This document shows, piece after piece, positions 1 through 64,000 of a stretch of DNA of 64,000 nt. Numbering within the stretch: position 1 is the first letter of the stretch; each line of letters begins with the position of its first letter. The notes under the pieces are model-generated. The model was not told the origin of the DNA. It saw only the letters and a program-made list of their open reading frames with translations, and ran no database searches. A program made the position numbers and the translations under genes. The DNA comes from an uncultured Desulfobacteraceae bacterium (lineage in GTDB: Bacteria; Desulfobacterota; Desulfobacteria; Desulfobacterales; UBA11574), in contig CAZQAF010000003.1 of assembly GCA_964591175.1 (NCBI GenBank), positions 8,514 through 72,513 of the forward strand, read 5' to 3'.

Positions 1-449
1 CGGCCTTCGTGAATGATGAGCCCGGCATCATACCGACCGATTCGGACGCCTTCAAGAATATTGTCAAACCGGGTAATCTCTACGTTTCGGATTTCAGGAT
101 GCCACAGCCTCAATAGCAGATATGCCGTGGTGTATTCACCGGGCACGGCAATTTTCGCTTCGGAAAGTGAAAGATCTGTGGTTCTTCCCACAAGGAGCGG
201 CCCGCATCCATACCCTAAGGCAGACCCCGCATCGAGAATTTCATAGGATTGTCTGAGTTTAAGATAGGCGTAAAAGGAGAGCTTTGAGATGTGAAAGGTT
301 TTGGAAAACGCCTTCTGATTCAACGCTTCAACATCGTGCATATGGGGAACAAAATGAAGATTTCGGGTATCGATGCAAGCGTGAAGCATGGCATGGAAGA
401 TAAATGTATCGTTGGGGCATGTGGAAAAAGCGATATCGAGCCGTGTCAT
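1..449 (-). CDS. mqnD: 1,4-dihydroxy-6-naphthoate synthase MqnD (futalosine pathway), N-terminal ~149 aa only; gene continues past the left edge
   Basis: Absent from the ORF track because no stop lies inside the window. My reverse translation from ATG at 449 gives MTRLDIAFSTCPNDTFIFHAMLHACIDTRNLHFVPHMHDVEALN...LGYGCGPLLVGR...IIHEG. The STCPNDTF and GCGPLLV patterns are typical of the MqnA/MqnD fold family. The start overlaps the upstream gene's stop as ATGA (446-449). Confidence 0.7.
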   Translation of the reverse strand, partial: MTRLDIAFSTCPNDTFIFHAMLHACIDTRNLHFVPHMHDVEALNQKAFSKTFHISKLSFYAYLKLRQSYEILDAGSALGYGCGPLLVGRTTDLSLSEAKIAVPGEYTTAYLLLRLWHPEIRNVEITRFDNILEGVRIGRYDAGLIIHEG

Positions 450-1531
450 ACCCACTCCTTTATCACCCGGTATCGGGAGTCCCTTTGAACCGGAATCTTC
501 CCGGCATTTTGTATGATATGGATCAATTCTTTTTTGTTGGTCCGGGTTGTGATTCCGGTCGCTTTGACCACGACTTCCTCCATAAGCACCCCGCCCATAT
601 CGTTTGCTCCCATGGCCAGCGCCACCTGGGCCAGCTTCAGTCCCTCAGTCAGCCATCCCGCCTGAATATGGGTGATATTATCCAAAAAGATCCGCGCGAC
701 GGCCAGAATTTTAAGATAATCGATCCCTGTGGCCGGAAGGGAATTTTCCATACGTGTCTTTTCGGGTGAAAAAGACCAGGGAATAAAGGATTGCAAAACT
801 CCGGTTTCATCCTGGATATCCCGGATGACCGTTAAATGGTCGATTTTTTCTTCATCGGTCTCTCCCATTCCATAGGTCATGGTTGCCGACGACACCATGT
901 TGTTCCGGTAAAGGGACCGCATGACCTCGCGCCATTCGTCCACCGTGATTTTTTTCGGACTGACCCTGGCCCGTATTCTGTCCACCAGAAGATCCGATGC
1001 GCCGGGAACGGAGTCGAGACCCGCCGCTTTAAGTTCTTTTACGGCGTCATCCACAGGCAAAGCGCTTTTCCGTGAAATATGAACGAGTTCCGAAGGAGAA
1101 AAAGAGTGAAGATAAATGCCCGGAAAGCGCTTTTTTACCGAAGATACCATATCGATATACGTGCTCAGGGTATACTCGGGATGAAGCCCGCCCTGGAGCA
1201 TGACCTGCGTGCCTCCGGCATCCAGCAGTTCTTCGATTTTCGCATAGATATCTTCTATGGACAGTTCATAAGGCGCAATCAGATTGGCCCGGGCATGAAA
1301 TGCGCAAAATTCACATGCGGCCTCACAGATATTGGTGAAATTGATAATCCGGTCGATGATAAACCCGACCGTTTCCTTTGGGAATGCCAGTTTCCGCCGC
1401 ATATCTCCGGCTTTTCCCAGATCGATGATGTCCCAGGAAAAAAGCTCAAGAGCCTCTGACGGGGTAATCCGGTCTCCCTGGTATATCTTATGATAAAGGT
1501 CGCTGTTTTGGTAAAGGGGTCTCATGTACAA
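446..1531 (-). CDS. Radical-SAM menaquinone (futalosine pathway) enzyme, MqnE/MqnC family (aminofutalosine synthase or cyclic dehypoxanthinyl-futalosine synthase)
   Basis: 361-aa ORF with the CxxxCxxC motif in NFTNICEAACEFCAF and the CofH/ThiH-like tail FIPWSF. It sits among mqnA, mqnD and ubiA/D/X-like genes. I cannot separate MqnC from MqnE by eye. Confidence 0.8.
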   Translation of the reverse strand: MYMRPLYQNSDLYHKIYQGDRITPSEALELFSWDIIDLGKAGDMRRKLAFPKETVGFIIDRIINFTNICEAACEFCAFHARANLIAPYELSIEDIYAKIEELLDAGGTQVMLQGGLHPEYTLSTYIDMVSSVKKRFPGIYLHSFSPSELVHISRKSALPVDDAVKELKAAGLDSVPGASDLLVDRIRARVSPKKITVDEWREVMRSLYRNNMVSSATMTYGMGETDEEKIDHLTVIRDIQDETGVLQSFIPWSFSPEKTRMENSLPATGIDYLKILAVARIFLDNITHIQAGWLTEGLKLAQVALAMGANDMGGVLMEEVVVKATGITTRTNKKELIHIIQNAGKIPVQRDSRYRVIKEWV

Positions 1532-1548
1532 GTAAATATATTCCCATT

Positions 1549-1695
1549 AGAGGCGATCTCAAAATTAGGATTTTCGGTCGAGATCAAGACGAGGCCGAGG
1601 ATAAACCCACAGGCATACGCCAGTATGTCGAGGACTTGATACGAGGGCTCAACGCCGATATCGGACGAAAAGACTTTTTTTAGAGGGCTTCTAGT
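1549..1695 (+). repeat. MITE-like palindromic intergenic repeat, copy 1 (~147 nt)
   Basis: Termini are inverted repeats: gaggcgatctcaaaa at the left and tttttagagggcttc at the right. The interior aligns with 16358-16567 and with the reverse complement of 22803-22933. Shared blocks are ggattttcggtcgagatc, gaggccga.gat.aaccc, tatgtcgaggact, ctcaacgccgata and cggacgaaaagac. Confidence 0.85.
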
Positions 1696-2512
1696 CAATC
1701 GCCGTCAGATAGTTTAAACGCTTCACTTTTTTGAGCAGCCCCATCTCGCCGGCAATGGTATAGTAAAACATCAGGGCCTGTTTTAACTGGTCGTCAAATT
1801 CAAACTCCAACAGATCGAAATAGCCGTTGATGTCGTAAATAATATCCGGATACTTTGCCCTGGCTTTTGAAACGACATGTTCTTTTTCTTCTTCAAGACA
1901 GTTCAATGAACGATGATAAGAAGCAATAACGGATCGTATCCGGGGCAAATATTTTTCAACCACCCGCTGTCTTATCACAAAAACGGCAAACACTACGGGA
2001 AATCCGGTTTTTCTCAGCCACAGATCCCCAAGATCGTAAATATAGGAGATCGGTTCGGAAGATATGGCCATGGCATCGTTTCCGATCACCAGCGCCGCAT
2101 CCAGGTCTTTGAGCACGGGTCTGGGTTGGGAGGGGACATATACCGGCTCCAACTGGTAATAGTTTTTGAGCAGAACTTTCAGGAGCACCTTTGAGGTATG
2201 GGATGCGCTGGTGATTCCCACTTTTTTATGATTGAGATCCTCGATGGGTATTTTGCTCACCAGAATTACCGAGCCTACGTATCCCACCGAGCTTAAACAA
2301 AATTGCGGCAGCACCACCACGTCATCGGCAATCTGGGCACAGGCGGCCGAAGAAACAGGACTCATGTCCAGGTGGTGATCCGTCATCATTTGGTTCAGCT
2401 TGCACGGATATCCCGGATAGATGCGGATTCCCTCGACGGTCTGTCTTTCGAACATTGAAAAATAAAACGGATAACAATTGAGATAATCGATGTAGCCCAG
2501 TTTCATGCACAC
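1691..2512 (-). CDS. mqnA: Chorismate dehydratase MqnA (first step of the futalosine pathway)
   Basis: 273-aa ORF. The N-terminus MKLGYIDYLNCYPFYF is characteristic of MqnA (periplasmic-binding-protein-like fold). It lies in the mqn operon. Confidence 0.75.
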   Translation of the reverse strand: MCMKLGYIDYLNCYPFYFSMFERQTVEGIRIYPGYPCKLNQMMTDHHLDMSPVSSAACAQIADDVVVLPQFCLSSVGYVGSVILVSKIPIEDLNHKKVGITSASHTSKVLLKVLLKNYYQLEPVYVPSQPRPVLKDLDAALVIGNDAMAISSEPISYIYDLGDLWLRKTGFPVVFAVFVIRQRVVEKYLPRIRSVIASYHRSLNCLEEEKEHVVSKARAKYPDIIYDINGYFDLLEFEFDDQLKQALMFYYTIAGEMGLLKKVKRLNYLTAID

Positions 2513-3621
2513 ACCTCTTTCGAACAGGATGATGCAATGCGATAACTGGCGGTGGTCCGTTCGGGGACGAGACGAGCCTTTTCAATGAGCCTTCTTAAAA
2601 AAGGTTCCGATCCGAAATCGGGCGTCTTTGCACCGGCCGCATGCACCACTTTTTCATTGTGATAAGTGGCGCCGATATCATCGACACCGAACCTGAGAAG
2701 GACCTGGGCCATTTTATCCCCGACATACATCCATAAGGCTTTTAAATGCGGTACATTGTGAAGAAAAATCCGGCTCGCGGCGTAAATTCGAATGTCGTCA
2801 TATCCGGTGGTGGATTGCTTGGCATTGATTTTCGTATTTTCTCCGTGAAACTGCAAAGGGACAAAGGTTTTAAAACCACCGGTCTCGTCCTGGAGATCAC
2901 GGAGCCGCGACAGATGATCGACGACATCTTCAGGATTCTCGATATGATTATACAGCATGGTTGCATTGGTTTTAAGGCCCATTTTATGGGCCGTCCGCAT
3001 GACGGACAGCCATTTTGTCCCGGATATTTTTTTAGGAGCGATGATGTCGCGCACATGGGAAGAAAAAATCTCGGCCCCGCCCCCGGGCAGGGCTTCGACG
3101 CCGGCGTCAATCAATCTTCTAAATACTTCTTCCAAGGGCATCCGATTTATTTTCGCGAAGTAATCGTATTCAACGGCAGTAAAGCCGACGATGTGCAAAT
3201 CCGGCTTTATTCTTTTAATAAGACGTAACATCTCTTCAAAAAAGTCCAGGGTCAACTCGGGATTAAGACCGCCCACGATGTGCACTTCGTCGATCCCCAT
3301 GGAAACGGCTTTTCGTATCCGCCTTTCGATCTCCTCGAGTGAAAGCAAAAATGCGTGTTTATCCCCCTCGTCGCAGGAATAGGCGCAAAGGGGGCATCTC
3401 AGCTCGCAGATATTGGTGTAATTCAGATTCATATTGACACCGTAATAGGCAATGTCTCCGTGCAACCTTGTCCTGACGTGATGGGCGATGGCCCCCAAAT
3501 CGAGGATGTCGTTTGTGGTGAGCATACAAAACGCGTCTTCTTTGCTCACCGGAACACTACCGGCGACTTTTTCGGCGATACTGCGAAGATTTTTGTTTTT
3601 GATGTTATTCGGAAATGTCAT
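2503..3621 (-). CDS. Radical-SAM menaquinone (futalosine pathway) enzyme, MqnC/MqnE family (second paralogue)
   Basis: 372-aa ORF with NYTNICELRCPLCAY (CxxxCxxC), GGLNPE and FVPLQF. It is a paralogue of the 446-1531 product. Confidence 0.8.
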   Translation of the reverse strand: MTFPNNIKNKNLRSIAEKVAGSVPVSKEDAFCMLTTNDILDLGAIAHHVRTRLHGDIAYYGVNMNLNYTNICELRCPLCAYSCDEGDKHAFLLSLEEIERRIRKAVSMGIDEVHIVGGLNPELTLDFFEEMLRLIKRIKPDLHIVGFTAVEYDYFAKINRMPLEEVFRRLIDAGVEALPGGGAEIFSSHVRDIIAPKKISGTKWLSVMRTAHKMGLKTNATMLYNHIENPEDVVDHLSRLRDLQDETGGFKTFVPLQFHGENTKINAKQSTTGYDDIRIYAASRIFLHNVPHLKALWMYVGDKMAQVLLRFGVDDIGATYHNEKVVHAAGAKTPDFGSEPFLRRLIEKARLVPERTTASYRIASSCSKEVCA

Positions 3622-3632
3622 TTTATAATTGT

Positions 3633-4226
3633 TTACTCGCCCCAGCTTACAAACAGACGGTGTTTCCTGCCCAAAAGGTTCAGTATCTTACCCACTACAA
3701 AGTCGACCACATCAGAAATGGACTCGGGACGCGTATAGAATCCCGGCACCGGCGGCACAATCTCTATGCCGGCCCGGGCCGCTTTATGTAAATTTTCAGT
3801 GTGGATGACGCTAAGCGGCGTTTCCCTGGGCACAACAATGCATCTTCGCTTTTCTTTGAGCGCCACGTCACAGGCCCGCGTTATCAGGGAATCGGCATAA
3901 CCGTGCACGATGGCGGAAAGTGTTTTCATGGAACAGGGGATCACCGCAACCGCTTCAAATTGCGCGGAACCGCTGGCAACCGGAGAAAAGAAATTATTAT
4001 TTTTATATTCGTTCAAAAGATCAAGGTTTTTTGCAACACCCCGCGCTTCAAGGAGATCTCTCAAGGATGAAAAAGGCGCTTTTTCCAACAACATTTCATA
4101 CTCGATGATCCGGCCGGCCGGCTGTGATACGATGGCCGCCACACGCTCGTTTAAATTGAGGAGTTCTTCAATTAAACGAATCCCCATAATCGGGCCGCTG
4201 GCACCTGAAATGGCAACAACAATCAT
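3633..4226 (-). CDS. ubiX: UbiX-family flavin prenyltransferase (MqnM-like partner of the UbiD-like decarboxylase)
   Basis: The conserved part starts at MIVVAISGASGPIMGIRLIEEL, whose ATG is at 4226. The 140-aa extension in the track ORF (to 4646) overlaps the ubiA-like gene and is low-complexity. Confidence 0.8.
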   Translation of the reverse strand: MIVVAISGASGPIMGIRLIEELLNLNERVAAIVSQPAGRIIEYEMLLEKAPFSSLRDLLEARGVAKNLDLLNEYKNNNFFSPVASGSAQFEAVAVIPCSMKTLSAIVHGYADSLITRACDVALKEKRRCIVVPRETPLSVIHTENLHKAARAGIEIVPPVPGFYTRPESISDVVDFVVGKILNLLGRKHRLFVSWGE

Positions 4227-4300
4227 CTTGATGAAAATACTCCGCGTTTTATGTTTAAATTTACCATGTTTCTCTCCAAAACATTGATGAAGCGCCTTAT

Positions 4301-5143
4301 CTACGAGAAAAAGACGTCCGTGAGTGTTCCCAAAAAAAGGATCGGGGATATATACATGTTGACTTTTAAAAAAACTTTCACCGCCTCGGCAATATCCTGA
4401 CGCCTGGCAAGTCGCTGCTGATATAAATATATCAGAGAAACCGATATCACCGCAATCCAGTAAAAGCCGTTTTTGTGAGTGATAAATCCCGCATATATCA
4501 TAGCACCGGCGGATATCGTATAGCAAGCGGCGGAGATAAAAAGCGCCGTTTGCTTTCCCAGACGAACCGGTATGGAATGAAGATTCTCTTGGGTGTCGAA
4601 TTCCATATCCTGTATCGCATAGACAATATCCAGTCCTGCAATCCAAGTCAATATAACCAGTCCCAGCACAAAGGGAACCTGGGTAAATTTTCCGGTCACG
4701 GCAAGGTATCCGCCGATGGGCGCCGCAGCCTCGACAAGACCCAAATAAAAGTGAGAAGAAGCGCTGAAGCGTTTAAAATAGGAATAGGTGAACAGCAAAA
4801 AAACCGCCGGAAAGGACAGGTAAAAACAGATTCTGTTCAGCATGAAAGATGCCCCGACGAGCATCAGCGAAGACACCATCGCCATCAGCCATACGCTTTT
4901 CGGCCGAACATCTCCTTTTGGAATCAGTCGATCCCGGGTTCGTGGATTTTTGGCATCGATACCGGCATCGATAACGCGATTGAAAGACATCCCGGCGGTT
5001 CGGGCCGCCACCATTGCAATAATCACGAAAAACCAGGTCCTTAAATTTCCTCCGCCGGCAAAAAGCACCCCCAGCAATGCAAAAGGCAGGGCAAAAAAGG
5101 TCTGTTCGATCATCATCAGTTCGGAGAATGTTTTAAAATCCAT
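4301..5143 (-). CDS. UbiA-family aromatic prenyltransferase (MqnP-like, 1,4-dihydroxy-6-naphthoate prenylation inferred)
   Basis: Polytopic membrane protein with NRVIDAGIDAKNPRTRDR (the UbiA NxxxDxxxD-type motif) and a second D-rich motif, YAIQDMEFD. I prefer the start MDFKTFSELMMIEQTFF at 5143, which overlaps the ubiD-like stop by 11 nt. Confidence 0.8.
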   Translation of the reverse strand: MDFKTFSELMMIEQTFFALPFALLGVLFAGGGNLRTWFFVIIAMVAARTAGMSFNRVIDAGIDAKNPRTRDRLIPKGDVRPKSVWLMAMVSSLMLVGASFMLNRICFYLSFPAVFLLFTYSYFKRFSASSHFYLGLVEAAAPIGGYLAVTGKFTQVPFVLGLVILTWIAGLDIVYAIQDMEFDTQENLHSIPVRLGKQTALFISAACYTISAGAMIYAGFITHKNGFYWIAVISVSLIYLYQQRLARRQDIAEAVKVFLKVNMYISPILFLGTLTDVFFS

Positions 5144-6578
5144 ACTCTTTCCAACGGCTGTCGACTTTTTTGATGATCTCTTCAGACATTTTGATTTCAT
5201 CGGGCCATTTTCGGCCCATGCCTTCTTCACGGGTCTTTCGGGTGGCGTCTATTCCCATTTTACCACCGAAATTCGAATAGGGCGCGGAATGGTCCAATGC
5301 ATCCAGGGGCCCCTCCGACACCAACAGATCTCTTTTGGGATCGACATTATTTAAAAGTTTCCAAACCACTGTGCGCGAATCTTTCAGGTCGATATCTTTA
5401 TCAAATACGGCAATGTATTTAGTGGACGCCATCTGTCCGAGCCCCCAGAGCGCGTTGATGACCTTCTTGGCATGGCCCGGAAATTTTTTATCGATGGAGA
5501 TCAATGCACAATTATGAAACACGCCCTCTATGGGAAGCTCCATGTCCACAATTTCCGGTACAAGCATTTTCAGTGCCGGCAAAAAAATTCTTTCCGTCGC
5601 TTTTGCCATATAACAGTCTTCCATAGGAGGCTTTCCAACGATGGTTGCCGGATAAATTGCGTCATCTCTGGCGGTGATGCAGGTGACATGGAATACCGGA
5701 TAACGATCGGCAGGGGAATAGAATCCGGTATGGTCCCCGAAGGGGCCTTCGGTACGAACCTCGTTCGGATCCACATACCCTTCAATCACAAAGTCGGATT
5801 CCGACGGAACAAAGATATCAACGGTTTTGGCACGGGTGATTTCTATGGGCTTTGATCCGATAAAACCGGCCAGCAGCAATTCATCGATATCAGGGGGAAG
5901 CGGCGCTGTGGCAGCATAGGTTACCAGGGGCGATCCGCCGAGGACCACCGCCACTTCCATTCGCTCTCCCCGGGATTTGTATTTATCAAAGTGGCGGTTG
6001 CCGTCTTTATTGTACTGCCAGTGCATGCCGGTGGTGGCATGATCGTATTTGTGCATGCGATACATGCCCATATTTTGAATCCCCGTATCCGGATCTTTGG
6101 TAATGACAACCGGAAGCGTAATAAACGGCCCGCCGTCGTGGGGCCAGCAGGTCAGTATGGGGAGAAGATTTAAAAGAGGGCCGTCCATTTCGTAGGTCTG
6201 TTCCTGGCAGGGCGCATGTTTTACTTTTTTCGGTGTGACTTTTGATAATGCTTTAAGATCGAAGAGCATTTTGATCTTTTGGCTAAAACTGCCGGGCGGC
6301 TTAAATTTGATGAGCGCTTCGATACGTCGGGCGACATCGTCAAACCCGCTGCATCCCAACACCAATTCCATGCGTCGAAAACTGCCGAAGGCATTGATGA
6401 GCAGGGGAAACGGTGAGCCTTTGATTTTTTCAAAAAATAGCGCCGGACCATAAGTCTTGCTCATCCGGTCAGCGATTTCCGTAATCTCCAGCACCGGGTC
6501 CACCTCTGCGGAGATTCTTTTCAGTTCGCCCTCGGATTCCAATATTTTGATGAATTCTTTGGTGTTCTTAATAGGCAT
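5133..6578 (-). CDS. UbiD-family (prFMN-dependent) decarboxylase, MqnL-like
   Basis: The N-terminus MPIKNTKEFIKILESEGELKRISAEVDP is typical of UbiD. Full-length similarity pattern includes GGPFITLPVVITKDP and GDHTGFY. I prefer the start at 6578. Confidence 0.85.
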   Translation of the reverse strand: MPIKNTKEFIKILESEGELKRISAEVDPVLEITEIADRMSKTYGPALFFEKIKGSPFPLLINAFGSFRRMELVLGCSGFDDVARRIEALIKFKPPGSFSQKIKMLFDLKALSKVTPKKVKHAPCQEQTYEMDGPLLNLLPILTCWPHDGGPFITLPVVITKDPDTGIQNMGMYRMHKYDHATTGMHWQYNKDGNRHFDKYKSRGERMEVAVVLGGSPLVTYAATAPLPPDIDELLLAGFIGSKPIEITRAKTVDIFVPSESDFVIEGYVDPNEVRTEGPFGDHTGFYSPADRYPVFHVTCITARDDAIYPATIVGKPPMEDCYMAKATERIFLPALKMLVPEIVDMELPIEGVFHNCALISIDKKFPGHAKKVINALWGLGQMASTKYIAVFDKDIDLKDSRTVVWKLLNNVDPKRDLLVSEGPLDALDHSAPYSNFGGKMGIDATRKTREEGMGRKWPDEIKMSEEIIKKVDSRWKEYGF

Positions 6579-6671
6579 AAGCCGATCATCCTTACCCACA
6601 CAGTGTATTACATTTTGGAGAGAAAATATAGATAAATGAAGAAAGCGTGTCAAGGCGGAAAAATAAGGGGA

Positions 6672-6721
6672 AAAGATCGTCGAAATACATGATGCACCGT
6701 CTAACGGGACATGTTTCGACG
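6672..6721 (-). terminator. Probable intrinsic terminator downstream of the RNase H-like gene
   Basis: On the minus strand the stem is CGTCGAAACATG...CATG(ta)TTTCGACG with an apical ccgt-cta-acgg hairpin, followed by atcttttcccc. Confidence 0.45.
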
Positions 6722-6722
6722 T

Positions 6723-7568
6723 TTAGAAAAACCTGAAATGATTTTGCCGGGATCGTATCCTTTTTACCGTCTCAATATCCGCACGAAACGGCGAATTCGT
6801 CAAATCCGGCTCCGGCAAAAAATTGCTGTAAAACGGGGTGTCTTTGATTTTTAGATTGTAAGCCGTTACCATCAAATTCTCAAGGGTCAGCACATCCTGA
6901 ATATTATAGGCCAGCAGCGTTTCAAGTGCTTTTTCATTCCCGTTGTTTCGATAGTCAAGCCACAAAAGGACCGCGAAGAATCCATCGATGCCCGCTAAAT
7001 CCCCCCTATAAAATCCCAATTGGTTTTCACAGGACTTCAGGCCGCCTTTATATCCTAAACCTGCCAGGATATATCTTAAGTCGATGTGTGCCTGGTTCAA
7101 TTCGATGCCGAAAGTTTTTTCGATAAACGGAACATCGAAATTTTTACCGTTATACGTCACAATGACTTTGTATCGCTGGATATCCTCAGGGAAATCATCC
7201 AGATTTCGGTCGTTGACATAATGGAAAATCGATTTCCCGTCATAAAGTGCAATGGTGGTGATGGTTTCGCCATAGTGACTCAACCCTGTCGTTTCAATGT
7301 CAAGGTAGACGGTAACATCTCTAAATTCAGGGAAAAAGCGCCAGTGATGACTCGCTGGCAAACGGTCGGCAAAGTAGTTTACATTCAAAGAAACCATCTG
7401 ATGTTTTGATTCCCGGAGGCATTTGGCCATTGTCTCCATTTTCTTCGGCAAAAAACCAGAACCGCCGATTGTTGCGCAACGGTCCCAGCTAAAAATGCCG
7501 GTTTCCCATAAGCGCTGTTCTGTTTTAACCCCGATACCCGGAATATGGAGAAATGTATTTTGAAGCAT
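6723..7568 (-). CDS. RNase H-like (DnaQ/YprB-type) predicted exonuclease with an N-terminal helix-hairpin-helix
   Basis: PGIGVKTEQRLWETGI is the HhH element. YLDIETTGL is the ExoI motif. NGKNFDVPF and AYNIQDV are also present. Confidence 0.7.
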   Translation of the reverse strand: MLQNTFLHIPGIGVKTEQRLWETGIFSWDRCATIGGSGFLPKKMETMAKCLRESKHQMVSLNVNYFADRLPASHHWRFFPEFRDVTVYLDIETTGLSHYGETITTIALYDGKSIFHYVNDRNLDDFPEDIQRYKVIVTYNGKNFDVPFIEKTFGIELNQAHIDLRYILAGLGYKGGLKSCENQLGFYRGDLAGIDGFFAVLLWLDYRNNGNEKALETLLAYNIQDVLTLENLMVTAYNLKIKDTPFYSNFLPEPDLTNSPFRADIETVKRIRSRQNHFRFF

Positions 7569-7615
7569 CTGATATCAAAGAATGCATGGCGTTTTGCGGA
7601 TATTCGAATTCTTTA

Positions 7616-7722
7616 GTCAACCGCTGCCCGCAACACTCTCGCTTGCGAGGCGGGCGGGTCAGTGCTTTCTGCGTTGAACTTACATCCGGGTGCAAAGCAC
7701 CCGGTATGTTTAGCAAGAATCA
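7616..7722 (+). repeat. Hairpin-rich intergenic repeat family B, copy A (possible structured RNA)
   Basis: cagtgctttctgcgttgaacttacatccgggtgcaaagcacccggtatgtttagcaagaatc aligns almost base for base with the reverse complement of 48522-48590. Both copies start with gtcaa.c.ctgcccgc plus a GC hairpin. This copy contains the perfect hairpin ccgggtgc-aaa-gcacccgg. Confidence 0.75.
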
Positions 7723-7864
7723 ATAAAAAAGCAGAATCCTATCGGATCCTGCCGGAAGGTTTTGAAACCACTTCTAACTATTCGGATCGTTTCGACTCCA
7801 GGCGTCCGTCGGAATTGCGTCTCCTCTCCTTGCCGGATCTTCGTTCCGGAATATGTTTATCGTA

Positions 7865-7896
7865 GGAAAATTGACGCCGATCAACACCCAGGCGTC
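7865..7896 (-). terminator. Possible intrinsic terminator after the PEP-CTERM gene
   Basis: On the minus strand, gacgcc-N12-ggcgtc is followed by aattttcc. Confidence 0.35.
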
Positions 7897-7933
7897 GATC
7901 GTTATTTGCGGGCCATGGCGTATTCATGACCCG

Positions 7934-8134
7934 CTACTTTTTAATCTTTTTGCGCCCTAATCCGGCCAAGCCGACCAAACCAACACCGAGCAAAAAAATG
8001 CTGGCAGGCTCCGGAACGGGGGGTAATTTGGCGATTACAGATTCCGAGTCGGTTCCGGCAAATGCCGAAACAACGATAAACCCCAATATAAAAATGAATG
8101 GGAGTACGGCCACTCCTATATATTTCTTATTCAT
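7934..8134 (-). CDS. Minimal PEP-CTERM sorting-domain protein (66 aa)
   Basis: MNKKYIGVAVLPFIFILGFIVVSAFA is a signal peptide. GTDSESVIAKLPP is a 13-aa spacer. VPEPASIFLLGVGLVGLAGLGRKKIKK carries PEP, a TM helix and a basic tail. A GAGGAG RBS lies 5 nt upstream of the ATG at 8134. Confidence 0.75.
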   Translation of the reverse strand: MNKKYIGVAVLPFIFILGFIVVSAFAGTDSESVIAKLPPVPEPASIFLLGVGLVGLAGLGRKKIKK

Positions 8135-8572
8135 ATCTCTCCTCAGACAACACTGGCGTTCATGGTGCACTCTGCCATGAATACCGGTGCTCATTTAATT
8201 TATTGGAATCGTACGTAACTTTGATGATTCCCTATAGAATCATCATTTTATTGGAAGCCAAATCTGGATCGTCTCCCGAGTTTCCCGGTGACAATTAAAA
8301 AGGAAGTCGCCGAAAATCGATTGCAGAAAAAACATCGAAGTCAGATTTTTCAAATGGCGAAAATATTACTGTGAGAATAATGCAAAAATCATGCAAAATT
8401 AGGCTGATTTTTTGATTCCTTTTATTTCAGATAGTTAGCATAGACAGCGTGAATGCGGAGAATATATTTGGGAAATGAATACCATATTTCCTGTTACATA
8501 CATTACATAGTGAGTAATTTAGGTAACAGGGTGAGAAGGGGTATCTGATTGGAAAAGCCGGCGATCCATAAG

Positions 8573-8971
8573 TTATCTTTCCCACCGACTGCCGCCGACA
8601 TTTTTTAGATCAATATACTGAACCGTTCCTCGTTCATTGATAAATGAAGTCAGAAGCCAACTGACCAAACTGATCAATAGCGATCCAAACACGGCGGACC
8701 AGAATCCGGAAACCTCAAAGCCGGGTATCACGCCGGAAACCATCATCAGCATCAATGCGTTGATCACAAAGGTAAAAAGTCCCAAACTCAGTATATTGAC
8801 CGGGAGGGTCAATATGAACAAGATCGGCCGAAAAAAAGCATTCAGTATTCCCAAAATTGCAGCGGCAAAAAATGCGGATACAAAGCCGCTGACCTGAATC
8901 CCGTCAATCAAATATGATGTCGCGATGATTGAAAATGTCAGGATCAACCATCTCAGAAAAATTCCTTTCAT
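8573..8971 (-). CDS. DUF360 / phage-holin-4-like small membrane protein
   Basis: MKGIFLRWLILTFSIIATSYLIDGIQVSGF plus three further TM segments, the pattern of the YvlD/DUF360 family. Confidence 0.6.
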   Translation of the reverse strand: MKGIFLRWLILTFSIIATSYLIDGIQVSGFVSAFFAAAILGILNAFFRPILFILTLPVNILSLGLFTFVINALMLMMVSGVIPGFEVSGFWSAVFGSLLISLVSWLLTSFINERGTVQYIDLKNVGGSRWER

Positions 8972-9057
8972 TGTATTTTCCCCAAAAAATATATTTCCGA
9001 CCGCTGTCATCAGGGATGTCTGGCAAATATTCGCTCGCGAAACACGAGTTTAATGTT

Positions 9058-9540
9058 TTAATCGCCCAGTTTCTTTGCCAGTTCCGCCACTCTCCGGCCC
9101 AGTTTGATACCATTTTCAAGAATGCCACTGTCCGGCGCGCCGACACAGGCTGTTCCGAAATGTCCGGTGGCGGACATGGGATCCCCCACAATCACCATTC
9201 CGTAGATCAACATCACCTGGATGATGGACATCATGGTGGTTTCCTTTCCGCCCGAAGGATCCGCGGATGTTGCAAAAGCAGCGCCGATCTTACCCTCCAT
9301 CTTTTTCCGGATGCCCACAAATTCGTCGAAAATCTTCTTGAGCTGGGCCGCCATGATCCCGAAATAGACCGGAGAACCGGCAATAATTCCGCCTGATGAT
9401 ACAAAATCCTCTTTGGTGACGTCATTGGTATGTTTCAATACGCCATGAACACCTTCGACACTTTCAACCCCTTTGAGGATCGCTTCAGCCAGTTTTTTAG
9501 TGTTGCCGCCCTTAGAAAAATAAAGAACCAAAATTTGCAT
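9058..9540 (-). CDS. Flavodoxin-fold FMN protein (WrbA / NAD(P)H-dependent FMN reductase-like)
   Basis: MQILVLYFSKGGNTKKLAEAI and GSPVYFG are flavodoxin-like signatures. Confidence 0.7.
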   Translation of the reverse strand: MQILVLYFSKGGNTKKLAEAILKGVESVEGVHGVLKHTNDVTKEDFVSSGGIIAGSPVYFGIMAAQLKKIFDEFVGIRKKMEGKIGAAFATSADPSGGKETTMMSIIQVMLIYGMVIVGDPMSATGHFGTACVGAPDSGILENGIKLGRRVAELAKKLGD

Positions 9541-9634
9541 TTAAAGCCTCCTTGACACATTGTATGAAACCGGCACAAACATTTTCGCCGCCAGCCGATG
9601 CCATTGACGATAACACCTTTAAATAGAGGACGGT

Positions 9635-10102
9635 TCAATCATCATAAATTTTCCAATAAGGTTTTTCGCTTTCCCATTTTTCGAGTATTTCCCGGGGTGG
9701 ACGAACGACGACGGCCTTGCATTCGGCCGTGAGGGTTCCGTCGGAAAGACGGATCTCTGAAGCAACCTGAGCCCGGCTGGCGGTCTGTTTGATCACCCAA
9801 CCGATAACCGTCAGCGGGGTATTGGTCGGGGTCGGACGGCGAAAGGTCACTTCGAGTTTCAACGCTACCATTAACGCATCCTCGCCGTTTTTCAACATAA
9901 CGGCGCGTCCGGATGTTTCATCCAGTATTGCCGAAACAATACCCCCGTGAACCACTCCCGGATAGCCGTTGAACTGCTCCGGAACCGTCACCGTCGACCG
10001 CACCTGACGGGCCTGATGATCTTCGTACCATTTCATCTTCAGCGACAATTCATTCTCAAGGCCGCACAGAAAACAACCGCGGGAATTTTTCTGTTTCCGC
10101 AT
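9635..10102 (-). CDS. PaaI/hotdog-fold acyl-CoA thioesterase
   Basis: GVVHGGIVSAILDETSG is the hotdog thioesterase core. The protein is 155 aa. Confidence 0.7.
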   Translation of the reverse strand: MRKQKNSRGCFLCGLENELSLKMKWYEDHQARQVRSTVTVPEQFNGYPGVVHGGIVSAILDETSGRAVMLKNGEDALMVALKLEVTFRRPTPTNTPLTVIGWVIKQTASRAQVASEIRLSDGTLTAECKAVVVRPPREILEKWESEKPYWKIYDD

Positions 10103-10376
10103 TTTTCCTCCTTAGACGTTAATGCGCCACTATAATATTCACATGTTTGTTAAAGGTCAAGCCCGGACGGCTCGTCTTGAGGTCTGGTATCGAAAAATAT
10201 CTTTTGGCAACAAGTCAGGCTCTTGTTTCTATCGGAGCGTTCTTAAAGTAGAAAAATCGATATAGCGGGGAAGCGCTCCTTTACATAAAAATCAAAAACG
10301 TGCAGATATAATTGTGCATCGTGCCTTAAAATTTGCCATCATTTTATCTTTATGATAGTTGTTTTTTATAAAACCT

Positions 10377-12128
10377 ATGAGAGAACAGCCCACATATAAC
10401 CAAATTTTTAATGCGACATCAAACGGCATCATTGCAACGGATGTATTGGGAACGATTGTTTACATCAATCAACAGGCTGAAGAAATACTGGGTTGCAGCG
10501 CCAAAAAGCACAGCGGCGTTTTTATTTCCGAGCTTCTCCCCGTCACGGGGCCCCAAGTCCTGGAATGCCTTAAAACCGGCAGGTCCAATTGGGGCCACCA
10601 TGTTATCGGAGAAAAGCTCGATATGGCGCTCAATATTACCTTGATTCGCAGGGGGAAAAAGCTATTGGGGGCCGTTTGCAATTTCCATGACATGAAGCAA
10701 TTTAAAATTTCGCCGGACGAACTGGCGTCGAGCAGTTATCTGAATCAGCAACTGAAAACCATTTTTAAAGCGTCTCACGATGGCATCTGGGTCTGCGACG
10801 GACAAGGCAAAGTGATTGACGTCAATGAAGCCTCTGAAAAACTCAATGGAATTCATGCATCGGATATCATCGGCAAAAATGTGGTCGATCTCGTAAAAGG
10901 CGGTCTGTTCGATCGCTCGGTAACCCTGGAAGTACTTGAAACCAAACGTCAGGTCAGCGTCATCCAAAAAATAAAACGGACGGAGAAACTTTTGCTGGCC
11001 ACCGGCACACCGGCCTTTGACGATAATGGCCGCATCTTTCTTGTGGTGGTCAATGAGCGGGATATGACCCAATTGAACGCCATCCAAAAACAGCTTGAGC
11101 AGTCCCGTATGGTCACGGAAAAATATAAGGACAAACTGGCTGAACTCAGCCTTATGGAATTAAAAGATCAGGAGATTGTGGCTGAAGATCAAAAGATGCG
11201 CCAAGTTCTGCACCTTGCTTTAAAACTGGCCCATCTTGCGGCATCGGATATATTGATCCTGGGAGAGTCCGGAACCGGCAAAGGGCTTCTGGCCAAGTTT
11301 ATTCATAAAAACAGCAATCGAATCAAGAAACCTTTCATCCAGATCAACTGTGCCACTTTGCCCGAAAACTTGTTAGAGGCTGAACTATTCGGCTATGAAA
11401 AAGGAGCGTTTACCGGTGCACGGCAAGAAGGAAAAGCCGGCCTATTTGAACTGGCCCACGAAGGGACTCTTTTCCTCGACGAAATCGGGGATTTGCCGCA
11501 TTCTCTCCAGGCAAAATTATTGAAATATCTGGATGATCACGAGGTGATGCGTTTGGGGGGGCTTAAATCCAAGAAAATTGACTGCACGATTATTGCCGCT
11601 ACGAATCGAGACATCGAGCGTCTGGTTCAAGAAAAACGGTTTCGAAGGGATCTTTTTTTCCGGCTTAACACATTTACCATAAGAATTCCGCCGCTTCGGG
11701 AAAGAATCGAGGATATTTTTGAACTGGTGAGCTTTTATATGAAAAAATATGGCCAAACATACGGCTTAAACCGGCGGATCTCTCCGGATGCCCTAAAATT
11801 ATTGCAGGACTATCCGTTTCCGGGAAACGTTCGGGAATTGAAAAATGTTATTAAAAAGGCTGTTTTGATGAGTGAAACCCATTTTGTCGATGATGTTATC
11901 TACCAGAGTCTGCCATCAGGTATGTGCACCGTTATGACTTCAGCGGATGATTCGTCTCAGGAAAAAGGACTGGCTGGCCAGATGCTGAACCTGGAAAGGG
12001 AAATTTTACAGCATGCCATGAGATGCTGCGGGACCACCCGCGAAATGGCGCGGTTTTTGAAAATCAGCCAACCCACCATCGTCCGCAAACTCAAAAAACA
12101 TCGTCTATACCGAGAGACGATCCAATAA
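10377..12128 (+). CDS. Sigma-54-dependent transcriptional activator with N-terminal PAS domains
   Basis: Two PAS-like regions are present (SNGIIATDVLGTIVYINQQAEEILG and SHDGIWVCDGQGKVIDVNEASEKLNG). AAA+ motifs are GESGTGKGLLAKFIH, GAFTGA and LFLDEIGDL. There is a C-terminal HTH. The first ATG of the ORF is at 10377. Confidence 0.9.
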   Translation: MREQPTYNQIFNATSNGIIATDVLGTIVYINQQAEEILGCSAKKHSGVFISELLPVTGPQVLECLKTGRSNWGHHVIGEKLDMALNITLIRRGKKLLGAVCNFHDMKQFKISPDELASSSYLNQQLKTIFKASHDGIWVCDGQGKVIDVNEASEKLNGIHASDIIGKNVVDLVKGGLFDRSVTLEVLETKRQVSVIQKIKRTEKLLLATGTPAFDDNGRIFLVVVNERDMTQLNAIQKQLEQSRMVTEKYKDKLAELSLMELKDQEIVAEDQKMRQVLHLALKLAHLAASDILILGESGTGKGLLAKFIHKNSNRIKKPFIQINCATLPENLLEAELFGYEKGAFTGARQEGKAGLFELAHEGTLFLDEIGDLPHSLQAKLLKYLDDHEVMRLGGLKSKKIDCTIIAATNRDIERLVQEKRFRRDLFFRLNTFTIRIPPLRERIEDIFELVSFYMKKYGQTYGLNRRISPDALKLLQDYPFPGNVRELKNVIKKAVLMSETHFVDDVIYQSLPSGMCTVMTSADDSSQEKGLAGQMLNLEREILQHAMRCCGTTREMARFLKISQPTIVRKLKKHRLYRETIQ

Positions 12129-12240
12129 TGAATCGATTATAATTTTAATTATTTGTATTAACTACATTTAAAGTGCTATTATTGTTGATTCATTTTAGCA
12201 TCATATGGCAGTGGCTCGTCCGGGGGTGTTTTGGTGGAAT

Positions 12241-12261
12241 TTTTGATTCAAAATTGAATCG
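12241..12261. promoter_or_regulatory. Palindromic candidate activator-binding site upstream of the gabT sigma-54 promoter
   Basis: TTTTGA-T-TCAAAA is a perfect 13-nt palindrome (12241-12253). It overlaps TGATTCAA-AA-TTGAATCg. The site lies about 85-95 nt upstream of the -24 element. Confidence 0.35.
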
Positions 12262-12336
12262 ACCGGTCCGGTCATCACGCCTCAACAAAACGCCCAAACC
12301 TCTTAAATCCCTCGTATTGTTTCTTGGGGCAAATAT

Positions 12337-12351
12337 TGGAATGGATATTGC
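12337..12351 (+). promoter_or_regulatory. Sigma-54 (-24/-12) promoter for gabT and downstream genes
   Basis: TGGaatGgataTTGCt has exactly the consensus spacing of TGGCACG-N4-TTGC. It lies about 90 nt upstream of the gabT ATG and directly downstream of a sigma-54 activator gene. Confidence 0.65.
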
Positions 12352-12442
12352 TCTGCGTTAATACTTAAACACACTCTTGAAGCGACAATCTTCGTTCAGA
12401 GAAATAAACTTCTTATGCAACCATCAAGCAAGGAGTATTCCG

Positions 12443-13750
12443 ATGACGCATTTTACCAATGATCATTTCGAAAAAATACGGGCCGAATTTATACCGCCCG
12501 GCCACGGGAGTATCACACCCAGCTACGTAGACTCAGCCAAAGGCGCGCTGATCTGGGATGTGGAGGGCAACGAGTTTATCGACTTTGCCGGCGGCATTGG
12601 TGTGATGAATGTCGGCCATTCTCATCCCAAGGTGGTGAAAGCCGTCAAGGATCAGGCGGAAAAATTCACCCATACATGTTTTATGGTGATGCCCTATGCG
12701 CAGACGGTGGAACTGGCCCGGAAGTTATGCAATGCAACGCCGGGATCTTTTGCGAAGTCAGCCCTTTTTATCACCAGTGGAGCTGAAGCGGTTGAAAATG
12801 CGGTCAAAATCGCCCGGTATTCTACCCAAAGACCCGCCGTCATTGCCTTTGAAAACGGCTACCACGGCCGCACACTCTTAACCATGACACTCACCAGCAA
12901 AGTCAAGCCGTATAAGTTCGGATTCGGCCCTTTTGCCCCTGAAATTTACCGGATGCCCTTTGCCTATTGTTATCGCTGCCCCTTCGGCCTTGAGTATCCC
13001 GGCTGTGATGTCGTCTGTGCAGATCATCTTAAAGAATTTTTTATCAGCCATGTCGCCGCTGAAAAAACAGCGGCCGTTATCGCAGAGCCGATAATGGGAG
13101 AAGGCGGTTTTATCACACCGCCGCCGGAATATTTCCCTAAACTGGTCAACATATGCAGGGACCACGGGATTCTGTTTATCGCCGACGAAATTCAAACCGG
13201 CATGGGACGCACCGGCAAGATGTTTGCCATGGAACACTGGAATCTGGCCCCTGACCTTGTGACCGTCGCCAAAAGTCTTGCGGCAGGAATGCCGCTGAGC
13301 GCAGTGGTGGGGAAAAAGGAAATTATGGAAACGGTTCACCCGTTTGGGTTGGGCGGTACTTACGGCGGCAACCCCGTGGCCTGCGCAGCGGGTCTTGCGG
13401 TCATGGAAATTTTTGAACAGGAAAATCTGCTTCAAGCGGCTCAAAATCTGGGCAATAAGGTACGAAAACATTTTGATGACTTTCAACGTGAATACGAATT
13501 TATCGGCGAAGTCCGCGGACTGGGGCCCATGCTCGCCATGGAACTGGTGAAAGACCGGCAAACCAAAGAACCCGCAGCAGACAAAGCCAAGGCGCTGGTC
13601 AAATTCTGCCATGAAAAGGGGTTGATCTTATTGTCCTGCGGCAACTTCGGGAATGTCATTCGAACGCTGATGCCGCTGGTTATCACAGACGAACAGTTGA
13701 ACAGGGGTCTGGCCATTTTAGAAGAAGGCCTCAGGTTTCTTTCAAAATAA
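12443..13750 (+). CDS. gabT: 4-aminobutyrate:2-oxoglutarate aminotransferase (class III PLP aminotransferase)
   Basis: The protein is collinear with my recollection of E. coli GabT. Matching stretches include GGIGVMNVGHSHPKVV, SGAEAVENAVKIAR, GYHGRT, EPIMGEGGF, IADEIQTGMGRTG, TVAKSLAAG, GGTYGGNP and GLILLSCG. An AGGAG RBS precedes the ATG at 12443. Confidence 0.9.
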   Translation: MTHFTNDHFEKIRAEFIPPGHGSITPSYVDSAKGALIWDVEGNEFIDFAGGIGVMNVGHSHPKVVKAVKDQAEKFTHTCFMVMPYAQTVELARKLCNATPGSFAKSALFITSGAEAVENAVKIARYSTQRPAVIAFENGYHGRTLLTMTLTSKVKPYKFGFGPFAPEIYRMPFAYCYRCPFGLEYPGCDVVCADHLKEFFISHVAAEKTAAVIAEPIMGEGGFITPPPEYFPKLVNICRDHGILFIADEIQTGMGRTGKMFAMEHWNLAPDLVTVAKSLAAGMPLSAVVGKKEIMETVHPFGLGGTYGGNPVACAAGLAVMEIFEQENLLQAAQNLGNKVRKHFDDFQREYEFIGEVRGLGPMLAMELVKDRQTKEPAADKAKALVKFCHEKGLILLSCGNFGNVIRTLMPLVITDEQLNRGLAILEEGLRFLSK

Positions 13751-13751
13751 A

Positions 13752-14066
13752 ATGAAAAAAATATCCAAACCCCATTCGCCGGTTTTTGAAAAGATCAAAC
13801 GGTCACTCGACCCTGCTTACAGTTATCTGATCTTTGAAAAGGCCTTTTCATCCGTCGATAAAGATGTGTTTCATAACATCATTTATGGCATTGGGGAGTT
13901 GAATCTGGGAATCTTTGACGCCAAGATTCATCACGACAAACACCTTGGATTATCTTTGCTGGTGGTAAGGATCGATCCAAACAGAGCGGATCATATTATG
14001 CAAGACGTTTTAAATGCCGGAATCCCCGATGATATGACATTTTTTTCCTATGGCAGCCTGATTTAG
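13752..14066 (+). CDS. Hypothetical protein (104 aa), translationally adjacent to gabT
   Basis: The ORF starts 1 nt after the gabT stop. I recognise no motif. Confidence 0.4.
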   Translation: MKKISKPHSPVFEKIKRSLDPAYSYLIFEKAFSSVDKDVFHNIIYGIGELNLGIFDAKIHHDKHLGLSLLVVRIDPNRADHIMQDVLNAGIPDDMTFFSYGSLI

Positions 14067-14118
14067 CGTCTATGCTTTAAAATAAATAAACCACAATGAA
14101 CAAAAGGAGGAGCCATCA

Positions 14119-15378
14119 ATGAAAATTGACATTAAATTTATGGAAAAATTGACCGTGTTCTTTTCAATTGTAGCGCTTGTTGCCGCCTTTTCCCTATTAC
14201 CCGCTCCGGCAGCGGCGGAAAACGTGGTCAAGGTCGGGAACATTATCCCGCTGTCAGGACCCTCGGCATCGGTGGGTCAACAGGGGAAACAGGCCCGTGA
14301 AATGGCGGTTGAAGAGATCAATGCCGCCGGCGGCATCAAGTCATTGGGCGGCGCAAAACTCAAGATGATTTACGCCGACTCCGAATCCAAGCCGGAAAAA
14401 GGCGTGGCTGAAGCCGAACGTCTGATCAACACTGAAAAAGTGAACGTGTTGACCGGCTGCTGGAACTCTGCGGTAACCTATCCGACAACGGCTGTGGCGG
14501 AACGCTACGGCATTCCGTTCATCGTTCCGGTTTCCGTCGCCGATAAAATCACGGAACAGGGTTTCAAGTATGTATTCAGAATTGCAGCAAAAGACAGTTG
14601 GTGGACCCGTGACCAGTTTGCTTTTCTCAAAGACATGGAAAAAGAGTTCAAAACACCGGTGAAAAAACTGGCGTTTGTTTATGAAAACGGCGATTGGGGC
14701 AAAGGATTTGCGAGCCAATGGAAAATCCTGGCTAAAAAAGGAGGGTATAAGGTTGTCCTGGATGAACCATATCCTTCCACAGCCACGGATCTGAGTCCGG
14801 TGGTTCAAAAGATTCGACGCACCAGACCCGATGTGTTGTTGCTGGTATCCAATGCCGCGGATGCGATCCTCTTGACCAATACCTTGGCGGCGTACAAGGT
14901 GAAGCTCAAAGCCGTTATTGCCAGCGGCGGCGGGCATGCGGATCCGTCCTTTTTAAAGGCAACCGGAAAGAATGCCCGGTATCTCTTCGATATTGTCGAA
15001 TGGGAAACCGATGTCAACAAACCCGGCGCCAAAGAAGCCAATGCCAAATTTAAAGCCAAATACGGATACAACCTTGCCGGTGAAGCCGTGGACGCTTATC
15101 TGTCCATGTATGTCCTTAAAGATGCCTTGGAACGGGCCGGGTCTTTAGATCCGGCCAAAATTCGAGAAGCACTGGCCACCACACACTTGACCGGCGGGCC
15201 CGGCATGATCGTCGGCTATAATTCGGTTGAGTTTGACAAGAACGGCCAGAACAAGAATGCGTCTTTGGTCATGGTCCAGATTAACGATATAGGAAAAGGT
15301 CTGGAACGAATTACGGTATGGCCCAAAAGCGCGCGGCGCGCCGGATATACGCCGGTATTTCCAATGCCCAACAAATAA
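14119..15378 (+). CDS. ABC transporter substrate-binding protein, Leu/Ile/Val-binding (LivK-like) family
   Basis: It has a signal peptide (FSIVALVAAFSLLPAPAAA) and the type-I periplasmic binding fold pattern (KVGNIIPLSGPSA, GGIKSLGGAKLK). A GGAGG RBS is present. It is followed by livHMGF-like genes. Confidence 0.85.
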   Translation: MKIDIKFMEKLTVFFSIVALVAAFSLLPAPAAAENVVKVGNIIPLSGPSASVGQQGKQAREMAVEEINAAGGIKSLGGAKLKMIYADSESKPEKGVAEAERLINTEKVNVLTGCWNSAVTYPTTAVAERYGIPFIVPVSVADKITEQGFKYVFRIAAKDSWWTRDQFAFLKDMEKEFKTPVKKLAFVYENGDWGKGFASQWKILAKKGGYKVVLDEPYPSTATDLSPVVQKIRRTRPDVLLLVSNAADAILLTNTLAAYKVKLKAVIASGGGHADPSFLKATGKNARYLFDIVEWETDVNKPGAKEANAKFKAKYGYNLAGEAVDAYLSMYVLKDALERAGSLDPAKIREALATTHLTGGPGMIVGYNSVEFDKNGQNKNASLVMVQINDIGKGLERITVWPKSARRAGYTPVFPMPNK

Positions 15379-15459
15379 TCGACGCCATGTTTATTCAAAC
15401 GAGAGCGTCGTTGGCTGAATGGCGCTCTCTTCTCCTTAGATTGTAATCGAGATGATGAC

Positions 15460-16347
15460 ATGAATTTTATTCTGGAAAGTATACTTAACGGTATTTGTAT
15501 GGGATCGATTTACGGACTGACCGCTTTGGGCCTGACCGTGATTTTCGGTGTCCTCAAGGTGATTAACTTTGCACACGGATCCCTGATCATGGTGAGTATG
15601 TATGTCGCGTATTGGGTCCTCATATATACAGGGGTGCATCCATATCTTTCGCTGATTATCGTCGTTCCGGTCATGTACTTTTTCGGGTATTATCTTCAGG
15701 ACATCGTCATCAAACCCATATTCAAGGCTGAAAAGGATGTTCGTGAGCCGATTACGGTCATTATCGTAACCACCGGCATCTGGTACATCCTGGACAACCT
15801 GACATTGCTGATATTCGGACCCCAATACCGTGGCATTCAGAACAATCCCCTGAGAGGAAAAATGCTGGACATCGGGGATATGTTGATATCCGTCCCAAAA
15901 CTCTGGGGCTTTGTCACCGCGGTGATCACTGCGGCAGCCGTTTACTGGTTTTTGCAAAAAACACGGACGGGCAGAGCTATCCGCGCCACAAGTCTCGACC
16001 GAGAAGCCGCCAGCCTCATGGGCATTAATCAGTTTAAAATCTACAACATTGCTTTTGGCATCGGCACGGCGATTGTCGGCATCTCCGCAGTCACCCTGGT
16101 ACCTTTTTATAATATTTTCCCTTCCGTTGGCGTGCTCTTCGATATCAAAGGATTCATCATTGTGGTGCTCGGGGGATTGGGCAGCATCGGCGGCGCCATT
16201 ATCGGGGGAATTATCATCGGCCTGATCGAATCGATTGCACCCATGTTTATGACCGCCACCTGGGCGGAGGCAATTGTGTACGGTCTTTTTCTGGTGGTAC
16301 TCTTTGTTAAGCCTTCAGGACTGTTTGGTGTAAAATACGACTGGTAG
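15460..16347 (+). CDS. Branched-chain amino-acid-type ABC permease (LivH-like)
   Basis: 295-aa polytopic protein. NFILESILNGICMGSIYGLTALGLTVIFG is the typical LivH N-terminus. Confidence 0.85.
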   Translation: MNFILESILNGICMGSIYGLTALGLTVIFGVLKVINFAHGSLIMVSMYVAYWVLIYTGVHPYLSLIIVVPVMYFFGYYLQDIVIKPIFKAEKDVREPITVIIVTTGIWYILDNLTLLIFGPQYRGIQNNPLRGKMLDIGDMLISVPKLWGFVTAVITAAAVYWFLQKTRTGRAIRATSLDREAASLMGINQFKIYNIAFGIGTAIVGISAVTLVPFYNIFPSVGVLFDIKGFIIVVLGGLGSIGGAIIGGIIIGLIESIAPMFMTATWAEAIVYGLFLVVLFVKPSGLFGVKYDW

Positions 16348-16357
16348 GCATAAACTC

Positions 16358-16567
16358 GAAGCCATCTCTAAATTGGGATTTTCGGTCGAGATCTCCCGCC
16401 AAAAATCCGCGGGACAAGAAAACGAGGCCGACGATCAACCCGCCCCGTCTAACGGGATCTTCGACACGCATACTCAAGTATGTCGAGGACTTGAGATGAA
16501 GGCTCAACGCCGATACTTGTCCGCCTCCGGCGGATCGGACGAAAAGACTTTTTTTAGAGGGCTTCTA
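16358..16567 (+). repeat. MITE-like palindromic repeat, copy 2 (~210 nt, with two internal insertions), between livH-like and livM-like genes
   Basis: Termini are gaagccatctctaaa and tttttagagggcttc. The interior is shared with copies 1 and 3. Extra segments are ctcccgccaaaaatccgcgggac and cttgtccgcctccggcggatc. Track ORF 16373-16588 lies entirely inside it. Confidence 0.85.
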
Positions 16568-16584
16568 ATCGAACAGGAAAGCGT

Positions 16585-17610
16585 ATGACGCGTAAAACGA
16601 TAAACACATCGGCGCTTATTTTACTAGGGATCGTTGCCTTTGGAATACCGCTGGCTCTCCGGAGTCCGACGTATCTCCATATTATCATTTTGCTCTTTTT
16701 CTATGCCTATCTGACGACGAGCTGGAATCTGGTGGGCGGTTTTGCCGGCGTTCTTCCGCTGGGGCATTCCGCTTTTATCGGCATCGGGGCCTATACCTCC
16801 ACCATACTGTCCCTTCAATACGGTATCAGTCCCTGGTTAGGAATGATCGCCGGCGGCTTTTTAGCCGGCATCGTCGGGATCCTTATCGGTCTGCCGACAT
16901 TTAAAATGCGTGGGGCCTATTTTGCTCTGGCGACCATTGCTTTCGGTGAAGGGATTCGCGTCATGGTCGAAAACATCGATACCCTCGGCCCGTTAAATAT
17001 TCGAGGGCCGAGGGGATTGGAGATCCCTCCCACCCATCCTGGATTCGTCAACTTTATGTTTAACACAAAGGAGCCGTACTATTATATTATTCTGGTGATG
17101 CTCATCGGTGTTATCGCTTTTACCTATTTTATTTCACGCTCCAAACTGGGTTATTTTTTAATTGCAGGGGGTGAAGAACCCGAAGCCGCCATGTCGCTGG
17201 GGGTCAACGTCGCGCGGGCCAAGCTTATCGCCATGGCCATGAGCGCCTTTTTAACGGCGCTGGCCGGAACTTTTTACGCCCAATTTACACTCTACATCTA
17301 TCCAAAAAGCGTGATGTCATTGGATCTTTCCTTTGAAATCGCTTTTATCGCACTCATCGGGGGAAGAGGTTCCATCGCCGGACCTGTCCTGGGCGCGCTC
17401 CTTCTCCGGCCGGTGAGCGATTTTTCGCGGATTTACTTCGGTTCTTCCCTGCCGGGGCTTCATCTGATCATTTTCGGTATGGTTCTTATCCTTGTCATGA
17501 TCTTTGAACCCCGTGGTTTGCAGGAACCGCTGCTGAAGGCTTACAATAAGCTTCTTGACAAAATTTTCCAACAAGTTCCCCAGGGAAAGAACGAACATGA
17601 ATATTCTTGA
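16585..17610 (+). CDS. Branched-chain amino-acid-type ABC permease (LivM-like)
   Basis: 341-aa polytopic protein. TSWNLVGGFAGVLPLGHSAFIGIGAY is typical of LivM. Confidence 0.85.
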   Translation: MTRKTINTSALILLGIVAFGIPLALRSPTYLHIIILLFFYAYLTTSWNLVGGFAGVLPLGHSAFIGIGAYTSTILSLQYGISPWLGMIAGGFLAGIVGILIGLPTFKMRGAYFALATIAFGEGIRVMVENIDTLGPLNIRGPRGLEIPPTHPGFVNFMFNTKEPYYYIILVMLIGVIAFTYFISRSKLGYFLIAGGEEPEAAMSLGVNVARAKLIAMAMSAFLTALAGTFYAQFTLYIYPKSVMSLDLSFEIAFIALIGGRGSIAGPVLGALLLRPVSDFSRIYFGSSLPGLHLIIFGMVLILVMIFEPRGLQEPLLKAYNKLLDKIFQQVPQGKNEHEYS

Positions 17611-18322
17611 AATCAACAATCTTGTGAAGGATTTCGGCGGACTGAGAGCGGTGGACACCCTAAGTCTTTCTATAAAACAAGGAGAGATCCTGGGCATGAT
17701 CGGTCCCAACGGCGCCGGAAAGTCCACGGCTTTCAATTGTATCGCAGGGGTCTATGCCCCGACAAAAGGCGATATTTTTTTTACCGGCAAAAAGATCAAC
17801 GGGGTTAAGCCCTGGAACCTTTGTAAAAACGGACTGGCCCGGACCTTTCAGATCGTCAAGCCATTCAAATCAAAAAGCGTGCTGTATAACGTGATGGTGG
17901 GAAGTTTTACAAAGACGGATAAGGCCTCTATCGCCGAGGAAAAGGCGTTAAAAGTTTTACAGTTTCTTAATTTTGAAGATAAAAAAAACGAAAGGGCCGG
18001 CAATCTGACCATTGCCGATCGCAAACGTTTAGAGATCGCCCGTGCGCTTGCCACCGAGCCCAAGCTTCTGCTGTTCGATGAAGTAATGGCAGGCCTCAGA
18101 CCTAACGAAGTTGACGAAATGGTCAAAATTATCAAAAATCTTCGGTCTCAGGGAATCACCATTTTCGTGATTGAACACATTATGCGCGCCATCATGGCCC
18201 TTTCGGACCGGATCGTGGTAATCCATTTTGGGAAGAAAATTGCTGAAGGTTCTCCCCAGGAGGTGGCCTCGGACGAAAATGTGATCAAAGCCTATCTGGG
18301 AGATGAATATGTCGTTTCTTGA
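17597..18322 (+). CDS. ABC transporter ATP-binding protein (LivG-like)
   Basis: Walker A is GPNGAGKST. I prefer the start MNILEINNLVKDFGG at 17597, which overlaps the livM-like end. Confidence 0.85.
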   Translation: MNILEINNLVKDFGGLRAVDTLSLSIKQGEILGMIGPNGAGKSTAFNCIAGVYAPTKGDIFFTGKKINGVKPWNLCKNGLARTFQIVKPFKSKSVLYNVMVGSFTKTDKASIAEEKALKVLQFLNFEDKKNERAGNLTIADRKRLEIARALATEPKLLLFDEVMAGLRPNEVDEMVKIIKNLRSQGITIFVIEHIMRAIMALSDRIVVIHFGKKIAEGSPQEVASDENVIKAYLGDEYVVS

Positions 18323-19019
18323 GGTGAAAAATATCGATGTGTTTTATGGAGATGTCCAAGTCATTTTTGATCTTTCCCTTGAAATCGTAGAAGGCGAAGT
18401 GGTCAGCATCATCGGCGGCAACGGCGCCGGCAAATCAACGCTTTTAAAAACCATTTCCGGATTGATGAATCCGGCAAAAGGAGAAATCGTATTTGAAGAC
18501 ACCCCCATTCAAACTGCTCCTCCCGAAGATATCGTTGAGCGCGGAATTATACAGGTGCCTGAAGGACGGCGACTGTTTACCTTAATGTCCGTGAAAGACA
18601 ACCTGATCATCGGAGCCTACAACAGCCGTGCCGAAAAAAATGTGGTGTCAACCATGGAAGAAGTCTATTCTCTGTTGCCGAAACTAAAAGAAAGGGAATC
18701 TCAGCTGGCCATGACCCTGTCAGGAGGTGAACAGCAGATGGTAGCTATCGGCCGGGGTCTAATGGCCAGACCGAAGTTGTTGATGCTTGATGAACCTTCG
18801 TTGGGACTTGCTCCGATTCTAATAAAAGACATTTTCCAAACGGTACAGAAGATTGCAGCCCAGGGCACCACAGTGCTTTTAGTTGAACAGGATGTTAAAC
18901 ATTCACTAAGTTTGAGTGATCGCGGATATGTGATAGAGCATGGTCGCATTGCCATGGAAGGTCCGGCTAAAGATCTGCTGGATGACCCTCATATCAAAAC
19001 AGCCTATCTGGGGATGTAA
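18303..19019 (+). CDS. ABC transporter ATP-binding protein (LivF-like)
   Basis: Walker A is GGNGAGKST, the signature is LSGGEQQ, and Walker B is LLMLDEPS. Confidence 0.85.
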   Translation: MNMSFLEVKNIDVFYGDVQVIFDLSLEIVEGEVVSIIGGNGAGKSTLLKTISGLMNPAKGEIVFEDTPIQTAPPEDIVERGIIQVPEGRRLFTLMSVKDNLIIGAYNSRAEKNVVSTMEEVYSLLPKLKERESQLAMTLSGGEQQMVAIGRGLMARPKLLMLDEPSLGLAPILIKDIFQTVQKIAAQGTTVLLVEQDVKHSLSLSDRGYVIEHGRIAMEGPAKDLLDDPHIKTAYLGM

Positions 19020-19070
19020 GCCCAAAAGGAAAAAGAAAAGAGGATATAAGGAAAACCACGGATGACCACG

Positions 19071-19108
19071 AATTAACACAAATAAAAATAATGTTATTTG
19101 TGTTAATT
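19071..19108. promoter_or_regulatory. Perfect 14-nt inverted repeat between the livF-like gene and the AOR gene (operator or weak terminator)
   Basis: AATTAACACAAATA-N10-TATTTGTGTTAATT lies 52 nt after the livF-like stop and 28 nt before the AOR ATG. Confidence 0.3.
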
Positions 19109-19135
19109 TGCGGTTATTTATTTAAGGTGAAAACC

Positions 19136-20917
19136 ATGCATGGATTTTATGGAAAAATTCTAAAAATCGATTTGAATAAAGAAACGTATCGCATCTCTCC
19201 GATAGATGACCATATCCTGAAAGCCAATCTTGGCGGAAGAGGGCTTGCCACCGATCTGCTGCTCCGCTACAACCCGCCGGGCGTGGATCCGTTGAGCCCA
19301 GAAAACCATTTGATATTTGCCATCGGCCCGATGACCGGGAGCGCGATTTGGGGTTCCTGCCGTCACGGGGTATTCACAAAATCTCCCCAGACCGGCTTTT
19401 TTTCCGAATCTTATTCGGGAGGAACCGTGGCCGAACACATGAGTGCTTCAGGATTCGATGCCGTCGTGATCAGCGGCGCCGCCCAAAGGCCGGTTTGGAT
19501 AGAGATTGGAGAAGAAAAAGCGTTCTTTCATCCGGCCGAGGATCTCTGGGGAAAAGACACGTATGAAACAGAAGACCGCGTCAAGGCGTGGATCAAACAA
19601 CATCGCCCGGAAACCAAAAAATGCGGGGTGGTCTGCATCGGGCCGGCCGGCGAAAACAAGGTCAGCTTTGCGGTTCTCGAAAACGATTATTGGCGCAGTG
19701 CCGGCCGAACCGGTGTGGGGGCCGTAGCAGGTTCAAAAAGTATCAAAGCCATTGCCTTTTGGGGAAAACGGAAAAAGGAATTTGCCGATATCGACGGGAT
19801 GAAAGATTTCGCCAAATCAACGGCGCAGCGGTCAAAGGACGATGCCGGTGTAAAGGCTTACAAAAACATGGGTACGCCCATGCTGGTGGATATCATGAAC
19901 AAGGCCGGCGGATTTCCCACCCGGTACTGGAAAAAGGGTCAATTTGAACATGCCGATAAAATTAATGCCGGCGCCCTTCACCAAAGATGCAACGTTCAAG
20001 CCCATGCATGCCTGAAGTGTTTCATGGCCTGCGGTCGGCTCTCCACCATCAAAGAAGGAAGACACAAAGGACTTGAAATTGAAGGGCCGGAGTATGAAAC
20101 CATTTACGCGTTCGGCGGTCTGTGCGAAATCGACAGTATTGAGGAAATCGCCTATTTAAATGATATCTGCGATCGCCTCGGCATGGACACTATCAGCGGC
20201 GGCAATCTGGCGGCATTGGCCATCGAAGCTTCCCGTCAGGGAAAAGTCGATGAACCGCTGGAATTCGGCCGGGTCGATGCCGTGGCAAGGCTTTTAGAGG
20301 ATATCGCATGGCGTCGCGGTATCGGTGATATACTGGCCAGGGGAATCAAATACGCGGCCAAGGCGTGGGGCATGGAAGATCAAGCCGTTCATGTCAAAGG
20401 CCTCGAGCCGGCAGGATATGACCCTCGGGTGCTCAAAGGGATGGGGCTGGCCTATGGGACATCGCCCAGAGGCGCCTGCCACCTGCGAGCCACATTCTAC
20501 AAACCCGAACTGGCCGGGCTTATCGAACCTGACCAAATCAACGGAAAAGCCAAAATGTTTACGGAGTGGGAAGACCGTCTGACGATTTTCGATGCCCTGA
20601 TTTTGTGCCGTTTTTATCGGGACCTTTATCAGTGGGATGAACTTTCAGCCATGATTCGGACAACAACCGGCATGGATCTCACCACCCAAGGAATGCGAAC
20701 CGTTGCCGGTGATATCCTTGACAATATCAGACGGTTTAATTTAAGAGAAGGTCTCACGCCAGAAGATGATTGCATCCCAGGAAGATTTTTCAGAGAAGCG
20801 CTGCCTGAAACCGGTAAAATTATTACCGAAGATCAAATGAAACAGCTTCTAACCGACTATTATAAAGAACGCGGCTGGGATGAAAAAGGCAACCCCTTGC
20901 CATCGAACGGATCTTGA
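19136..20917 (+). CDS. aor: Aldehyde:ferredoxin oxidoreductase (tungstopterin AOR family)
   Basis: The N-terminus MHGFYGKILKIDLNKETY is typical of AOR. GGRGLATDLL, EGPEYETI and the domain order also fit. I prefer the start at 19136. Confidence 0.85.
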   Translation: MHGFYGKILKIDLNKETYRISPIDDHILKANLGGRGLATDLLLRYNPPGVDPLSPENHLIFAIGPMTGSAIWGSCRHGVFTKSPQTGFFSESYSGGTVAEHMSASGFDAVVISGAAQRPVWIEIGEEKAFFHPAEDLWGKDTYETEDRVKAWIKQHRPETKKCGVVCIGPAGENKVSFAVLENDYWRSAGRTGVGAVAGSKSIKAIAFWGKRKKEFADIDGMKDFAKSTAQRSKDDAGVKAYKNMGTPMLVDIMNKAGGFPTRYWKKGQFEHADKINAGALHQRCNVQAHACLKCFMACGRLSTIKEGRHKGLEIEGPEYETIYAFGGLCEIDSIEEIAYLNDICDRLGMDTISGGNLAALAIEASRQGKVDEPLEFGRVDAVARLLEDIAWRRGIGDILARGIKYAAKAWGMEDQAVHVKGLEPAGYDPRVLKGMGLAYGTSPRGACHLRATFYKPELAGLIEPDQINGKAKMFTEWEDRLTIFDALILCRFYRDLYQWDELSAMIRTTTGMDLTTQGMRTVAGDILDNIRRFNLREGLTPEDDCIPGRFFREALPETGKIITEDQMKQLLTDYYKERGWDEKGNPLPSNGS

Positions 20918-21090
20918 TCGCTTATCTTCTGTTCAATAAAACGGCCGTTTGGGACCCTTCAGACTGTGATGCCTTAAAATTTTATTGAATGCATCATAAA
21001 ATGCATTATTTTCTTGTATAAAAAATAAAGTTGAATTAATAGAGATATGCTTGAATTAAAAAGTATTTAAAGGAGGATTTATGGACGTTG

Positions 21091-21501
21091 ATGAAAAATC
21101 TGACAGCTGCAAAAAAGACGGAAAACATAAAGGAGTTTTGTATACGTGACGGAGCGTTGAAGTATGCCGGCATCCACCTTCTTATAGAACTTTGGCAGGC
21201 CAGGCATTTGACCGATTCGTCACGTATCCGGGAAATCCTTATCAAATCCATTGAAACGTGCGGGGCAACCTTGCTCGGCATCGATCTTCATGTCTTCTCA
21301 CCCAATGGCGGTATTTCAGGCGTAGCCATTTTACAAGAATCCCACATGAGCATACACACTTGGCCGGAATATGAATATGCAGCCATCGATATTTTTGTCT
21401 GCGGCACCATCGATCCATATTTGGCCCTGCCTATACTGGAACAAGGGTTTCAGTCTAAAAGAACTGAAATTCAGGAAATCAAGCGGGGGATCTTAAAATG
21501 A
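21091..21501 (+). CDS. speH: S-adenosylmethionine decarboxylase proenzyme (class 1, SpeH-type, pyruvoyl)
   Basis: GIHLLIELW and LQESHMSIHTWPEYEYAAIDIFVCG carry the ES self-cleavage site and the HTWPE motif. Confidence 0.85.
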   Translation: MKNLTAAKKTENIKEFCIRDGALKYAGIHLLIELWQARHLTDSSRIREILIKSIETCGATLLGIDLHVFSPNGGISGVAILQESHMSIHTWPEYEYAAIDIFVCGTIDPYLALPILEQGFQSKRTEIQEIKRGILK

Positions 21502-22352
21502 CGGAACACGTTCAATGGGTGGGTGAAAAATGGAAAAATGTTGAAACGCGGTATCGCATTAAAGCGTTCCTTTATGAGGGAAAAAGCGAGCTCCAACATA
21601 TTCAACTGGTGGATACCCATGAGTACGGCAAAATGCTGCTGTTGGACGGAATCGTACAAACGACTGAAAAAGATGAGTTTTTTTATCATGAAATGATGGT
21701 TCACATTCCGATGCTGTCCCATCCGGCTCCCGAACAGATACTGATCATCGGCGGCGGGGACGGCGGTGTTCTTCGCGAGGTGCTACGCCATCCGCAAGTG
21801 GAAAAAGCGGTCATGGTTGAAATTGACGCCAACGTGGTCGATTTTTCCAAAAGATATCTTCCTTCCATCAATAACGGCGCCTTTGAAGACAAACGAGCAG
21901 AACTTGTTTTTGCCGACGGGGCTGAATATGTTGAAAAAACGGACGGCACCTTTGACGTGATTATCGTTGATTCTCCGGATCCCATAGGCCCCGCCCGAGT
22001 CCTTTTTTCTGATAAGTTTTATTTTCATATTCGCCGGCGGTTGACTCCCGACGGCATTATGGTCCGCCAGACCGGTTCACTTCAGATACAGGCCGATGAA
22101 CAGAAACAGGCTTACAACGTTTTGAATAACATGTTTACCCATGTTGCTTTCTATGTCTATTGTGTCCCAACTTACATCGGAGGTCTTTTTTCATCGGTCT
22201 TCTGCTCCGAGAACATTGACCCGAAAAACATTTGCCTCGATGAAATTCAGACCAAAGTCAACAACATTTCCCTTGAAACGACTTACTACAACCCCGGAAT
22301 TCATATCGGATCGTTTCATCTTCCTGAATTTTTTAAAAACCGTCTAAAATAA
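21498..22352 (+). CDS. speE: Spermidine synthase / aminopropyltransferase
   Basis: QHIQLVDTHEYGKMLLLDG, DEFFYHEMM, IIGGGDGGVLREV and DSPDPIGPA are present. It overlaps the speH stop by 4 nt. Confidence 0.9.
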   Translation: MTEHVQWVGEKWKNVETRYRIKAFLYEGKSELQHIQLVDTHEYGKMLLLDGIVQTTEKDEFFYHEMMVHIPMLSHPAPEQILIIGGGDGGVLREVLRHPQVEKAVMVEIDANVVDFSKRYLPSINNGAFEDKRAELVFADGAEYVEKTDGTFDVIIVDSPDPIGPARVLFSDKFYFHIRRRLTPDGIMVRQTGSLQIQADEQKQAYNVLNNMFTHVAFYVYCVPTYIGGLFSSVFCSENIDPKNICLDEIQTKVNNISLETTYYNPGIHIGSFHLPEFFKNRLK

Positions 22353-22385
22353 GAAAATTTCTTGGCTTATCGAAGGAATTTTGGC

Positions 22386-22751
22386 ATGTCTTCTGAAACT
22401 AAATTTGGATGGGAGCTGATCTTGGATCTTTATGATTGCGATCCAACAGCGATTTCAAGCGAAAAAAAGATCCGACGGTATGCAAGCGCGCTGTGCGACC
22501 TGCTGGGCATGAAACCCTATGGGGACCCGATAACACCGTATTTCGGTGAAAATCAATTGCATACCAAAGGATATTCACTGGTGCAGTTCATTGAAACCAG
22601 TTCCGTCGTCGGCCATTTTTCAGAATATAACAACGCCGTTTATATCAACATATTCTCCTGTAAAGCCTATGACGCAGAAGATGCGGAAAGATTTACAAAA
22701 GCATTTTTCGGCGCCGCAAGTGTCAAATCGAGATTCATCGTTCGGGAGTAG
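22386..22751 (+). CDS. Divergent AdoMetDC-family (pyruvoyl) protein; candidate neofunctionalised amino-acid decarboxylase
   Basis: GWELILDLYDC and GYSLVQFIETSSVVGHFSE match the AdoMetDC fold pattern, but ETSS replaces ESH and GHFSE replaces HTWPE. The ATG at 22386 has a GAAGGAA RBS. Confidence 0.65.
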   Translation: MSSETKFGWELILDLYDCDPTAISSEKKIRRYASALCDLLGMKPYGDPITPYFGENQLHTKGYSLVQFIETSSVVGHFSEYNNAVYINIFSCKAYDAEDAERFTKAFFGAASVKSRFIVRE

Positions 22752-22802
22752 ACCAAAGCAGATAAAACGTTTAAAGAGACACCCCAAACCGAGCGTTTAT
22801 TA

Positions 22803-22933
22803 AAAGCCATCTCAAAAATGTCTTTTCGTCCGATATCGGCGTTGAGTCCTCGACATATTTGTGTATGTCTGCGGGTTGATCCTCGGCCTCGTCTTGATCT
22901 CGACCGAAAATCCTATTTTTGAGATGGCTTCTA
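22803..22933 (-). repeat. MITE-like palindromic repeat, copy 3 (~131 nt, interior inverted relative to copies 1 and 2)
   Basis: Termini are aaagccatctcaaaaat and atttttgagatggcttc. The reverse complement of the interior matches copy 1 nearly base for base. It lies between the convergent AdoMetDC-like and GT4 genes. Confidence 0.85.
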
Positions 22934-24187
22934 GTCAATCCCAAAGAAATTTATCAGGATGGCGCTTAACCATCGGCGCAGGAGTGAATAGGAATAGTGA
23001 CGTTTGGCTGTTTCATAATTATGATTGACCATTTTTCCCTTTGTTTGAGGCGAATTTAAAATTTCTCTGACCTGTTGAACATTTTTTCTGGTAAGGAATC
23101 CGTCCATCACAACCAGATCAAATCCTTTGGGCTCGATGTCCCTGATAAATGTTGAATATCGGTTGATCAATATGGGTTTTTTAAAATAAACCGCTTCAAG
23201 AAACGCGTTGCCGAAACCTTCGTAAAGACTGGGGTAGGTAATAAAATCGGCATGGGGATAAATATCCCAGAGCGAAGGATTCGAATTGGTGCCCGATTGA
23301 GAATTCAACGGATCCGATACCCGAGTTTTCACCAGCCTCAAATCCACACCGCGTGTCCGTGCGGTTTCCAAGAGCCATTCGGAATATTCGTATCCCTCGT
23401 CTCCGGCTTCATGGGAAATAACCAGCTTGTATTGAGGATCTTTCAGGCCTTCAATCAATTCAATGGCATGCTCGATTCCCTTTCGCTGGACAATGCGGGT
23501 CGGCTGCAAAATGATATGATCTGTAGGGCCGAGATCCAAAGAATTTCTAAAAGCCGCGGTTTGGTCGGCGTCTATATCGGGCGGATTATCAAAGTCCAGT
23601 ACATTGGGAATGATCGTAGATGAAATCCCCGTTCGAAGCGCCAGTTCTTCCTGAGCCGCCGAGTTGATCACCACATGCTCGATATTATACAAGTTAGGCG
23701 GAAATGCCATGCGCAGGTAATCCCCCACGGCGTTGACGAAAAACCGCGTTCTTTCCCAATAGAAATCATGGTGGTGGGCAATGGTAGGAATCTGCGTTTC
23801 AGCGATAATTTCGGTTAATGCAATTCCCAATGGAATGTGCAGCGGTATGGTGAGTACATTCTGAGCGATGAGAAGATCCAGACCGAATTGCGAAATAAAT
23901 TCCTGAATCCTTTTTTTTAATAGTACTTTTAATTCGTAAATGGTTTCTGTTACGATAGAATTTCGTTCTTTGTGTCCGAATATTTGGTCATTGATCCACA
24001 GGTTTTTCTCGAATTTAAAATGGGCTTCGGGAACCAGTAAACTTCTGTTCGGATCCCTGTCCAATTCACCGGCAAACCAAAAACAATTATGCCCTTTTTG
24101 TTTGAGAACTGTCGACCATTTGCTGGCTTCCATGGTAACACCGTCGGTGCCTGAAAAGCGCGTGGAAATAAAGCCGATATTTTTCAT
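22931..24187 (-). CDS. Glycosyltransferase family 4 (GT-B fold)
   Basis: 418-aa ORF. The N-terminus GFISTRFSGTDGVTMEASKW and the C-terminal EGFGNAFLEA are GT4 retaining-transferase signatures. The sugar specificity is not recognisable. Confidence 0.7.
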   Translation of the reverse strand: MKNIGFISTRFSGTDGVTMEASKWSTVLKQKGHNCFWFAGELDRDPNRSLLVPEAHFKFEKNLWINDQIFGHKERNSIVTETIYELKVLLKKRIQEFISQFGLDLLIAQNVLTIPLHIPLGIALTEIIAETQIPTIAHHHDFYWERTRFFVNAVGDYLRMAFPPNLYNIEHVVINSAAQEELALRTGISSTIIPNVLDFDNPPDIDADQTAAFRNSLDLGPTDHIILQPTRIVQRKGIEHAIELIEGLKDPQYKLVISHEAGDEGYEYSEWLLETARTRGVDLRLVKTRVSDPLNSQSGTNSNPSLWDIYPHADFITYPSLYEGFGNAFLEAVYFKKPILINRYSTFIRDIEPKGFDLVVMDGFLTRKNVQQVREILNSPQTKGKMVNHNYETAKRHYSYSLLRRWLSAILINFFGID

Positions 24188-24475
24188 AATAAACGATTTT
24201 TCTGCGATCCGGTAACCGGGTTTATATTTTTAGTTGAAAGATAGTATAATATTAACAATTCATTTTTCAACCCTTTGATATTGAAAAGATCGTGAATTAT
24301 CGAAATATGAAACATCAAATCGTATGTTTTATCTTCAAGATGCTGAAAAAATCCGTGTTTTGATATTAAAAGGGATATCAACTATTGACATTTTGAGAAA
24401 AATAGCGATAAAGGCCCCATAGTTATAAGTAAGGAAATATTTTAACGGCGTCATGTTTTTCGCGAGTCGATCAGA

Positions 24476-25870
24476 ATGAAATCGATACTTTTTTTCACCT
24501 CAAATCAAGATCAACATAAAGCCATTCGGAAAATTCTGAACTCCGGGTACAAAATAGATCACGCACAAGGCTTGGAACAAGCACTGGGTCTGTTTGGTGA
24601 AAAGCGATACGATATTGTTTTAGTCGCCATAGAAGCATTGCGCTCCGAAACCACCAATGGTTACACGGATACACTTCATCGTTTCTGGGATATTTATCCA
24701 TCCGTTGAAGTCATTGTTGTCTCCGCCCAGGACACCATACGAGATGCCGTCATCGCCGTAAAGGCGGGCGCCAGCGACTACCTGACCTTTCCCTTTAATC
24801 CCGAAGAGGTCAAGCATACCATTGAAAATTTACATGAATTCCTTATCGTTCAGTCGGAGCTGGATTATCTCAGGGATAAATTCTGGAAATCCGACACATT
24901 AGAACTTGTTCAAACCAGAAGTCCTCAAATGAAGCTGGTTTTTGACAAGGTACGTTCCGTCGCTCCCACCAGAAGCACGGTCTTGATTATCGGAGAAACC
25001 GGGACAGGAAAAGGGGTATTGGCGAAACTGATTCACAGACACAGCCATCGAATGAATGAAAAGTTTATCAGCTTACACTGCGGTGCAATCCCGGACAACC
25101 TTATTGAAAGCGAGCTATTCGGGCATGAAAAAGGGGCGTTTACCGGTGCAATAAGACGCAAACTCGGCAAATTTGAAATTGCTAAAGGGGGGACCATATT
25201 TCTCGATGAAATCGGAACGATTTCTCCGGCATCACAAATAAAAATCTTACAGGTACTTCAAGACGGTATCTTCGAACGCGTGGGAGGGGAAGAAATTATC
25301 CGGTCGAATGTGAGAATAATTGCTGCTACCAACATGAATCTTAAAGCAATGTGTGAGCAAGGAACGTTCAGAAAGGATCTTTATTACAGGCTGAATGTTT
25401 TTCCCATCGAAATTCCGACGCTTACGGAAAGGAGGGAGGACATCCCTTATCTCGCGGAAATATTTTTAAAAAAAATGAACAAATTTCATCAAAAAAATAT
25501 TCACGGCATACATCCACGGATAATAGAGGCGTTTAATAAATACACCTGGCCGGGCAACATCAGAGAACTGGAAAATCTCGTGGAACGCGCCTATATATTG
25601 GAAACGACGCATATGCTTACCCCGGAAAGCTTTCCCGGCGAATTGTTTGATGCCGATGAAGCGTCAACCCATTTAAAAGTCAGCACTTCTTTTACTCTGG
25701 AAGAGGTAAGGCGAAAGGCAATCGAAAATGTCGAAAGGCTGTATCTTAAGGAAATCCTCACTCAAAAAAACGGAAAAATAAAAGATACCGCAGAAATCGC
25801 CGGCATAAGCCCTCGCCAATTAAACAAGCTGATGAAAAAACACAGGCTTCGAAAAGAAGCGTTTAAATAA
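24476..25870 (+). CDS. Sigma-54-dependent activator (NtrC family) with a degenerate, pseudo-receiver N-terminal domain
   Basis: AAA+ motifs are GETGTGKGVLAKLIH, GAFTGA and IFLDEIG. A C-terminal Fis-type HTH is present (AEIAGISPRQLNKLMKKH). The N-terminal REC-like fold lacks the acidic pair, the phospho-acceptor Asp (DIVLVAIEAL) and the conserved Lys (DYLTFPF). Confidence 0.85.
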   Translation: MKSILFFTSNQDQHKAIRKILNSGYKIDHAQGLEQALGLFGEKRYDIVLVAIEALRSETTNGYTDTLHRFWDIYPSVEVIVVSAQDTIRDAVIAVKAGASDYLTFPFNPEEVKHTIENLHEFLIVQSELDYLRDKFWKSDTLELVQTRSPQMKLVFDKVRSVAPTRSTVLIIGETGTGKGVLAKLIHRHSHRMNEKFISLHCGAIPDNLIESELFGHEKGAFTGAIRRKLGKFEIAKGGTIFLDEIGTISPASQIKILQVLQDGIFERVGGEEIIRSNVRIIAATNMNLKAMCEQGTFRKDLYYRLNVFPIEIPTLTERREDIPYLAEIFLKKMNKFHQKNIHGIHPRIIEAFNKYTWPGNIRELENLVERAYILETTHMLTPESFPGELFDADEASTHLKVSTSFTLEEVRRKAIENVERLYLKEILTQKNGKIKDTAEIAGISPRQLNKLMKKHRLRKEAFK

Positions 25871-26028
25871 CCACCCTCTGAATATACAATTTATTATCCC
25901 GATTTGCCGGAATGCCCAAAATAATACAATTTTTCATATTCCTATAGTTAAAACCTCAACACCTGCCCGGGCAAATTGGCAGATCCCATATTCGGTTCTT
26001 AAAAATTCGAAGTTTTAAAATCGAAGAA

Positions 26029-26071
26029 GAACTTTAAGTTCCGATAATTTAATTTGCGGAATTTTAAGTTC
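26029..26071. promoter_or_regulatory. Two 13-nt palindromes, candidate upstream activator sequences
   Basis: GAACTTtAAGTTC (26029-26041) is a perfect palindrome. GAAtTTtAAGTTC (26059-26071) has one mismatch. The centres are 30 bp apart and lie about 160-200 bp upstream of the sigma-54 promoter at 26227. Confidence 0.45.
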
Positions 26072-26226
26072 TTTTTATTATTCGATGTTATTTCAAACGG
26101 TTAATGTCTGTCAACGCGAATGATACCTTTAAGCGGTCTTTGCGGTTAATTTTATTGGAAGGCTTTCATTGGAATGATCATATGCTTTTTTCTTAAATAT
26201 CACTCTATTTCAATATGTTATGATTT

Positions 26227-26242
26227 TGGCACGAGGATTGCT
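26227..26242 (+). promoter_or_regulatory. Consensus sigma-54 (-24/-12) promoter
   Basis: TGGCACGaggaTTGCT is a perfect match to TGGCACG-N4-TTGCW. It lies 356 nt downstream of the sigma-54 activator gene and about 200 nt upstream of the Zn-ribbon gene. Confidence 0.75.
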
Positions 26243-26445
26243 TTTTGATTACTTTATATTGCCTATGAATGTGAAAAAAATAGTTGAAGTTGATATTCCG
26301 AGCATTATTCTTTGAGCATATCTCCGGTGAAATAGGCGCTGACCCGGTGATATGTTGCCGATTTAAACGGGTGGGCATGACTCGGGGCGGGCACAGGAAG
26401 GGGACAATAATTTTCATCTTTATCATATAGGAATCACTTAACGTC

Positions 26446-26664
26446 ATGCAAACCAGAACATTAGAATGCATCCAATGCGGCAATTCTTTCGAACTGTCGA
26501 ATTCCGAACAGGAATATTACAGGCAAAGAGGTTTCGATGAACCCAGGCGATGCCCCGGGTGCCGAAAGAATAAACGGCGTGAACCCGATAACGATAACCG
26601 CAAATTTCGAAATAAAAAGAAAAAATATTATCGAATGAAATATGATGATGATTCAATATTATAG
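26446..26664 (+). CDS. Small zinc-ribbon protein (CxxC...CxxC, zf-trcl-like) with a lysine/arginine-rich tail
   Basis: LECIQCGNSFELSNSEQEYYRQRGFDEPRRCPGCRKNKRR is followed by KFRNKKKKYYRMKY. Confidence 0.65.
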   Translation: MQTRTLECIQCGNSFELSNSEQEYYRQRGFDEPRRCPGCRKNKRREPDNDNRKFRNKKKKYYRMKYDDDSIL

Positions 26665-26676
26665 GAGGATCAAGAT

Positions 26677-26844
26677 TTGAATACCAGCGACAGATTGTAT
26701 TTTTCAAAACATGCATTAGATTCTAACTTCGATGCTTATTCAGATGAATTGGATATATTCGAATTCGAAGATAATTTGGACCAAAAGCATATTTTTCGTG
26801 AAAATAATTTCGATGAGGTTGATGATGGTTTATGGGAAGAATAA
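26677..26844 (+). CDS. Unlisted 55-aa highly acidic ORF (TTG start)
   Basis: My translation is MNTSDRLYFSKHALDSNFDAYSDELDIFEFEDNLDQKHIFRENNFDEVDDGLWEE. An AGGAGG RBS lies 8 nt upstream of the TTG. It is below the 60-aa cut-off of the ORF track. Confidence 0.4.
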   Translation: MNTSDRLYFSKHALDSNFDAYSDELDIFEFEDNLDQKHIFRENNFDEVDDGLWEE

Positions 26845-26865
26845 TCACCGGGACCTTAATGAAAA

Positions 26866-27228
26866 ATGAATCAAGAACAACTGACCTATTTTAAAAATAT
26901 CCTGGAAAACTGGCTCCACGAACTGTTGCATCATGCCGATGATTCAGTGGGCGGATTATTAGTGTCAGAATCTTCCATGCCGGATCTGCTCGATCGCGCG
27001 ACTTTTGAGGCGACCCACGACTTTAAACTGCGTATTCTTGATCGGGAAAGCATCTTGATTAACAAAATCAGGCAATCATTGGCAGATATCGAAAACGGTG
27101 AATATGGTATCTGCCAAATATGTGGCGGCGATATTTCCATCGAACGCCTGAAAGCCAGGCCTGTTGCCCATCATTGCATTAAATGTAAAACCCGAATGGA
27201 AGCCAAGGAGCGGTTGACCGGCACGTAA
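26866..27228 (+). CDS. dksA: DksA/TraR-family C4 zinc-finger RNA-polymerase-binding regulator
   Basis: A coiled-coil N-terminus is followed by CQICGGDISIERLKARPVAHHCIKCK. Confidence 0.85.
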   Translation: MNQEQLTYFKNILENWLHELLHHADDSVGGLLVSESSMPDLLDRATFEATHDFKLRILDRESILINKIRQSLADIENGEYGICQICGGDISIERLKARPVAHHCIKCKTRMEAKERLTGT

Positions 27229-27254
27229 TGTACAGTTGAAGAGCACCTTGCAAC

Positions 27255-27273
27255 CCCGGTGAACCGGGATTTT
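27255..27273 (+). terminator. Intrinsic terminator after dksA
   Basis: CCCGG-tgaa-CCGGG is followed by ATTTTC. Confidence 0.55.
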
Positions 27274-27538
27274 CACCATACGGTATATTCGGGCAGGCCC
27301 GCTTCGGGCTAACAAGATGCAGCGCCGCTATGGCAGGATTCAATGCAAGGAATTTTGCCTATTTTAGATTCGCTTGATAGCCCGTCAGCTTCGTTTAAGC
27401 GGGATTTCCGCACACAGCATAACCGAGACAAGTCCGCTGCGCTCAAACAAACTCCGGAGAATGCGCTCGCTGCTGCCGGTCCAATAAAGCGGATCAAAGG
27501 AATAACTTTTTACGAAAATTCATAAAAAAGGAGATGGT

Positions 27539-27808
27539 ATGAACAAAGGAGATTTGATCAATGAAGTGGCAAAAGTCGTCAGCACAAAAAAGGAAGCTCA
27601 AGCAGCCGTGGATTGTGTGCTGGACTCGGTTATTAAAACACTCAAAAAAGGACAAGATGTTGCGTTAGTGGGTTTCGGCACATTTAAAGTCGTAAAAAGA
27701 AAAGCCAGAAAAGGCCGAAATCCTGCAACCGGTGAAGAAATAGATATTAAAGCGACCAATGCACCGAAATTCGTTCCGGGCAAAGCCTTAAAAGAAGCTG
27801 TAAAATAA
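27539..27808 (+). CDS. hup: HU-family nucleoid-associated DNA-binding protein
   Basis: MNKGDLINEVAK, GFGTFKVVKRKARKGRNPATGEEI and PKFVPGKALKEAV are present. A GGAG RBS precedes the start. Confidence 0.9.
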   Translation: MNKGDLINEVAKVVSTKKEAQAAVDCVLDSVIKTLKKGQDVALVGFGTFKVVKRKARKGRNPATGEEIDIKATNAPKFVPGKALKEAVK

Positions 27809-27831
27809 GTATACGAAGGGTTGGGCCGTAT

Positions 27832-27864
27832 GGCATAATTACCCATGGTGCCGATATGCCTTTT
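27832..27864 (+). terminator. Possible intrinsic terminator after hup
   Basis: GGCATA-N17-TATGCC is followed by TTTTCTCTTTT. Confidence 0.35.
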
Positions 27865-27980
27865 CTCTTTTCATCGGCGGCGAAGGATATGGCCCCCGCC
27901 GCCGGTGAATCGATTTAAAAGGATTTCGGGCATTGTAAATCGATTTTGTCGACCGTAAAAATTCTTTGATTGATTAAACA

Positions 27981-28256
27981 ATGAAGTTGCACCCTATCAA
28001 AATGGATAATATGCAAGGATCTTATAAAAAAATCAAAGGAGTTTTACTTCCTGTCAGATGGGATGATAACGGAAGTGTACAAGACATCGCCCTGTATGCA
28101 GATGACGAAAATGAATACATTATCGTAAAAAACATAAAAAGCAAGGAAATGCTCAAAATGCTTCGACAGCAAGTAGAATTATACGGGACGGTTCAGTTTA
28201 AAAATGGAAAAAATATCATTCTTGTTGAAAGATTTTCACAAGAACCCGACGAGTAA
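27981..28256 (+). CDS. Hypothetical protein (91 aa)
   Basis: ORF only. I recognise no motif. Confidence 0.35.
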   Translation: MKLHPIKMDNMQGSYKKIKGVLLPVRWDDNGSVQDIALYADDENEYIIVKNIKSKEMLKMLRQQVELYGTVQFKNGKNIILVERFSQEPDE

Positions 28257-28307
28257 AAATCCTGTATCTTCTTTTCCGGATTCAAGACTTTGGCCATCGA
28301 ATACCGG

Positions 28308-29228
28308 TTAAAGCTCAATTTCCATCCCCTCCTTGGCCACCACGATATTTAGATCCCTTTGATTTTTCACGAGCTTTTGACAGTGCTTTTCAAGTAAAAT
28401 CAATTCCTTGTCGGTCCGAAGGGGGTCGTGATGAAAAAGAACGACTTTTTTGACATTGGCCGCGAGGGCGGATTCAATGGCGTGCTCAAAAAATGAATGC
28501 CCCCAGCCTATTTTTGATGAAATATATTCTTCCCTTGTATATTGACAATCATGAATGAGAATATCCGCATCTCGATAAAAATCGAGTAATTTTTCATTTT
28601 CTTTCCGCGCTGCTTCTTCTCCTTCAACATGAACGATGGGATCAATATCCGCAGTTTTTTCGTCCATGGAAAAGATGTTCCTAAAAGGCTCCGTGTCGTA
28701 GGCGGTGCACAATACTTTACCGTCAAATTCAAATCGGTATCCGAGACAAAGCAGCGGATGATTCAAATATTTTGTTTTCAACGTGATCCCGTCTCCAAGA
28801 TCCATTTTGCTTTCACCGAGCTGAAAGTACTTGATATCTGCCCTAAGCTCGCCATGGAGCACCGGAAAGTAACGGTAACGTAAAAGATCGCCGATAATTT
28901 TTTCAAGGGAATCGTCTTCAAAGGTTATCGGTCCGTAAACTTTCAGTGTCGTACCCGGAATATAAATGGGTCTGAAAAAAGGAAAGCCGATGATATGATC
29001 CCAGTGGGTGTGGGTTATGAATATTTCGGTATTTATGGGACCTTTCTTAATATCTTCTGATACGAGACGATTTCCCAGCGGATGAATCCCGGTTCCGGCA
29101 TCAATGATGATCAGTCTGTTTTTTTCACTGAACCGTAATTCCAAGCAAGGGGTGTTGCCCCCGAATTCCACCGTACTCGGTCCGGGGTATGCAATAGAAC
29201 CGCGTACACCCCAGAAGCGAAGCTTCAT
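28308..29228 (-). CDS. MBL-fold metallo-hydrolase
   Basis: RFWGVRGS and THTHWDHIIGFPFF carry the HxHxDH motif. I prefer the start MKLRFWG at 29228, which has a GGAGG RBS. Confidence 0.75.
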   Translation of the reverse strand: MKLRFWGVRGSIAYPGPSTVEFGGNTPCLELRFSEKNRLIIIDAGTGIHPLGNRLVSEDIKKGPINTEIFITHTHWDHIIGFPFFRPIYIPGTTLKVYGPITFEDDSLEKIIGDLLRYRYFPVLHGELRADIKYFQLGESKMDLGDGITLKTKYLNHPLLCLGYRFEFDGKVLCTAYDTEPFRNIFSMDEKTADIDPIVHVEGEEAARKENEKLLDFYRDADILIHDCQYTREEYISSKIGWGHSFFEHAIESALAANVKKVVLFHHDPLRTDKELILLEKHCQKLVKNQRDLNIVVAKEGMEIEL

Positions 29229-29238
29229 GGTCACCTCC

Positions 29239-30147
29239 TCAGCCGGCAACTTTTAGAAATATCTGAGCCTTTTCTATCTCTTGCTCAACCTCACCGTTAA
29301 ACCCATCAATATCATAAAATGACAATTCCGCACTATCCCCGAAATACTGCATCGCTTCAGGGTTGACATCTTCCATATAGTGATTTCCGGAAAAGCCGAT
29401 TCGGGCGCTGTTTGCATAATAGTCCGAAAGAATAACGGTAAAAAGTATATCGTTCTGGACACCTTGATATGTTTCCGGGGTGTGATGATAGGTTATGGTA
29501 TCTGAAATTTCTTCTCCCAGTTTCCACTTTTCAGCAATAAGATTTCCAACGTGGGTATGATCAATTCCAAGGCACTTTTTTTCAGAAATAAAAAGCGGTT
29601 GAGGCTCTTTTTTCGGAACTTCCAGGATATTCATGTATTCATTTGCAAATTTGCTGTTTAATGGTATTTTACCGATGTCATGCAAAAGCCCTGCAATGAA
29701 GTATCCCTCCAGCAGCCTATCATCTATTTTACGTTTTTTGGCGACCAACTTGGCGATTACCCCGACGCCGAGGGAGTGCTCCCAGAACATATCCATGTTC
29801 AAAGCCCGAAAGTTTTGGCGTTTTCCAAAGGTGTTCAACACGGTAGCGCCGAGAACCAGATTTTTAACTGTATTCATCCCCACCATAATAACAGCTCGAA
29901 CCGGAGAGATGATTTCGCGGGTGAGACCAAAATAGGCGGAATTGACCAGCTGCATAATTTTTCCCGTCAATACAGGATCCAGGCTGATGACTTTGGTTAA
30001 ATCCGTCGGCGAGGTATTTGACTCTGCGCAGATTTCCAAAACTTTGTCGATGGTTGAAGGGAAGGGAGGCAATTCCCTGATATAATGATCGAGTATTGTT
30101 AATCTTTGACAATATTCCAACGGTTGACCATTACCCTTTGAATACAT
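29239..30147 (-). CDS. HDOD-domain signalling protein
   Basis: LPPFPSTIDKVLEI, AGLLHDIGKIPL and the overall HDOD pattern. Confidence 0.75.
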   Translation of the reverse strand: MYSKGNGQPLEYCQRLTILDHYIRELPPFPSTIDKVLEICAESNTSPTDLTKVISLDPVLTGKIMQLVNSAYFGLTREIISPVRAVIMVGMNTVKNLVLGATVLNTFGKRQNFRALNMDMFWEHSLGVGVIAKLVAKKRKIDDRLLEGYFIAGLLHDIGKIPLNSKFANEYMNILEVPKKEPQPLFISEKKCLGIDHTHVGNLIAEKWKLGEEISDTITYHHTPETYQGVQNDILFTVILSDYYANSARIGFSGNHYMEDVNPEAMQYFGDSAELSFYDIDGFNGEVEQEIEKAQIFLKVAG

Positions 30148-30388
30148 TTAGTCTATAACGGCATTTTCCCAAGAGGAGATCAGTAGACGATCTATTCAAT
30201 TTATCGACATCCTGATTAAAAACTTGAATCAATTGTATGGGTGCGGACTTAAATAACGTGCTATTTGCTTAAATTGATTTATCAGGGCATATTGCTGTAA
30301 ATAGAGCACAATATATAGCAACTTATTTTAATAAAGTACAATATATTCTAATTCAATAAAATTATATATAAATTATATATAATTTTAC

Positions 30389-30417
30389 TTGACACAAAAG
30401 GATGACAAGTTTATGAT
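30389..30417 (+). promoter_or_regulatory. Strong sigma-70-type promoter for the XRE gene
   Basis: TTGACA (30389-30394), a 17-nt spacer, then TATGAT (30412-30417). It is embedded in AT-rich direct repeats. Confidence 0.55.
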
Positions 30418-30465
30418 ATAACTATTAAATATATAAAAAAACAATACGGCGGAAAATTTTCTTCC

Positions 30466-30663
30466 ATGAGCAAAAATCACTTAAAGGAAATTAGAGAATC
30501 ATTAATGATGAGCAAGGCCGAGCTCTCCAGAAAAGCCGGCATATCACCCATTACCATCACCCGGATCGAGCAGGGGATGCCTTGCAGAATGGAAACAAAG
30601 CGTAAAATACTTCTATCTTTGGGGTATAAAATTTCCGATAGGAATAAAATTTTTTCGGATTAA
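30466..30663 (+). CDS. XRE-family helix-turn-helix transcriptional regulator (65 aa)
   Basis: IRESLMMSKAELSRKAGISPITITRIEQG is a Cro/C1-type HTH. Confidence 0.75.
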   Translation: MSKNHLKEIRESLMMSKAELSRKAGISPITITRIEQGMPCRMETKRKILLSLGYKISDRNKIFSD

Positions 30664-30678
30664 CAATTAAGGCAGAGT

Positions 30679-31326
30679 TCAAGGATTTATCTTAAGTTTT
30701 TGTCCGGGGTGGATGACACTTCCGCCACTTAGTTTGTTGATTTTTTGCAATTGTTTCACTGTCACGCCGTATCGACGGCCGATGGTATAGAGTGTTTCAC
30801 CGGATTTAACAACATGATATCGGTTCTTCAGCGTTCTCTCGGATATTTTTACAGTTTTTGAAGATGTTGTTTTTCGTACTCCAGCCTTTAACACCTGTTG
30901 TTTGAGCTTTCCAAATTCTTTCGAGATCTGATCCATCCTTGCCGTCAATGTTTTTTCCGAACGATCAAAGCGGGTCTTGAGCTGTTCGACCGATTGGGAC
31001 TGTTCTCCAATTTGCGCCATTCCGTAACGCATGGCCTCCAATTTCTGACCCTTTTCTTCAACGCTCTTAACGCGATCTTCCAATGCATTGAGCCTGTTTT
31101 CAAACCGGGCCATCTTGTTTCTGGCAAATAACAACAGCAAAAGAATCAATAAAATTAAAAAGCCGATGCCCAATTTTGATAAAGGGATTTTTTCAGAAAT
31201 TTTGGGAGCATTCGTTCCGAATTTTACCTTCTTTTTCTCTTTGAATAGAGAAAATTGTTCGTTATCATCAACATCATTCGAAACGCCTTTAAACCTATCC
31301 ATCCTGTCATCGTCATTTTGTGTCAT
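30679..31326 (-). CDS. LysM peptidoglycan-binding protein with a TM segment and a coiled coil
   Basis: The C-terminus YHVVKSGETLYTIGRRYGVTVKQLQKINKLSGGSVIHPGQKLKI is a LysM domain. A central hydrophobic helix is GIGFLILLILLLLLF. Confidence 0.8.
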   Translation of the reverse strand: MTQNDDDRMDRFKGVSNDVDDNEQFSLFKEKKKVKFGTNAPKISEKIPLSKLGIGFLILLILLLLLFARNKMARFENRLNALEDRVKSVEEKGQKLEAMRYGMAQIGEQSQSVEQLKTRFDRSEKTLTARMDQISKEFGKLKQQVLKAGVRKTTSSKTVKISERTLKNRYHVVKSGETLYTIGRRYGVTVKQLQKINKLSGGSVIHPGQKLKINP

Positions 31327-31651
31327 GGCAAAGCCTTAAAAAATTAGGGTTATTTATACTTTTTTGCTCAAATTAAAAACCTGTAGCATAATTTTTCGGC
31401 AATTGAAAGAACCGGTTTCACAAAAAAGAAAAATGACAGCAAAAAACGAAATATGAATCAGAACCTTCGATCATATACCTTCAGCAATCAGCCTATTATG
31501 CGAAACCAGATGCTTCCGCGCATATCACATTGTCTTACCTATAGAATTTTATTGACAAATTTTAGTATTCCTTATAGGTAAGAAATTTGTTTTTTTCAAT
31601 CCCAAGAAAATGAATTTCCTCAACACTGCTCTTTTTAAGGAGGATCGAACG

Positions 31652-32034
31652 ATGGCCAATGATGTAATCGGATCGGTTCTGGTTTTAGGAGGTGGAATTG
31701 CAGGAATGCAATCCGCTCTGGATCTCGCCAATGCAGGATATTACGTTTATCTCGTAGAAAAATCTCCGTCCATCGGCGGCGTTATGTCCCAACTGGACAA
31801 AACCTTCCCCACCAATGATTGCGCCATGTGAATTATCTCACCGAAACTGGTCGAGGTCGGCCGGCATCTGAACATTGAAATTATCACATATGCGGATCTG
31901 GAATCTGTTGAAGGATCCGTCGGGAACTTCAAAGTGAAGGTTAGAAAACGTGCCCGTAGTATCAATATGGATCTTTGCACGGGATGCGGCAACTGCGTTG
32001 AAAACTGCCCTGTTATGTATCAGGCGATCAGCTA
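31652..32034 (+). CDS. hdrA: HdrA N-terminal fragment (127 aa) with an in-frame UGA (Sec) at 31829-31831; truncated relative to full-length HdrA (split gene or pseudogene)
   Basis: [80 protein letters not shown]...[19 protein letters not shown]. It has the FAD Rossmann GxGxxG, the TNDC(S/A)M(C/U)ILxPK motif and the first ferredoxin CxxCxxCxxxCP. An AAGGAGG RBS precedes the ATG at 31652. The track shows only 31610-31831. Confidence 0.7.
31837..31855 (+). other. Weak candidate SECIS hairpin after the hdrA-fragment UGA
   Basis: CUCACC-GAAACU-GGU(C)GAG is 6 bp with one bulge and starts 6 nt after the UGA. Confidence 0.2.
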
Positions 32035-32168
32035 ATTTTATCGCCGTTGCTGTCTGTTATAATTGCAGTTTATGCTGAAAACCCGTTTTTTTGTTCAAAT
32101 GAATTGGAACGAAGACAATGGTACCTGACATTTAACCTTTTTACTTCATTGATAAGGGTTGTTCCGTT

Positions 32169-32654
32169 ATGGAAAATAAAATGGATATCAATTGGAAGAA
32201 GATAGATGATATCACCAATGCGTATAATAATGACGGTGAAGCGTTGTTGATGATTATGCAGGATATCGGCGACATTTATAATTATGTCCCCCCGGAGGTG
32301 ATTCCTGTTCTGGTTGAAAAACTTGGCGTAAAACCGAGCCTTGTTTACAGCGTTGCCACCTTTTATAAGACGATTAGCCTTGAACCTCGTGGAAAATACA
32401 TCGTCAGCGTCTGTACCGGCACCGCATGTCATGTGCGAGGTGCTGAAAAAATTATGGAAGCGTTGGAAGATCGTCTCCATGTCAAAAAAAGCGAAACCTC
32501 TGAAGATCGTCTGTTTACCCTGGAGGCTGTTCGATGTGTCGGGTGCTGCGCTTCCGGGCCGGTTATCACCGTCAATCAGAATACCCACGGAGGCTTAAAC
32601 CGTTCCAGTGTAGTAAAAGTCATCGATGAATATGAAAACCAACACGTTTCTTAA
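32169..32654 (+). CDS. NuoE/HoxE/HndA-like [2Fe-2S] thioredoxin-fold subunit
   Basis: VSVCTGTACHVRGAEKIMEAL and CVGCCASGPV provide the four Cys of the NuoE-type cluster. Confidence 0.85.
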   Translation: MENKMDINWKKIDDITNAYNNDGEALLMIMQDIGDIYNYVPPEVIPVLVEKLGVKPSLVYSVATFYKTISLEPRGKYIVSVCTGTACHVRGAEKIMEALEDRLHVKKSETSEDRLFTLEAVRCVGCCASGPVITVNQNTHGGLNRSSVVKVIDEYENQHVS

Positions 32655-32685
32655 GCGGCATGGGTAATGGAGGTTATATAACACC

Positions 32686-34539
32686 ATGGCAAAATTAGAA
32701 AATAGATCGGCACTGGAATCATATCGAAACGCTCTTTTGACCGATCAGGAAAACCGGAAAAAGAAATTAATTTCTCTTTGTGCGGGTTCGGGATGCGGTG
32801 CCTATGGAACTGCAAAAGTGTATGACGCGTTAGTTCAGGAGTTGGCCAAGCAGGGATTGCAAAAGGACGTGGAGGTTAAGCTTTCGGGTTGTCACGGTTT
32901 TTGTGAGAAAGGACCGATTCTGGTGATTCATCCCGAAGGCATATTTTACCCCCAGATTAAAGAGGATCATATTCCTGATATTGTTGAAAAAACAATTAAA
33001 AACGGGGAACTGGTTCAATCCCTCGTTTATAAGGATCCTTCCACAAAAGAAAAAATTACACAAGAAAAGGATGTTTCTTTTTATAAACTTCAGCAGAGAG
33101 TTATTTTTGGAAATAACGGCGCCATCGACCCCACCAGCATTGAAGACTATATTGCGGTTGGCGGATATCAAGCGCTTGAAAAAGCACTTTTCGATATGAC
33201 GCCCGAAGAAATTATCGATCAAGTTAAAAAATCGGGCTTGAGGGGTCGCGGAGGCGGTGGATTCCCCACCGGTATCAAGTGGGAAACCTGCCACAGGCAT
33301 AACGGTGACAAATACGTCATCTGCAATGCCGATGAAGGAGATCCCGGCGCCTATATGGATCGAAGCCTTTTGGAAGGCAATCCCCATCTGGTTTTGGAAG
33401 GAATGATTATTGGCGCCGTTGCCATCGGTTCCAATCAAGGCTATGTATATGTACGACACGAATACCCGCTGGCGGTAAAAAACTTGTCCATTGCACTGCG
33501 GCGGGCTGAAGAGCTCGGTTTTCTGGGCAAGAATATCTTGGGTTCCGGACTCGATTTAAACATTCGTATCAGTCGCGGCGGGGGGGCCTTTGTGTGTGGT
33601 GAATCCACCGCCTTAATGGCATCTCTGGAGGGGATGCCCGGACGGCCCCGGGCCAAATATATCCATACCGTAGAAAAAGGATTCCGCAACAACCCGTCGA
33701 ATCTGAACAACGTGGAAACATGGGCCAATGTACCGGTAATCATCGATAAGGGAGCGGATTGGTATGCTGCCATCGGCACCGAGAGAAGCAAGGGCACCAA
33801 AATTTTTTCACTGGTCGGCAAAGTGACGAATACGGGGCTGGTGGAAGTGCCCATGGGGACAACGCTGCGCACCATTATTTACGATATCGGCGGCGGTATT
33901 CCAAATAAAAAGAAATTCAAAGCGGTTCAAACCGGGGGACCGTCAGGAGGATGCATTCCGGAGCAATTTTTAAATTTGGGGGTTGATTTTGATGAGCTGA
34001 CGAAGGTCGGTTCCATCATGGGCTCCGGCGGCATGATCGTGATGGATCAGGACACTTGTATGGTGGACGTGGCTCGATATTTTCTTGATTTCCTAAAAGA
34101 GGAATCTTGCGGTCAATGCAATCCCTGCCGTGAGGGAATAACGGCGATGCTGGATATTCTGACCGATATATGTCAAGGCAACGGCAAAGAAGGCGACATC
34201 GAGCTTTTGGAAGATCTGGGAATGATGATTCAAAAGTTTTCCCTTTGCGGATTGGGAACTTCGGCACCCAATCCCGTGCTGACGACGATACTCTATTTCC
34301 GGGATGAATATGAAGCCCACATAAAGGACAAAAAATGTCCGTCGGGTGTTTGCAAACCTTTATTTCACTATGAGATTGATGAAGACGCCTGCACCGGCTG
34401 CACCCTTTGTGCCAAACGATGTCCCGAGGAAGCCATTACCGGTGAAAAGAAAAAACCGCATCATTTAGATATGGGAAAATGCATAAAGTGCGGCATCTGT
34501 TATGATGCCTGTAAGTTCGATGCCGTACTCATCCAATAA
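32686..34539 (+). CDS. NuoF/HndC/HydB-like NAD(H)-binding FMN flavoprotein with an N-terminal [2Fe-2S] domain and C-terminal 2x[4Fe-4S]
   Basis: GLRGRGGGGFPTGIKW is the FMN/NADH site. ESCGQCNPCREG is the N3 cluster. CTGCTLCAKRCP and CIKCGICYDACK are ferredoxin motifs. The N-terminus has LCAGSGCGAYG...SGCHGFCEKGP. Confidence 0.9.
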   Translation: MAKLENRSALESYRNALLTDQENRKKKLISLCAGSGCGAYGTAKVYDALVQELAKQGLQKDVEVKLSGCHGFCEKGPILVIHPEGIFYPQIKEDHIPDIVEKTIKNGELVQSLVYKDPSTKEKITQEKDVSFYKLQQRVIFGNNGAIDPTSIEDYIAVGGYQALEKALFDMTPEEIIDQVKKSGLRGRGGGGFPTGIKWETCHRHNGDKYVICNADEGDPGAYMDRSLLEGNPHLVLEGMIIGAVAIGSNQGYVYVRHEYPLAVKNLSIALRRAEELGFLGKNILGSGLDLNIRISRGGGAFVCGESTALMASLEGMPGRPRAKYIHTVEKGFRNNPSNLNNVETWANVPVIIDKGADWYAAIGTERSKGTKIFSLVGKVTNTGLVEVPMGTTLRTIIYDIGGGIPNKKKFKAVQTGGPSGGCIPEQFLNLGVDFDELTKVGSIMGSGGMIVMDQDTCMVDVARYFLDFLKEESCGQCNPCREGITAMLDILTDICQGNGKEGDIELLEDLGMMIQKFSLCGLGTSAPNPVLTTILYFRDEYEAHIKDKKCPSGVCKPLFHYEIDEDACTGCTLCAKRCPEEAITGEKKKPHHLDMGKCIKCGICYDACKFDAVLIQ

Positions 34540-34566
34540 CCTACCGATATAACAAGGTTAAAACCC

Positions 34567-37500
34567 ATGATAACGTTTAAACTAAACGGGAAAAAAGTTC
34601 AGGGAGAAGAAGGGCAGTATATCCTTCAAGTTGCTGAAAAATACGGGGTTGAAATTCCGACGCTGTGTCATCATAAAGGACTCGAACCCGCCGGAATGTG
34701 CCGTCTATGCACTGTGGAGCTTTTTGACGGTCGCCGAACTCGCTTTGTAACCGCCTGCAACTATCCCATTTGGGAAGGCATGGCAGTCAAAACCGACACC
34801 GAAACGGTACACGAAGGTCGAAAGCTGAATGTTGAACTGTTGATGGCCCGCTGCCCGGATATTCCTGTCATAAAGACGCTTGCGGCTCAATACGGTATTG
34901 AAGAACCGCGTTTTAAGATTAAAGATGACACTTGCATCCTTTGCGGCCTTTGCACTCGAATCTGTCAAAGAATGGGCAACAGCGCCATCAGCCTCACCGG
35001 CCGAGGGGTGGAGATGAAGGTGGATACCCCGTTTCACATCCAGACGGAGGTCTGTATGGCTTGCGGCGCCTGCGCTTTTGTCTGTCCCACGGGGCACATT
35101 ACCCTTGATAAAATCAAAGAACATATTTCCACACAAACGGTTATAAAGATTCCCTCGGAATACGATGCCGGTCTCAAAGGCCGGAAACCGATCTATGTGC
35201 CGTATGCCCAGGCCGTTCCCAATACACCCGCCATCGACCGGACGAAATGCGTCCATTTCAAGACGGATGGATGCAAGATATGCGCTGATTTTTGTCCGGT
35301 CGGCGCCATTGATCATTCACAGCAAGATGAATTTGTCGAGTTTGACGTGGGATCCATTGTTCTGGCCCCCGGATTTGACACCTTTGATCCCAGCCGGTTT
35401 GACACCTATGCCTATGCCCAGTTGCCCAATGTGGTCACCTCGTTGGAATTTGAGCGGATTCTTTCCGCCACCGGTCCCTTTTCAGGTCACCTGATCAGAC
35501 CGTCCGACCACAAGGAACCCAAAAAAATCGGCTGGCTGCAATGTGTCGGTTCCAGGGACCTCAACCGTTGCGATAATGCCTACTGCTCATCGGTGTGCTG
35601 CATGTATGCCATTAAACAGACCGTCATCGCAACGGAACACAGCAAGGATCCCCTTGACTGTGCGGTTTTTTACATGGATATGCGCACCCACGGCAAAGAC
35701 TTTGATAAATATTATGATAATGCCGAAAAACAAGGGGTCAGATTCGTCCGGTCCCGAATTCACACCATTGACCCGGTTCCGGGAACAGATGATGTGTCGG
35801 TCCGGTATATCGAGGAAGACGGAACCGTCAAAGAGGAAATCTTCGATATGTTTGTTTTGTCCGTTGGCCTTGAAATTAATCAGGATATTGCGGACCTTTC
35901 CAAACGCATCGGCATCGATCTCGATGAATATCGCTTTACGAAAACCGACAGTTTTCATCCCGTAGGCACCTCTGTGGAAGGCATCTATGCCTGCGGTGTG
36001 TTCACCGGTCCAAAGGATATTCCCCAATCGGTGATGGAAGCCAGCGCTTCGGCTTGTGCGGCAACAGAACACTTGGCATCGGCGCGCAATACCCGTACCA
36101 AGATCCTCGAACTCCCCCCTGAAAGAGATGTCAGCGGCGAACCCCCTAAAATCGGCGTATTTGTATGCAATTGCGGGATTAACATCGGCGGCGTGGTAAA
36201 AGTGCCGGAGGTGGTTAAGTACGCCAAAACGTTGCCCAATGTGGTGTATGTCGAAGAAAATCTCTTTAGCTGCAGCCAGGATACCCAGGATAAAATGTCC
36301 GACATCATCAATCAACAGGGGCTCAACCGCGTGGTTGTGGCCGCCTGCACCCCTAAAACCCATGAACCGCTGTTCCAGGAGACCCTGATTAACGCGGGGC
36401 TCAACAAGTATCTTTTTGAAATGGCCAATATCCGAAATCATGACTCCTGGGTCCATGCCAATGATCCGGATGCTGCCACCGAAAAAGCCAAGGATCTCAT
36501 TCGAATGGCGGTTGCGAAAACCAATCTTTTAGCCCCTTTGAAACAGACCGATCTCCCGGTATCCCATTCGGCCCTGGTGATCGGCGGGGGAATTGCCGGA
36601 ATGACGGCCGCGGTTTCGTTGGCTCATCAAGGGTATCCGGTAGACCTTGTTGAAAAATCCGGCGCTTTGGGCGGAAATGCTTTAATGTTGAGAAAAACGT
36701 CCCAAAACGAAGATGTCGGGGCTTTTGTTGAAGAACTTATCCAAGCCGTTAAATCCGAAGACCGAATTACCCTCCACACCGGAACCACCATCGGCAACGT
36801 GGATGGCTTTGTCGGCAATTTCAAAACAGAGCTTCGCAACCAAGGGGCAACACAAATCATCGAACACGGCGTGACGGTGATCGCCACCGGCGCCAAAGAA
36901 TACAAACCCGTCGAATACCTTTATGGAAAACATGATGCCGTGATGACCCATCTGGAACTCGACGAACTTTTCAAAAAAAACGATCCCAGACTTGACCAAA
37001 CCGAAAATGTAGTGTTTATTCAGTGCGTGGGATCCAGAGACAAAGAGCGACCTTACTGTTCGAAAGTATGCTGTACACATAGCGTCAAAAGTGCTATTGA
37101 CTTTAAGAAAAAAAATCCGAATGTGAATGTTGCGATTCTTTACAGGGATATTCGGACGTATGGCAAAAAAGAAGATCTATATCGCGAGGCAAGAGAGGCC
37201 GGGGTGCTCTTTTTTTCGTATTCCGTCGATCAAAAACCTGAGGTGACGTCCGATGGCGATCAGGTTGTGGTTGAATTTACGGATCGGATCCTCAATCGAA
37301 AATTGGCCGTGAAGGCCGATATTCTTTGTTTGGCTTCAGCCATTGAATCCCATTGGGATCACTCGCTGGCTCAGCTTTTTAAGGTACCGCTGGACTCGGA
37401 TGGATGGCTTTTGGAAGCCCATCAGAAATTGCGGCCGGTGGATTTTGCCAATGACGGTATCTTTCTGTGCGGCATGGCGCATTACCCGAAGCCCATCGAA

Positions 37501-37809
37501 GAAAGTATCGCACAGGCCCAGGCAGCGGCGGCAAGAGCGACCACCGTTCTGGCGCTGGAGAACATTAAGGTGGGCGGTATTGTCACGGATATTCGGGCCG
37601 AGTTGTGTTCGGGCTGCCTGGGATGCATCAATGTCTGCCCCTATGGCGCCATCACCTTCAATAGTCAAAAATTTGTGGCCGAAGTTAATGCGGCCCTGTG
37701 TAAAGGGTGCGGTGCCTGTGCGGCGGTATGCCCGTCGGAGGCACCCGCACTCATGGGCTTTAACAACTATCAACTGTACGCCCAGATCAAGAGCGCATTG
37801 AGCGCTTGA
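34567..37809 (+). CDS. 1080-aa fusion of a NuoG-N-like [2Fe-2S]/[4Fe-4S] module, an N-terminally truncated HdrA unit, and a second complete HdrA-like FAD unit with a C-terminal ferredoxin
   Basis: The N-terminus has CHHKGLEPAGMCRLCTV (2Fe-2S), CILCGLCTRICQ and CMACGACAFVCPTG. The HdrA collinear block is PSEYDAGLKGRKPIYVPYAQAVP...CKICADFCPVGAI...VGSIVLAPGFD...GWLQCVGSRD...CSSVCCMYAIKQ...IGVFVCNCGINIGG. A second unit has ALVIGGGIAGMTAAVSLA...FIQCVGSRD...CSKVCCTHS...CSGCLGCINVCP...CKGCGACAAVCP. No GxGxxG occurs before about residue 645. Confidence 0.85.
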   Translation: MITFKLNGKKVQGEEGQYILQVAEKYGVEIPTLCHHKGLEPAGMCRLCTVELFDGRRTRFVTACNYPIWEGMAVKTDTETVHEGRKLNVELLMARCPDIPVIKTLAAQYGIEEPRFKIKDDTCILCGLCTRICQRMGNSAISLTGRGVEMKVDTPFHIQTEVCMACGACAFVCPTGHITLDKIKEHISTQTVIKIPSEYDAGLKGRKPIYVPYAQAVPNTPAIDRTKCVHFKTDGCKICADFCPVGAIDHSQQDEFVEFDVGSIVLAPGFDTFDPSRFDTYAYAQLPNVVTSLEFERILSATGPFSGHLIRPSDHKEPKKIGWLQCVGSRDLNRCDNAYCSSVCCMYAIKQTVIATEHSKDPLDCAVFYMDMRTHGKDFDKYYDNAEKQGVRFVRSRIHTIDPVPGTDDVSVRYIEEDGTVKEEIFDMFVLSVGLEINQDIADLSKRIGIDLDEYRFTKTDSFHPVGTSVEGIYACGVFTGPKDIPQSVMEASASACAATEHLASARNTRTKILELPPERDVSGEPPKIGVFVCNCGINIGGVVKVPEVVKYAKTLPNVVYVEENLFSCSQDTQDKMSDIINQQGLNRVVVAACTPKTHEPLFQETLINAGLNKYLFEMANIRNHDSWVHANDPDAATEKAKDLIRMAVAKTNLLAPLKQTDLPVSHSALVIGGGIAGMTAAVSLAHQGYPVDLVEKSGALGGNALMLRKTSQNEDVGAFVEELIQAVKSEDRITLHTGTTIGNVDGFVGNFKTELRNQGATQIIEHGVTVIATGAKEYKPVEYLYGKHDAVMTHLELDELFKKNDPRLDQTENVVFIQCVGSRDKERPYCSKVCCTHSVKSAIDFKKKNPNVNVAILYRDIRTYGKKEDLYREAREAGVLFFSYSVDQKPEVTSDGDQVVVEFTDRILNRKLAVKADILCLASAIESHWDHSLAQLFKVPLDSDGWLLEAHQKLRPVDFANDGIFLCGMAHYPKPIEESIAQAQAAAARATTVLALENIKVGGIVTDIRAELCSGCLGCINVCPYGAITFNSQKFVAEVNAALCKGCGACAAVCPSEAPALMGFNNYQLYAQIKSALSA

Positions 37810-37830
37810 TCCATTGAAAAGGAGAAAAAT

Positions 37831-38322
37831 GTGAACGAGGAGAGATTTGAGCCTAAAATCATCGCTTTTATGTGTAACTGGTGTGCATACGGGGCGGCCG
37901 ATCTGGCGGGTGTCAGTAGACTGGCATACCCCCCCAATATTCGTCCCATCCGGGTCATGTGCTCCGCCACGGTGTCGCCGCATCACATTCTAAGAGCGTT
38001 TCAAAGCGGCGCCGATGGCGTCCTCGTGGGCGGCTGACACGTCGGAGACTGCCATTACCTGTATGGTAATTATATGACGATCAAACGGATGACATTTCTG
38101 CAGGAACTTTTGTCCTTTATGGGACTGGAAGGACGGTTGCATTTGGACTGGATATCTTCGGCGGAAGCCCAAAAATTTGTGCAAGTCGTCACCAATTTTA
38201 CAAATAAAATAAAATCATTGGGCCCCAGCCCTCTGTCCGGCGACTTTGACATGTCCGCCGTTATGAATGCGTGCGGAGCATGCGAAGCGGTGCAGGATAC
38301 TGCGAGCGTGGAGGAAGGATGA
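37831..38322 (+). CDS. mvhD: MvhD (methyl-viologen-reducing hydrogenase delta subunit-like [2Fe-2S] protein) with Sec at 38035-38037
   Basis: [22 protein letters not shown]...[22 protein letters not shown]...[12 protein letters not shown]. It is collinear with methanogen MvhD, where GGCHxGDCHY has Cys at the UGA position. Track ORFs 37831-38037 and 38074-38322 are in the same frame. GTG start with a GGAG RBS. Confidence 0.85.
38054..38070 (+). other. Candidate SECIS hairpin after the mvhD UGA
   Basis: AUUACC-UGUAU-GGUAAU has a 6-bp stem, and the loop lies about 23 nt after the UGA. Confidence 0.3.
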
Positions 38323-38323
38323 T

Positions 38324-39121
38324 ATGCAGGAACAAATCAAACAGTGGCTTGAACAAGGTAACATCGATATTTTTTTAGGGTATAAGATGATTCAGGGTCA
38401 CCCGCTGCCCTATTGCTTCACCAAGGATAACCCGGATGATCTCAAGGATCTGATTGTCGGAAATGCCAGATATTCCCTTGAAAAAATGGCCACAAAAATC
38501 GCTGCTGAACATAAGGATCTGAAAATAGGACTTCTAACCCGGGATTGCAATCAACGGGCCTTGAATGTGCTTTATATCTGGAACCAGTTGAATCCGGAAA
38601 ACATTAAAACCATAGGGGTCAATTGCTGCCCGTCCAATCTCAAGGAACACGGCGATTGTTCCTATTTGGAACCGGAACTTATCCCGCCAATCAAGAAAAT
38701 GATCGGCATCGACAACAACATGCAAGTTAAAGCAGCCGAAGAATTCAACCAGGATGAAAGATTCAACCGGTGGATGTATGAATTTCAGAAATGCATCAAA
38801 TGTTACGGCTGTCGAGATATTTGTCCGGTTTGCTTTTGCAAGGAATGCAGTCTTGAACACACCGACCTGATCGCCACCGGCAGTATCCCGCCGGAGATTC
38901 CGATTTTTCATCTGGTTCGGGCAGTTCATATGGCGGGCCGGTGTATTGACTGCGGTCTGTGCGAGGATGCCTGCCCGGTTGATATTCCGTTACGGTTGCT
39001 CTATCGAAAGGTCAATGAAATCGTGACCGACATATTCGATTACACCACCGGAACCCGTGCGGACCAATCACCGTTTAATATGCTGGGAGAAGAGGTAACA
39101 CTGAAACCCAAGCCTATTTAA
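38324..39121 (+). CDS. Iron-sulfur electron-transfer protein with two CxxCxxCxxxCP clusters (HdrC/FrhB-like accessory subunit)
   Basis: CIKCYGCRDICPVCFC and CIDCGLCEDACPVDIP are present. The ATG at 38324 lies 1 nt after the mvhD stop. The track ORF start (38267) overlaps mvhD. Confidence 0.65.
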   Translation: MQEQIKQWLEQGNIDIFLGYKMIQGHPLPYCFTKDNPDDLKDLIVGNARYSLEKMATKIAAEHKDLKIGLLTRDCNQRALNVLYIWNQLNPENIKTIGVNCCPSNLKEHGDCSYLEPELIPPIKKMIGIDNNMQVKAAEEFNQDERFNRWMYEFQKCIKCYGCRDICPVCFCKECSLEHTDLIATGSIPPEIPIFHLVRAVHMAGRCIDCGLCEDACPVDIPLRLLYRKVNEIVTDIFDYTTGTRADQSPFNMLGEEVTLKPKPI

Positions 39122-39217
39122 TTACAAACGATGGAAGATGTGATGCCTTTGCTACCCTAACTGCGGGAAAGCATTAATATTCAAGGAAAATATTCCATAC
39201 AATAAGGAGCGATACGA

Positions 39218-41254
39218 ATGGATTTTAAGATCATTCCTTCAACATGTTCATATTGCGGCACGGGCTGCGGTGTCCTTTTTCAGGTGATGGACGGCCGTCT
39301 TGTCGATACCCTGCCGATGAAAACCCATCCGGTGAACCAGGGAAGACTTTGTATTAAGGGATGGAATCTCCACGAACATGTTATCAGCGACAAGCGTCTC
39401 AAATCGCCTTTGATCAAAAAGGACGGCGAATTGCAGGAAACCACATGGGACGAGGCCATAAAAACGACGGCCGACAGGCTCAAAGCCGTTATTAAAGATC
39501 ATGGGCCGGACAGCGTCGCCGTGCTGGCCTCTGCAAAAATTACCAACGAGGAGAATTATCTGGTCCAAAAATTTGCAAGGGCGGTGGTGGGAACCAATAA
39601 TGTGGATCACTGCGCCCGGCTCTGACATTCCTCTACCGTGGCAGGTCTTGCCGCAGCATTCGGAAGTGGGGCCATGACCAATTCCATCGCTGAAATTGAA
39701 GATTCGGCGAGTATTTTCATCATCGGTTCGAATACGTCCGCGTGTCATCCGCTCATTGCCCGGCGTGTCTTCAGGGCCAAGGAAAAAGGGGCCAAACTCA
39801 TCGTGGCCGACCCCAGAAATATTCAATTGGCTCGTTTCGCGGACGTTGCCGTCCAACAGAGGCTCGGCAGCGATGTGGCGTTATTAAACGGCATGATGCA
39901 TATTATATTAAAAAACGGCTGGCACGATAAAACCTACATCGAAAACAGAACCGAAGGGTTTGAGGATTTCAAGTCGGTGGTCGAGTTATATACACCGGAT
40001 AAGGTTGAAACCATCACAGGTGTGGCCCAAAGCGATCTTGAAAAAATGGCTGAACTTTACGCCGTCAACTCACCGGCGGCACTCCTCTATGCCATGGGGA
40101 TTACACAGCATACCACCGGCGTGGACAACGTCAAGTCATGCTGCAATCTGGCCATGCTCTGCGGCAATGTGGGCGTAAGAAGCGGCGGTGTGAACCCCTT
40201 GAGAGGCCAGAACAATGTTCAGGGCGCCTGCGACATGGGCGGCTTGCCCAATGTGTTTCCGGCTTATCAGCCGGTAACGGTCGAAGCCAACAATGAAAAA
40301 TTTTCCAAAGCATGGGGAAAACCGCTTCCTGCCGAAATCGGCTATACCATTACCGATATGATCCAGGCCATGAACGACGGGAAATTAAAGGCCCTCTATA
40401 TCGTCGGAGAGAATCCCAAACTGAGCGACCCCAACCAGAACCACCTGGAGGATGCCCTGGAAAAACTCGATCTTTTGATTTGCCAGGATATCTTTCTGTC
40501 TGAAACCGCCCAAAAAGCCGACGTGGTTCTTGCGGCGGTTTCTGTGGCGGAAAAGGAGGGGACCTTTACCAATACCGAGCGGCGCTGTATGAAAGTGAAC
40601 AAGGCCATCGATCCTTTGGGAAACACGCTCAACGACTGGGATATCATTTCAAGATTATCCACGGCCATGGGCTACGAGATGCACTATGGGAATCCCGAAG
40701 AGATTTTCAACGAAATGACCGCTCTGACACCGAGTTACGGCGGCATGACCTATGAAAGGCTCGGCCTTGACGGGCTTCAATGGCCCTGCCCCAACGCCGA
40801 GCACCCCGGAACGCCGTTTTTGCACAAAGATCAGTTTACCCGGGGAAAAGGTCTTTTCCATGCCATCGAATATCTCGACCCCGCGGAGATGCCGGATGAC
40901 GAATACCCCTATTGGCTCACTACCGGCAGGATGTTCGCGCATTACCATACCGGTACCATGACGCGCGTATCAAGACATTTGGATACCGAGCAAAAAACCG
41001 GATATGTGGAAATCAACCCCAAAGACGCCAAGGTGCTGGGGGTTAATGACGGCGATATCGTGCACCTTGCCACTCGCAGGGGCGAAACCAAAGTGCCGGC
41101 CAGGGTCAGCAAAGTGGTCGAACCCGGCGTGCTCTTCGTGCCGTTTCATTTTGCTGAAAGCCCGGCCAATATACTTACCAATTCTGCCTGTGATCCCATC
41201 GCCAAAATTCCGGAGTATAAGGTTTGTGCGGTAAAAATCGAGAAAGCCGCATAG
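39218..41254 (+). CDS. fdhA: Formate dehydrogenase catalytic subunit (Mo/W-bisPGD), cytoplasmic, selenocysteine at 39623-39625
   Basis: The N-terminal 4Fe-4S motif is CSYCGTGCG, with no twin-arginine signal. [28 protein letters not shown] is the classic FDH Sec site. Track ORFs 39218-39625 and 39638-41254 are in the same frame. Confidence 0.9.
39638..39654 (+). other. Candidate SECIS hairpin for the fdhA UGA
   Basis: GUGGCA-GGUCU-UGCCGC has a 6-bp stem including one G-U pair. The GGUCU apical loop resembles the E. coli fdhF SECIS loop and lies about 19-23 nt after the UGA. Confidence 0.55.
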
Positions 41255-41288
41255 CCGCCCGATTTCAGCAAACAGCTCATCAAAAAAC

Positions 41289-41328
41289 AAAGGCCTTTGA
41301 AAAATTTACTGTTTTTCAAAGGCCTTTT
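41289..41328. terminator. Bidirectional intrinsic terminator between fdhA and the convergent formyltransferase gene
   Basis: A perfect 16-bp stem, AAAGGCCTTTGAAAAA-tttactg-TTTTTCAAAGGCCTTT, is flanked by A-rich sequence on one side and T-rich sequence on the other. Confidence 0.75.
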
Positions 41329-41424
41329 CATTGAGTCCGGCACCGCCGCTGGCGGGTAGGCCTCTTTCCTATTTTCTCTATCCTGATTCTGACCTTAAGG
41401 TTTCGGTCATTTTAAATACAGACA

Positions 41425-42345
41425 CTACCCGTCAAATCTGTCCCCGGCTGTTAATCCCCTCTCGGCGGCAAATTCGGCCGCCGCCGCTTTTGGGCCCTTT
41501 ACGGGTCTAACCTTTCCCACAATCAGCCGGCCGCCGGACAGCGCCAGGTGAATCCCTTTATCATCTATATCCAGTATGGTTCCGGGCGCTTCATCTGCAG
41601 CGCTTTCAATGCGTTTGGCACCGTAAAAACGGATTTTTTCGCCTTTCAACACTGCAAAAGCACCGGGTTGCGGATCACATCCGCGAATCAGGTTGTAAAG
41701 CTCATCTGCCGGCTTTTTCCAATCGATGCCCGCCACCCGGTCATCGCAAGGCGGTTCATAGGTGGCCCCGGCTTCTTCCTGAACGATTTTGGGTGCATCT
41801 CCTGCCTTGATCAGATCGATGGATTCTAAAATCGCGTCAACTCCCATGGGAAAAAGATGGTTGAAATAGAGTGAACCGGTGGTGTCTTCCGGTCCGATAA
41901 CGATCTCTTTTTGAAGAAGAATGGGTCCGGTATCGATGCCCTCGTCCGGCCAGAAGATACTCAGTCCGGTTTTCCTGTCTCCCATAATAACGGCCCAGTT
42001 AATGCCGCTGGCGCCGCGATGACGCGGCAAGAGAGACGGATGATAACAGATGGTACCGTATGAGGGAACATCAAAAAAACGTGACGGAATAATCGTCGTA
42101 ACAAACGCCATAATGGTCAGATCGGGATTCAAGTTCCGGTATTCGGCAAAAGTCGCATCATCTTTGTACGTCCGGGGCTGAAATACGTCAATGTTTTTGG
42201 TGATCGCCGCTTCCTTGAGAGGATCGGGACGTCCACCCTCCCGGTCCGGCGGCGCATAAACCGCCGCGATGTTTTCGTTCCGCTCCTGCAGCCTTTCCAA
42301 GACCGTTGCACCGAACGCCGCCTGGCCGATCAGTATGATACGCAT
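41425..42345 (-). CDS. Formyltransferase-family protein (Fmt fold; closest by recollection to the N-terminal hydrolase domain of 10-formyl-THF dehydrogenase)
   Basis: MRIILIGQAAFG, YHPSLLPRHRGASGINWAVIMGDRKTGLSIFWPDEGIDTGPILLQKE, and a C-terminal Fmt-like beta-barrel domain. Confidence 0.7.
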   Translation of the reverse strand: MRIILIGQAAFGATVLERLQERNENIAAVYAPPDREGGRPDPLKEAAITKNIDVFQPRTYKDDATFAEYRNLNPDLTIMAFVTTIIPSRFFDVPSYGTICYHPSLLPRHRGASGINWAVIMGDRKTGLSIFWPDEGIDTGPILLQKEIVIGPEDTTGSLYFNHLFPMGVDAILESIDLIKAGDAPKIVQEEAGATYEPPCDDRVAGIDWKKPADELYNLIRGCDPQPGAFAVLKGEKIRFYGAKRIESAADEAPGTILDIDDKGIHLALSGGRLIVGKVRPVKGPKAAAAEFAAERGLTAGDRFDG

Positions 42346-42401
42346 GCTTCACCTCCTTTTTCTTTCAGGGTCACAGGTACAATGGATTTTACAACAATTT
42401 T

Positions 42402-43136
42402 TTAGATATACAAACGAATAATGTCAACTTTGAGTTGCCGTGTATTATTCTGACGGTCATCTTTACGGCATGATCTGCAGTACAGATATTTTTCGAAAAT
42501 ACGGTTTGTCTCGAGTGAGATTTGATCCAAAATCTCATTTATCTGCCGATTTTCAAGCCGAGTATTGCATCGAATACATCTTGAAAATGGTTTGATTCGA
42601 TCTTTGATGTCCAGATCATCCATCACGTGGTTGACCTGTGTCGTGGCGGTTCCGGAACATACCTGAAAGGCATGGGTGACGGATTCGGATTTGAGCAATT
42701 CTTTTTGCTTTGTGAGGATGATCCGGTTTTCCCTTCCGGAGATCTCGATGATATCCGGTATACTGCAATTCGCATTAAATGTCGTATCAAATCCCAGCAT
42801 CCGCATCCATTGAACCATGTCTCGCAAATCAACGCCTGCTATAAATCGAACCCGCCGAAGGGGAAATTTTCTCAGCATTGATACATTTTGGATATTTAGC
42901 TTCTCGAAAACGGGATAGACACTCACGCGATCGCCGTGCTTTAAAATATACTCAAAATCCACGGGCTGCCCATTGACCAGCACCAAATCGACTGTTGAGG
43001 GTGGAACGCCTAAATTTTCTATGGTCTCTTTTATCGATCTTTTTCCAATGAACTCGGTTTCGATATCGACCTTTTTCAGGTGCTGCGGCAGGAAATCATT
43101 TAATTCTTCATAAAAACGGAATGTTCCTTTTGCCAT
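42402..43136 (-). CDS. Mut7-C ubiquitin-like plus Mut7-C (PIN-like) RNase domain protein
   Basis: The N-terminus FRFYEELNDFLP...GDRVSVYP is ubiquitin-like. RFIAGVDL..WMRMLGFDT and RILTKQKELL form the RNase domain. RCIRCNTRL...YCRSC is a zinc ribbon. Confidence 0.7.
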   Translation of the reverse strand: MAKGTFRFYEELNDFLPQHLKKVDIETEFIGKRSIKETIENLGVPPSTVDLVLVNGQPVDFEYILKHGDRVSVYPVFEKLNIQNVSMLRKFPLRRVRFIAGVDLRDMVQWMRMLGFDTTFNANCSIPDIIEISGRENRIILTKQKELLKSESVTHAFQVCSGTATTQVNHVMDDLDIKDRIKPFSRCIRCNTRLENRQINEILDQISLETNRIFEKYLYCRSCRKDDRQNNTRQLKVDIIRLYI

Positions 43137-43141
43137 TTTTT

Positions 43142-43660
43142 TTACTTAAGCGCTGCTATAACGGCCTTCATAAAATTCGGAAGATCGTCGGGTTTGCGGC
43201 TGGTAATGAGATTGCCGTCCACGACCACGGATTCGTCCATCCACAGCGCGCCGGCATGAATCATATCGTCCTTTATGGAAAAAAATGAGGTGGCTTTTCG
43301 GCCGTCGAGTATATTGGCCGAAGCCAGCATCCAGCCCGCATGACAAATGGCGGCAACGACTTTCCCGGCATCGAACAGATCTTTAACGAGTTGAACCATG
43401 GCCGGATAACGGCGCATCATATCCGGGGCGTATCCCCCGGGAATAATGACACCGTCATAATCGTCGGCGGACACCTGATCCGCGTTGATGTTTGGCCGCA
43501 CCTGAGTGGCGGGTTTACCCGTAAATTCCTCGGCTCTGCCGGAGCCGACCACCGTCACCTCGGCGCCGGCTTCTTTCAGGCGATAGTACGGATACCAGAA
43601 TTCAAACACATTAAACATCTCTTCAACCAGTATAAGCATTTTTTTACCGTTAAGTTCCAT
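43142..43660 (-). CDS. DJ-1/PfpI-family protein (class I glutamine amidotransferase-like)
   Basis: KKMLILVEEMFNVFEFWYPYYRLKEAG, IIPGGYAP and AAICHAGWML (nucleophile elbow Cys-His). I prefer the start MELNGKK at 43660, which has a GGAGGA RBS. The longer track ORF overlaps pyk. Confidence 0.8.
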   Translation of the reverse strand: MELNGKKMLILVEEMFNVFEFWYPYYRLKEAGAEVTVVGSGRAEEFTGKPATQVRPNINADQVSADDYDGVIIPGGYAPDMMRRYPAMVQLVKDLFDAGKVVAAICHAGWMLASANILDGRKATSFFSIKDDMIHAGALWMDESVVVDGNLITSRKPDDLPNFMKAVIAALK

Positions 43661-43674
43661 ATTATCCTCCTTAT

Positions 43675-45126
43675 TCATGGTATTCTCTCTACTTTTAGCG
43701 TATTGGTGCGACCGCTTCGTCCGAGCGGCGGCGTACCGGCAACAATAACAACGATATCTCCTGTACCGGCAATTCCCAGATGCTGCACCTTGCGCAAGGC
43801 AACATCCACCATATTGTCTGTTGCCTTTATGGGCTCGATTAAAGCGCTTTCCACACCCCAAGCCAATGCGAGACGTCGTTGAACCCGGGGCGTTACGGAT
43901 AATGACAGCACCGGACGATGCGGCCGGTGGCACGCCACCCGGCAGGCCGTCAACCCCGAAGAAGTGTAAGCCACGATCGCTTTTGCCGTTAAAGATTCGG
44001 CCACTAAATTGCCGGCATATGCAACCATCGGTTCGATATCATCGGGCGGCTCAAACGGCATGGGACCTGATAACTTTTTTTCAAACCAGGCCGTTTCAAC
44101 GGCAGCGGCAATCTCTGACATCGTTGTCACGGTTTCAATGGGATGCCGGCCGATGGCGGTTTCTGCGGACAGCATTAATACGTCCGTGCCGTCCAAAATG
44201 GCATTGGCGACATCCGTGGCTTCGGCCCGGGTCGGCTTGTATTTTTCGATCATCGATTCCAGCATCTGGGTTGCGGTGATCACCGGAATCGCCGCCCGGC
44301 GGCAAACGTCAATAATACGCTTTTGTGCAATAGGAACCTCCTGCAAGCTCATTTCCAGAGCCAAATCACCACGTGCCACCATAACACCCCAGGTTTCGGA
44401 CGCAATGGCTTCGATATCATCCAGCGCGTTCTGTCTTTCGATCTTGGCGATAATTGAAATGTCTGATCCCTTCTGCTTCAGATAGTTCTTTAAAATACGA
44501 ACATCCTCGGCAGACTGTACAAAAGACAGTGCCAGAAAGTCCAAATCCTGTGCAACGGCAAAATCGATATCTGCATAATCTTTCGGTGTGATGGATGGGA
44601 GGTCGACCCGCAACCCCGGCAGGTTGATGCCTTTCCGGGCCGAGAGCACGCCGCCCCTGAGTATGCGGCAGCGGACATCCCCATTGCGATCAATATCGAC
44701 CACCTCAAGCTCAATGTTGCCGTCATCGATAAGGATCAGGCTGCCGGTAAGGACGTCATTGGCCATGTTGAGATGACTGACCGAAACAACATCCTTGTTT
44801 CCCGCTACTTGTCGGGGTGTCAGGCATATTTCTTGGCCTGTTGTCAAGGTCGCCTTACCTTCTGTCATTTCTCCGACACGTATTCTCGGCCCCTGCAAGT
44901 CGCCGATAACGGCAACAGGGATACCCAATTGATCTTCTGATTTCCGAATCCGTTGGATCAGCGGTATGAGATATTCATGGCTGCTGTGGGAAAAATTAAA
45001 ACGAACCGCATCCATCCCGGCGAGAATCATTTGGCGGAGTGTGTCTTCTTGATCGCTGGCCGGACCCAGAGTGGCAATGATTTTAGTCCTTTTTAAAGGA
45101 CGTTTTTTACGAATTTTATTTTCCAT
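43675..45126 (-). CDS. pyk: Pyruvate kinase
   Basis: RTKIIATLGPAS, FNFSHS, GDLQGPRIRVG, MVARGDLALE and LSAETA are present. Confidence 0.9.
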   Translation of the reverse strand: MENKIRKKRPLKRTKIIATLGPASDQEDTLRQMILAGMDAVRFNFSHSSHEYLIPLIQRIRKSEDQLGIPVAVIGDLQGPRIRVGEMTEGKATLTTGQEICLTPRQVAGNKDVVSVSHLNMANDVLTGSLILIDDGNIELEVVDIDRNGDVRCRILRGGVLSARKGINLPGLRVDLPSITPKDYADIDFAVAQDLDFLALSFVQSAEDVRILKNYLKQKGSDISIIAKIERQNALDDIEAIASETWGVMVARGDLALEMSLQEVPIAQKRIIDVCRRAAIPVITATQMLESMIEKYKPTRAEATDVANAILDGTDVLMLSAETAIGRHPIETVTTMSEIAAAVETAWFEKKLSGPMPFEPPDDIEPMVAYAGNLVAESLTAKAIVAYTSSGLTACRVACHRPHRPVLSLSVTPRVQRRLALAWGVESALIEPIKATDNMVDVALRKVQHLGIAGTGDIVVIVAGTPPLGRSGRTNTLKVERIP

Positions 45127-45168
45127 TTTTCCACCATTTTATGTATCGGCGCAAAATTACAACACGCA

Positions 45169-46167
45169 TCAATGCGCAATGCATTCAATACTCGGATCGG
45201 TTTCGATGTGCGTGAATCTTTCAAATTCGCGCCAGACGATTGATCGGACGGCATCCGTTTCTTTAAAAATTTCGTGACGGGATTTCGGAATCGCAACATA
45301 TCGACAGTTCGGCAGCCATGAGGAAATCTGTTTCTGCGCCTTGACGGATACAATTTTATCCTCCCCTGCACTGATCATTAAAATCGGCGTGGTAATCTTT
45401 GCCGCATATTCGGGACGATTGAAAATATCGATGGATGCCAAAGTGGCGGACAACCAGCCATAGGTTACGCCCCCCAGCGCCAGATCAGGATTTTTTTCAA
45501 TGGCTTTGATGGCATCCATAAATCGCACAGGATCCGAAGTCAGTTTATTTCCTTTAAATCTTCCATCTGTATAATCGCCGGACCCTATGGTATACGTATG
45601 ACTGAACCCGCTTTTGACGGCAATACGGGTCAAGAGCCTTATGAGCCATCGGTATAGATTGGAGTTGAAAATGTCGATCATCGGTGACGTCAGGACCGCC
45701 ATATCTGCCGTTTCCGAATAATCGTGTAAAAAACGAAGTGCAATGTGTCCACCCATGGAATGCGCAATGATGATCAACGGACGAACGCATTCAGGCGTTA
45801 CGATCTTATTGAAAAACAGATTCAAATCATTCAGATAAACATGGTAATTGTCGATAAATCCCTTACGCCGGTTTGAAAGCATTCGGTTTGAAAGACCTTG
45901 GCCGCGCCAGTCAAAACTATACACATCAAACCCTTTTTGGTTCAGCTCGCCAATGGTTTCCGAATATTTCTCCAAAAATTCGCCTCTACCGGCAAGCAAA
46001 AGGATCGATCCTTTCCGTTTTTCTTTTGAAATACGCCATATGCCATAGCGAAGCGACTGCTGATCGTCGGTGGTCATGAAGTCAACGGTTGAAGAATTGC
46101 TTTCTTTGGCGATGCCGTTCGTCTGGGCCATACATATAATCATAATGTCGATCATGGAATCTTTCAA
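45169..46167 (-). CDS. Alpha/beta hydrolase (lysophospholipase / monoacylglycerol-lipase-like)
   Basis: LLAGRGEFLEKY, DWRGQGLS and the nucleophile elbow AHSMGG. The exact start is uncertain. Confidence 0.7.
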   Translation of the reverse strand: MKDSMIDIMIICMAQTNGIAKESNSSTVDFMTTDDQQSLRYGIWRISKEKRKGSILLLAGRGEFLEKYSETIGELNQKGFDVYSFDWRGQGLSNRMLSNRRKGFIDNYHVYLNDLNLFFNKIVTPECVRPLIIIAHSMGGHIALRFLHDYSETADMAVLTSPMIDIFNSNLYRWLIRLLTRIAVKSGFSHTYTIGSGDYTDGRFKGNKLTSDPVRFMDAIKAIEKNPDLALGGVTYGWLSATLASIDIFNRPEYAAKITTPILMISAGEDKIVSVKAQKQISSWLPNCRYVAIPKSRHEIFKETDAVRSIVWREFERFTHIETDPSIECIAH

Positions 46168-46319
46168 GATTTAATGCCCCAATCAGGCGATTACGCTCAA
46201 CTGAAAGTTATGTCAAAGACATATTGACCTCTTTTAGTGTTGTGGTATATCCTTTATAATATCCGAATTATTCGGCACTATGGCATCACTGCGGTCTGTT
46301 TCAAGTTTGGGGAGCTGAT

Positions 46320-47477
46320 ATGAACGACTATCTTGAAAAATTGCCCGGATTTGTCGATACGATCAAATCCATTCAAGAAACCGTCATTACGAACATTGTG
46401 CTGATCGGCCAAACCCCAGCTCCCACATTCAAGGAAAAACAGCGCACCAGTATTTTCATGGAACGGCTGGCCGAATTTCAGGTCGATGAATGCACCACCG
46501 ACGGCTATCGAAATCCCGTCGGTATCATTAAAGGAACTTCCGAATCAAAACCGCCTATTTTTGTGGTCGCCCATTTGGATACCATCTTCGACAAAGACGT
46601 CGACCATTATTATTCTATTCAGGAAAACACGATCAGGGGCGCGGGTATCATAGACAATTCCGTGGGGGTCGGCGTTCTGGCTTCGTTGCCGGAAATCTTT
46701 CGAAGGTTGGGTCTGCGTTTTGAATCGGATATTGTTCTGGCCGGTGTTATCCAGTCTTTAGGCAAGGGCAACCTCAGGGGCATCCGACATCTTTTGAAGA
46801 CCTGGACAACCCCTATCAGAGGGGCGGTCTGCATCGAGGGCGCCGAGCTCGGCAGACTGAATTATTATGCCGATGGCATGATTCGGTGCGAAATCGAATG
46901 CAGCATTTCACCGGTCAGCGGATTCAAGCATAAGTTCAAACCGAATGCCATCCTGGTAATCAATGAAGTCGTCAATCAGATCATGAAACTGCGTTTGCCT
47001 CAAAAACCCCGTTCAAGGGTGATTATCGGCAAAACCGCAGGGGGATTCAAGCATGGAATGATCGCGTACGATGCCTCTTTGGGTTTTGAAATTCAAAGCA
47101 ATTCCGATAAAATGGTCAAGTCGATTTTTAACAGCATTAAGGATATCGTGGAAGGTACGAGCCACGAGTATGAGGTTGATTTAAAATTAAACACCTTGAG
47201 CAACATTCACGCGGCAAGATTACAGTTCAACCATCCCCTGGTAAAAAGCGCCGTGAATGTGATGAAAAAACTCGATTTGACTCCGGTCAGCGGTCCCAGT
47301 GAATCCGAACTTTCCATTTTTCTTTCACGTAATATCCCGTCAATCACCCTCGGCATTACCCGGGGAGAAAACCATCATCAACAAAACGCCCGTGTGGAAA
47401 TCGAGCCCATATTTAGGGGGATTGCACAAATCATCGGTGTCATCATGGCCATTGACAACGGGATATGTGATGAATAA
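46320..47477 (+). CDS. M20-family metallopeptidase / deacylase
   Basis: VVAHLDTIF and GAGIIDNSVGVG carry metal ligands typical of M20/ArgE/DapE-type enzymes. Confidence 0.65.
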   Translation: MNDYLEKLPGFVDTIKSIQETVITNIVLIGQTPAPTFKEKQRTSIFMERLAEFQVDECTTDGYRNPVGIIKGTSESKPPIFVVAHLDTIFDKDVDHYYSIQENTIRGAGIIDNSVGVGVLASLPEIFRRLGLRFESDIVLAGVIQSLGKGNLRGIRHLLKTWTTPIRGAVCIEGAELGRLNYYADGMIRCEIECSISPVSGFKHKFKPNAILVINEVVNQIMKLRLPQKPRSRVIIGKTAGGFKHGMIAYDASLGFEIQSNSDKMVKSIFNSIKDIVEGTSHEYEVDLKLNTLSNIHAARLQFNHPLVKSAVNVMKKLDLTPVSGPSESELSIFLSRNIPSITLGITRGENHHQQNARVEIEPIFRGIAQIIGVIMAIDNGICDE

Positions 47478-48492
47478 GAGCTGGATAGATAACAATACCT
47501 TTCATTATTCGGAATTCAGCGATCTTCATCGGCTGGTCGATGAAAAGCAGCGGAAAAATCTGACAATTTCGTTGTGTCTGCCGACACTGAATGAAGAAAA
47601 AACCATCGCTAAAGAAATCCTGATCATGAAGTCAGAACTGATGACACGTTATCCCCTAATCGATGAGATCGTCGTCGTAGACTCCGGCTCAACAGATAAA
47701 ACCATAGAAATTGCAAGGGGATATGGCGCAGATGTTTATGAAGCATCGGAAATTTTTCCCCATCTTGAAAAATTCACCGGCAAGGGCGAAAATCTCTGGA
47801 AGGCCTTGTACATTACCAAAGGGGACATCATCGTTTATCTGGATGCGGATATAAAAAATATTCATCACAGGTTTGCCTATGCGCTTCTGGGGCCGCTGAT
47901 TCTTTTCGATCGCATCAAATATGTTAAGGCGTTTTACGACCGTCCCATTGCCATTGGAAAAAACAAAATCAGACCCACCGGCGGCGGCCGGGTGACCGAA
48001 CTTGTTGTTCGGCCGCTGTTCTCCCTTTTTTTCCCGGATCTCACCCAGATACTACAGCCGCTGTCCGGTGAATATGCCGGATATAGAGAAATATTCGAAC
48101 AAATTCCCTTTCCCATCGGATACGGCGTCGAAACCAGCATGATCCTCGATATTTATGAAAAATGGGGGCTCGATGTCATCGCGCAAGTGGATCTGGACAG
48201 ACGGATTCACCGAAACCGGGACACCAAAGCTCTCGGGAGGATGGCCTTTGCGATTCTGCAAACATTTATCGAACGCAAAATAAAATTGGGTTTGGTGGAT
48301 TATAAAGAAAAACTGTTCGATGAAATGATACAATTTAACCTTGTTAAGGGTGAATACACGCCGGATATTTATAAAATCGAGGATCGTGAAAGGCCCCCCA
48401 TCATTGAAATCCCGGAGTATTGCAAAAAATTTAAAAGGGTCTTGCAGAAAAGACCCCTTACAATCGCTGGGGATACGGATGCCGCGGGTTGA
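47470..48492 (+). CDS. gpgS: Glucosyl-3-phosphoglycerate synthase (GT81, GpgS-like)
   Basis: ISLCLPTLNEEKTI, VVVDSGSTDKT, GKGENLWKAL, YLDADI and PLSGEYA are present. The start MNKSW at 47470 overlaps the M20 stop by 8 nt. The track extension to 47299 overlaps the M20 gene. Confidence 0.7.
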   Translation: MNKSWIDNNTFHYSEFSDLHRLVDEKQRKNLTISLCLPTLNEEKTIAKEILIMKSELMTRYPLIDEIVVVDSGSTDKTIEIARGYGADVYEASEIFPHLEKFTGKGENLWKALYITKGDIIVYLDADIKNIHHRFAYALLGPLILFDRIKYVKAFYDRPIAIGKNKIRPTGGGRVTELVVRPLFSLFFPDLTQILQPLSGEYAGYREIFEQIPFPIGYGVETSMILDIYEKWGLDVIAQVDLDRRIHRNRDTKALGRMAFAILQTFIERKIKLGLVDYKEKLFDEMIQFNLVKGEYTPDIYKIEDRERPPIIEIPEYCKKFKRVLQKRPLTIAGDTDAAG

Positions 48493-48521
48493 ACGGGCAA
48501 TGACGGTCCGGTCCGATGCAT

Positions 48522-48652
48522 TGGTTTCTTGCAAAACAAACCGGATGCTTTGCAACCGGATGCAAGTTCAACGTCGAAAGCACTGATGTGTTTTTGCCTT
48601 TTTGGCCTATGTCTGAAAATTCAAGCCACCCGCTTCGCGGGCAGTGCTTGAC
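48522..48652 (-). repeat. Hairpin-rich intergenic repeat family B, copy B (~131 nt, with an insertion of about 25-40 nt relative to copy A)
   Basis: The reverse complement gtcaagcactgcccgcgaagcgggtgg...cagtgctttcgacgttgaacttgcatccggttgcaaagcatccggtttgttttgcaagaaacc matches 7616-7722. aagcactg and cagtgctt can pair as a closing stem. Confidence 0.75.
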
Positions 48653-48908
48653 TCCATCCACAAATAGTCTTTATTTCAAGGGAGTATTAAAAAAAAAGCC
48701 TGGGCCGTATCAGTGGGAGGCTACGTTTTCTCGCACAAATCATCGGTTTACGACCCAGGCAAAGAGAAGGAGTTAGCAGTATATCGGGTATTGCAGTCTC
48801 TGCTAACAGAATTAAAAACACGAATCAAGTTTTTTTTCATGCAGTATAATTTTTTTTTATTAAATGCAACGATCGCTGGTTTTTAATGTTTTCTTATAAA
48901 GGTAATTT

Positions 48909-50213
48909 TCAATGCATCAGATTTGGAAGATAAGTGACTATTCCCGGCAAAGCCATTAACACAATCACGCAAATAATATATGCCGGCAAGAAAAACGTTA
49001 CCCCTTTAAACACTTCTTCCAATTTAACATCTTTGGCCATACCGGCGACCACGTAGGTCGTAGCGCCAACAGGAGGGGTAACGGCGCCTAGTGTTGTAAT
49101 CACGGTAATTGTTACGCCAAACCAGATCGGATCGTATCCAAGCTGTTTTGCTACCGGGAAAAATATGGGAATGGTGATCAAGAGCAACGCCAAAGCATCC
49201 ATGACAGCCCCACCAACAATATAAATAGCAAATATTATTAACATAATTGTGGTATTGGAAACAGGCAGTCCCACCACCCAAGAAGCAATATCGAAAGGTA
49301 TTCTTGTTACAGCCAGAAAACGACCGAATATAACAGCACCCGCTATGATCATGATAACCATGCAGGATATTCGAAGCGTATCGATTATCGAGGCCACGAA
49401 TCCTTTCCAGGTCAGCCGGCCTTGAACAAAACAGAGAATCACTGCAAAAAAAGAGCCTGCGGCACCGGCCTCCGTAGGCGTAAAAAATCCAAAATAAAGA
49501 CCGAGCATCACCAGCAAAAACAAGGTGGTTATTTCAAATATACCAGACAGCGCCTTGATCTTTTTTTTGAAATCGGTCTTTGGCCCCACCGGTCCCCATT
49601 CAGGATAAAGTCGGCATAAAATGTAAACCGTTAACATCAAGAGAAAGGCCAATACGATACCTGCCCCTATTCCTCCATAAAAAAGTTTTGCAATAGACTG
49701 CTCGGTAGAAAGGCCAATCACGATCAGGACAACGCTCGGCGGAATAACAACACCTAGTGTAGATCCGCAGGCAACGACACTTGTACTGAGAATGGGTTTA
49801 TACTTGTATTTGTTCATCTGAGGAAGAGCGACAGTGGTCATCGTAGCTGCCGTCGCTGCATTGGAGCCACAGATAGCAGCGAATGCGGAACAAGCGATGA
49901 CAGTTGCCATGGCAATCCCTCCCCGAATCTGTCCCACCCAATTGTAGGCGGCATTGTATAATTTTTCGTTTATTCCGGAGTAGAATGCAATCTGCCCCAT
50001 AAAAATAAAAAGGGGAATAACCGTAAGACCATATTTTGAAAATGTTTCCCACAAAACAGAGCCAATCATATTAAGCCCGGCTTTTAAGGAAATCACGTAA
50101 CAAAATCCGCAGAATCCAACAATACCCATTGCAAATCCAACAGGCGTACCCAAAAAGAATAAAATTAGAAGGAGGATAATAATTCCTGTAATTCCAATGG
50201 CTGCCAGATTCAA
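48909..50213 (-). CDS. dctM: TRAP transporter large permease (DctM family)
   Basis: 434-aa polytopic protein of the DctM pattern. It overlaps the dctQ-like stop by 4 nt. Confidence 0.85.
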   Translation of the reverse strand: MNLAAIGITGIIILLLILFFLGTPVGFAMGIVGFCGFCYVISLKAGLNMIGSVLWETFSKYGLTVIPLFIFMGQIAFYSGINEKLYNAAYNWVGQIRGGIAMATVIACSAFAAICGSNAATAATMTTVALPQMNKYKYKPILSTSVVACGSTLGVVIPPSVVLIVIGLSTEQSIAKLFYGGIGAGIVLAFLLMLTVYILCRLYPEWGPVGPKTDFKKKIKALSGIFEITTLFLLVMLGLYFGFFTPTEAGAAGSFFAVILCFVQGRLTWKGFVASIIDTLRISCMVIMIIAGAVIFGRFLAVTRIPFDIASWVVGLPVSNTTIMLIIFAIYIVGGAVMDALALLLITIPIFFPVAKQLGYDPIWFGVTITVITTLGAVTPPVGATTYVVAGMAKDVKLEEVFKGVTFFLPAYIICVIVLMALPGIVTYLPNLMH

Positions 50214-50701
50214 TCGGTGTCCTCCTTTTCCGCGGAAAAAAGCCCGACAAGTTCAGTAAACAGAACCAATGAAAGAACGGCACAGCCAACAGCAACGCCA
50301 TAGGTAAAAGGATAATAGATGATTCTAAGTGTCTCCGTAATTTCTCCTGTATTCATTAGCGTTGTTGCTTTCACGGCAATTTGCCAGGCTGCCACACTAA
50401 AAAAAAGAAAGCAAACCGTATAATTAATCGCATTAATAATTTTTCTTACTTTATCAGAAAAACGATTAACCAAAACATCCACTGCAATATGGCCGCGTTT
50501 AATTTGGGTATGTCCAAGAGCAAAGGCGGTTACAATGGCGCCGCAATATCCCATCAACTCAAACGTGCCCTTGACCGGCACCCAGGTAAGACGAAATATT
50601 ATATTTGAGCAGGTCAGAATAATCATTCCAACCAAAAAAATGCCTCCGATCCATAAAAGCAAACGATTTAAAAACGTACTTATTCTGTCCAGAATTTCCA
50701 T
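50210..50701 (-). CDS. dctQ: TRAP transporter small permease (DctQ family)
   Basis: 163 aa with 4 TM segments, between dctP and dctM. Confidence 0.8.
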   Translation of the reverse strand: MEILDRISTFLNRLLLWIGGIFLVGMIILTCSNIIFRLTWVPVKGTFELMGYCGAIVTAFALGHTQIKRGHIAVDVLVNRFSDKVRKIINAINYTVCFLFFSVAAWQIAVKATTLMNTGEITETLRIIYYPFTYGVAVGCAVLSLVLFTELVGLFSAEKEDTD

Positions 50702-50775
50702 AACAACCTCTTTCTAAATTCAGAGGTTGAGGAAGTTGGTATATCTGAAAACTTTGGCTTCCTCAAAGTATTTGA

Positions 50776-51798
50776 TTACTCAGAATATTTCTTCGTCAGC
50801 GTATAAATATCCTTCACGATAGCCTCAGCAGGAAGACCTTTTTCTTTAGCATTCTTAACCCAATTGTCGGTTATGAATTGCAATTTTTTGTTCCACTTGA
50901 CCTTTTCCATCTTATTAAGATGAATAAATTCAACATGGTAATTCTTTTTAGACCATTCTATCGATTCTTTCACATGGTTATCCATATAGCTTCCGGTCCA
51001 TTCAGCCTGTTCCGTGCCAAGATCATCAAAAATCTTTTGAACATCGGCCGGCAGCGCCTTCCATGAGTCCATATTCATCACGACCGCAAATGGATAAATC
51101 ACCGTATCTGTCATGGTTACGTATCGGCATAGTTCTGCAAACTTAAAATCTTTCAGGGTTTCAAGAGAAGAGAACAGACCTTTAACGACGCCTTTTTGCA
51201 ATGCTTCGACCGTTGCCGGCATCGGCATACCCACCGGATTGGCTCCCCATGCGCTCAGTATTTGAGCCGCTCCACCCGATGCTCTGAGGTCCAAGCCTTT
51301 TAAATCAGATAAGCTTCTAATGGGCACCTTTGACATGATGTTTGTAGGCGCCGTTGTAAACATGGTAAGGACTTTCACCTTTGCAAAGGCCTCGGGTTTG
51401 TATTTGTTATAAAGACCCCATAGAACGAGACTGCCCACTTTAGCGCTTGGCAGATCCACCGGGAGGCTAGTTGCATTGGTCAAGATGAATCGTCCAGGCT
51501 GATATGCCATGCACAAACATCCTATATCCGCCTGCCCGGCGATGACCCCGTCTATCATGTTTTTTGCCCCGAGCAGGGTCCCGCCGGGATATGTGTTGAC
51601 GGCAACCTTTCCCTGGGTCCGTTTTTCTACCTCTTTTTTCCACCTTTCCATTTGAACACAAGGGAAAGTGGGGGCCGGTGGAAAATTTGCATAGCTTAAT
51701 TTGATTGTCCCCGCCGTTGTCGTTTTAGGCATCACCATGAAACCCAAAAACACGGCTACAAAAATTCCCTTCCAGACATGTGCTAATTGTTGTCTCAT
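50776..51798 (-). CDS. dctP: TRAP transporter substrate-binding protein (DctP family)
   Basis: Signal peptide plus the DctP-like pattern (KLSYANFPP, GGTLLGAKNMIDGVIAGQADIG). Confidence 0.8.
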   Translation of the reverse strand: MRQQLAHVWKGIFVAVFLGFMVMPKTTTAGTIKLSYANFPPAPTFPCVQMERWKKEVEKRTQGKVAVNTYPGGTLLGAKNMIDGVIAGQADIGCLCMAYQPGRFILTNATSLPVDLPSAKVGSLVLWGLYNKYKPEAFAKVKVLTMFTTAPTNIMSKVPIRSLSDLKGLDLRASGGAAQILSAWGANPVGMPMPATVEALQKGVVKGLFSSLETLKDFKFAELCRYVTMTDTVIYPFAVVMNMDSWKALPADVQKIFDDLGTEQAEWTGSYMDNHVKESIEWSKKNYHVEFIHLNKMEKVKWNKKLQFITDNWVKNAKEKGLPAEAIVKDIYTLTKKYSE

Positions 51799-51912
51799 TT
51801 TCGCCTCCTTTTAATGTGAATGATAGTGATTATCGCTATTTTTTAACAGGCTCCGCGTATAAATTCGTCCTCAAGCGTAGTGGTCAATTCTGACAAAAGC
51901 AGGCGTCTATTC

Positions 51913-53211
51913 CTAAATTGGAAGATTATTATTCCTATGGTCAAAAACCCGTCTGCTTTTTCTTTCGGTGCGCGGCAGGGATCCGTAATCCACAATTTCC
52001 ACCTGGCACCTCACCAGTATTTTATGTCGAATCTCCGCTATCACCTGTTCGGCCAGATGCACATCATTTGACTGGCTTTCACCCGCCTCCCGTTCCACCT
52101 TGATGACCATCATGTCGCGGCCGCTTTCACGCTGCTTGAGATGAATCTGGAATTCACTGCCGATGCCGTTGACTCGGCTCAACACATGATCGATCTGGCT
52201 CGGGTAGATGTTGACCGCCCGGTAGATAAACATATCGTCCGTGCGGCCGAGAATCCGGTCATGGAGGGGAAACGGCGCGCCGCAGGAACATGCTTGATCA
52301 ATAATCCGGGTCACATCATGGGTTCGATAACGGACAAGGGGGCTGCCCTCCTTGCACAAGGTCGTCACCACGAGTTCGCCCGACTCACCCTGAGGAACCG
52401 GTGTTAACGAAATTGGATCGAGGATTTCAAAAATAAAATGATCGGCCCAATAATGGATGCCGTTATGCAGGATGCAATCCAGACCGGTTCCCGGGCCATA
52501 AAGTTCGGTCAGCCCGTAAATATCAAAAATATGCTCAACGCCCATCAGTTCTTTTATTCGATCTCTCATGGCATCGCTGTGGCGTTCCGCACCCAGGATG
52601 ATCTTTTTAACCTTTATCTTGGGCAAAAGATTTCGCTTATGAATTTCTTCGGCCATGAGAAGGGCCATGGAGGCCGTGGAACAAAAAACAGTGGTTTCCA
52701 TGTCCACCAGCATTTCACAATGCATCTCGGCATTGGCCGGGCCAAGGGGAATTGCCATGGCGCCGAATCGTTCACAACCGGACTGAAATCCGACGCCTGC
52801 CGTCCATAGTCCGTATCCGACGGCGATCTGTACGCGATCATGGCGCGTCAGGCCGGCCATTTGATAGCATCGGGCAAAAAGGTTTGCCCAAACATCGATA
52901 TCTTTTTGTGTGTAGCAAAGCACCTTGCGCTTTCCCGTCGTGCCCGAGGACGCGTGGATCCGAACGATATCCTTGTAAGCCACAGACCGCAAAGGAAACG
53001 GATACTCCAGCAGCAGATCATCTTTATCGACGAGCGGGAGATGCTGCATATCGTCCAAAGATCGAACATCTTCAGGCCGGATGCCGGCTTCATCGAATTT
53101 ATTTCGATAAAATAACGAATGCTCATAAACATGGCGGACCGTCCACTGAAGGCCCTTGAGTTGAATCTCTTTCAACTGTTCCTCATCCAGATCATAAGGA
53201 ATAAACGGCAT
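51913..53211 (-). CDS. paaK: Phenylacetate-CoA ligase family (PaaK / F390-synthetase-like adenylate-forming enzyme)
   Basis: SSGTTGKRKV is the AMP-binding P-loop. YGLTE, YRTHD and the overall length of 432 aa also fit. Confidence 0.8.
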   Translation of the reverse strand: MPFIPYDLDEEQLKEIQLKGLQWTVRHVYEHSLFYRNKFDEAGIRPEDVRSLDDMQHLPLVDKDDLLLEYPFPLRSVAYKDIVRIHASSGTTGKRKVLCYTQKDIDVWANLFARCYQMAGLTRHDRVQIAVGYGLWTAGVGFQSGCERFGAMAIPLGPANAEMHCEMLVDMETTVFCSTASMALLMAEEIHKRNLLPKIKVKKIILGAERHSDAMRDRIKELMGVEHIFDIYGLTELYGPGTGLDCILHNGIHYWADHFIFEILDPISLTPVPQGESGELVVTTLCKEGSPLVRYRTHDVTRIIDQACSCGAPFPLHDRILGRTDDMFIYRAVNIYPSQIDHVLSRVNGIGSEFQIHLKQRESGRDMMVIKVEREAGESQSNDVHLAEQVIAEIRHKILVRCQVEIVDYGSLPRTERKSRRVFDHRNNNLPI

Positions 53212-53263
53212 AACAAACTCCTAACTCGAATAAACCAAAATAAGTGAACACAGTTTTATTAAA

Positions 53264-53830
53264 TTATTTGAAACTCTTAAACCCGGCTTCAAGGGCTTTT
53301 GCGGCATCATCCAGCATGGTTTTATTTTTTGCCATCCGGAGTTCCAAAACCGTTTCGACATCTTCCATCTGACAAAAAAGATTGTTCTCCGTCTTAGCTG
53401 ATGCGGCTGCAAGGGCAAAACCGAGAAGAATCAGGTTGACCGATTTGGGGTTTTGGATCTGCTTCGCCAGTCTCTCGGCATCGACGATATATGCCGAAAC
53501 ATCGGCGTCTGTCGTTACACCTTGGCTGCTGTTCACCACAGCCCATGTGCCCGGTTTCAAATAATACCCATGCTGGGCCATACTGTTTGCTTTTAATGCC
53601 AGTAGTCCATCGGCATTTCCGGCCCGTATCAGCGGACTCGAAAAAGCGCCTGCTTTAAGGTGCGACAAAACCGTTCCTCCCCGCTGGGCCATGCCGTGGG
53701 TTTCCGAAGTAAAGACGCGAAGCCCTTTCAAAATTGCCGCTTCCGCCAAAAGGCGCGTAACAAAAAGAACGCCCTGGCCCCCCACGCCGCTGATGACAAT
53801 CTGCTGACTAATGGAACTTTTATCCGGCAT
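53264..53830 (-). CDS. iorB: Indolepyruvate:ferredoxin oxidoreductase beta subunit
   Basis: VISGVGGQGVLFVTRLLAEAA and ETHGMAQRGG are present. Confidence 0.85.
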   Translation of the reverse strand: MPDKSSISQQIVISGVGGQGVLFVTRLLAEAAILKGLRVFTSETHGMAQRGGTVLSHLKAGAFSSPLIRAGNADGLLALKANSMAQHGYYLKPGTWAVVNSSQGVTTDADVSAYIVDAERLAKQIQNPKSVNLILLGFALAAASAKTENNLFCQMEDVETVLELRMAKNKTMLDDAAKALEAGFKSFK

Positions 53831-55643
53831 CTTTGACTTCCTTTATCGATTTTTTGGGACAGACACTGATACATACCCCGCATCCACTGCACAGGACGCT
53901 ATCGATACCGACCTGTTTTTCATTTTGGTTCAAACTCAGGGCCGGGCACTCGAAATGGTCGATGCAATATCCGCAGCCGTCGCAGGTATCGGCGACTTCG
54001 ACTTTCATGGGTTCCCATCCCGGTTTTACTTCTTTCAGCCGGTCGATGAGGCAGGGACGCCGGGATATCACCACCGCCGGTCCGTTTTCCCGGCTGTATT
54101 GGATGGCGTCCTTCAACAATGCAATAAATTCATTTAAATAATAGGGATCTCCAACACGACAAAATCGAACCCCGCATCCTTTAACCAGCCCTTCGATATC
54201 CACGGGATTCAGTATTTCTCCGCATGCGCCCATTCCCATGGCCGGTGTGGGTTGATTCCCGGTCATGGCGGTGGTGTGGTTATCCAGAATCACAAGGACA
54301 AACCCCACGTTTTGGACCACCGCATCGATGAGTGCGGGAACACCGGCATGAAAAAACGTCGAGTCTCCGATGGTTGCGACAATATCCGGCCGTTTTGTTT
54401 CATGTTTATAGGCATGATAAAATCCCGCTGCCTGGCTGACGGCGGCTCCCATGCAGAGCACCGTATCCACCGCACCCAGATTTAAGCCAAGGGTATAGCA
54501 TCCGATATCGCTGGGATATATCCCCTTAGGCGCCGCCTTTTTAATGGCAAAGAAAGCGGCCCGATGGGGACAGCCCGCGCAAAGGGTCGGCCGAACACCG
54601 GGTTCTGCCGGCACATCGATGGGTTGCGTGTCGATTCCCGCAAATTCGCTGATGATTTTTTGGATGGATTCCGGCAGAAGTTCTCCCACGCCAGGCACCG
54701 AACCGGTGAGCTTTCCCTTGACGCGATGCCGATCTGCAAGCTGCATCTCGATGATGCCGGTGGTTTCTTCGATGACCAGAATATCCGAATAGGTGTCTAT
54801 CATATGAACAATAAAATCCTGGTGTAGCGGGAACGGCTGGAGCACCTGGTACATGGGAAGGATATCCCACAAGTTCAAATCCTTCAGAATTTCTTTGGCA
54901 TGAGACGCTGCCACGCCGGATACGACCAAGGCTTTTGAAGTCTTAGCCGCATCATTTAGTCGGACCGGCGCTGTCTTTTGATGCCTTGAAACAGCATCGA
55001 GTTTTTTCTCCAGGGCCCGGTGCAATTGAAAGCGGAACTTGGGCGTTGCGGCCCATCGCTCCGGATCCTTCTGAAAGCCGGCGTCCCACTTGCCCGGCAA
55101 AACATCTCCCGGTTCGATATCCTGCCTGGCATGACACACCCGGGTCGTAGGACGGAGCATCACGGGAATCTCAAAGGCCTCGGAAAGCTCGAATGCCGTT
55201 TTTACCATGTCTTTGGCCTGCCGGGGAGAATCCGGATCCAGAACCGGAACCTTTGCCATCATGGCCATGAGCCGGCTGTCCTGCTCGGTCTGTGATGAAT
55301 GGGGACCGGGGTCATCGGCGCTAATCACGACAAACCCGCCTTTCACCCCCAGATACGCGGCGCTCATCAGCGGGTCGGATGCCACATTCAATCCCACCTG
55401 TTTCATGCTCACGGCCGCGCGAAGTCCGGCTATGCTTGCCGTATAAGCGATTTCAAATGCAATCTTCTCGTTCACCGCCCACTGGATATGTCTTTGACCG
55501 GGTCCTTTTTTATCGAGAGCGGCAAATGCCCCGAGAATTTCCGACGCCGGCGTTCCCGGGTAAGATGTCGCCACGGTGCATCCGTTTTCCATCAGCCCGT
55601 TGGCGATGGCCTCATTTCCCAGCATTAACTTTCGTTTGTTCAA
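53820..55643 (-). CDS. iorA: Indolepyruvate:ferredoxin oxidoreductase alpha subunit (TPP, 2x[4Fe-4S])
   Basis: LMLGNEAIANGLMENGCTVATSYPGTPASEI, GDSTFFHAG (the TPP site), and CDGCGYCIDHFECP plus CSGCGVCISVCP. Confidence 0.9.
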   Translation of the reverse strand: MNKRKLMLGNEAIANGLMENGCTVATSYPGTPASEILGAFAALDKKGPGQRHIQWAVNEKIAFEIAYTASIAGLRAAVSMKQVGLNVASDPLMSAAYLGVKGGFVVISADDPGPHSSQTEQDSRLMAMMAKVPVLDPDSPRQAKDMVKTAFELSEAFEIPVMLRPTTRVCHARQDIEPGDVLPGKWDAGFQKDPERWAATPKFRFQLHRALEKKLDAVSRHQKTAPVRLNDAAKTSKALVVSGVAASHAKEILKDLNLWDILPMYQVLQPFPLHQDFIVHMIDTYSDILVIEETTGIIEMQLADRHRVKGKLTGSVPGVGELLPESIQKIISEFAGIDTQPIDVPAEPGVRPTLCAGCPHRAAFFAIKKAAPKGIYPSDIGCYTLGLNLGAVDTVLCMGAAVSQAAGFYHAYKHETKRPDIVATIGDSTFFHAGVPALIDAVVQNVGFVLVILDNHTTAMTGNQPTPAMGMGACGEILNPVDIEGLVKGCGVRFCRVGDPYYLNEFIALLKDAIQYSRENGPAVVISRRPCLIDRLKEVKPGWEPMKVEVADTCDGCGYCIDHFECPALSLNQNEKQVGIDSVLCSGCGVCISVCPKKSIKEVKDAG

Positions 55644-56191
55644 TGACTTTCTCCGTCATGAAAATGCGTTAAATCATATCCTTGGAAGCAAAAAAAGCCA
55701 GTGCCTTTGAAGAAGCGCCGGCTTATATTAAAAGAGCCATGAGCCTCTCCAACACTAACTGCCGAAGCTTCTCACGGCCCTGAAGTCAATACATTCCCTA
55801 TCTCAAAGATGGTGAGCAAGCTTCACGATTTTTGCCACCACCAGCACCAAAGCTTTATTTCCATGATTGTTTCTATCTCAAAAAATTTTATGTTAATGCC
55901 AACAATAAAGATATTTCCAATTATCCAAGGAATTTCAATTTGTCAAGCGCTTTCGCGATCTACCTTCTTCAATCCGATTTGTATATCCGCGTTTCGCATG
56001 TTAAAATAAAATCCGAATTCTAAATGACAAAAATGATCGAAGCCAACACTTTGAAAAGGAGATGTTTTTGTCATTTGATCATTTATAGTTTTTGTTATGG
56101 TTTCGTATGTTGTCTTTTGAATTTTTGATTCAAAATCAAGTTTTCTAATAAAGCACTAATTAGCTAAAAAGATTGACAATTAGGCAGCGAT

Positions 56192-57070
56192 ATGAAAATC
56201 GTTCCCTATCGCTCTTTATCGATCAACATCGAAGAGACACCAAGGACACCTGTACCAACGCATGAATGGCGAATAATGAAACTCCCCGAGGACAACCAGA
56301 CCTATCCATTCGCAGCTTACTCGGTTAAAGGAAACGAGATGCGTATCCGACTGCTGAGCAAGGACGTTGTCAATAAAGACACCGGGGCATCGGAAGAACG
56401 GGTCAACGCCATTGCGGATAACAAAACCGATTCGAATCTCTTTCGCGATGAGATGCGGTTCAAGAAAGTGAAAAATTTGAACTCCCGAACAGAAAAATCA
56501 CTGATTGATGCGATTCCAAAGGGAAAAACCCTTTCCCGTGACTTCTATAGTAGAAATACGGAAACGGTGGCCCTGGAGCTGCTCGGGAAACATCTGGCAC
56601 ACCGGTCTGCAAATCGTGTGCGGATCGGCCGGATTGTCGAGGTAGAGGCGTATCTTGGCCCCCATGACCCGGCCTCCCATTCCGCCCGGGGAATGACTCC
56701 GCGGACGCGTGTGATGTTCGGACCGCCCGGCTACGCCTATGTATATCTGGTCTACGGCATCCACCATTGCATGAATGTGGTGACTGAACCAAAAGGGCAT
56801 GGCGCCGCGGTACTGATTAGGGCGCTTGAGCCGGTCTATGACATAAACAGCCGTACCAGCGGGCCGGGGCTTCTCTGCCGCGCCATGGGAATCGACCGCC
56901 GGCTAAACGGCTACGACCTCTGTGGCGAAGCGCTTTTCATCACAGAAGCGAACAGAGAACCGTTTGCCGTCACGCGGCGTCCCAGGATCGGAGTTGATTA
57001 CGCAGGAGAATGGGCAAAGAAGCCGCTTCGCTTTTACATCCGTGGCAATCCGAATGTTTCCCATCCCTAA
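56192..57070 (+). CDS. mpg: DNA-3-methyladenine glycosylase (Mpg/AAG family); about 95-aa N-terminal extension, start uncertain
   Basis: The catalytic part is LSRDFYSRNTETVALELLGKHL...IVEVEAYLGPHDPASHSARGMTPRTRVMFGPPGYAYVYLVYGIHHCMNVV. There is no clear RBS at 56192. Alternative starts near 56453-56470 would give a typical protein of about 200 aa. Confidence 0.75.
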   Translation: MKIVPYRSLSINIEETPRTPVPTHEWRIMKLPEDNQTYPFAAYSVKGNEMRIRLLSKDVVNKDTGASEERVNAIADNKTDSNLFRDEMRFKKVKNLNSRTEKSLIDAIPKGKTLSRDFYSRNTETVALELLGKHLAHRSANRVRIGRIVEVEAYLGPHDPASHSARGMTPRTRVMFGPPGYAYVYLVYGIHHCMNVVTEPKGHGAAVLIRALEPVYDINSRTSGPGLLCRAMGIDRRLNGYDLCGEALFITEANREPFAVTRRPRIGVDYAGEWAKKPLRFYIRGNPNVSHP

Positions 57071-57191
57071 GTCCTGCCGCCGACTGCTACCGCTATGTAA
57101 ATGTTTTTTGAAAATGATTGCATGGACCAAATAAACACGAACGTGAACTTAATCATTTATTTCTTCAGGGAAAAAGGATAAAGGCGAATCA

Positions 57192-58631
57192 ATGACCGAC
57201 ATCAAACATATAAGAAAATGCGCTCAACCCTTGGAACCTGATTCCACTCAGCGGGAATATCTGCTAAGGCAAGTCATCGATTATGCAAACAGCTACCTGG
57301 ATAAGATATCCGAAGCGCCCGCTTATATTCCGCGGACAGACGGCGGGCGGGAACTTTGGGATTTTCCCATTACCGAAGAAGGCATTGATATCGGGCAAGC
57401 GCTCGCTTTGCTGCGACGGAACATGGATACCACGGGAATCAATCCAACTTCCGGACGATTTTTAGGATATATCCCGGGCGGCGGGCTTTATCATGCGGCA
57501 TTGGGGGACTACCTGGCAGCCGTTACAAACCGATTTGCCGGCCTGTATTTTGCCAGCCCCGGTGCGGTTCGGATTGAGAATATTGTGATCCGTTGGTTGG
57601 CCGATGCTGTCGGTTATCCGGACAAAGCCGCAGGAAACCTGACATCGGGCGGCAGTTTGGCAAACCTGAGCGCCATTGTAACCGCCCGCGATGCTTTCGG
57701 TGTTAAAGGCCGAAAAATAGACCAGTCGGTTGTGTATGTCACGGAACATGCCCATCACTGTATCGACAAGGCGTTTCATATCAGCGGCTTGAATACTTGC
57801 ATCAAACGAAACGTTCGCGTGGATGCCAATTACCGGATGGATCCAAAGGCGTTGGACCAAGCCATTGTCGCCGACAAAACATCAGGATTGTATCCATGGC
57901 TCATTGTGGCCGCCGCCGGTACGACGAATACCGGGGCCGTGGATCCGCTCGGGGACATCCGCGAAATTGCATCCGCGCATCAGCTCTGGTTCCATGTGGA
58001 CGGGGCCTATGGCGGACTATTTGCGCTGTGCCCTGAAGGAAGAAATGTTCTGCAAGGGATTCATATGTCGGATTCCATCGTCCTCGATCCGCACAAAGCC
58101 CTGTTTTTACCCTATGGCACCGGCGCGGTTCTCGTCAAAGAACGGCAGAACCTGTATGCCGCATTCAACGCGCAAGCCGATTATATTCAAAATATTATCG
58201 ATGATGTCGATGAGCTTTCCCCTGCCGATCTATCACCGGAGTTGACCAAACACTTTCGGGGATTGCGCTTGTGGCTGGCATTGAAATTGATTGGCGTTGC
58301 ACCGTTTCGGGCCGCCTTATCGGAAAAAATCCATCTCGCACGCTATTTTTATGAGAAAATAAAGGAAATTGACGGATTTGAGCCCGGTCCCTACCCAGAC
58401 TTGTCCGTGGTGACCTATCGTTATCTTCCAAAACAAGGAGATGCCGATGCGTTTAATCGGAAATTGGTGGAAGCCATCCAGCAAGATGGACGCATTTTCA
58501 TCAGTTCCACGCGCATAGACGGCAAACTGGTGCTTCGGACTGCCGTCCTGTGCTTTCGTACCCATTTAGATGACGTGAATGAAGCGTTGGATGTTTTAAA
58601 ACATTACGCCGTAAAGCTGGAAGAGAGTTGA
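57192..58631 (+). CDS. Group II PLP-dependent amino-acid decarboxylase (aromatic-L-amino-acid / tyrosine decarboxylase-like)
   Basis: SGGSLANL, HVDGAYGG and SIVLDPHKALFLPYGTG (the PLP lysine). Confidence 0.8.
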   Translation: MTDIKHIRKCAQPLEPDSTQREYLLRQVIDYANSYLDKISEAPAYIPRTDGGRELWDFPITEEGIDIGQALALLRRNMDTTGINPTSGRFLGYIPGGGLYHAALGDYLAAVTNRFAGLYFASPGAVRIENIVIRWLADAVGYPDKAAGNLTSGGSLANLSAIVTARDAFGVKGRKIDQSVVYVTEHAHHCIDKAFHISGLNTCIKRNVRVDANYRMDPKALDQAIVADKTSGLYPWLIVAAAGTTNTGAVDPLGDIREIASAHQLWFHVDGAYGGLFALCPEGRNVLQGIHMSDSIVLDPHKALFLPYGTGAVLVKERQNLYAAFNAQADYIQNIIDDVDELSPADLSPELTKHFRGLRLWLALKLIGVAPFRAALSEKIHLARYFYEKIKEIDGFEPGPYPDLSVVTYRYLPKQGDADAFNRKLVEAIQQDGRIFISSTRIDGKLVLRTAVLCFRTHLDDVNEALDVLKHYAVKLEES

Positions 58632-58693
58632 TCATAGACTTTCCTTGAACGAATCGGAAGCCATTTCGTAATTGCTCCAGTGTATGGTAGCTC

Positions 58694-59860
58694 ATGACTG
58701 AAATGCCCTCTAAAGCACAGGTCGTCATTATCGGCGCCGGCATTATCGGCGCTGCATGCGCCTATTATCTGACCCGTAAAGGAATCCGTAACGTTCTTGT
58801 TCTGGAACAGGGAGAAATCGGCGTCCAAGGCGCCACTTCCGCCTGCCTGGGTGGCCTGAGAACACAATTTTCCACCCGGGTCAACATCCGCTTTTCTTTG
58901 ATTTCCAGGGAAGTTTACAGACGATTTAAAGATGAATTCGGCATTGATCCGGGATTCGACCCTTCGGGGTATTTGTTTCTGGCAACCACTGCCGAACAGT
59001 GGAAAGCTTTTGAACATACAAAGCGGTTGATGGAAAAACTAACGCTTCCAGTTGAATTGCTCGAACCCCGTGAGACGGCGCTTCGCTGGCCTTTTATACG
59101 GGTAGATGATCTTATCGGGGGATCCTATACCGAAAACGACGGATTCTACAACCCCATGGAAATCCTCGGGGCTTTTGTCAAAAAAGCCCGTCAGGGCGGC
59201 GCTGTTTTCATGGAAAAGGTTCGTGTCTCCGACATCTTGACTTCAAAGCAACAAATCGTCGGCATCCTAACCGAAACCGGAAAATCCATTCAACCCGACA
59301 TAGTGGTCAACGCCGCCGGTCCCTGGGCCGGTCAGGTTGCGGCCATGGCCGGGCTCGAACTTCCCGTCACACCACTGAAGCGCCATCTGTTTTTTACGGC
59401 TGCTTTCGATGAAATTCCAGATGCCCTTCCCATGATCATCGACGTTGATTCCGGATGGTACCTGAAGCGTGAAGGCCGGGGCCTGATTCTGGGAGGACCC
59501 ACCGGAGAAAAATCCTTCAGCCGTCACGTGGATTTTGATGCCGGGGAATGGACGGCCAAACAATCCGTTAACCGGGTGCCGGCGCTGGAACATGCACGGA
59601 TGATTAGGGGATGGGCGGGCCACTATGAAATGACCCCGGACCACCACGCCGTCATCGGCGCATTTCCGGAACTTCGAAATTTTATCTGCGTTGCCGGTTT
59701 TTCCGGCCATGGGTTCCAGCACGCGCCGGCCGCCGGTATGGCCGTTGCCGAGCTTATTTCAGATGGCAAGGTTCAAATAGAAGATATTGGCCCTTTAAGG
59801 CCGACCCGTTTCAGGGAGAACGACCTGATCCATGAACCCATTACGGCGTTTCGGAAATAG
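58694..59860 (+). CDS. FAD-dependent oxidoreductase (DAO family: amine / sarcosine / glycine-oxidase-like)
   Basis: VVIIGAGIIGAACAYYL is the dinucleotide-binding motif. GFSGHGFQHAPAAG is near the C-terminus. Confidence 0.75.
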   Translation: MTEMPSKAQVVIIGAGIIGAACAYYLTRKGIRNVLVLEQGEIGVQGATSACLGGLRTQFSTRVNIRFSLISREVYRRFKDEFGIDPGFDPSGYLFLATTAEQWKAFEHTKRLMEKLTLPVELLEPRETALRWPFIRVDDLIGGSYTENDGFYNPMEILGAFVKKARQGGAVFMEKVRVSDILTSKQQIVGILTETGKSIQPDIVVNAAGPWAGQVAAMAGLELPVTPLKRHLFFTAAFDEIPDALPMIIDVDSGWYLKREGRGLILGGPTGEKSFSRHVDFDAGEWTAKQSVNRVPALEHARMIRGWAGHYEMTPDHHAVIGAFPELRNFICVAGFSGHGFQHAPAAGMAVAELISDGKVQIEDIGPLRPTRFRENDLIHEPITAFRK

Positions 59861-59900
59861 CCCGAATATTTCCTGAAATATTGAAGATAAAGGTATCGTC

Positions 59901-60812
59901 ATGACGGATATATCGATTATCGACATCCAAAAAACTGAAAAACGATTGAAAGACCATGTTGGGACCCTGACCCAAACCATTGGCGAGCGGAGTGTTTTTC
60001 AACCCCATAACCTGGAAAAGACAAGAGCTTACATCGAAAATTTTTACCGGCATATCGAACTTCCGGTGCGATGTGACTCTTATTCGTACGGAAATCTTAC
60101 GGTTTCGAATATCGTGGCGCAAATCGCGTTTTGCGACCGGCCGGAAAAACACTATATCGTGGGCGCCCACTATGACTCGGTCGCCGGAACCGTGGGCGCC
60201 GACGACAATGCCAGCGCCGTGGCTGTCCAGCTCGAGACCGCACGCCTTCTCACGATGCTGAAGGATCGCCATAAACTGGATCTTGCCGTGAAATTTGTCT
60301 CCTTTCCCCTTGAAGAGCCTCCCACTTTCGGCACCCGCTACATGGGCAGCAGCGTTTATGCTTACAATGCCTGGAAATCAAAGGAGCAGATCGACGGCAT
60401 GATCTGCCTGGAGATGGTCGGTTATACCTGCCATGACCCGGGATGTCAAAATTATCCGTTTCCGCTGATGTTTTTAGATTACCCCAAACAGGGGGATTTT
60501 ATCGGCATTGTGGGCAACTTTAAATCCAGTGGATTTACAAGGGCTCTATCCAAAGCGTTTTCTAAAAACCCGGATCTTCCGGTGGTTAAACTGACGGTGC
60601 CTGCGGGAGGGTATCTGCTGCCTTCCATTGGACTCAGCGACCATTCGTCATTCTGGCACAGAGGATACAAAGCGGTCATGATCACCGACACGGCCTTTTA
60701 CCGAAACCCCCATTATCACCGGGCTTCGGATACCATGGAAAAGCTGGACTATGGATTTATGGCCCAACTGGTAAAAAGTCTGCTGTTTTTCTTCCTCTCT
60801 CACCATTCGTAA
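59901..60812 (+). CDS. M28-family zinc aminopeptidase
   Basis: IVGAHYDSV, GADDNASAVAV and SDHSSFW are M28 metal-ligand motifs. Confidence 0.75.
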   Translation: MTDISIIDIQKTEKRLKDHVGTLTQTIGERSVFQPHNLEKTRAYIENFYRHIELPVRCDSYSYGNLTVSNIVAQIAFCDRPEKHYIVGAHYDSVAGTVGADDNASAVAVQLETARLLTMLKDRHKLDLAVKFVSFPLEEPPTFGTRYMGSSVYAYNAWKSKEQIDGMICLEMVGYTCHDPGCQNYPFPLMFLDYPKQGDFIGIVGNFKSSGFTRALSKAFSKNPDLPVVKLTVPAGGYLLPSIGLSDHSSFWHRGYKAVMITDTAFYRNPHYHRASDTMEKLDYGFMAQLVKSLLFFFLSHHS

Positions 60813-61024
60813 AGCATACAACTCCCGCAACATCGACAGGTATCATGGGCATGCCACGCGGTTGCTTTTTCCCGTCGGCTTTGACGATGCAACTTCCAGG
60901 GGAAAACCTCTGTTCTTTCAATCCGCAAATATGGAGATTCGAAATCAAAATAATTTTATGCTTTAAAAACCTTCCCTTAAAAAATAATATTCTGTGATTT
61001 ATTTTAAAATCAAATAAGTTCAGG

Positions 61025-61273
61025 TTATGTTTTGCATTTTTTTTTACGACTATTGGACCGGATTTGACTGCAATATTTACAAATGCGTTTTTGGGAGGGA
61101 GGAGATTTAAGGATTCTTGGTGCAGGATATCCACCATTTGGTTTATCTAAAACCCTTTGACCTCGCTTAATAGCTAACGGGATGTTGCAATAGGTATCAT
61201 CGAAATCATGATTGTCATCGGAAGGCTTTACATAATGATACACATCACTGTTAAAAAAAAACGCATATAACAT
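61025..61273 (-). CDS. Hypothetical 82-aa basic Cys-containing protein (low confidence)
   Basis: Track ORF. Its ATG (61273) lies 1 nt after the stop of the upstream small ORF. It contains YCNIP...ICKYCSQ...KKKCKT. The context is AT-rich. Confidence 0.3.
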   Translation of the reverse strand: MLYAFFFNSDVYHYVKPSDDNHDFDDTYCNIPLAIKRGQRVLDKPNGGYPAPRILKSPPSQKRICKYCSQIRSNSRKKKCKT

Positions 61274-61274
61274 A

Positions 61275-61442
61275 TTAACAAGCTTTCAGATTATTACAAA
61301 ACAGCGAGTATTGTTCATGTCTTTTGCAGAAATGTTTTACAACATCATCAATGACGTTAATAATTTTGTTATGGATAATATCGACCCCATCAACACCATC
61401 TATCCCTTCAAAAGCCACCAGAAGCCCTTTTTTAAGAATCAT
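61275..61442 (-). CDS. Unlisted 55-aa ORF with a degenerate thymidylate-kinase-like N-terminus (low confidence)
   Basis: My translation is MILKKGLLVAFEGIDGVDGVDIIHNKIINVIDDVVKHFCKRHEQYSLFCNNLKAC. LVAFEGIDG resembles the Tmk P-loop lead-in but lacks GxGK(S/T). A GAAGG RBS lies about 8 nt upstream. Confidence 0.25.
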   Translation of the reverse strand: MILKKGLLVAFEGIDGVDGVDIIHNKIINVIDDVVKHFCKRHEQYSLFCNNLKAC

Positions 61443-61859
61443 AACAAACCTTCATTTTAGATGCTATAAGACGAGATCTTAAGCAAAGTCAAGAAGCAAA
61501 TTGTGTTCTTATTATATAATCAGACAATTACAAGAGAATTTTGTTGACAAGTTTGTTGACAAATTGTTCATAACTTCATTATCATTTTGAAAATAATATT
61601 ATAATTTTTAACAAGGATTTGTTTAAAACCTATCATGAATTTTTTTTCATTGTCAATTAGCCAAATATTTTTTTCTGACATGACGGTACCAATTAGAATC
61701 AATTTTCAAAAGGAAGTTGTGTTCACCGCAAAATGCTTTTGATATTTTTTGTAATTTCCGATACCGCATTTTCCCTGGATAAGGAAAAATATCATCGAGT
61801 TTATATTCCGAAAATTTGAGGTTTGCTATTTTTTTATTCCTTTTTTTGAATTTATAAAA

Positions 61860-62852
61860 CTATACTTTCATTCTGTAAACCGTAATCGGTTCACTGACGC
61901 CCTTGACGGTCACCGGCGGCAGGATTTCGGCGTCTATCCTGCCCGATAGCCGTTGAAAGGTCCTGCCGCTGATGATAATTTCACCGCCCTTTGCCATTCC
62001 CTGAAGCCGCGCGGCAATGTTGACCGGCATGCCTACCGAAGTAAACGATTTAATTCTCCGTGAGCCTAAAATGCCTGAAAACACTTTACCCGTCGATATG
62101 CCGATGCCGATGTTCAGCCGCAATCCATTTTTTTCGGATAGGCTTTGATCGATTTGTTTTGCCTTTTCCTGCATGCGCACGGCAGCTGTGACGGCACGGA
62201 TCGCATGGTCGTCATCCTCGACCGGTGATCCGAAAACCACCATGATACTGTCTCCGATATGCTTGTCCACGACGCCGTTGTGTTCATAGGCAATTTCACC
62301 CAGCGGCGTGAAATAATCATTGTTTAAAAAAGATGCGATTCTGTCGGGCGGGACATGCTGGGACATGTGCGTAAAACCGCGGATATCGGAAAAAAGAACC
62401 GATACCTCATGGAAAGAGGGCTTCAGAATCCCTTGGGATTTTTCAATTTTATTGTAAACCTGTTCCGACACAAATTGTTTTAAGCGTTTTCGTACATTGA
62501 TGCTGCGAATCTTGGCCCTGAGTTCCACATTGTCAAAGGGTTTGGTCAAAAAACCATCAATGCCTTCGTTTGTCGCCTGAATCGCAGCTTCCATGGTCGC
62601 ATATCCGGTGAGGATAATGCGGGTGATTTCCGGGTTGAGGACGCCGATCTCCAACAGCGTTTCAAGGCCGTCCAATCCCGGCATTTTATAGTCTGAAATC
62701 ACCGTTGAAATATCTGAAATATGCTCTTTGACAAAACCGATACCGATTTCACCATTCTCTGCGGTGAAGATTTCATAGGGCTCGTGCTTTAAGGCGCGTA
62801 CTACGGAGCGTCGAATACCCTCTTCATCGTCAATAAAAAGCAGTTTGTCCAT
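61860..62852 (-). CDS. Response regulator (canonical REC) fused to a class III adenylate/guanylate cyclase domain
   Basis: The REC part has LLFIDDEEG, ISDYKMPGLDGLE, ILTGYA and FLTKPF. The cyclase part has VSVLFSDIRGFT, KHIGDSIMVVFG and GMPVNIAARL. Confidence 0.85.
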   Translation of the reverse strand: MDKLLFIDDEEGIRRSVVRALKHEPYEIFTAENGEIGIGFVKEHISDISTVISDYKMPGLDGLETLLEIGVLNPEITRIILTGYATMEAAIQATNEGIDGFLTKPFDNVELRAKIRSINVRKRLKQFVSEQVYNKIEKSQGILKPSFHEVSVLFSDIRGFTHMSQHVPPDRIASFLNNDYFTPLGEIAYEHNGVVDKHIGDSIMVVFGSPVEDDDHAIRAVTAAVRMQEKAKQIDQSLSEKNGLRLNIGIGISTGKVFSGILGSRRIKSFTSVGMPVNIAARLQGMAKGGEIIISGRTFQRLSGRIDAEILPPVTVKGVSEPITVYRMKV

Positions 62853-63000
62853 GGGCAGGCTCTTATAACAATTAAGCGTTTCATAATTCTATAATAATCT
62901 TCCGATCTTCCATTATTCCCGCCGGTGCGTAGGTTCAACGTGCCGGAGGCCAATTGCGAGTGAAGCGAACTGTGTTCGGTTTCGTTTTTGTATTTTTCCA

Positions 63001-63016
63001 ATCAAATTTCGTGCCA
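63001..63016 (-). promoter_or_regulatory. Sigma-54-like promoter upstream of the REC-cyclase gene (imperfect -12)
   Basis: The minus strand reads TGGCACGaaatTTGAT. The -24 element and spacing are perfect, but -12 is TTGA instead of TTGC. It lies about 150 nt upstream of the ATG at 62852. Confidence 0.3.
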
Positions 63017-63562
63017 AAAGCGAACTTGTTTTAAACCGTCAGGATCTGGCAGGGGAAAATTGAATCCAATATACTCAAAATCTTCTGTTCAATGATACTT
63101 ACGACGGCGATCGGAAAATATTTCCTTAACTGTTATTCGGAAATCCAATCAAATGGAATGAGGGGCTGAGAAGGGAAGATGCACAGAGAACAGGGCATGC
63201 GTGCACATATATCTGTGCACCTTAATCAGAAAATTTTGTATGTTGCCCATGAAAGAATGTTGAGGTTTTTAATTCTTTATGGTATTTTTATTTATCAGTA
63301 ATGAAGGCATCCATAAATGGTTATGACCAAGTTCCGATCTTTCACCGGGAATTTATTGACCATATCATGCACGAACCCATATCCGATCCAGTCATCCAGC
63401 ATCATTCTTTTTCAGCTCAAGGAAATAAAAATGCCCGGCCATATCTTGAGATCCATCGACCGATTGGCATGCATTGCCGATAATGTGTATCTGAAAAAAT
63501 CCTGTTTAATCCGTTAACGATTTAAACACTTGAAACTTTCAGATACCGAAAGGAGAAATGTC

Positions 63563-63925
63563 ATGGTGCCACAGATTTCCTTTACCAAGTATGAAAATGA
63601 AGTTCTTCCCGACTTTAGAAAAAAAATCAACCTCGCTGAATCCACTGAAGATGTCATCAATTGTTTTGTTCAAACCATTACGGAATTATGTAATACTGTT
63701 TTTGATAAAAAAATCGATTTTGATTTTGAGGATGTCACCCTGATCCTGGACCGCGAGCCCCATTTCAAAATGAGCCAGCGCTTTTTCGGATCGGATGAGT
63801 TCGCAACCGTTTGGAATGATTCTGATCTTTCAAGGGTTATCGGCCGCTTTGCAAAATCCGCAATGAATCGCTACAAGCGTCTTGAAAAATATTCGGAAAA
63901 AACCGACAAAAAAATGAGAAAATAA
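63563..63925 (+). CDS. Hypothetical protein (120 aa)
   Basis: ORF with an AGGAG RBS 7 nt upstream of the ATG at 63563. I recognise no motif. Confidence 0.4.
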   Translation: MVPQISFTKYENEVLPDFRKKINLAESTEDVINCFVQTITELCNTVFDKKIDFDFEDVTLILDREPHFKMSQRFFGSDEFATVWNDSDLSRVIGRFAKSAMNRYKRLEKYSEKTDKKMRK

Positions 63926-64000
63926 GTTTTGCTACCCTATCTTTCCTTCCGGAAATGGTAGATTTAGGTTCAGACCAAGGCCGCAGCGATGTTGCAACCG

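Follow-up and report, generated by a model that had tools for sequence, protein, structure and literature searches.

The stretch of DNA analysed here (the window, 64,000 nucleotides) harbors a run of genes on the forward strand in which a short open reading frame resembling the start of HdrA is followed by a cassette of NADH-dehydrogenase-like genes, a large fusion protein and genes for a formate dehydrogenase. The features considered in this work are as follows.

31637..31643, + strand, Shine-Dalgarno sequence AAGGAGG, 8 nt upstream of the fragment ATG, as read from the DNA
31652..32037, + strand, fragment gene, predicted 127-aa selenoprotein, N-terminal piece of TrxR1, the first of two thioredoxin-reductase-like (TrxR-like) units of a tandem HdrA/BamE-type flavoprotein
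31688..31705, + strand, GGGIAG (residues 13-18), dinucleotide-binding motif of the FAD Rossmann βαβ
31820..31831, + strand, Cys57-Ala-Met-Sec60 (FPTNDC57-A-M-U60), Sec60 aligning with Cys197 of methanogen HdrA
31847..31864, + strand, SECIS-like hairpin CUGGUCG-AGGU-CGGCCGG, with a 7-bp stem and a GGU-containing loop, beginning 16 nt past the UGA
31976..32011, + strand, C109-x2-C112-x2-C115-x3-C119-P, first cluster motif of the inserted 2x[4Fe-4S] ferredoxin domain
32169..32654, + strand, NuoE/HydC/BfuC-like [2Fe-2S] subunit (Pfam PF01257, E = 1e-45; NCBIfam matches)
32686..34539, + strand, NuoF/HydB/BfuB-like flavoprotein with N-terminal [2Fe-2S] and C-terminal 2x[4Fe-4S] domains (Pfam)
34567..35106, + strand, NuoG-N/HydA-N/BfuA-like FeS module, fusion residues 1-180, including CILCGLCTRIC and CMACGACAFVCP
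35143..36111, + strand, remainder of TrxR1, fusion residues 193-515, by homology and colinearity with unsplit proteins
36124..37809, + strand, second HdrA unit, fusion residues 520-1080, with an N-terminal cluster domain, its own GGGIAG and a C-terminal 2x[4Fe-4S] domain
37831..38322, + strand, MvhD/FlpD-like gene with an in-frame UGA at 38035-38037 (VLVGG-U-HVGDCHY)
38324..39121, + strand, 265-aa FeS protein resembling the C-terminal ferredoxin part of FdhB of methanogen Fdh-Hdr complexes
39218..41254, + strand, FdhA, formate-dehydrogenase-type molybdopterin subunit, with an in-frame UGA at 39623-39625

The fragment starts with an ATG at 31652, spans 127 sense codons and ends with a TAA at 32035-32037, as read from the sequence, and its start position is shared by its relatives, which begin with MANDVIG or MxKDVIG. 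A preliminary description of this DNA had taken it for the first part of HdrA, and this is borne out: residues 8-121 match residues 145-258 of HdrA (PDB identifier 5ODC) with an E value of 4e-44, a match to PDB identifier 8RVU has an E value of 2.5e-48, and the Rossmann motif, a UGA at the Cys/Sec position and the first ferredoxin motif are all present. G13, G15 and G18 show no variation in an alignment of 45 sequences, and C109, C112, C115 and C119 are likewise unchanged in all 45. The ribosome-binding site and the stop six codons past the ferredoxin motif are also as described, with just six residues (MYQAIS) after C119-P-V121. No convincing sigma-70 promoter was found upstream of the fragment and no terminator in the gap between the fragment and nuoE, while an Rfam scan of the whole 64-kb window at the gathering threshold returned zero matches.

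The 1080-aa protein encoded at 34567-37809 consists of a NuoG-N module, the remainder of a first HdrA unit and a second HdrA unit, in this order. The NuoG-N module matches PDB identifiers 9MQX_A and 8A6T_A up to residue 179, and since CMACGACAFVCP belongs to its NuoG/HydA-type 2x[4Fe-4S] domain, this motif is not free to replace that of the fragment. Residues 155-452, 519-757 and 934-1079 of the fusion correspond to residues 246-517, 4-243 and 511-654 of HdrA, respectively. As noticed earlier, the first HdrA block opens with IKIPSEYDAGLKGRKPIYVPYAQAVP, directly behind CMACGACAFVCPTG. The remainder of TrxR1 contains the second ferredoxin motif (C228-x7-C236-x2-C239-x3-C243-P), the cluster/Lys motif CVGSRD...YCSSVCCMYAIK350 and the GPKDIP FAD motif; GVFTGPKDIPQS, at residues 477-488, is the C-terminal FAD motif of the TrxR-like domain. 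C228, C236, C239, C243 and K350 are invariant in the fusion alignment, as are C326, C340, C344 and C345. The second HdrA unit has neither the CxxC/U pair nor the inserted ferredoxin domain. The preliminary description had also stated that the fusion has no early GxGxxG; such a motif is indeed absent from the first unit, but the only one in the protein lies at residue 673 and not at about 645, and the alignment reveals no FAD-binding N-terminus of the fusion's own for TrxR1.

Fragment and fusion together hold the features of an HdrA-type fold. The GxGxxG βαβ of the fragment and the GPKDIP-type motif of the fusion, aligned to PDB identifiers 5ODC and 8RVU, form a motif pair spread over two polypeptides, and the C-x12-C-x3-CC [4Fe-4S] motif followed by the flavin-N5 Lys is present in the fusion. 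The two-motif ferredoxin domain has C109-C119 in the fragment and C228-C243 in the fusion, all eight Cys (8/8) being invariant across the two alignments. An AlphaFold model of the fusion alone, built from 12 sequences, is too poor to be of use, with a mean pLDDT of 58 and a pTM of 0.41; TrxR1 and the half ferredoxin domain are modelled with low confidence, as is the complete NuoG-N module.

Natural unsplit homologues of about 1010 aa (class B), with a BamE-like architecture, do exist. Fragment residues 1-121 followed by fusion residues 193-515 are colinear with these proteins at 57-67% identity, and the alignment has a single gap column, which falls at the junction. The earlier suggestion that the two pieces are nearly contiguous in HdrA coordinates is confirmed, and Pfam and PDB matches uphold the identity of the NuoE-, NuoF- and NuoG-N-like modules said to lie between them. 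The cassette occupies the exact break in 45 genomes. When one of the unsplit homologues is modelled with AlphaFold, the break point falls in a coil that links a helix (residues 118-121) to a strand (residues 126-128). The operon studied here is a mosaic: the sequences on both sides of the break, namely the fragment and the latter half of the ferredoxin domain, are of the class A type and the remainder of the gene is of the Fdh-type class B; the two sides of the break would thus be co-inherited, which we count as support. In one relative (L075) a split and an unsplit operon are neighbors, and recombination between operons placed in this way is a proposed source of the mosaic. We also considered that NuoG-N and HdrA had recombined at their homologous CxxCxxCxxxCP motifs and that the split arose in this way, but rejected it: CPTG and IPSEYD are about 20 linker residues apart, and the junction is hence not motif-to-motif.

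The cassette itself combines a NuoF-like protein bearing both extra domains with a NuoE-like and a NuoG-N-like partner, which is the composition of a Bfu/HydABC-type module. The NuoF-like protein gives full-length matches to HydB, the NiFe-Bfu subunit B and NfnB with E values of 1e-194 to 1e-236. We assign the cassette to the HydABC/Bfu type and not to respiratory complex I.

The sole in-frame TGA of the fragment is codon 60 (31829-31831), which is aligned to Cys in homologues; of 45 class A sequences, 42 have TGA at this codon and the other three have TGC or TGT. The hairpin lies just 3' of the UGA, has G/U in its apical loop, and its 18 nucleotides are fixed at the nucleotide level in the 42 Sec-type genes and relaxed in the three Cys-type genes. 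None of its six third-codon positions varies among the Sec-type sequences, whereas flanking third positions are changed in 6-28 of these 42, and a compensatory change of a C-G to a U-A pair is seen in two relatives (L084 and L087). The folding energy is not significant relative to shuffled sequences (z = -0.3), so the argument for a SECIS element is entirely a comparative one; in such sequence comparison the hairpin behaves as expected for a SECIS element. The operon holds two further genes with in-frame UGA codons, namely MvhD and FdhA.

Of the 47 informative species-level genomes, 45 have fragment, nuoE, nuoF and fusion intact and in this order, L001 and L003 likewise showing it, and the label "orphan" used earlier is hence inappropriate for what is a large family. 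Cultivated carriers include Desulfonema limicola, Desulfocicer vacuolatum DSM 3385, Desulfobacterium sp. N47 and Desulfatirhabdium butyrativorans. The fragment was also found to be conserved, intact and under purifying selection, as the preliminary description had proposed to check: in the 45 genomes the reading frame is 126-134 codons long at a constant position, with dN/dS values of 0.04-0.10 overall, 0.012-0.06 upstream of the UGA and 0.02-0.07 downstream. One candidate counter-example (L053) was set aside, as a run of N lies directly upstream of its nuoE and the fragment is present in its sister genome (L054). In two relatives (L063 and L064), the fragment is in frame with NuoE as one 309-aa protein. 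A divergent paralogue (L077; 50% identity) in another context is a NuoG-N-HdrA fusion with no fragment adjoining it, for which either a fragment is supplied from elsewhere or the protein works differently. These comparisons indicate that the split is old and widespread and no local accident of one genome.

Several other explanations of the fragment have to be weighed against a two-chain flavoprotein. Were the UGA read as a stop, its usual meaning, only a 59-residue peptide would be made and the 67 codons beyond would go untranslated; neither tRNA-Sec nor genes for the Sec machinery occur within the 64-kb window, where no tRNA at all was found. Termination is nevertheless very improbable, given that changes in the codons after the UGA are almost wholly confined to third positions (dN/dS as above), that only genes with the UGA keep the hairpin unchanged, that relatives have Cys codons at the same position, that MvhD and FdhA of the operon likewise need UGA read-through and that the NCBI annotation of a same-species metagenome-assembled genome (MAG) gives the fragment as a 127-aa product. 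The preliminary description had left room for a decaying remnant, that is, a pseudogene left by rearrangement next to a fusion functional alone. The reading frame does encode less than one domain, standard gene callers read its UGA as a stop, and public annotation mostly chops it into pieces of 54-68 aa. Yet the intact reading frames at a constant position in 45 genomes, dN/dS values of 0.02-0.10 on either side of the UGA, the invariance of the SECIS hairpin and of every cofactor-binding residue, and the fact that the fusion itself provides neither a GxGxxG nor a first ferredoxin motif for TrxR1 leave scarcely any room for decay.

Least probable of all is a mis-assembled gene order concealing a contiguous gene, or a similar annotation artefact; the window and most of the relatives are MAGs, but the order recurs in 45 independent assemblies, among them contigs of 0.8-4.2 Mb (L029 and L041) and several samples of one species (L004-L007). 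The fragment might instead be an autonomous small selenoprotein that acts alone or with a partner other than the fusion, either as a redox or regulatory protein or as a piece serving other truncated HdrA paralogues. The L077 homologue with no adjoining fragment would fit such a role, as would the many HdrA paralogues of such genomes (PMC2702500). However, judging by HdrA homology, a βαβ and half a ferredoxin motif could not alone form a complete FAD or cluster site, and the strict synteny with the fusion, the colinearity with unsplit proteins, the joining of the fragment to the operon's NuoE in L063 and L064 and the co-inheritance of the two sides of the break all make an independent function unlikely.

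With a probability of roughly 0.8, we favor the fragment being a selenoprotein gene whose product, together with the fusion, forms a naturally split flavoprotein, viz., TrxR1 of a BamE-type dimer as a two-chain assembly. The colinear unsplit homologues and the presence of the cassette in the break support what the preliminary description had offered as its trans-acting alternative, with the assembly as such deduced from sequence. In an ancestor of many Desulfobacterales and relatives, a HydABC/Bfu-type cassette (nuoE-, nuoF- and nuoG-N-like genes) would have come to lie inside a bamE-like gene, just past the point at which the inserted ferredoxin domain has its first CxxCxxCxxxCP motif; the 5' piece would then have gained its own stop codon and the 3' piece been joined in frame behind NuoG-N. 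The earlier idea of an ancestral Sec-hdrA split by an NADH-dehydrogenase cassette thus survives as regards the split, but the ancestral gene, as far as homology can tell, is a BamE-like fused HdrA dimer and not a single canonical HdrA.

The enzyme is most likely assembled from two separately made polypeptides. UGA-60 would be read as selenocysteine, aided by the hairpin at 31847-31864, and the resulting 14-kDa product would dock non-covalently on the 1080-aa fusion. Docking would complete the FAD site of TrxR1, with the GxGxxG βαβ from the fragment and the cluster motif, Lys350 and GPKDIP from the fusion. It would also bring in Cys57/Sec60 as a redox or ligand pair, the counterpart of HdrA Cys197, a ligand to the cluster in the N-terminal domain of the partner HdrA (PMC9012536); in the fusion, unit 2 alone has such a domain. 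Finally, docking would complete the two [4Fe-4S] clusters of the ferredoxin domain. With four Cys per chain, the ferredoxin topology would imply 3+1 ligation of each cluster across the chains. The anatomy, conservation, selection, SECIS signature, colinearity with unsplit proteins and fragment-NuoE fusions are observed, while we infer that the chains physically assemble, that they share clusters and in which direction electrons flow.

Among known systems, the closest layout is that of BamE, the fused HdrA dimer of the class II benzoyl-CoA reductase BamBCDEFGHI of Geobacter metallireducens, in which TrxR1 holds the bifurcating FAD, Lys280 and a Cys59-Cys62 pair (bioRxiv 10.64898/2026.04.10.717634). 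In the order of their domains, fragment and fusion taken together correspond to BamE, except that the chain is split and NuoG-N is attached. Both have two tandem TrxR-like units, an N-terminal domain in one unit only and the TrxR1 cluster motif, and both are accompanied by an MvhD-like adaptor (BamF) and a HydABC/Bfu-type module (BamGHI). BamE Cys59-Cys62 corresponds to Cys57/Sec60 and BamE Lys280, beside flavin N5, to K350 of the fusion, a mapping that follows the residue numbers of the preprint and not a sequence alignment to BamE. Whereas BamE is a single chain and BamI a separate protein, here residues 1-121 form a chain of their own and the remainder is preceded, in one polypeptide, by the BamI-like module; genes resembling bamG/H lie inside the break. 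Also, the BamB/C tungsten module and BamD are absent and the partner is a formate dehydrogenase. BamI touches the C-terminal ferredoxin domain of BamE (bioRxiv 10.64898/2026.04.10.717634), so the covalent placement of NuoG-N beside the inserted ferredoxin domain need not mark the site of electron entry.

Fragment and fusion also align residue by residue with methanogen HdrA (MvhAGD-HdrABC and FdhAB-MvhD-HdrABC; PDB identifiers 5ODC, 7BKB and 8RVU), and MvhD, FdhB-type connectors and a Sec-FdhA are present here as in the Fdh-Hdr complexes. Methanogen HdrA, however, is a homodimer of complete 650-aa subunits, while in the present system two units that have lost complementary domains are covalently linked as a pseudo-dimer, one of them is split and hdrBC is absent. 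ANME archaea and Moorella have tandem or fused HdrA proteins in which the N-terminal cluster domain and Cys197 are divided between the two units, each having the one and lacking the other (PMC9012536). This complementarity is shared here, but the unit with the N-terminal domain comes first in those fusions and second in ours, and none of them is described as having other genes interrupting the ferredoxin domain. The cassette resembles the Bfu (HydABC-type) family in its NuoF-like protein with extra domains, NuoE-like protein and NuoG-N-like BfuA (Schut et al. 2022, PMC9304861), with the difference that BfuA is fused here to an HdrA-type flavoprotein; Bam-Bfu is the only Bfu described as combining both module types, and does so on separate subunits (PMC9304861). 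Transcription units of the type nuoEFG-hdrA-mvhD have been reported for Desulfobacterium autotrophicum HRM2 and Desulfotignum phosphitoxidans (PMC2702500, PMC4046663), and in their Hdr loci Sec-containing hdrA/mvhD adjoin fdhB/fdhA, as here; the accessible text of the two papers does not describe a 127-aa piece, a break point in the ferredoxin domain or a cassette in the break. A literature search for the split gene gave just coarse mentions, either of nuoEFG-hdrA-mvhD units or of Hdr domains distributed over colocalized genes.

HdrA-type flavoproteins are among the few known devices of flavin-based electron bifurcation, and the preprint on the class II benzoyl-CoA reductase regards the cooperation of the CxxC pair, the flavin and the nearby clusters as unresolved (bioRxiv 10.64898/2026.04.10.717634). 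The start of the FAD-binding region, the CxxU pair and half of a low-potential ferredoxin domain on a 14-kDa chain would offer a handle for reconstitution, labelling and Sec/Cys swaps. The locus is also a clean case of a gene interrupted within a domain by a functionally related cassette and long retained in split form. As pipelines mostly cut the gene at the UGA or read the codon as Trp, this subunit, probably a required one, of an enzyme widespread in Desulfobacterales is usually overlooked.

More tentatively, the operon as a whole may encode a soluble complex that connects a Bfu module (NADH, ferredoxin) with an FdhB'/Sec-FdhA formate dehydrogenase, the tandem HdrA and Sec-MvhD serving as the link. 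The fuller proposal, in which an obligate two-polypeptide bifurcating-flavin site with inter-chain clusters arose by Bfu insertion and became joined to formate dehydrogenase, has in our estimate an even chance of being correct. If true, the enzyme joins two mechanistically distinct bifurcation modules, Bfu-FMN and HdrA-FAD, with formate dehydrogenase, and its catalytic flavin site depends on a separately translated Sec subunit, such that complex formation could be selenium-sensitive.

Neither hdrB nor hdrC is present in the operon, and scores against the NCBIfam HdrA and HdrA2 models (166 and 783 bits) are far below the cut-offs of 1100-1400, so the operon product should not be named CoB-CoM heterodisulfide reductase. 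In the absence of an HdrBC/BamD-type high-potential partner from the operon, the overall reaction is uncertain. Nor is this a class II benzoyl-CoA reductase operon, as the downstream genes are mvhD, fdhB' and fdhA and not those of a BamB tungsten-AOR or BamD. The 265-aa FeS protein matches PDB identifiers 9T1S_M (7e-34), 8RVU_E (5e-29) and 7BKB_E (3e-26), and FdhA is annotated by NCBI as a 678-aa product in the same-species MAG. In one relative (L005), FlpD is present as two half-ORFs.

The preliminary description of this locus was right in all material points of observation, viz., the content of the 127-codon selenoprotein ORF (the fragment), the make-up of the 1080-aa protein (the fusion) and the genes lying between them. 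The features concerned are:

31637-31643, + strand: AAGGAGG, eight bases 5' of the fragment ATG
31652-32037, + strand: fragment ORF (ATG at 31652, 127 sense codons, TAA at 32035-32037)
31829-31831, + strand: the sole in-frame TGA of the fragment
31847-31864, + strand: SECIS-like hairpin of 18 nt, CUGGUCG-AGGU-CGGCCGG, with a 7-bp stem and AGGU loop, starting 16 nt after the UGA
34567-37809, + strand: the fusion, a composite 1080-aa protein
Fragment residues 13-18: GGGIAG
Fragment: FPTNDC57-A-M-U60
Fragment: C109-x2-C112-x2-C115-x3-C119-P-V121, then six residues to the C-terminus
Fusion residues 1-180: NuoG-N/HydA-N-type FeS module holding the motif CMACGACAFVCP
Fusion residues ~193-515: rest of TrxR1, the first thioredoxin-reductase-like unit of a tandem HdrA, with the latter half of the inserted ferredoxin domain, GPKDIP, and a C-x12-C-x3-CC cluster motif accompanied by the Lys that contacts the flavin
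Fusion residues ~520-1080: unit 2 (second HdrA unit), without CxxC and without the inserted ferredoxin domain

Alignment against HdrA, a check proposed in the preliminary description, equates fragment residues 8-121 with residues 145-258 of solved methanogen enzymes (E = 4e-44 to 2.5e-48), thereby aligning Sec60 with Cys197, and places fusion residues ~193-515 on HdrA 257-~570. Together with the reading of the ORF, this bears out the assignment of the fragment as a FAD motif, a UGA at the Cys/Sec site and a first ferredoxin motif. The first HdrA unit of the fusion is N-terminally truncated as had been claimed, its TrxR1 part lacking a dinucleotide-binding βαβ, CxxC/U and the first ferredoxin motif. 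The motif CMACGACAFVCP pairs with CILCGLCTRIC in the NuoG/HydA-type 2x[4Fe-4S] domain of the fusion, where matches to HydA1 and a NuoG-like chain in the PDB extend through fusion residue 179; the HdrA ferredoxin domain therefore cannot use this motif. NuoE-like and NuoF-like genes occupy the space between fragment and fusion, so that these and the NuoG-N-like module separate the two HdrA pieces, as described.

A scan with the fusion alignment, using one genome per species, confirmed 574 relatives; the best 80 were retained and grouped into class A, where the fusion begins with NuoG-N, and class B (about twenty loci), where a single ORF of ~1003-1020 codons has a fragment-like start and both HdrA units, without NuoG-N and without nearby nuoE/nuoF. 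UGA is present at the same position in 20 of the 21 class B loci examined. When joined, fragment (1-121) and fusion (193-515) are 57-67% identical to class B proteins, and a single gap column, at the junction, is the only indel in the vicinity of the break; there, the joined pieces read ...CVENCPV|IKIPSEYDAGLKGRKPIYVPYAQAVP and class B reads ...CAEKCP-KKIxDxYNxGLxKRKAIYVxYxQAVP. The alignment thus reveals no loss or duplication of sequence at the break, and the two pieces, earlier called nearly contiguous in HdrA coordinates, are colinear with unsplit proteins. An AlphaFold model of an unsplit homologue of the Cys type (mean pLDDT 82) places the break in a coil that joins the cluster-binding helix (118-121) to the strand 126-128.

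The earlier view of the fragment as an orphan is contradicted by its conservation. In 45 of the 47 class A loci with enough upstream DNA, an intact fragment ORF of 126-134 codons lies 2.4-2.8 kb upstream of the fusion and is followed by nuoE and nuoF; outside these 47, two class A loci have a partial fragment at a contig edge and nine are ended by the contig. All fragments stop 5-13 residues past the CP(V) motif. One exception, L053, has a run of N where the fragment is expected; the gene is present in its sister genome, L054. The other, L077 (a Syntrophobacterales MAG, 3453-6520 and 7968-11273), is a paralogue of 50% identity that lies in another context without a neighbouring fragment gene, where a FrhB-like protein precedes the NuoG-N-HdrA-HdrA fusion; a second NuoG-N/HdrA-like pair and a tandem HdrA that is unsplit are found close by. 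A protein search with the fragment yielded 3703 matches at E <= 1e-10, the best 120 of which are nearly all 120-154 aa long (two are 166 and 205 aa) and 70-96% identical to it. In two divergent genomes (L063 and L064, both at 5153-6079) a Cys-type fragment and NuoE form a single protein of 309 aa by in-frame fusion, which physically ties the fragment to the complex of its own operon. The fragment is a real, conserved gene.

The fragment is also under purifying selection, with pairwise dN/dS of 0.04-0.10 between the window and eight to ten relatives, and equally low values 5' (0.012-0.06) and 3' (0.02-0.07) of the UGA. Cofactor residues, including G13, G15, G18, C57 and the four ferredoxin Cys, are invariant in 45 fragment sequences. 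The six third-codon positions of the hairpin are constant among 42 distinct class A sequences with UGA, whereas those of flanking codons vary in 6-28 of the 42; synonymous changes inside the hairpin stretch occur in three Cys-codon genes (L001, L003, L052). Unsplit Sec-type genes retain the same hairpin, with a compensatory C-G to U-A change in its closing pair in L084 and L087. Judged by sequence comparison, this pattern is the signature of a working bacterial SECIS, and implies that ribosomes would read through the UGA to the end of the fragment ORF. A similar GGU-loop hairpin lies 3' of the FdhA UGA.

Public annotation treats this gene family unevenly (P0001-P0120, P0243-P0262, P0289-P0293). 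The 127-aa product has already been called by the NCBI pipeline in a same-species MAG. Many database copies show W at the Sec position because the UGA was translated with the wrong genetic code. In other entries the UGA divides the gene into pieces of 54-68 aa, which bear names such as 'hypothetical' or '4Fe-4S binding protein, partial'. Sec-type genes that are unsplit are listed as ~900-aa proteins, presumably calls begun at an internal Met past the UGA.

In 2x[4Fe-4S] ferredoxin folds, each cluster is held by three Cys of one motif and one of the other. By analogy, both clusters of the split ferredoxin domain would be ligated jointly by fragment and fusion. Cys197 of methanogen HdrA ligates the N-terminal-domain cluster of the partner protomer, and in tandem or fused HdrAs the unit that retains Cys197 has lost the N-terminal domain, and vice versa (PMC9012536). 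The same complementarity is seen here: unit 2 has the N-terminal domain and reads KTSQNEDVGAF in place of FPTNDCxxC, with Sec60 residing in the fragment. BamE is a fused HdrA dimer in the cryo-EM structure of class II benzoyl-CoA reductase (BCRII), where its N-terminal TrxR1 binds the bifurcating FAD beside Lys280 and has a Cys59-Cys62 pair, a disulfide in one state (bioRxiv 10.64898/2026.04.10.717634). Using residue numbers from this preprint and the offsets of our alignment of the joined pieces with unsplit homologues (+2 before the junction, +1 after), Cys59-Cys62 corresponds to fragment C57/U60 and Lys280 to the invariant K350 of the fusion. Thus, parts of the putative catalytic flavin site are carried by the fragment. 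From these comparisons, we infer that the fusion would need the fragment and that the two would assemble into one enzyme.

Three selenoprotein genes, viz., the fragment and two of those 3' of the fusion listed here, lie within one operon of ~9.6 kb, and no terminator-like site was found between the fragment and nuoE:

37831-38322, + strand: MvhD/FlpD-like gene (mvhD) with in-frame UGA at 38035-38037 (VLVGG-U-HVGDCHY)
38324-39121, + strand: 265-aa FeS protein (fdhB') matching the C-terminal ferredoxin part of FdhB of methanogen Fdh-Hdr complexes
39218-41254, + strand: formate-dehydrogenase catalytic subunit (FdhA) with in-frame UGA at 39623-39625

The NuoF-like protein has extra N-terminal [2Fe-2S] and C-terminal 2x[4Fe-4S] domains and full-length matches to HydB, BfuB and NfnB chains, which makes the cassette one of the electron-bifurcating HydABC/Bfu type; respiratory complex I was rejected. 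With methanogen Fdh-MvhD-Hdr complexes and BCRII as models, FdhA/FdhB' and MvhD would be linked to the tandem HdrA through its C-terminal ferredoxin domain and flavin, while the link to NAD(H) and ferredoxin would be made by the Bfu module. The overall chemistry is likely, at lower confidence, a reversible reaction between formate/CO2 and NAD(H) plus ferredoxin. The operon encodes no high-potential partner of the HdrBC/BamD type.

Permuted, fused or tandem HdrA modules are already known (PMC9012536; PMC9304861; bioRxiv 10.64898/2026.04.10.717634). Earlier work on Desulfobacterium autotrophicum mentions clusters of hdrA, mvhD and fdhA genes with Sec, as well as 'Hdr domains on two or more colocalized genes' (PMC2702500), and work on Desulfotignum phosphitoxidans mentions nuoEFG-hdrA-mvhD units (PMC4046663). 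In the literature searched, as far as its text was available, we found no description of a 127-aa selenoprotein that a split TrxR1 requires as one of its pieces, of a break point within the ferredoxin domain or of a Bfu cassette located in the break.

Downstream of the fusion, most class A operons encode MvhD, an FdhB-C-terminal-like FeS protein, a sulfhydrogenase-beta-like protein that matches PDB 9NEZ_B with E = 6e-36, and a gamma-like protein that binds FAD/NAD(P) (L003 15024-18856, L001 16139-19453). In L003 a DsrC gene adjoins these partner genes. Thus, one and the same split core is combined with different partner modules.

Comparison of window 34567-41254 with L048, L062, L067, L070, L075 and other class A loci reveals a mosaic operon in the window, as also in L008, L009, L041 and L068, which are closely related to it. 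Its class-A-like parts are the fragment, NuoG-N and the latter half of the ferredoxin domain, whereas the C-terminal part of TrxR1, unit 2, mvhD, fdhB' and fdhA are closest to Fdh-carrying class B operons (MvhD 81-87%, FdhA 69-74% identity), with a crossover at roughly fusion residues 270-420. Class-specific differences are greatest flanking the break (concatenation residues 76-175), where mean identity of the window is 63-86% to class A and 37-51% to Fdh-type class B; its unit-2 TrxR domain is 61-71% identical to Fdh-linked class B and 48-56% to other class A. In L075, a class-A-like operon lies immediately 5' of a class B-mvhD-fdhB'-fdhA operon, and the mosaic could have arisen by unequal crossing-over from such an arrangement. 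The nuoE/nuoF pair (window 32169-34539) is of two types: in the very close relatives L008 and L041 the fragment is 96% and the fusion ~90% identical to the window, but NuoE just 49% and NuoF 67-68%, while more distant class A loci reach 70-74% and ~80%, respectively. This discordance points to an apparent exchange, in which the pair seems to have been swapped between lineages or paralogous operons.

A sigma-54-dependent response regulator is encoded a few kb 5' of the fragment gene (window 24476-25870), and in L003 (3050-5894) one is accompanied by a PAS/HisKA sensor kinase. Since it is found in the window's species and in a different species, this regulator might control the operon.

Follow-up and report, generated by a model that had tools for sequence, protein, structure and literature searches.

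The locus lies in a window of 64,000 nucleotides of DNA from an uncultured Desulfobacteraceae bacterium and comprises seven co-directional genes on the plus strand, spanning positions 31652-41254 and spaced 1-133 nt apart. Six of these genes (32169-32654, 32686-34539, 34567-37809, 37831-38322, 38324-39121 and 39218-41254) had been described in the original prediction as a co-directional set spaced 1-96 nt apart, in agreement with the gaps of 31, 27, 21, 1 and 96 nt found here, but the operon starts at 31652 instead of 32169, the 127-aa sHdrA gene 5' of this set (31652-32035) having been missed. A divergent intergenic region (31327-31651) separates the operon from a LysM gene encoded on the opposite strand (30679-31326). 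This region contains a perfect TTGACA at 31553-31558, which is not followed by a good -10 hexamer, and no sigma-54 element (GG-N10-GC) was found in it when checked by eye. A promoter scan returned 20 matches, not above the 13.9 +/- 4.4 expected from shuffle controls, among them weak sigma-70-like matches 5' of nuoE and of fdhA. The sole good terminator-like hairpin of the operon is found 3' of fdhA, where a 16-bp palindrome (41289-41327) between the convergent fdhA and fmt genes probably closes the transcription unit; its terminator score was obtained for the minus strand, and the hairpin is symmetrical.

The gene at 32169-32654 encodes a NuoE/HydC/BfuC-like [2Fe-2S] subunit of 161 aa (PF01257, 1e-45, besides NuoE/HoxE NCBIfam matches), and the gene at 32686-34539 a NuoF/HydB/BfuB-like subunit of 617 aa, identified by Pfam and NCBIfam domains and by full-length structure matches to HydB of the bifurcating NiFe-Bfu enzyme (7t2r_B, 7.5e-236) and to 9mqx_B (1.2e-234). 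NuoF consists of an N-terminal [2Fe-2S] domain, the FMN/NAD(H) core, an N3-type [4Fe-4S] cluster, a His/Cys "B2" site, all five ligands of which are conserved (C438, C476, H525, C531 and C536), and a C-terminal 2x[4Fe-4S] domain. Such cluster domains and B2 ligands separate bifurcating from non-bifurcating NuoF homologues (PMC9304861) and, with every Bfu-specific cluster ligand present, NuoE/NuoF form a HydBC/Bfu-type core.

The 1080-aa product of the gene at 34567-37809, which has hundreds of full-length homologues, is an HdrL-type fusion protein containing Fer2_4, 2x[4Fe-4S] and two HdrA-like units (Pfam/NCBIfam). Residues 1 to ~190 are BfuA-like, with one [2Fe-2S] and 2x[4Fe-4S], and are followed by the second half of the inserted ferredoxin domain of HdrA (~193-250; C228/236/239/243), the rest of the TrxR-like unit 1 (~255-515; cluster Cys326/340/344/345 and Lys350), an HdrA N-terminal domain (519-660), the TrxR-like unit 2 (665-1000; GGGIAG at 673-678) and a C-terminal 2x[4Fe-4S] domain (1005-1065), the invariant Cys and Lys being taken from a 45-sequence alignment. 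Residues 18-179 match BfuA (9mqx_A, 1.7e-37) and the N-terminal extension also matches the HydA N-terminus (1.4e-25), which identifies the N-terminus of this protein as a fused BfuA subunit; the remainder is a fused HdrA dimer like BamE.

Within the 1080-aa protein, HdrA unit 1 lacks its own FAD-binding segment, which is encoded by the upstream sHdrA gene. The product of this gene, a selenoprotein preceded by the ribosome-binding site AAGGAGG (8 nt upstream), corresponds to the detached N-terminal piece of unit 1: M. maripaludis HdrA is matched over residues 142-255 (1.1e-48), and the small protein carries an FAD-binding GGGIAG, a redox-active Cys57-x2-Sec60 and the first CxxCxxCxxxCP of the inserted ferredoxin domain. 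C228/236/239/243 of HdrL are invariant in 45 homologues and have no partner motif inside HdrL, the matching motif being located at the C-terminal end of sHdrA. The AlphaFold monomer model of HdrL is poor over residues 1-260, which include the HdrL half of the ferredoxin domain proposed to assemble in trans. Two HdrA-type FAD units are present, as originally proposed, but the FAD-binding segment of the first is encoded in sHdrA; Lys350, which is invariant, and the CxxU pair belong to unit 1, and both are missing from unit 2.

The three downstream genes encode the formate dehydrogenase arm. The first product (37831-38322, GTG start, 163 aa) is an MvhD/FlpD [2Fe-2S] adaptor (PF02662, 8.5e-52) that matches M. 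wolfeii MvhD (5odc_D, 4.3e-49), with Sec69, in GG-U-HVGDCHY, opposite a conserved Cys. The second (38324-39121, 265 aa), whose start is most likely the ATG at 38324 and not 38267, had been listed as a 2x[4Fe-4S] protein; a ferredoxin-type domain is indeed present, but its identity as a truncated methanogen-type FdhB (FdhB') had escaped notice. The single sequence matches 9t1s_M (7.3e-34), and in profile A5 residues 5-253 align to FdhB residues 29-379 (3.1e-43) with an internal gap. FdhB' retains the C-terminal Fe-S part and lacks an internal segment of ~100 residues (FdhB residues 129-228), which we take to lie within the FAD/F420-binding part (FrhB/FdhB fold). The third, FdhA (39218-41254, 678 aa), is the catalytic subunit of a cytoplasmic Mo/W-bis-PGD formate dehydrogenase; Sec136 lies within HCARL-U-H, and the score against TIGR01591 is 853 bits (cutoff 666). 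It aligns from end to end with the tungsten FdhA2 in the Hdr-Vhu-Fdh complex of Methanococcus maripaludis (9t1s_L, 8.3e-247), and the Hdr-bound FdhA2B2 pair of 9T1S is the nearest match to FdhA and FdhB' together. As predicted, FdhA has neither a signal peptide nor a Tat signal, its Fe4S4 domain beginning at residue 4, and a NuoG-like extension is also absent. It belongs to the natively short FdhF/F420-type class, the type that docks on Hdr, and its nearest relatives (70-74% identity) are found in operons where HdrL has no 2Fe-2S extension.

In general, the Pfam/NCBIfam parse agrees with the domains listed originally (PF01257, PF02662, TIGR01591, Fer2_4 and two HdrA-like units), and domain and structure matches support the joining of a HydBC/Bfu-type NADH module, an HdrA-MvhD module and a cytoplasmic FdhA in one block. 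The absence of an HdrBC partner from the window also holds: CCG, HdrB, HdrC and HdrD domains were absent from 36 larger ORFs, 29 of them window ORFs searched with Pfam and seven read from the syntenic loci L081/L082.

Three in-frame UGA codons, in sHdrA (31829-31831), MvhD (38035-38037) and FdhA (39623-39625), occupy known Cys/Sec positions and are each followed by a hairpin at a distance of 13-19 nt, counting from the U of UGA. The putative bacterial SECIS element of sHdrA (31829-31864, plus strand) has its hairpin at 31847-31864 with an AGGU loop, and all 15 homologues compared share an unchanged 21-nt block here, although third-codon positions on either side of it vary. In the putative element of MvhD (38035-38070, plus strand), the stem of the hairpin (38054-38070) is likewise invariant in all 15 homologues, including synonymous sites. 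The fdhA element (39620-39678, plus strand; hairpin 39636-39656, loop GGUCU) matches Rfam SECIS_3 with 45.5 bits (E = 5.2e-8), under the gathering score of 63, and its stem shows compensatory changes at three pairs among 15 homologues; the sHdrA and MvhD hairpins show invariance and no covariation (15 homologues each). The codon is TGA in 72 homologous segments at the Sec60 position (Cys in 6), in 57/71 homologues at Sec69 (Cys in 14/71) and in 28/29 at Sec136; Cys is the only alternative among true orthologues, and conserved sequence resumes in frame past each TGA. Kept in homologues and each followed by a hairpin, all three are selenocysteine codons. These codons, the seventh gene, the FdhB identity and the benzoyl-CoA reductase precedent discussed below go beyond the original prediction.

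Two related operon types are common in Desulfobacterota: type A, NuoEF-HdrL-MvhD ending in DsrC, and type B, HdrL-MvhD-FdhB-FdhA. The sHdrA gene is separate and 5' of nuoE in 27 of 33 type-A loci by script (29 of 33 when gene calls from L083/L084 are added), and in type B the corresponding segment forms one protein with HdrL at 35 of 36 loci. Comparison of these sequences indicates that the present operon is a rare recombinant of both types, with the crossover inside hdrL: identity to NuoEF-linked HdrL is 70-90% over residues 1-250, and beyond residue 450 the protein is 10-30 points closer to Fdh-linked than to NuoEF-linked HdrL. The regions that track the Fdh partner (520-660 and 1001-1080) have their homologues in the N- and C-terminal parts of HdrA, where Fdh docks in M. 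maripaludis (PMC13518236). Since the crossover falls within hdrL and the last 600 residues belong to the Fdh-linked type, this HdrL is cognate to the Fdh arm, yet it bears a NuoEF-linked BfuA domain; on evolutionary grounds this speaks for physical coupling of the modules. The same arrangement recurs in L081/L082 (96% identity) and L085 (79%), in L086 (89%), where the upstream genes lie beyond the contig end, and probably in L001 (83%).

Altogether, the operon of this sulfate-reducer-type bacterium seems to encode a cytoplasmic selenium-dependent formate dehydrogenase linked to two different electron-bifurcation modules. We consider it somewhat better than an even bet that the seven genes specify one soluble cytoplasmic complex, made of three docked modules, in which formate/CO2 is coupled with both NAD(H) and ferredoxin; we infer that all seven products are members, in which direction electrons flow and which acceptors they reach. 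In the catalytic arm, FdhA (Sec136, Mo/W-pterin) and FdhB' would pass electrons through the [2Fe-2S] adaptor MvhD (Sec69). HdrA unit 1 would be assembled in trans from HdrL residues ~193-515 and sHdrA, the latter contributing the FAD-binding fold, Cys57-x2-Sec60 and half of the inserted ferredoxin domain; this unit may hold the bifurcating FAD, of which it has the hallmarks, whereas unit 2 would be structural, as in BamE. NuoE, NuoF and the BfuA fused to the HdrL N-terminus would constitute the NAD(H)/ferredoxin module. Coupling could occur at the unit-1 FAD, the high-potential electron passing via BfuA and FMN to NAD+ and the low-potential electron to ferredoxin, or else at the FMN/cluster site of the Bfu module, in which case HdrL would serve as a wire.

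Formate coupling to NAD(H) and ferredoxin, as suggested originally, is still the likeliest net process and can be written approximately as 2 formate + NAD+ + Fd(ox) <-> 2 CO2 + NADH + Fd(red). At most one site can couple in the direction of formate oxidation, because with both in series from formate the mean acceptor potential (~-455 mV, an estimate) would fall below that of formate (-430 mV). A counterpoint to a single complex is that two potentially bifurcating sites are redundant for a formate:NAD+/ferredoxin reaction. Fdh-Bfu enzymes carry out this reaction without HdrA. A biochemical precedent for the proposed reaction is the Fdh-Bfu enzyme of G. acidurici, which bifurcates with formate, NAD+ and ferredoxin. 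In related operons a high-potential partner is never missing (DsrC in type A, or CCG and a membrane Fe-S protein), so that this system, too, may depend on a fourth partner encoded at an unlinked site.

Among characterised enzymes, the nearest counterpart is BamBCDEFGHI, the class II benzoyl-CoA reductase, in which Bfu and HdrA modules work in series and the Bfu module is an electron input, not an output. BamGHI, BamE and BamF correspond one-to-one to subunits encoded here, down to the fusion of the HdrA dimer and the Sec in the MvhD-type adaptor, and units 1 and 2 parallel the bifurcating and non-bifurcating FADs of BamE (bioRxiv 10.64898/2026.04.10.717634). It is conceivable, although we regard it as unlikely, that the complex functions in the same way toward CO2 reduction: NADH and reduced ferredoxin would be confurcated at NuoEF, and the resulting mid-potential electrons would feed the bifurcating unit-1 FAD through the BfuA domain and MvhD, from which the low-potential electron would reach FdhB'/FdhA and CO2 via the inserted ferredoxin domain, and the high-potential electron would leave via the [4Fe-4S] cluster of unit 1 for a partner whose gene lies elsewhere (such as DsrC, ETF, HdrD/CCG or quinone-linked). 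Besides the subunit correspondence, this is favored by conservation of the unit-1 cluster (Cys326/340/344/345), counterpart of the one feeding BamD/HdrC, and by the high-potential partners in sister and parent operons, namely DsrC with AsrAB-like proteins in the type-A locus L013 and, in L083, L087 and L088 of the 81% sister clade, a CCG protein alongside a membrane Fe-S protein. However, energy would be wasted, since CO2/formate (-430 mV) needs no electrons of sub-ferredoxin potential, and neither the window nor the conserved neighbourhood of L081 and L085 yielded a gene for a candidate acceptor. Moreover, FdhAB of methanogens is an electron input that docks via MvhD/VhuD (PMC13518236), not a low-potential output, and the order mvhD-fdhB'-fdhA is consistent with an input role.

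It is improbable that two independent enzymes merely lie side by side, that is, an NADH-dependent oxidoreductase (sHdrA-NuoEF-HdrL) with an unlinked acceptor and a separate MvhD-FdhB'-FdhA enzyme using another HdrA, or ferredoxin directly. Each half does stand alone elsewhere, as the Fdh gene is absent from 21 of 21 related loci that have the extension and an upstream NuoF and reach far enough downstream for a judgement, and NuoEF from 17-21 type-B loci; the weak promoter-like matches 5' of nuoE and fdhA would also fit, but their frequency is that of shuffled sequence. The MvhD-FdhB'-FdhA set is always 3' of HdrL in type-B loci and was never seen alone among the loci examined, the gaps hdrL-mvhD (21 nt) and mvhD-fdhB' (1 nt) are short, and the crossover within hdrL, leaving an Fdh-linked C-terminal part, also argues against two enzymes.

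The domain swap of the original prediction, in which a NuoG-like ferredoxin extension would have moved from FdhA to HdrA to give a rearranged NAD-dependent enzyme, now has very little probability. NAD-type FDH alpha subunits do bear such an extension, matching FdhA only from their residue ~254-291 onward, and HdrL residues 2-180 weakly match it (7vw6_A and 7e5z_A, ~2e-17). Nevertheless, the match to BfuA and HydA is far closer, the HdrL extension lacks the His-ligated [4Fe-4S] motif of NuoG/FdsA, with only one Cys (C96) in residues 65-122, it travels with NuoEF, HdrL bearing it in the 21 loci that have no Fdh gene, and FdhA is a full-length member of its short class. Finally, although standard gene callers split or truncate the Sec genes in L081 (55+77 aa, 135+538 aa and 59 aa), we rejected as scarcely credible the reading of mvhD, fdhA and the small upstream ORF as pseudogenes of a decaying cluster, given the recurrence of TGA at identical codons, the conserved downstream frames and the hairpins after each UGA.

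As the original prediction had supposed, no biochemical characterisation of this arrangement was found in the literature searched. The combination of two bifurcation modules is experimentally known only in one unrelated enzyme, and a formate version lies beyond that precedent. If the seven products do form a single complex, it may play a role in formate oxidation, in the oxidative Wood-Ljungdahl route of complete-oxidising Desulfobacterales, or in autotrophic CO2 reduction.

The six plus-strand genes of the original prediction (nuoE, nuoF, hdrL, mvhD, fdhB' and fdhA, 32169-41254) were all recovered by ORF listing and translation, with gaps of 31, 27, 21, 1 and 96 nt between them, and the domains claimed for them were matched in Pfam and NCBIfam: a NuoE-like protein, a NuoF-like protein, an HdrA-like fusion (HdrL, 1080 aa), MvhD, a ferredoxin-type protein (FdhB', a shortened FdhB of 265 aa) and FdhA. 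These six genes are present, but their description as a six-gene block overlooked a seventh gene and three in-frame TGA codons. The additional gene (31652-32035, + strand), with an AAGGAGG site 8 nt upstream, is located within 325 nt between a divergent LysM gene and nuoE and encodes a 127-aa product, sHdrA, bringing the operon to 31652-41254. A promoter scan returned 20 promoter-like sites against 13.9 ± 4.4 in shuffled sequences, which is no excess, and inspection by eye of the 325 nt before the operon revealed no sigma-54 GG-N10-GC (-24/-12) element. Genes for sigma-54-dependent activators and PAS histidine kinases recur beside HdrL operons in several genomes; in the window they are found at 10359-12128 and 24476-25870 (+ strand), and likewise at L085:1-4000, L086:7089-9488 and L013:1115-4708 among the homologous loci fetched. 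Downstream of the operon, a perfect 16-bp palindromic hairpin (41289-41327) between the convergent genes fdhA and fmt is probably a bidirectional terminator; on either strand it also drew weak hits to Rfam miRNA families, which are spurious.

The in-frame TGA codons are located in sHdrA (31829-31831), in mvhD (38035-38037, translated context GG-U-HVGDCHY) and in fdhA (39623-39625, active-site motif HCARL-U-H). A pseudogene reading of these stops is ruled out by the conservation of UGA in the fetched loci, where TGA is found in 57 of 71 MvhD homologues (Cys in the other 14), in 28 of 29 FdhA homologues and in 72 sHdrA-equivalent segments, against six with Cys. In fdhA, positions 39620-39678 matched the Rfam family SECIS_3 with 45.5 bits (E = 5e-8) in a permissive search, below the gathering score of 63, and the hairpin has a GGUCU loop with compensatory changes at three stem pairs among 15 homologues. 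The hairpins of mvhD and sHdrA are invariant even at synonymous sites, with variable third-codon positions flanking them; covariation was looked for in both across homologues and none was seen. A 21-nt block in sHdrA (CTGGTCGAGGTCGGCCGGCA, 31847-31867) is identical in 15 of 15 homologues (84-96% protein identity), with freely varying synonymous sites next to it, a strong nucleotide constraint consistent with a SECIS element absent from Rfam. No Rfam family matched within the window at gathering thresholds, and single-sequence folding of the three post-UGA segments was uninformative (z-scores of -0.3 to -0.8, insignificant), in contrast to comparative analysis. We conclude that the operon encodes three selenoproteins, the case of fdhA being strong, given the Rfam match and covariation, and those of mvhD and sHdrA being supported by the retained UGA and the invariant hairpins. 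No tRNA was detected in a tRNA scan of the window, which therefore does not contain tRNA-Sec, and sel families were not among the matches in a general scan of its ORFs. Gene callers split these selenoprotein genes in L081, L085 and L086.

NuoE, NuoF and the N-terminus of HdrL together have all the sequence features described for BfuC, BfuB and BfuA, the subunits of HydBC-type electron-bifurcating enzymes. In this family, which catalyses tightly coupled three-substrate reactions with NAD(H) and ferredoxin, BfuB contains the FMN/NAD(H) core, a [4Fe-4S] cluster B1, a His/Cys site B2, a C-terminal 2x[4Fe-4S] pair B3/B4 and an N-terminal [2Fe-2S] cluster B5, features that separate it from non-bifurcating NuoF homologues; BfuC is NuoE-like and has the [2Fe-2S] cluster C1; and Type 2 BfuA, with one [2Fe-2S] and two [4Fe-4S] clusters but without A3 and A5, feeds electrons to the core (PMC9304861). 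The window's NuoF (617 aa; Pfam 2Fe-2S_thioredx, Complex1_51K, NADH_4Fe-4S and Fer4) aligns over its full length with HydB of a bifurcating NiFe-Bfu hydrogenase (7t2r_B, 7.5e-236) and also with 9mqx_B, the BfuB in the "plug" of a tungsten aldehyde oxidoreductase. The alignment with 7t2r_B shows all five B2 ligands conserved (C438, C476, H525, C531 and C536), together with the four Cys of the N-terminal domain and the two Cys motifs at the C-terminus. NuoE has a thioredoxin-type [2Fe-2S] domain (PF01257, residues 12-155, 1e-45) with the pattern C-x4-C ... C-x3-C. In HdrL, residues 18-179 match BfuA (9mqx_A, 1.7e-37), and residues 1-~190 comprise Fer2_4 and two full Cys motifs with no His-ligated cluster motif.

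The original prediction had taken this N-terminal extension for one transferred from FdhA to HdrA. That reading is rejected: the 2Fe-2S/2x[4Fe-4S] extension is BfuA-like, it lacks the His-ligated cluster motif, many loci devoid of Fdh have it on their HdrL, and FdhA is natively short. FdhA is indeed an FdhF-type protein of the short class (TIGR01591, 853 bits against a cutoff of 666), with the Mo/W-bis-PGD domains and the active-site Sec/Cys-His pair of methanogen F420-type FdhA, whose best solved relative is the tungsten FdhA2 bound to Hdr (9t1s_L, 8.3e-247), and NAD-type alpha subunits (FdsA-type chains) align with it only from their residue ~254-291 onward. The statements that FdhA has neither a signal nor a NuoG-like extension were thus correct; its Fe4S4 domain begins at residue 4, so the enzyme is cytoplasmic. 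An FdsABG-type NAD-dependent FDH was discarded as well, because FdhA has no NuoG-like N-terminal 2Fe-2S/4Fe-4S extension. Regarding its partners, MvhD matches the MvhD/FlpD domain (8.5e-52) and MvhD of M. wolfeii (4.3e-49), and the 265-aa FdhB' profile aligns end to end with methanogen FdhB (9t1s_M, 3.1e-43). The alignment has an internal gap of ~100 residues, FdhB residues 129-228, and FdhB' is therefore an FdhB minus this internal segment; no FrhB_FdhB Pfam domain was matched in it. The absent segment presumably includes the F420/FAD site.

HdrL proteins have been described as large HdrA-like proteins with two FAD/NAD-type domains, encoded upstream of mvhD and often selenoproteins (PMC2702500). 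The window's HdrL has two HdrA-like units and mvhD 21 nt downstream, with the Sec on the detached sHdrA; the NADH-binding or glutamate synthase part of the original HdrL description was not seen in it. Besides Fer2_4 and ferredoxin motifs, it contains HdrA-like stretches that score 783 bits with NCBIfam HdrA2, far short of the cutoff of 1100. Its residues 155-450 align with residues 246-517 of HdrA, 519-757 with 4-243 and 934-1079 with 511-654, which, with the BfuA match, identifies HdrL as a BfuA fused to a permuted HdrA pseudo-dimer; the N-terminal [4Fe-4S] domain of HdrA is found at residues 519-660 and its C-terminal ferredoxin domain at residues 1005-1065. The direct binding of NAD(P)H by HdrL proposed in 2009 is not retained: in both units the second nucleotide-binding position is a CVGSRD cluster motif, and no direct NAD(P)H site is therefore predicted.

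Within HdrL, the first TrxR-like HdrA unit is without its FAD-binding N-terminus, and this missing part is sHdrA. The small protein matches residues 142-255 of Methanococcus maripaludis HdrA (1.1e-48) and contains the FAD-binding GxGxxG fold (GGGIAG), the DCxxC motif in the form C57-x2-U60 and, from the inserted ferredoxin domain, its first Cys motif. The features of an HdrA bifurcation module are found in unit 1 only when sHdrA and HdrL residues 255-515 are taken together. In a 45-sequence alignment, unit 1 has the C326/340/344/345 cluster (CVGSRD...CxxxCC), an invariant K350 after the CC motif and, via sHdrA, the CxxU pair, whereas unit 2 keeps GGGIAG and the cluster Cys with no CxxC pair and no conserved Lys. 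The same alignment contains an invariant motif, C228/236/239/243, that has no partner within HdrL; the two Cys motifs before it pair with each other as in BfuA. The motif at the C-terminus of sHdrA is exactly the one that precedes the equivalent of C228/236/239/243 in unsplit relatives. Because of this orphan motif and its match at the end of sHdrA, we infer that the inserted ferredoxin domain, of which one part is on the sHdrA C-terminus and the other on HdrL residues 193-250, is probably assembled across the two polypeptides. An AlphaFold2 model of HdrL built from the 45-sequence alignment had a mean pLDDT of 67.5, with unit 2 confident and residues 1-260 below 50.

The operon genes and a further 36 larger ORFs of the window, 29 of them searched against Pfam and seven read from the syntenic loci L081/L082, gave no CCG, HdrB, HdrC or HdrD domain, in agreement with the earlier observation that no HdrBC partner is present, and the system does not have the composition of an HdrABC heterodisulfide reductase.

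Full-length homologues of HdrL number in the hundreds in metagenome-assembled genomes (MAGs) of Desulfobacterales and Desulfatiglandales, where they are labelled "heterodisulfide reductase subunit A". A scan of 185,579 species genomes, one per species, returned at least 589 relatives, of which 80 loci were fetched and inspected (~42 of them NuoEF-linked), and tblastn of the seven window proteins against the fetched loci resolved two archetypes. Type A loci, found in dozens of Desulfobacterales and Desulfatiglandales genomes, encode in order sHdrA, NuoE, NuoF, HdrL with the 2Fe-2S N-terminus, MvhD and a distant FdhB-like protein, and Fdh is absent from all 21 that have enough downstream sequence. 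In type B loci, the sHdrA segment is fused to HdrL in 35 of 36 cases, HdrL has no 2Fe-2S domain, NuoEF is missing, and MvhD, FdhB' and FdhA follow HdrL with 54-88% identity to the window proteins (17-21 loci). Among the fetched loci, the combined form is confined to close relatives of the window (L081/L082, 96%; L085, 79%); L001 (83%) probably shares it, and in L086 (89%) the contig ends just upstream of hdrL, leaving the upstream genes out of view. The nearest genome is the Desulfobacterales MAG GCA_022340885.1.

Region-wise and sliding-window identities along HdrL change sides within the protein. Residues 1-250 are 70-90% identical to type A and 30-46% to type B, residues 270-420 are equally distant from both, and beyond residue 450 type B is closer by 10-30 points, the C-terminal ferredoxin domain being 75-79% identical to type B against 41-46% to type A. 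This pattern places a crossover inside hdrL, and the operon is, as judged by these identities, a recombinant of types A and B. Two HdrL regions track with Fdh, namely the C-terminal ferredoxin domain and, in unit 2, the N-terminal domain, and the homologous HdrA regions form, with a VhuD helix, the Fdh docking site in M. maripaludis (PMC13518236). This is indirect evidence that one polypeptide, HdrL, may dock both NuoEF and the Fdh arm, and the crossover inside hdrL together with the docking regions argues against two unrelated enzymes encoded side by side.

A sister clade whose HdrL is 81% identical to that of the window (L083:4689-15090, L087 and L088) shares the genomic neighbourhood of the window and has no MvhD-Fdh. 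Its NuoF is fused to a GltD-like NADPH domain (1103 aa), and HdrL is followed by a 590-aa Nitrate_red_gam-like membrane and Fe-S protein and a 295-aa CCG-domain protein; a second complete type-A set lies immediately downstream. The common type-A operon of Desulfobacterales is exemplified by L013:5040-15193, with similar operons in L002, L010, L017 and ~20 other loci. After MvhD it encodes the FdhB-like Fe-S protein, a Fer4_22 protein (AsrA/HydB-like), an FAD/NAD-binding protein (AsrB/HydG-like) and DsrC, and it looks like an NADH/ferredoxin-to-DsrC system; no characterisation of it was found in the literature searched.

Among characterised enzymes, the closest in overall plan is class II benzoyl-CoA reductase, classed as 'Bam-Bfu' (PMC9304861), whose Bam[(BC)2DEFGHI]2 complex from Geobacter metallireducens has been resolved by cryo-EM (bioRxiv 10.64898/2026.04.10.717634). 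In that structure, TrxR1 of BamE holds the bifurcating FAD with Lys280, a Cys59-Cys62 pair is proposed as the low-potential electron relay, and the FAD of TrxR2 is non-bifurcating and structural (bioRxiv 10.64898/2026.04.10.717634). Both systems combine a HydBC/Bfu module (BamG corresponding to NuoE, BamH to NuoF and BamI to BfuA) with a fused HdrA dimer (BamE), whose HdrA domains are spread over two units in a permuted order and whose bifurcating-FAD hallmarks, the Lys near N5 and the CxxC pair, are in the first TrxR-like unit only. In both, a Sec-containing MvhD-type adaptor (BamF) joins the two modules, and the catalytic arm is a pterin enzyme with an Fe-S partner. This likeness is a domain-level correspondence rather than a direct sequence comparison with Bam subunits. 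In contrast to Bam, the window has an FdhA/FdhB' arm (Mo/W-bis-PGD) instead of the tungsten-AOR-type BamB/BamC, no BamD (HdrBC/D-like) high-potential output and no AFOR or CCG protein in the operon, a BfuA fused to the HdrA dimer instead of a separate BamI, an HdrA unit 1 split so that its N-terminus is on a 127-aa selenoprotein, and an MvhD of canonical methanogen length (163 aa) without the >100-residue extension of BamF.

The closest solved homologues of the window proteins belong to the methanogen Fdh-Hdr complexes FdhAB-MvhD/VhuD-HdrABC (7BKB, 8RVU, 9T1S; PMC13518236), with matches of 8e-247 for FdhA, 3e-43 for FdhB, 4e-49 for MvhD, 2e-151 for the HdrA-like parts and 1e-48 for sHdrA. The window's Sec sites (HdrA CxxC, MvhD GGC and the FdhA active site) correspond to conserved Cys in the solved archaeal proteins, in which the docking site of Fdh is made up of both terminal regions of HdrA and an MvhD helix (PMC13518236). 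Unlike these complexes, the window system has no HdrBC and no CoM-S-S-CoB, its FdhB' lacks ~100 internal residues, its HdrA is a fused, permuted and split pseudo-dimer instead of a homodimer, it has an NuoEF/BfuA NAD(H) module attached, and its host is bacterial (Desulfobacterales).

Both parent operon types had already appeared in genome papers, and the mention in the original prediction of HdrA-like, mvhD and fdhA neighbourhoods in earlier surveys proved accurate. Type-B-like loci were reported in 2009 for Desulfobacterium autotrophicum HRM2 (loci V/VI; PMC2702500) and in 2025 for Desulfurivibrio dismutans (PMC12142623). Like the window, they have a tandem-HdrA protein with Sec in a DCxM-U-I(I/L)(S/A)PK motif, a Sec-MvhD (75-88% identical), an FdhB' (54-80%) and a Sec-FdhA (65-82%), and the window's HdrL is of their type over its last 600 residues; they differ in that the FAD-binding N-terminus is fused in HdrL, with no 2Fe-2S/BfuA domain and no adjacent nuoEF. 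For type A, nuoEF-mvhD-hdrA units were noted in Desulfotignum phosphitoxidans (PMC4046663). These loci share with the window the split sHdrA, NuoE, NuoF, the 2Fe-2S/BfuA N-terminus of HdrL (residues 1-150, 73-84% identical) and then MvhD, but they have only a distant FdhB-like Fe-S protein (~25% identical), Fer4_22, an FAD/NAD-binding protein and DsrC with no FdhA, and over the C-terminal half of HdrL the identity is only 40-55%. Finally, the Fdh-Bfu enzymes HylABC-FdhF2 of Gottschalkia acidurici and FdhFeFe-Bfu of Clostridium autoethanogenum have a BfuBC core, a BfuA-type subunit and a separate Sec/W FdhA, as in the window, and their demonstrated reaction is between formate, NAD+ and ferredoxin (PMC9304861). 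They contain no HdrA, MvhD or FdhB-type subunit, and the electrons of Fdh go directly to BfuA.

The cofactor-binding inventory shown by the sequences comprises, for FdhA, a Mo/W-pterin, Sec and a single [4Fe-4S] cluster, the Fe-S clusters of FdhB', one [2Fe-2S] in MvhD, two FAD sites, about nine [4Fe-4S] and one [2Fe-2S] in sHdrA plus HdrL, and FMN plus six clusters in NuoEF. By homology to the methanogen complexes and benzoyl-CoA reductase, formate electrons would enter via FdhB' and MvhD and reach the FAD of unit 1, and the clusters of the fused BfuA would let NuoEF link the complex with NAD(H) and ferredoxin. In its simplest form the net reaction would be that demonstrated for the Fdh-Bfu enzymes, with formate, NAD+ and ferredoxin. 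It is likely that only one site performs energetic coupling in the formate direction, because with both modules bifurcating in series from formate the average acceptor potential is ~-455 mV by our estimate, against -430 mV for formate, which would be endergonic.

The main alternative is an electron flow like that of class II benzoyl-CoA reductase, in which NADH and reduced ferredoxin would deliver electrons through Bfu and HdrA to CO2 and to an unlinked high-potential acceptor. Such an acceptor could be of the kind suggested by the DsrC or CCG partners of related operons, but no gene for it is present in the window, and sub-ferredoxin potentials are unnecessary for CO2 reduction. Alongside the formate-, NAD+- and ferredoxin-linked reaction with a single coupling site, it is conceivable, though we consider it less likely than not, that this is the second case after benzoyl-CoA reductase in which HydBC/Bfu and HdrA modules are both energetically active in one particle, here with formate/CO2. 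The bifurcating HdrA unit would then be built in trans with the 127-aa selenoprotein, and the low-potential electron would travel by way of a selenenylsulfide, the Cys-Sec pair. If both modules were active, a stoichiometry or redox span beyond those of Fdh-Bfu and Fdh-HdrABC enzymes would be possible, e.g. CO2 or ferredoxin reduction coupled to a further high-potential acceptor, and the operon would make the very widespread NuoEF-HdrL systems of sulfate reducers open to assay for the first time, in a model whose substrates are easy to handle.

The window also holds menaquinone genes of the futalosine pathway and genes for UbiD/UbiX, for an aldehyde:ferredoxin oxidoreductase and an indolepyruvate:ferredoxin oxidoreductase, for amino-acid transporters and for two sigma-54 activators, and Wood-Ljungdahl families were not among the matches in the general scan of its ORFs. 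The tungsten-type aldehyde:ferredoxin oxidoreductase gene (AFOR_N, AFOR_C; 19091-20917, + strand) is separate from the operon, at a distance of 10.7 kb, and adjoins a branched-chain amino-acid ABC transporter and an aminotransferase; its presence shows that tungstopterin enzymes, and catabolism linked to ferredoxin, are part of the organism's metabolism. On the minus strand, adjoining genes for a TRAP transporter (DctPQM), for an AMP-binding enzyme resembling phenylacetate-CoA ligase and for the two subunits of an indolepyruvate/2-oxoacid:ferredoxin oxidoreductase (48909-55643) look like a cluster for aromatic amino-acid or arylacetate utilisation yielding reduced ferredoxin, and two MqnC/MqnE-like radical-SAM genes with VitK2_biosynth (MqnA/D-like), UbiX-like and UbiD-like genes (446-6653) indicate the futalosine route to menaquinone. 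The region 22000-32000, with genes for a glycosyltransferase, DksA, HU, HDOD and LysM proteins, has a G+C content of 0.38-0.43, below that of the operon (0.46-0.52) and of the rest of the window.

None of the module types is new: HdrL dates from 2009 and the Bfu family from 2022, and the coupling of the two in benzoyl-CoA reductase comes from a 2026 preprint. The literature searched contained no description or characterisation of the Bfu, split-HdrL and Fdh combination, nor of a trans-split HdrA unit or recombination inside hdrL; for this exact arrangement the searches yielded genome-survey mentions only, in line with the original statement on its biochemistry. The operon is a real, well-conserved system, suited to experiment and not categorically new. 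With three selenoproteins and a split gene, automatic callers give pieces of 55-135 aa, and such systems are therefore systematically mis-annotated in MAGs. Annotations of HdrL-type proteins in sulfate reducers go back to 2009, none of them with an assigned function, and this operon ties the NuoEF-HdrL module to the assayable formate, NAD+ and ferredoxin, offering a practical biochemical entry point. Since the two types of bifurcation module have so far been shown to be coupled only in benzoyl-CoA reductase, a formate-linked relative would test the generality of this coupling, and it would also show how NADH and ferredoxin are balanced within the Wood-Ljungdahl pathway in complete-oxidising sulfate reducers.
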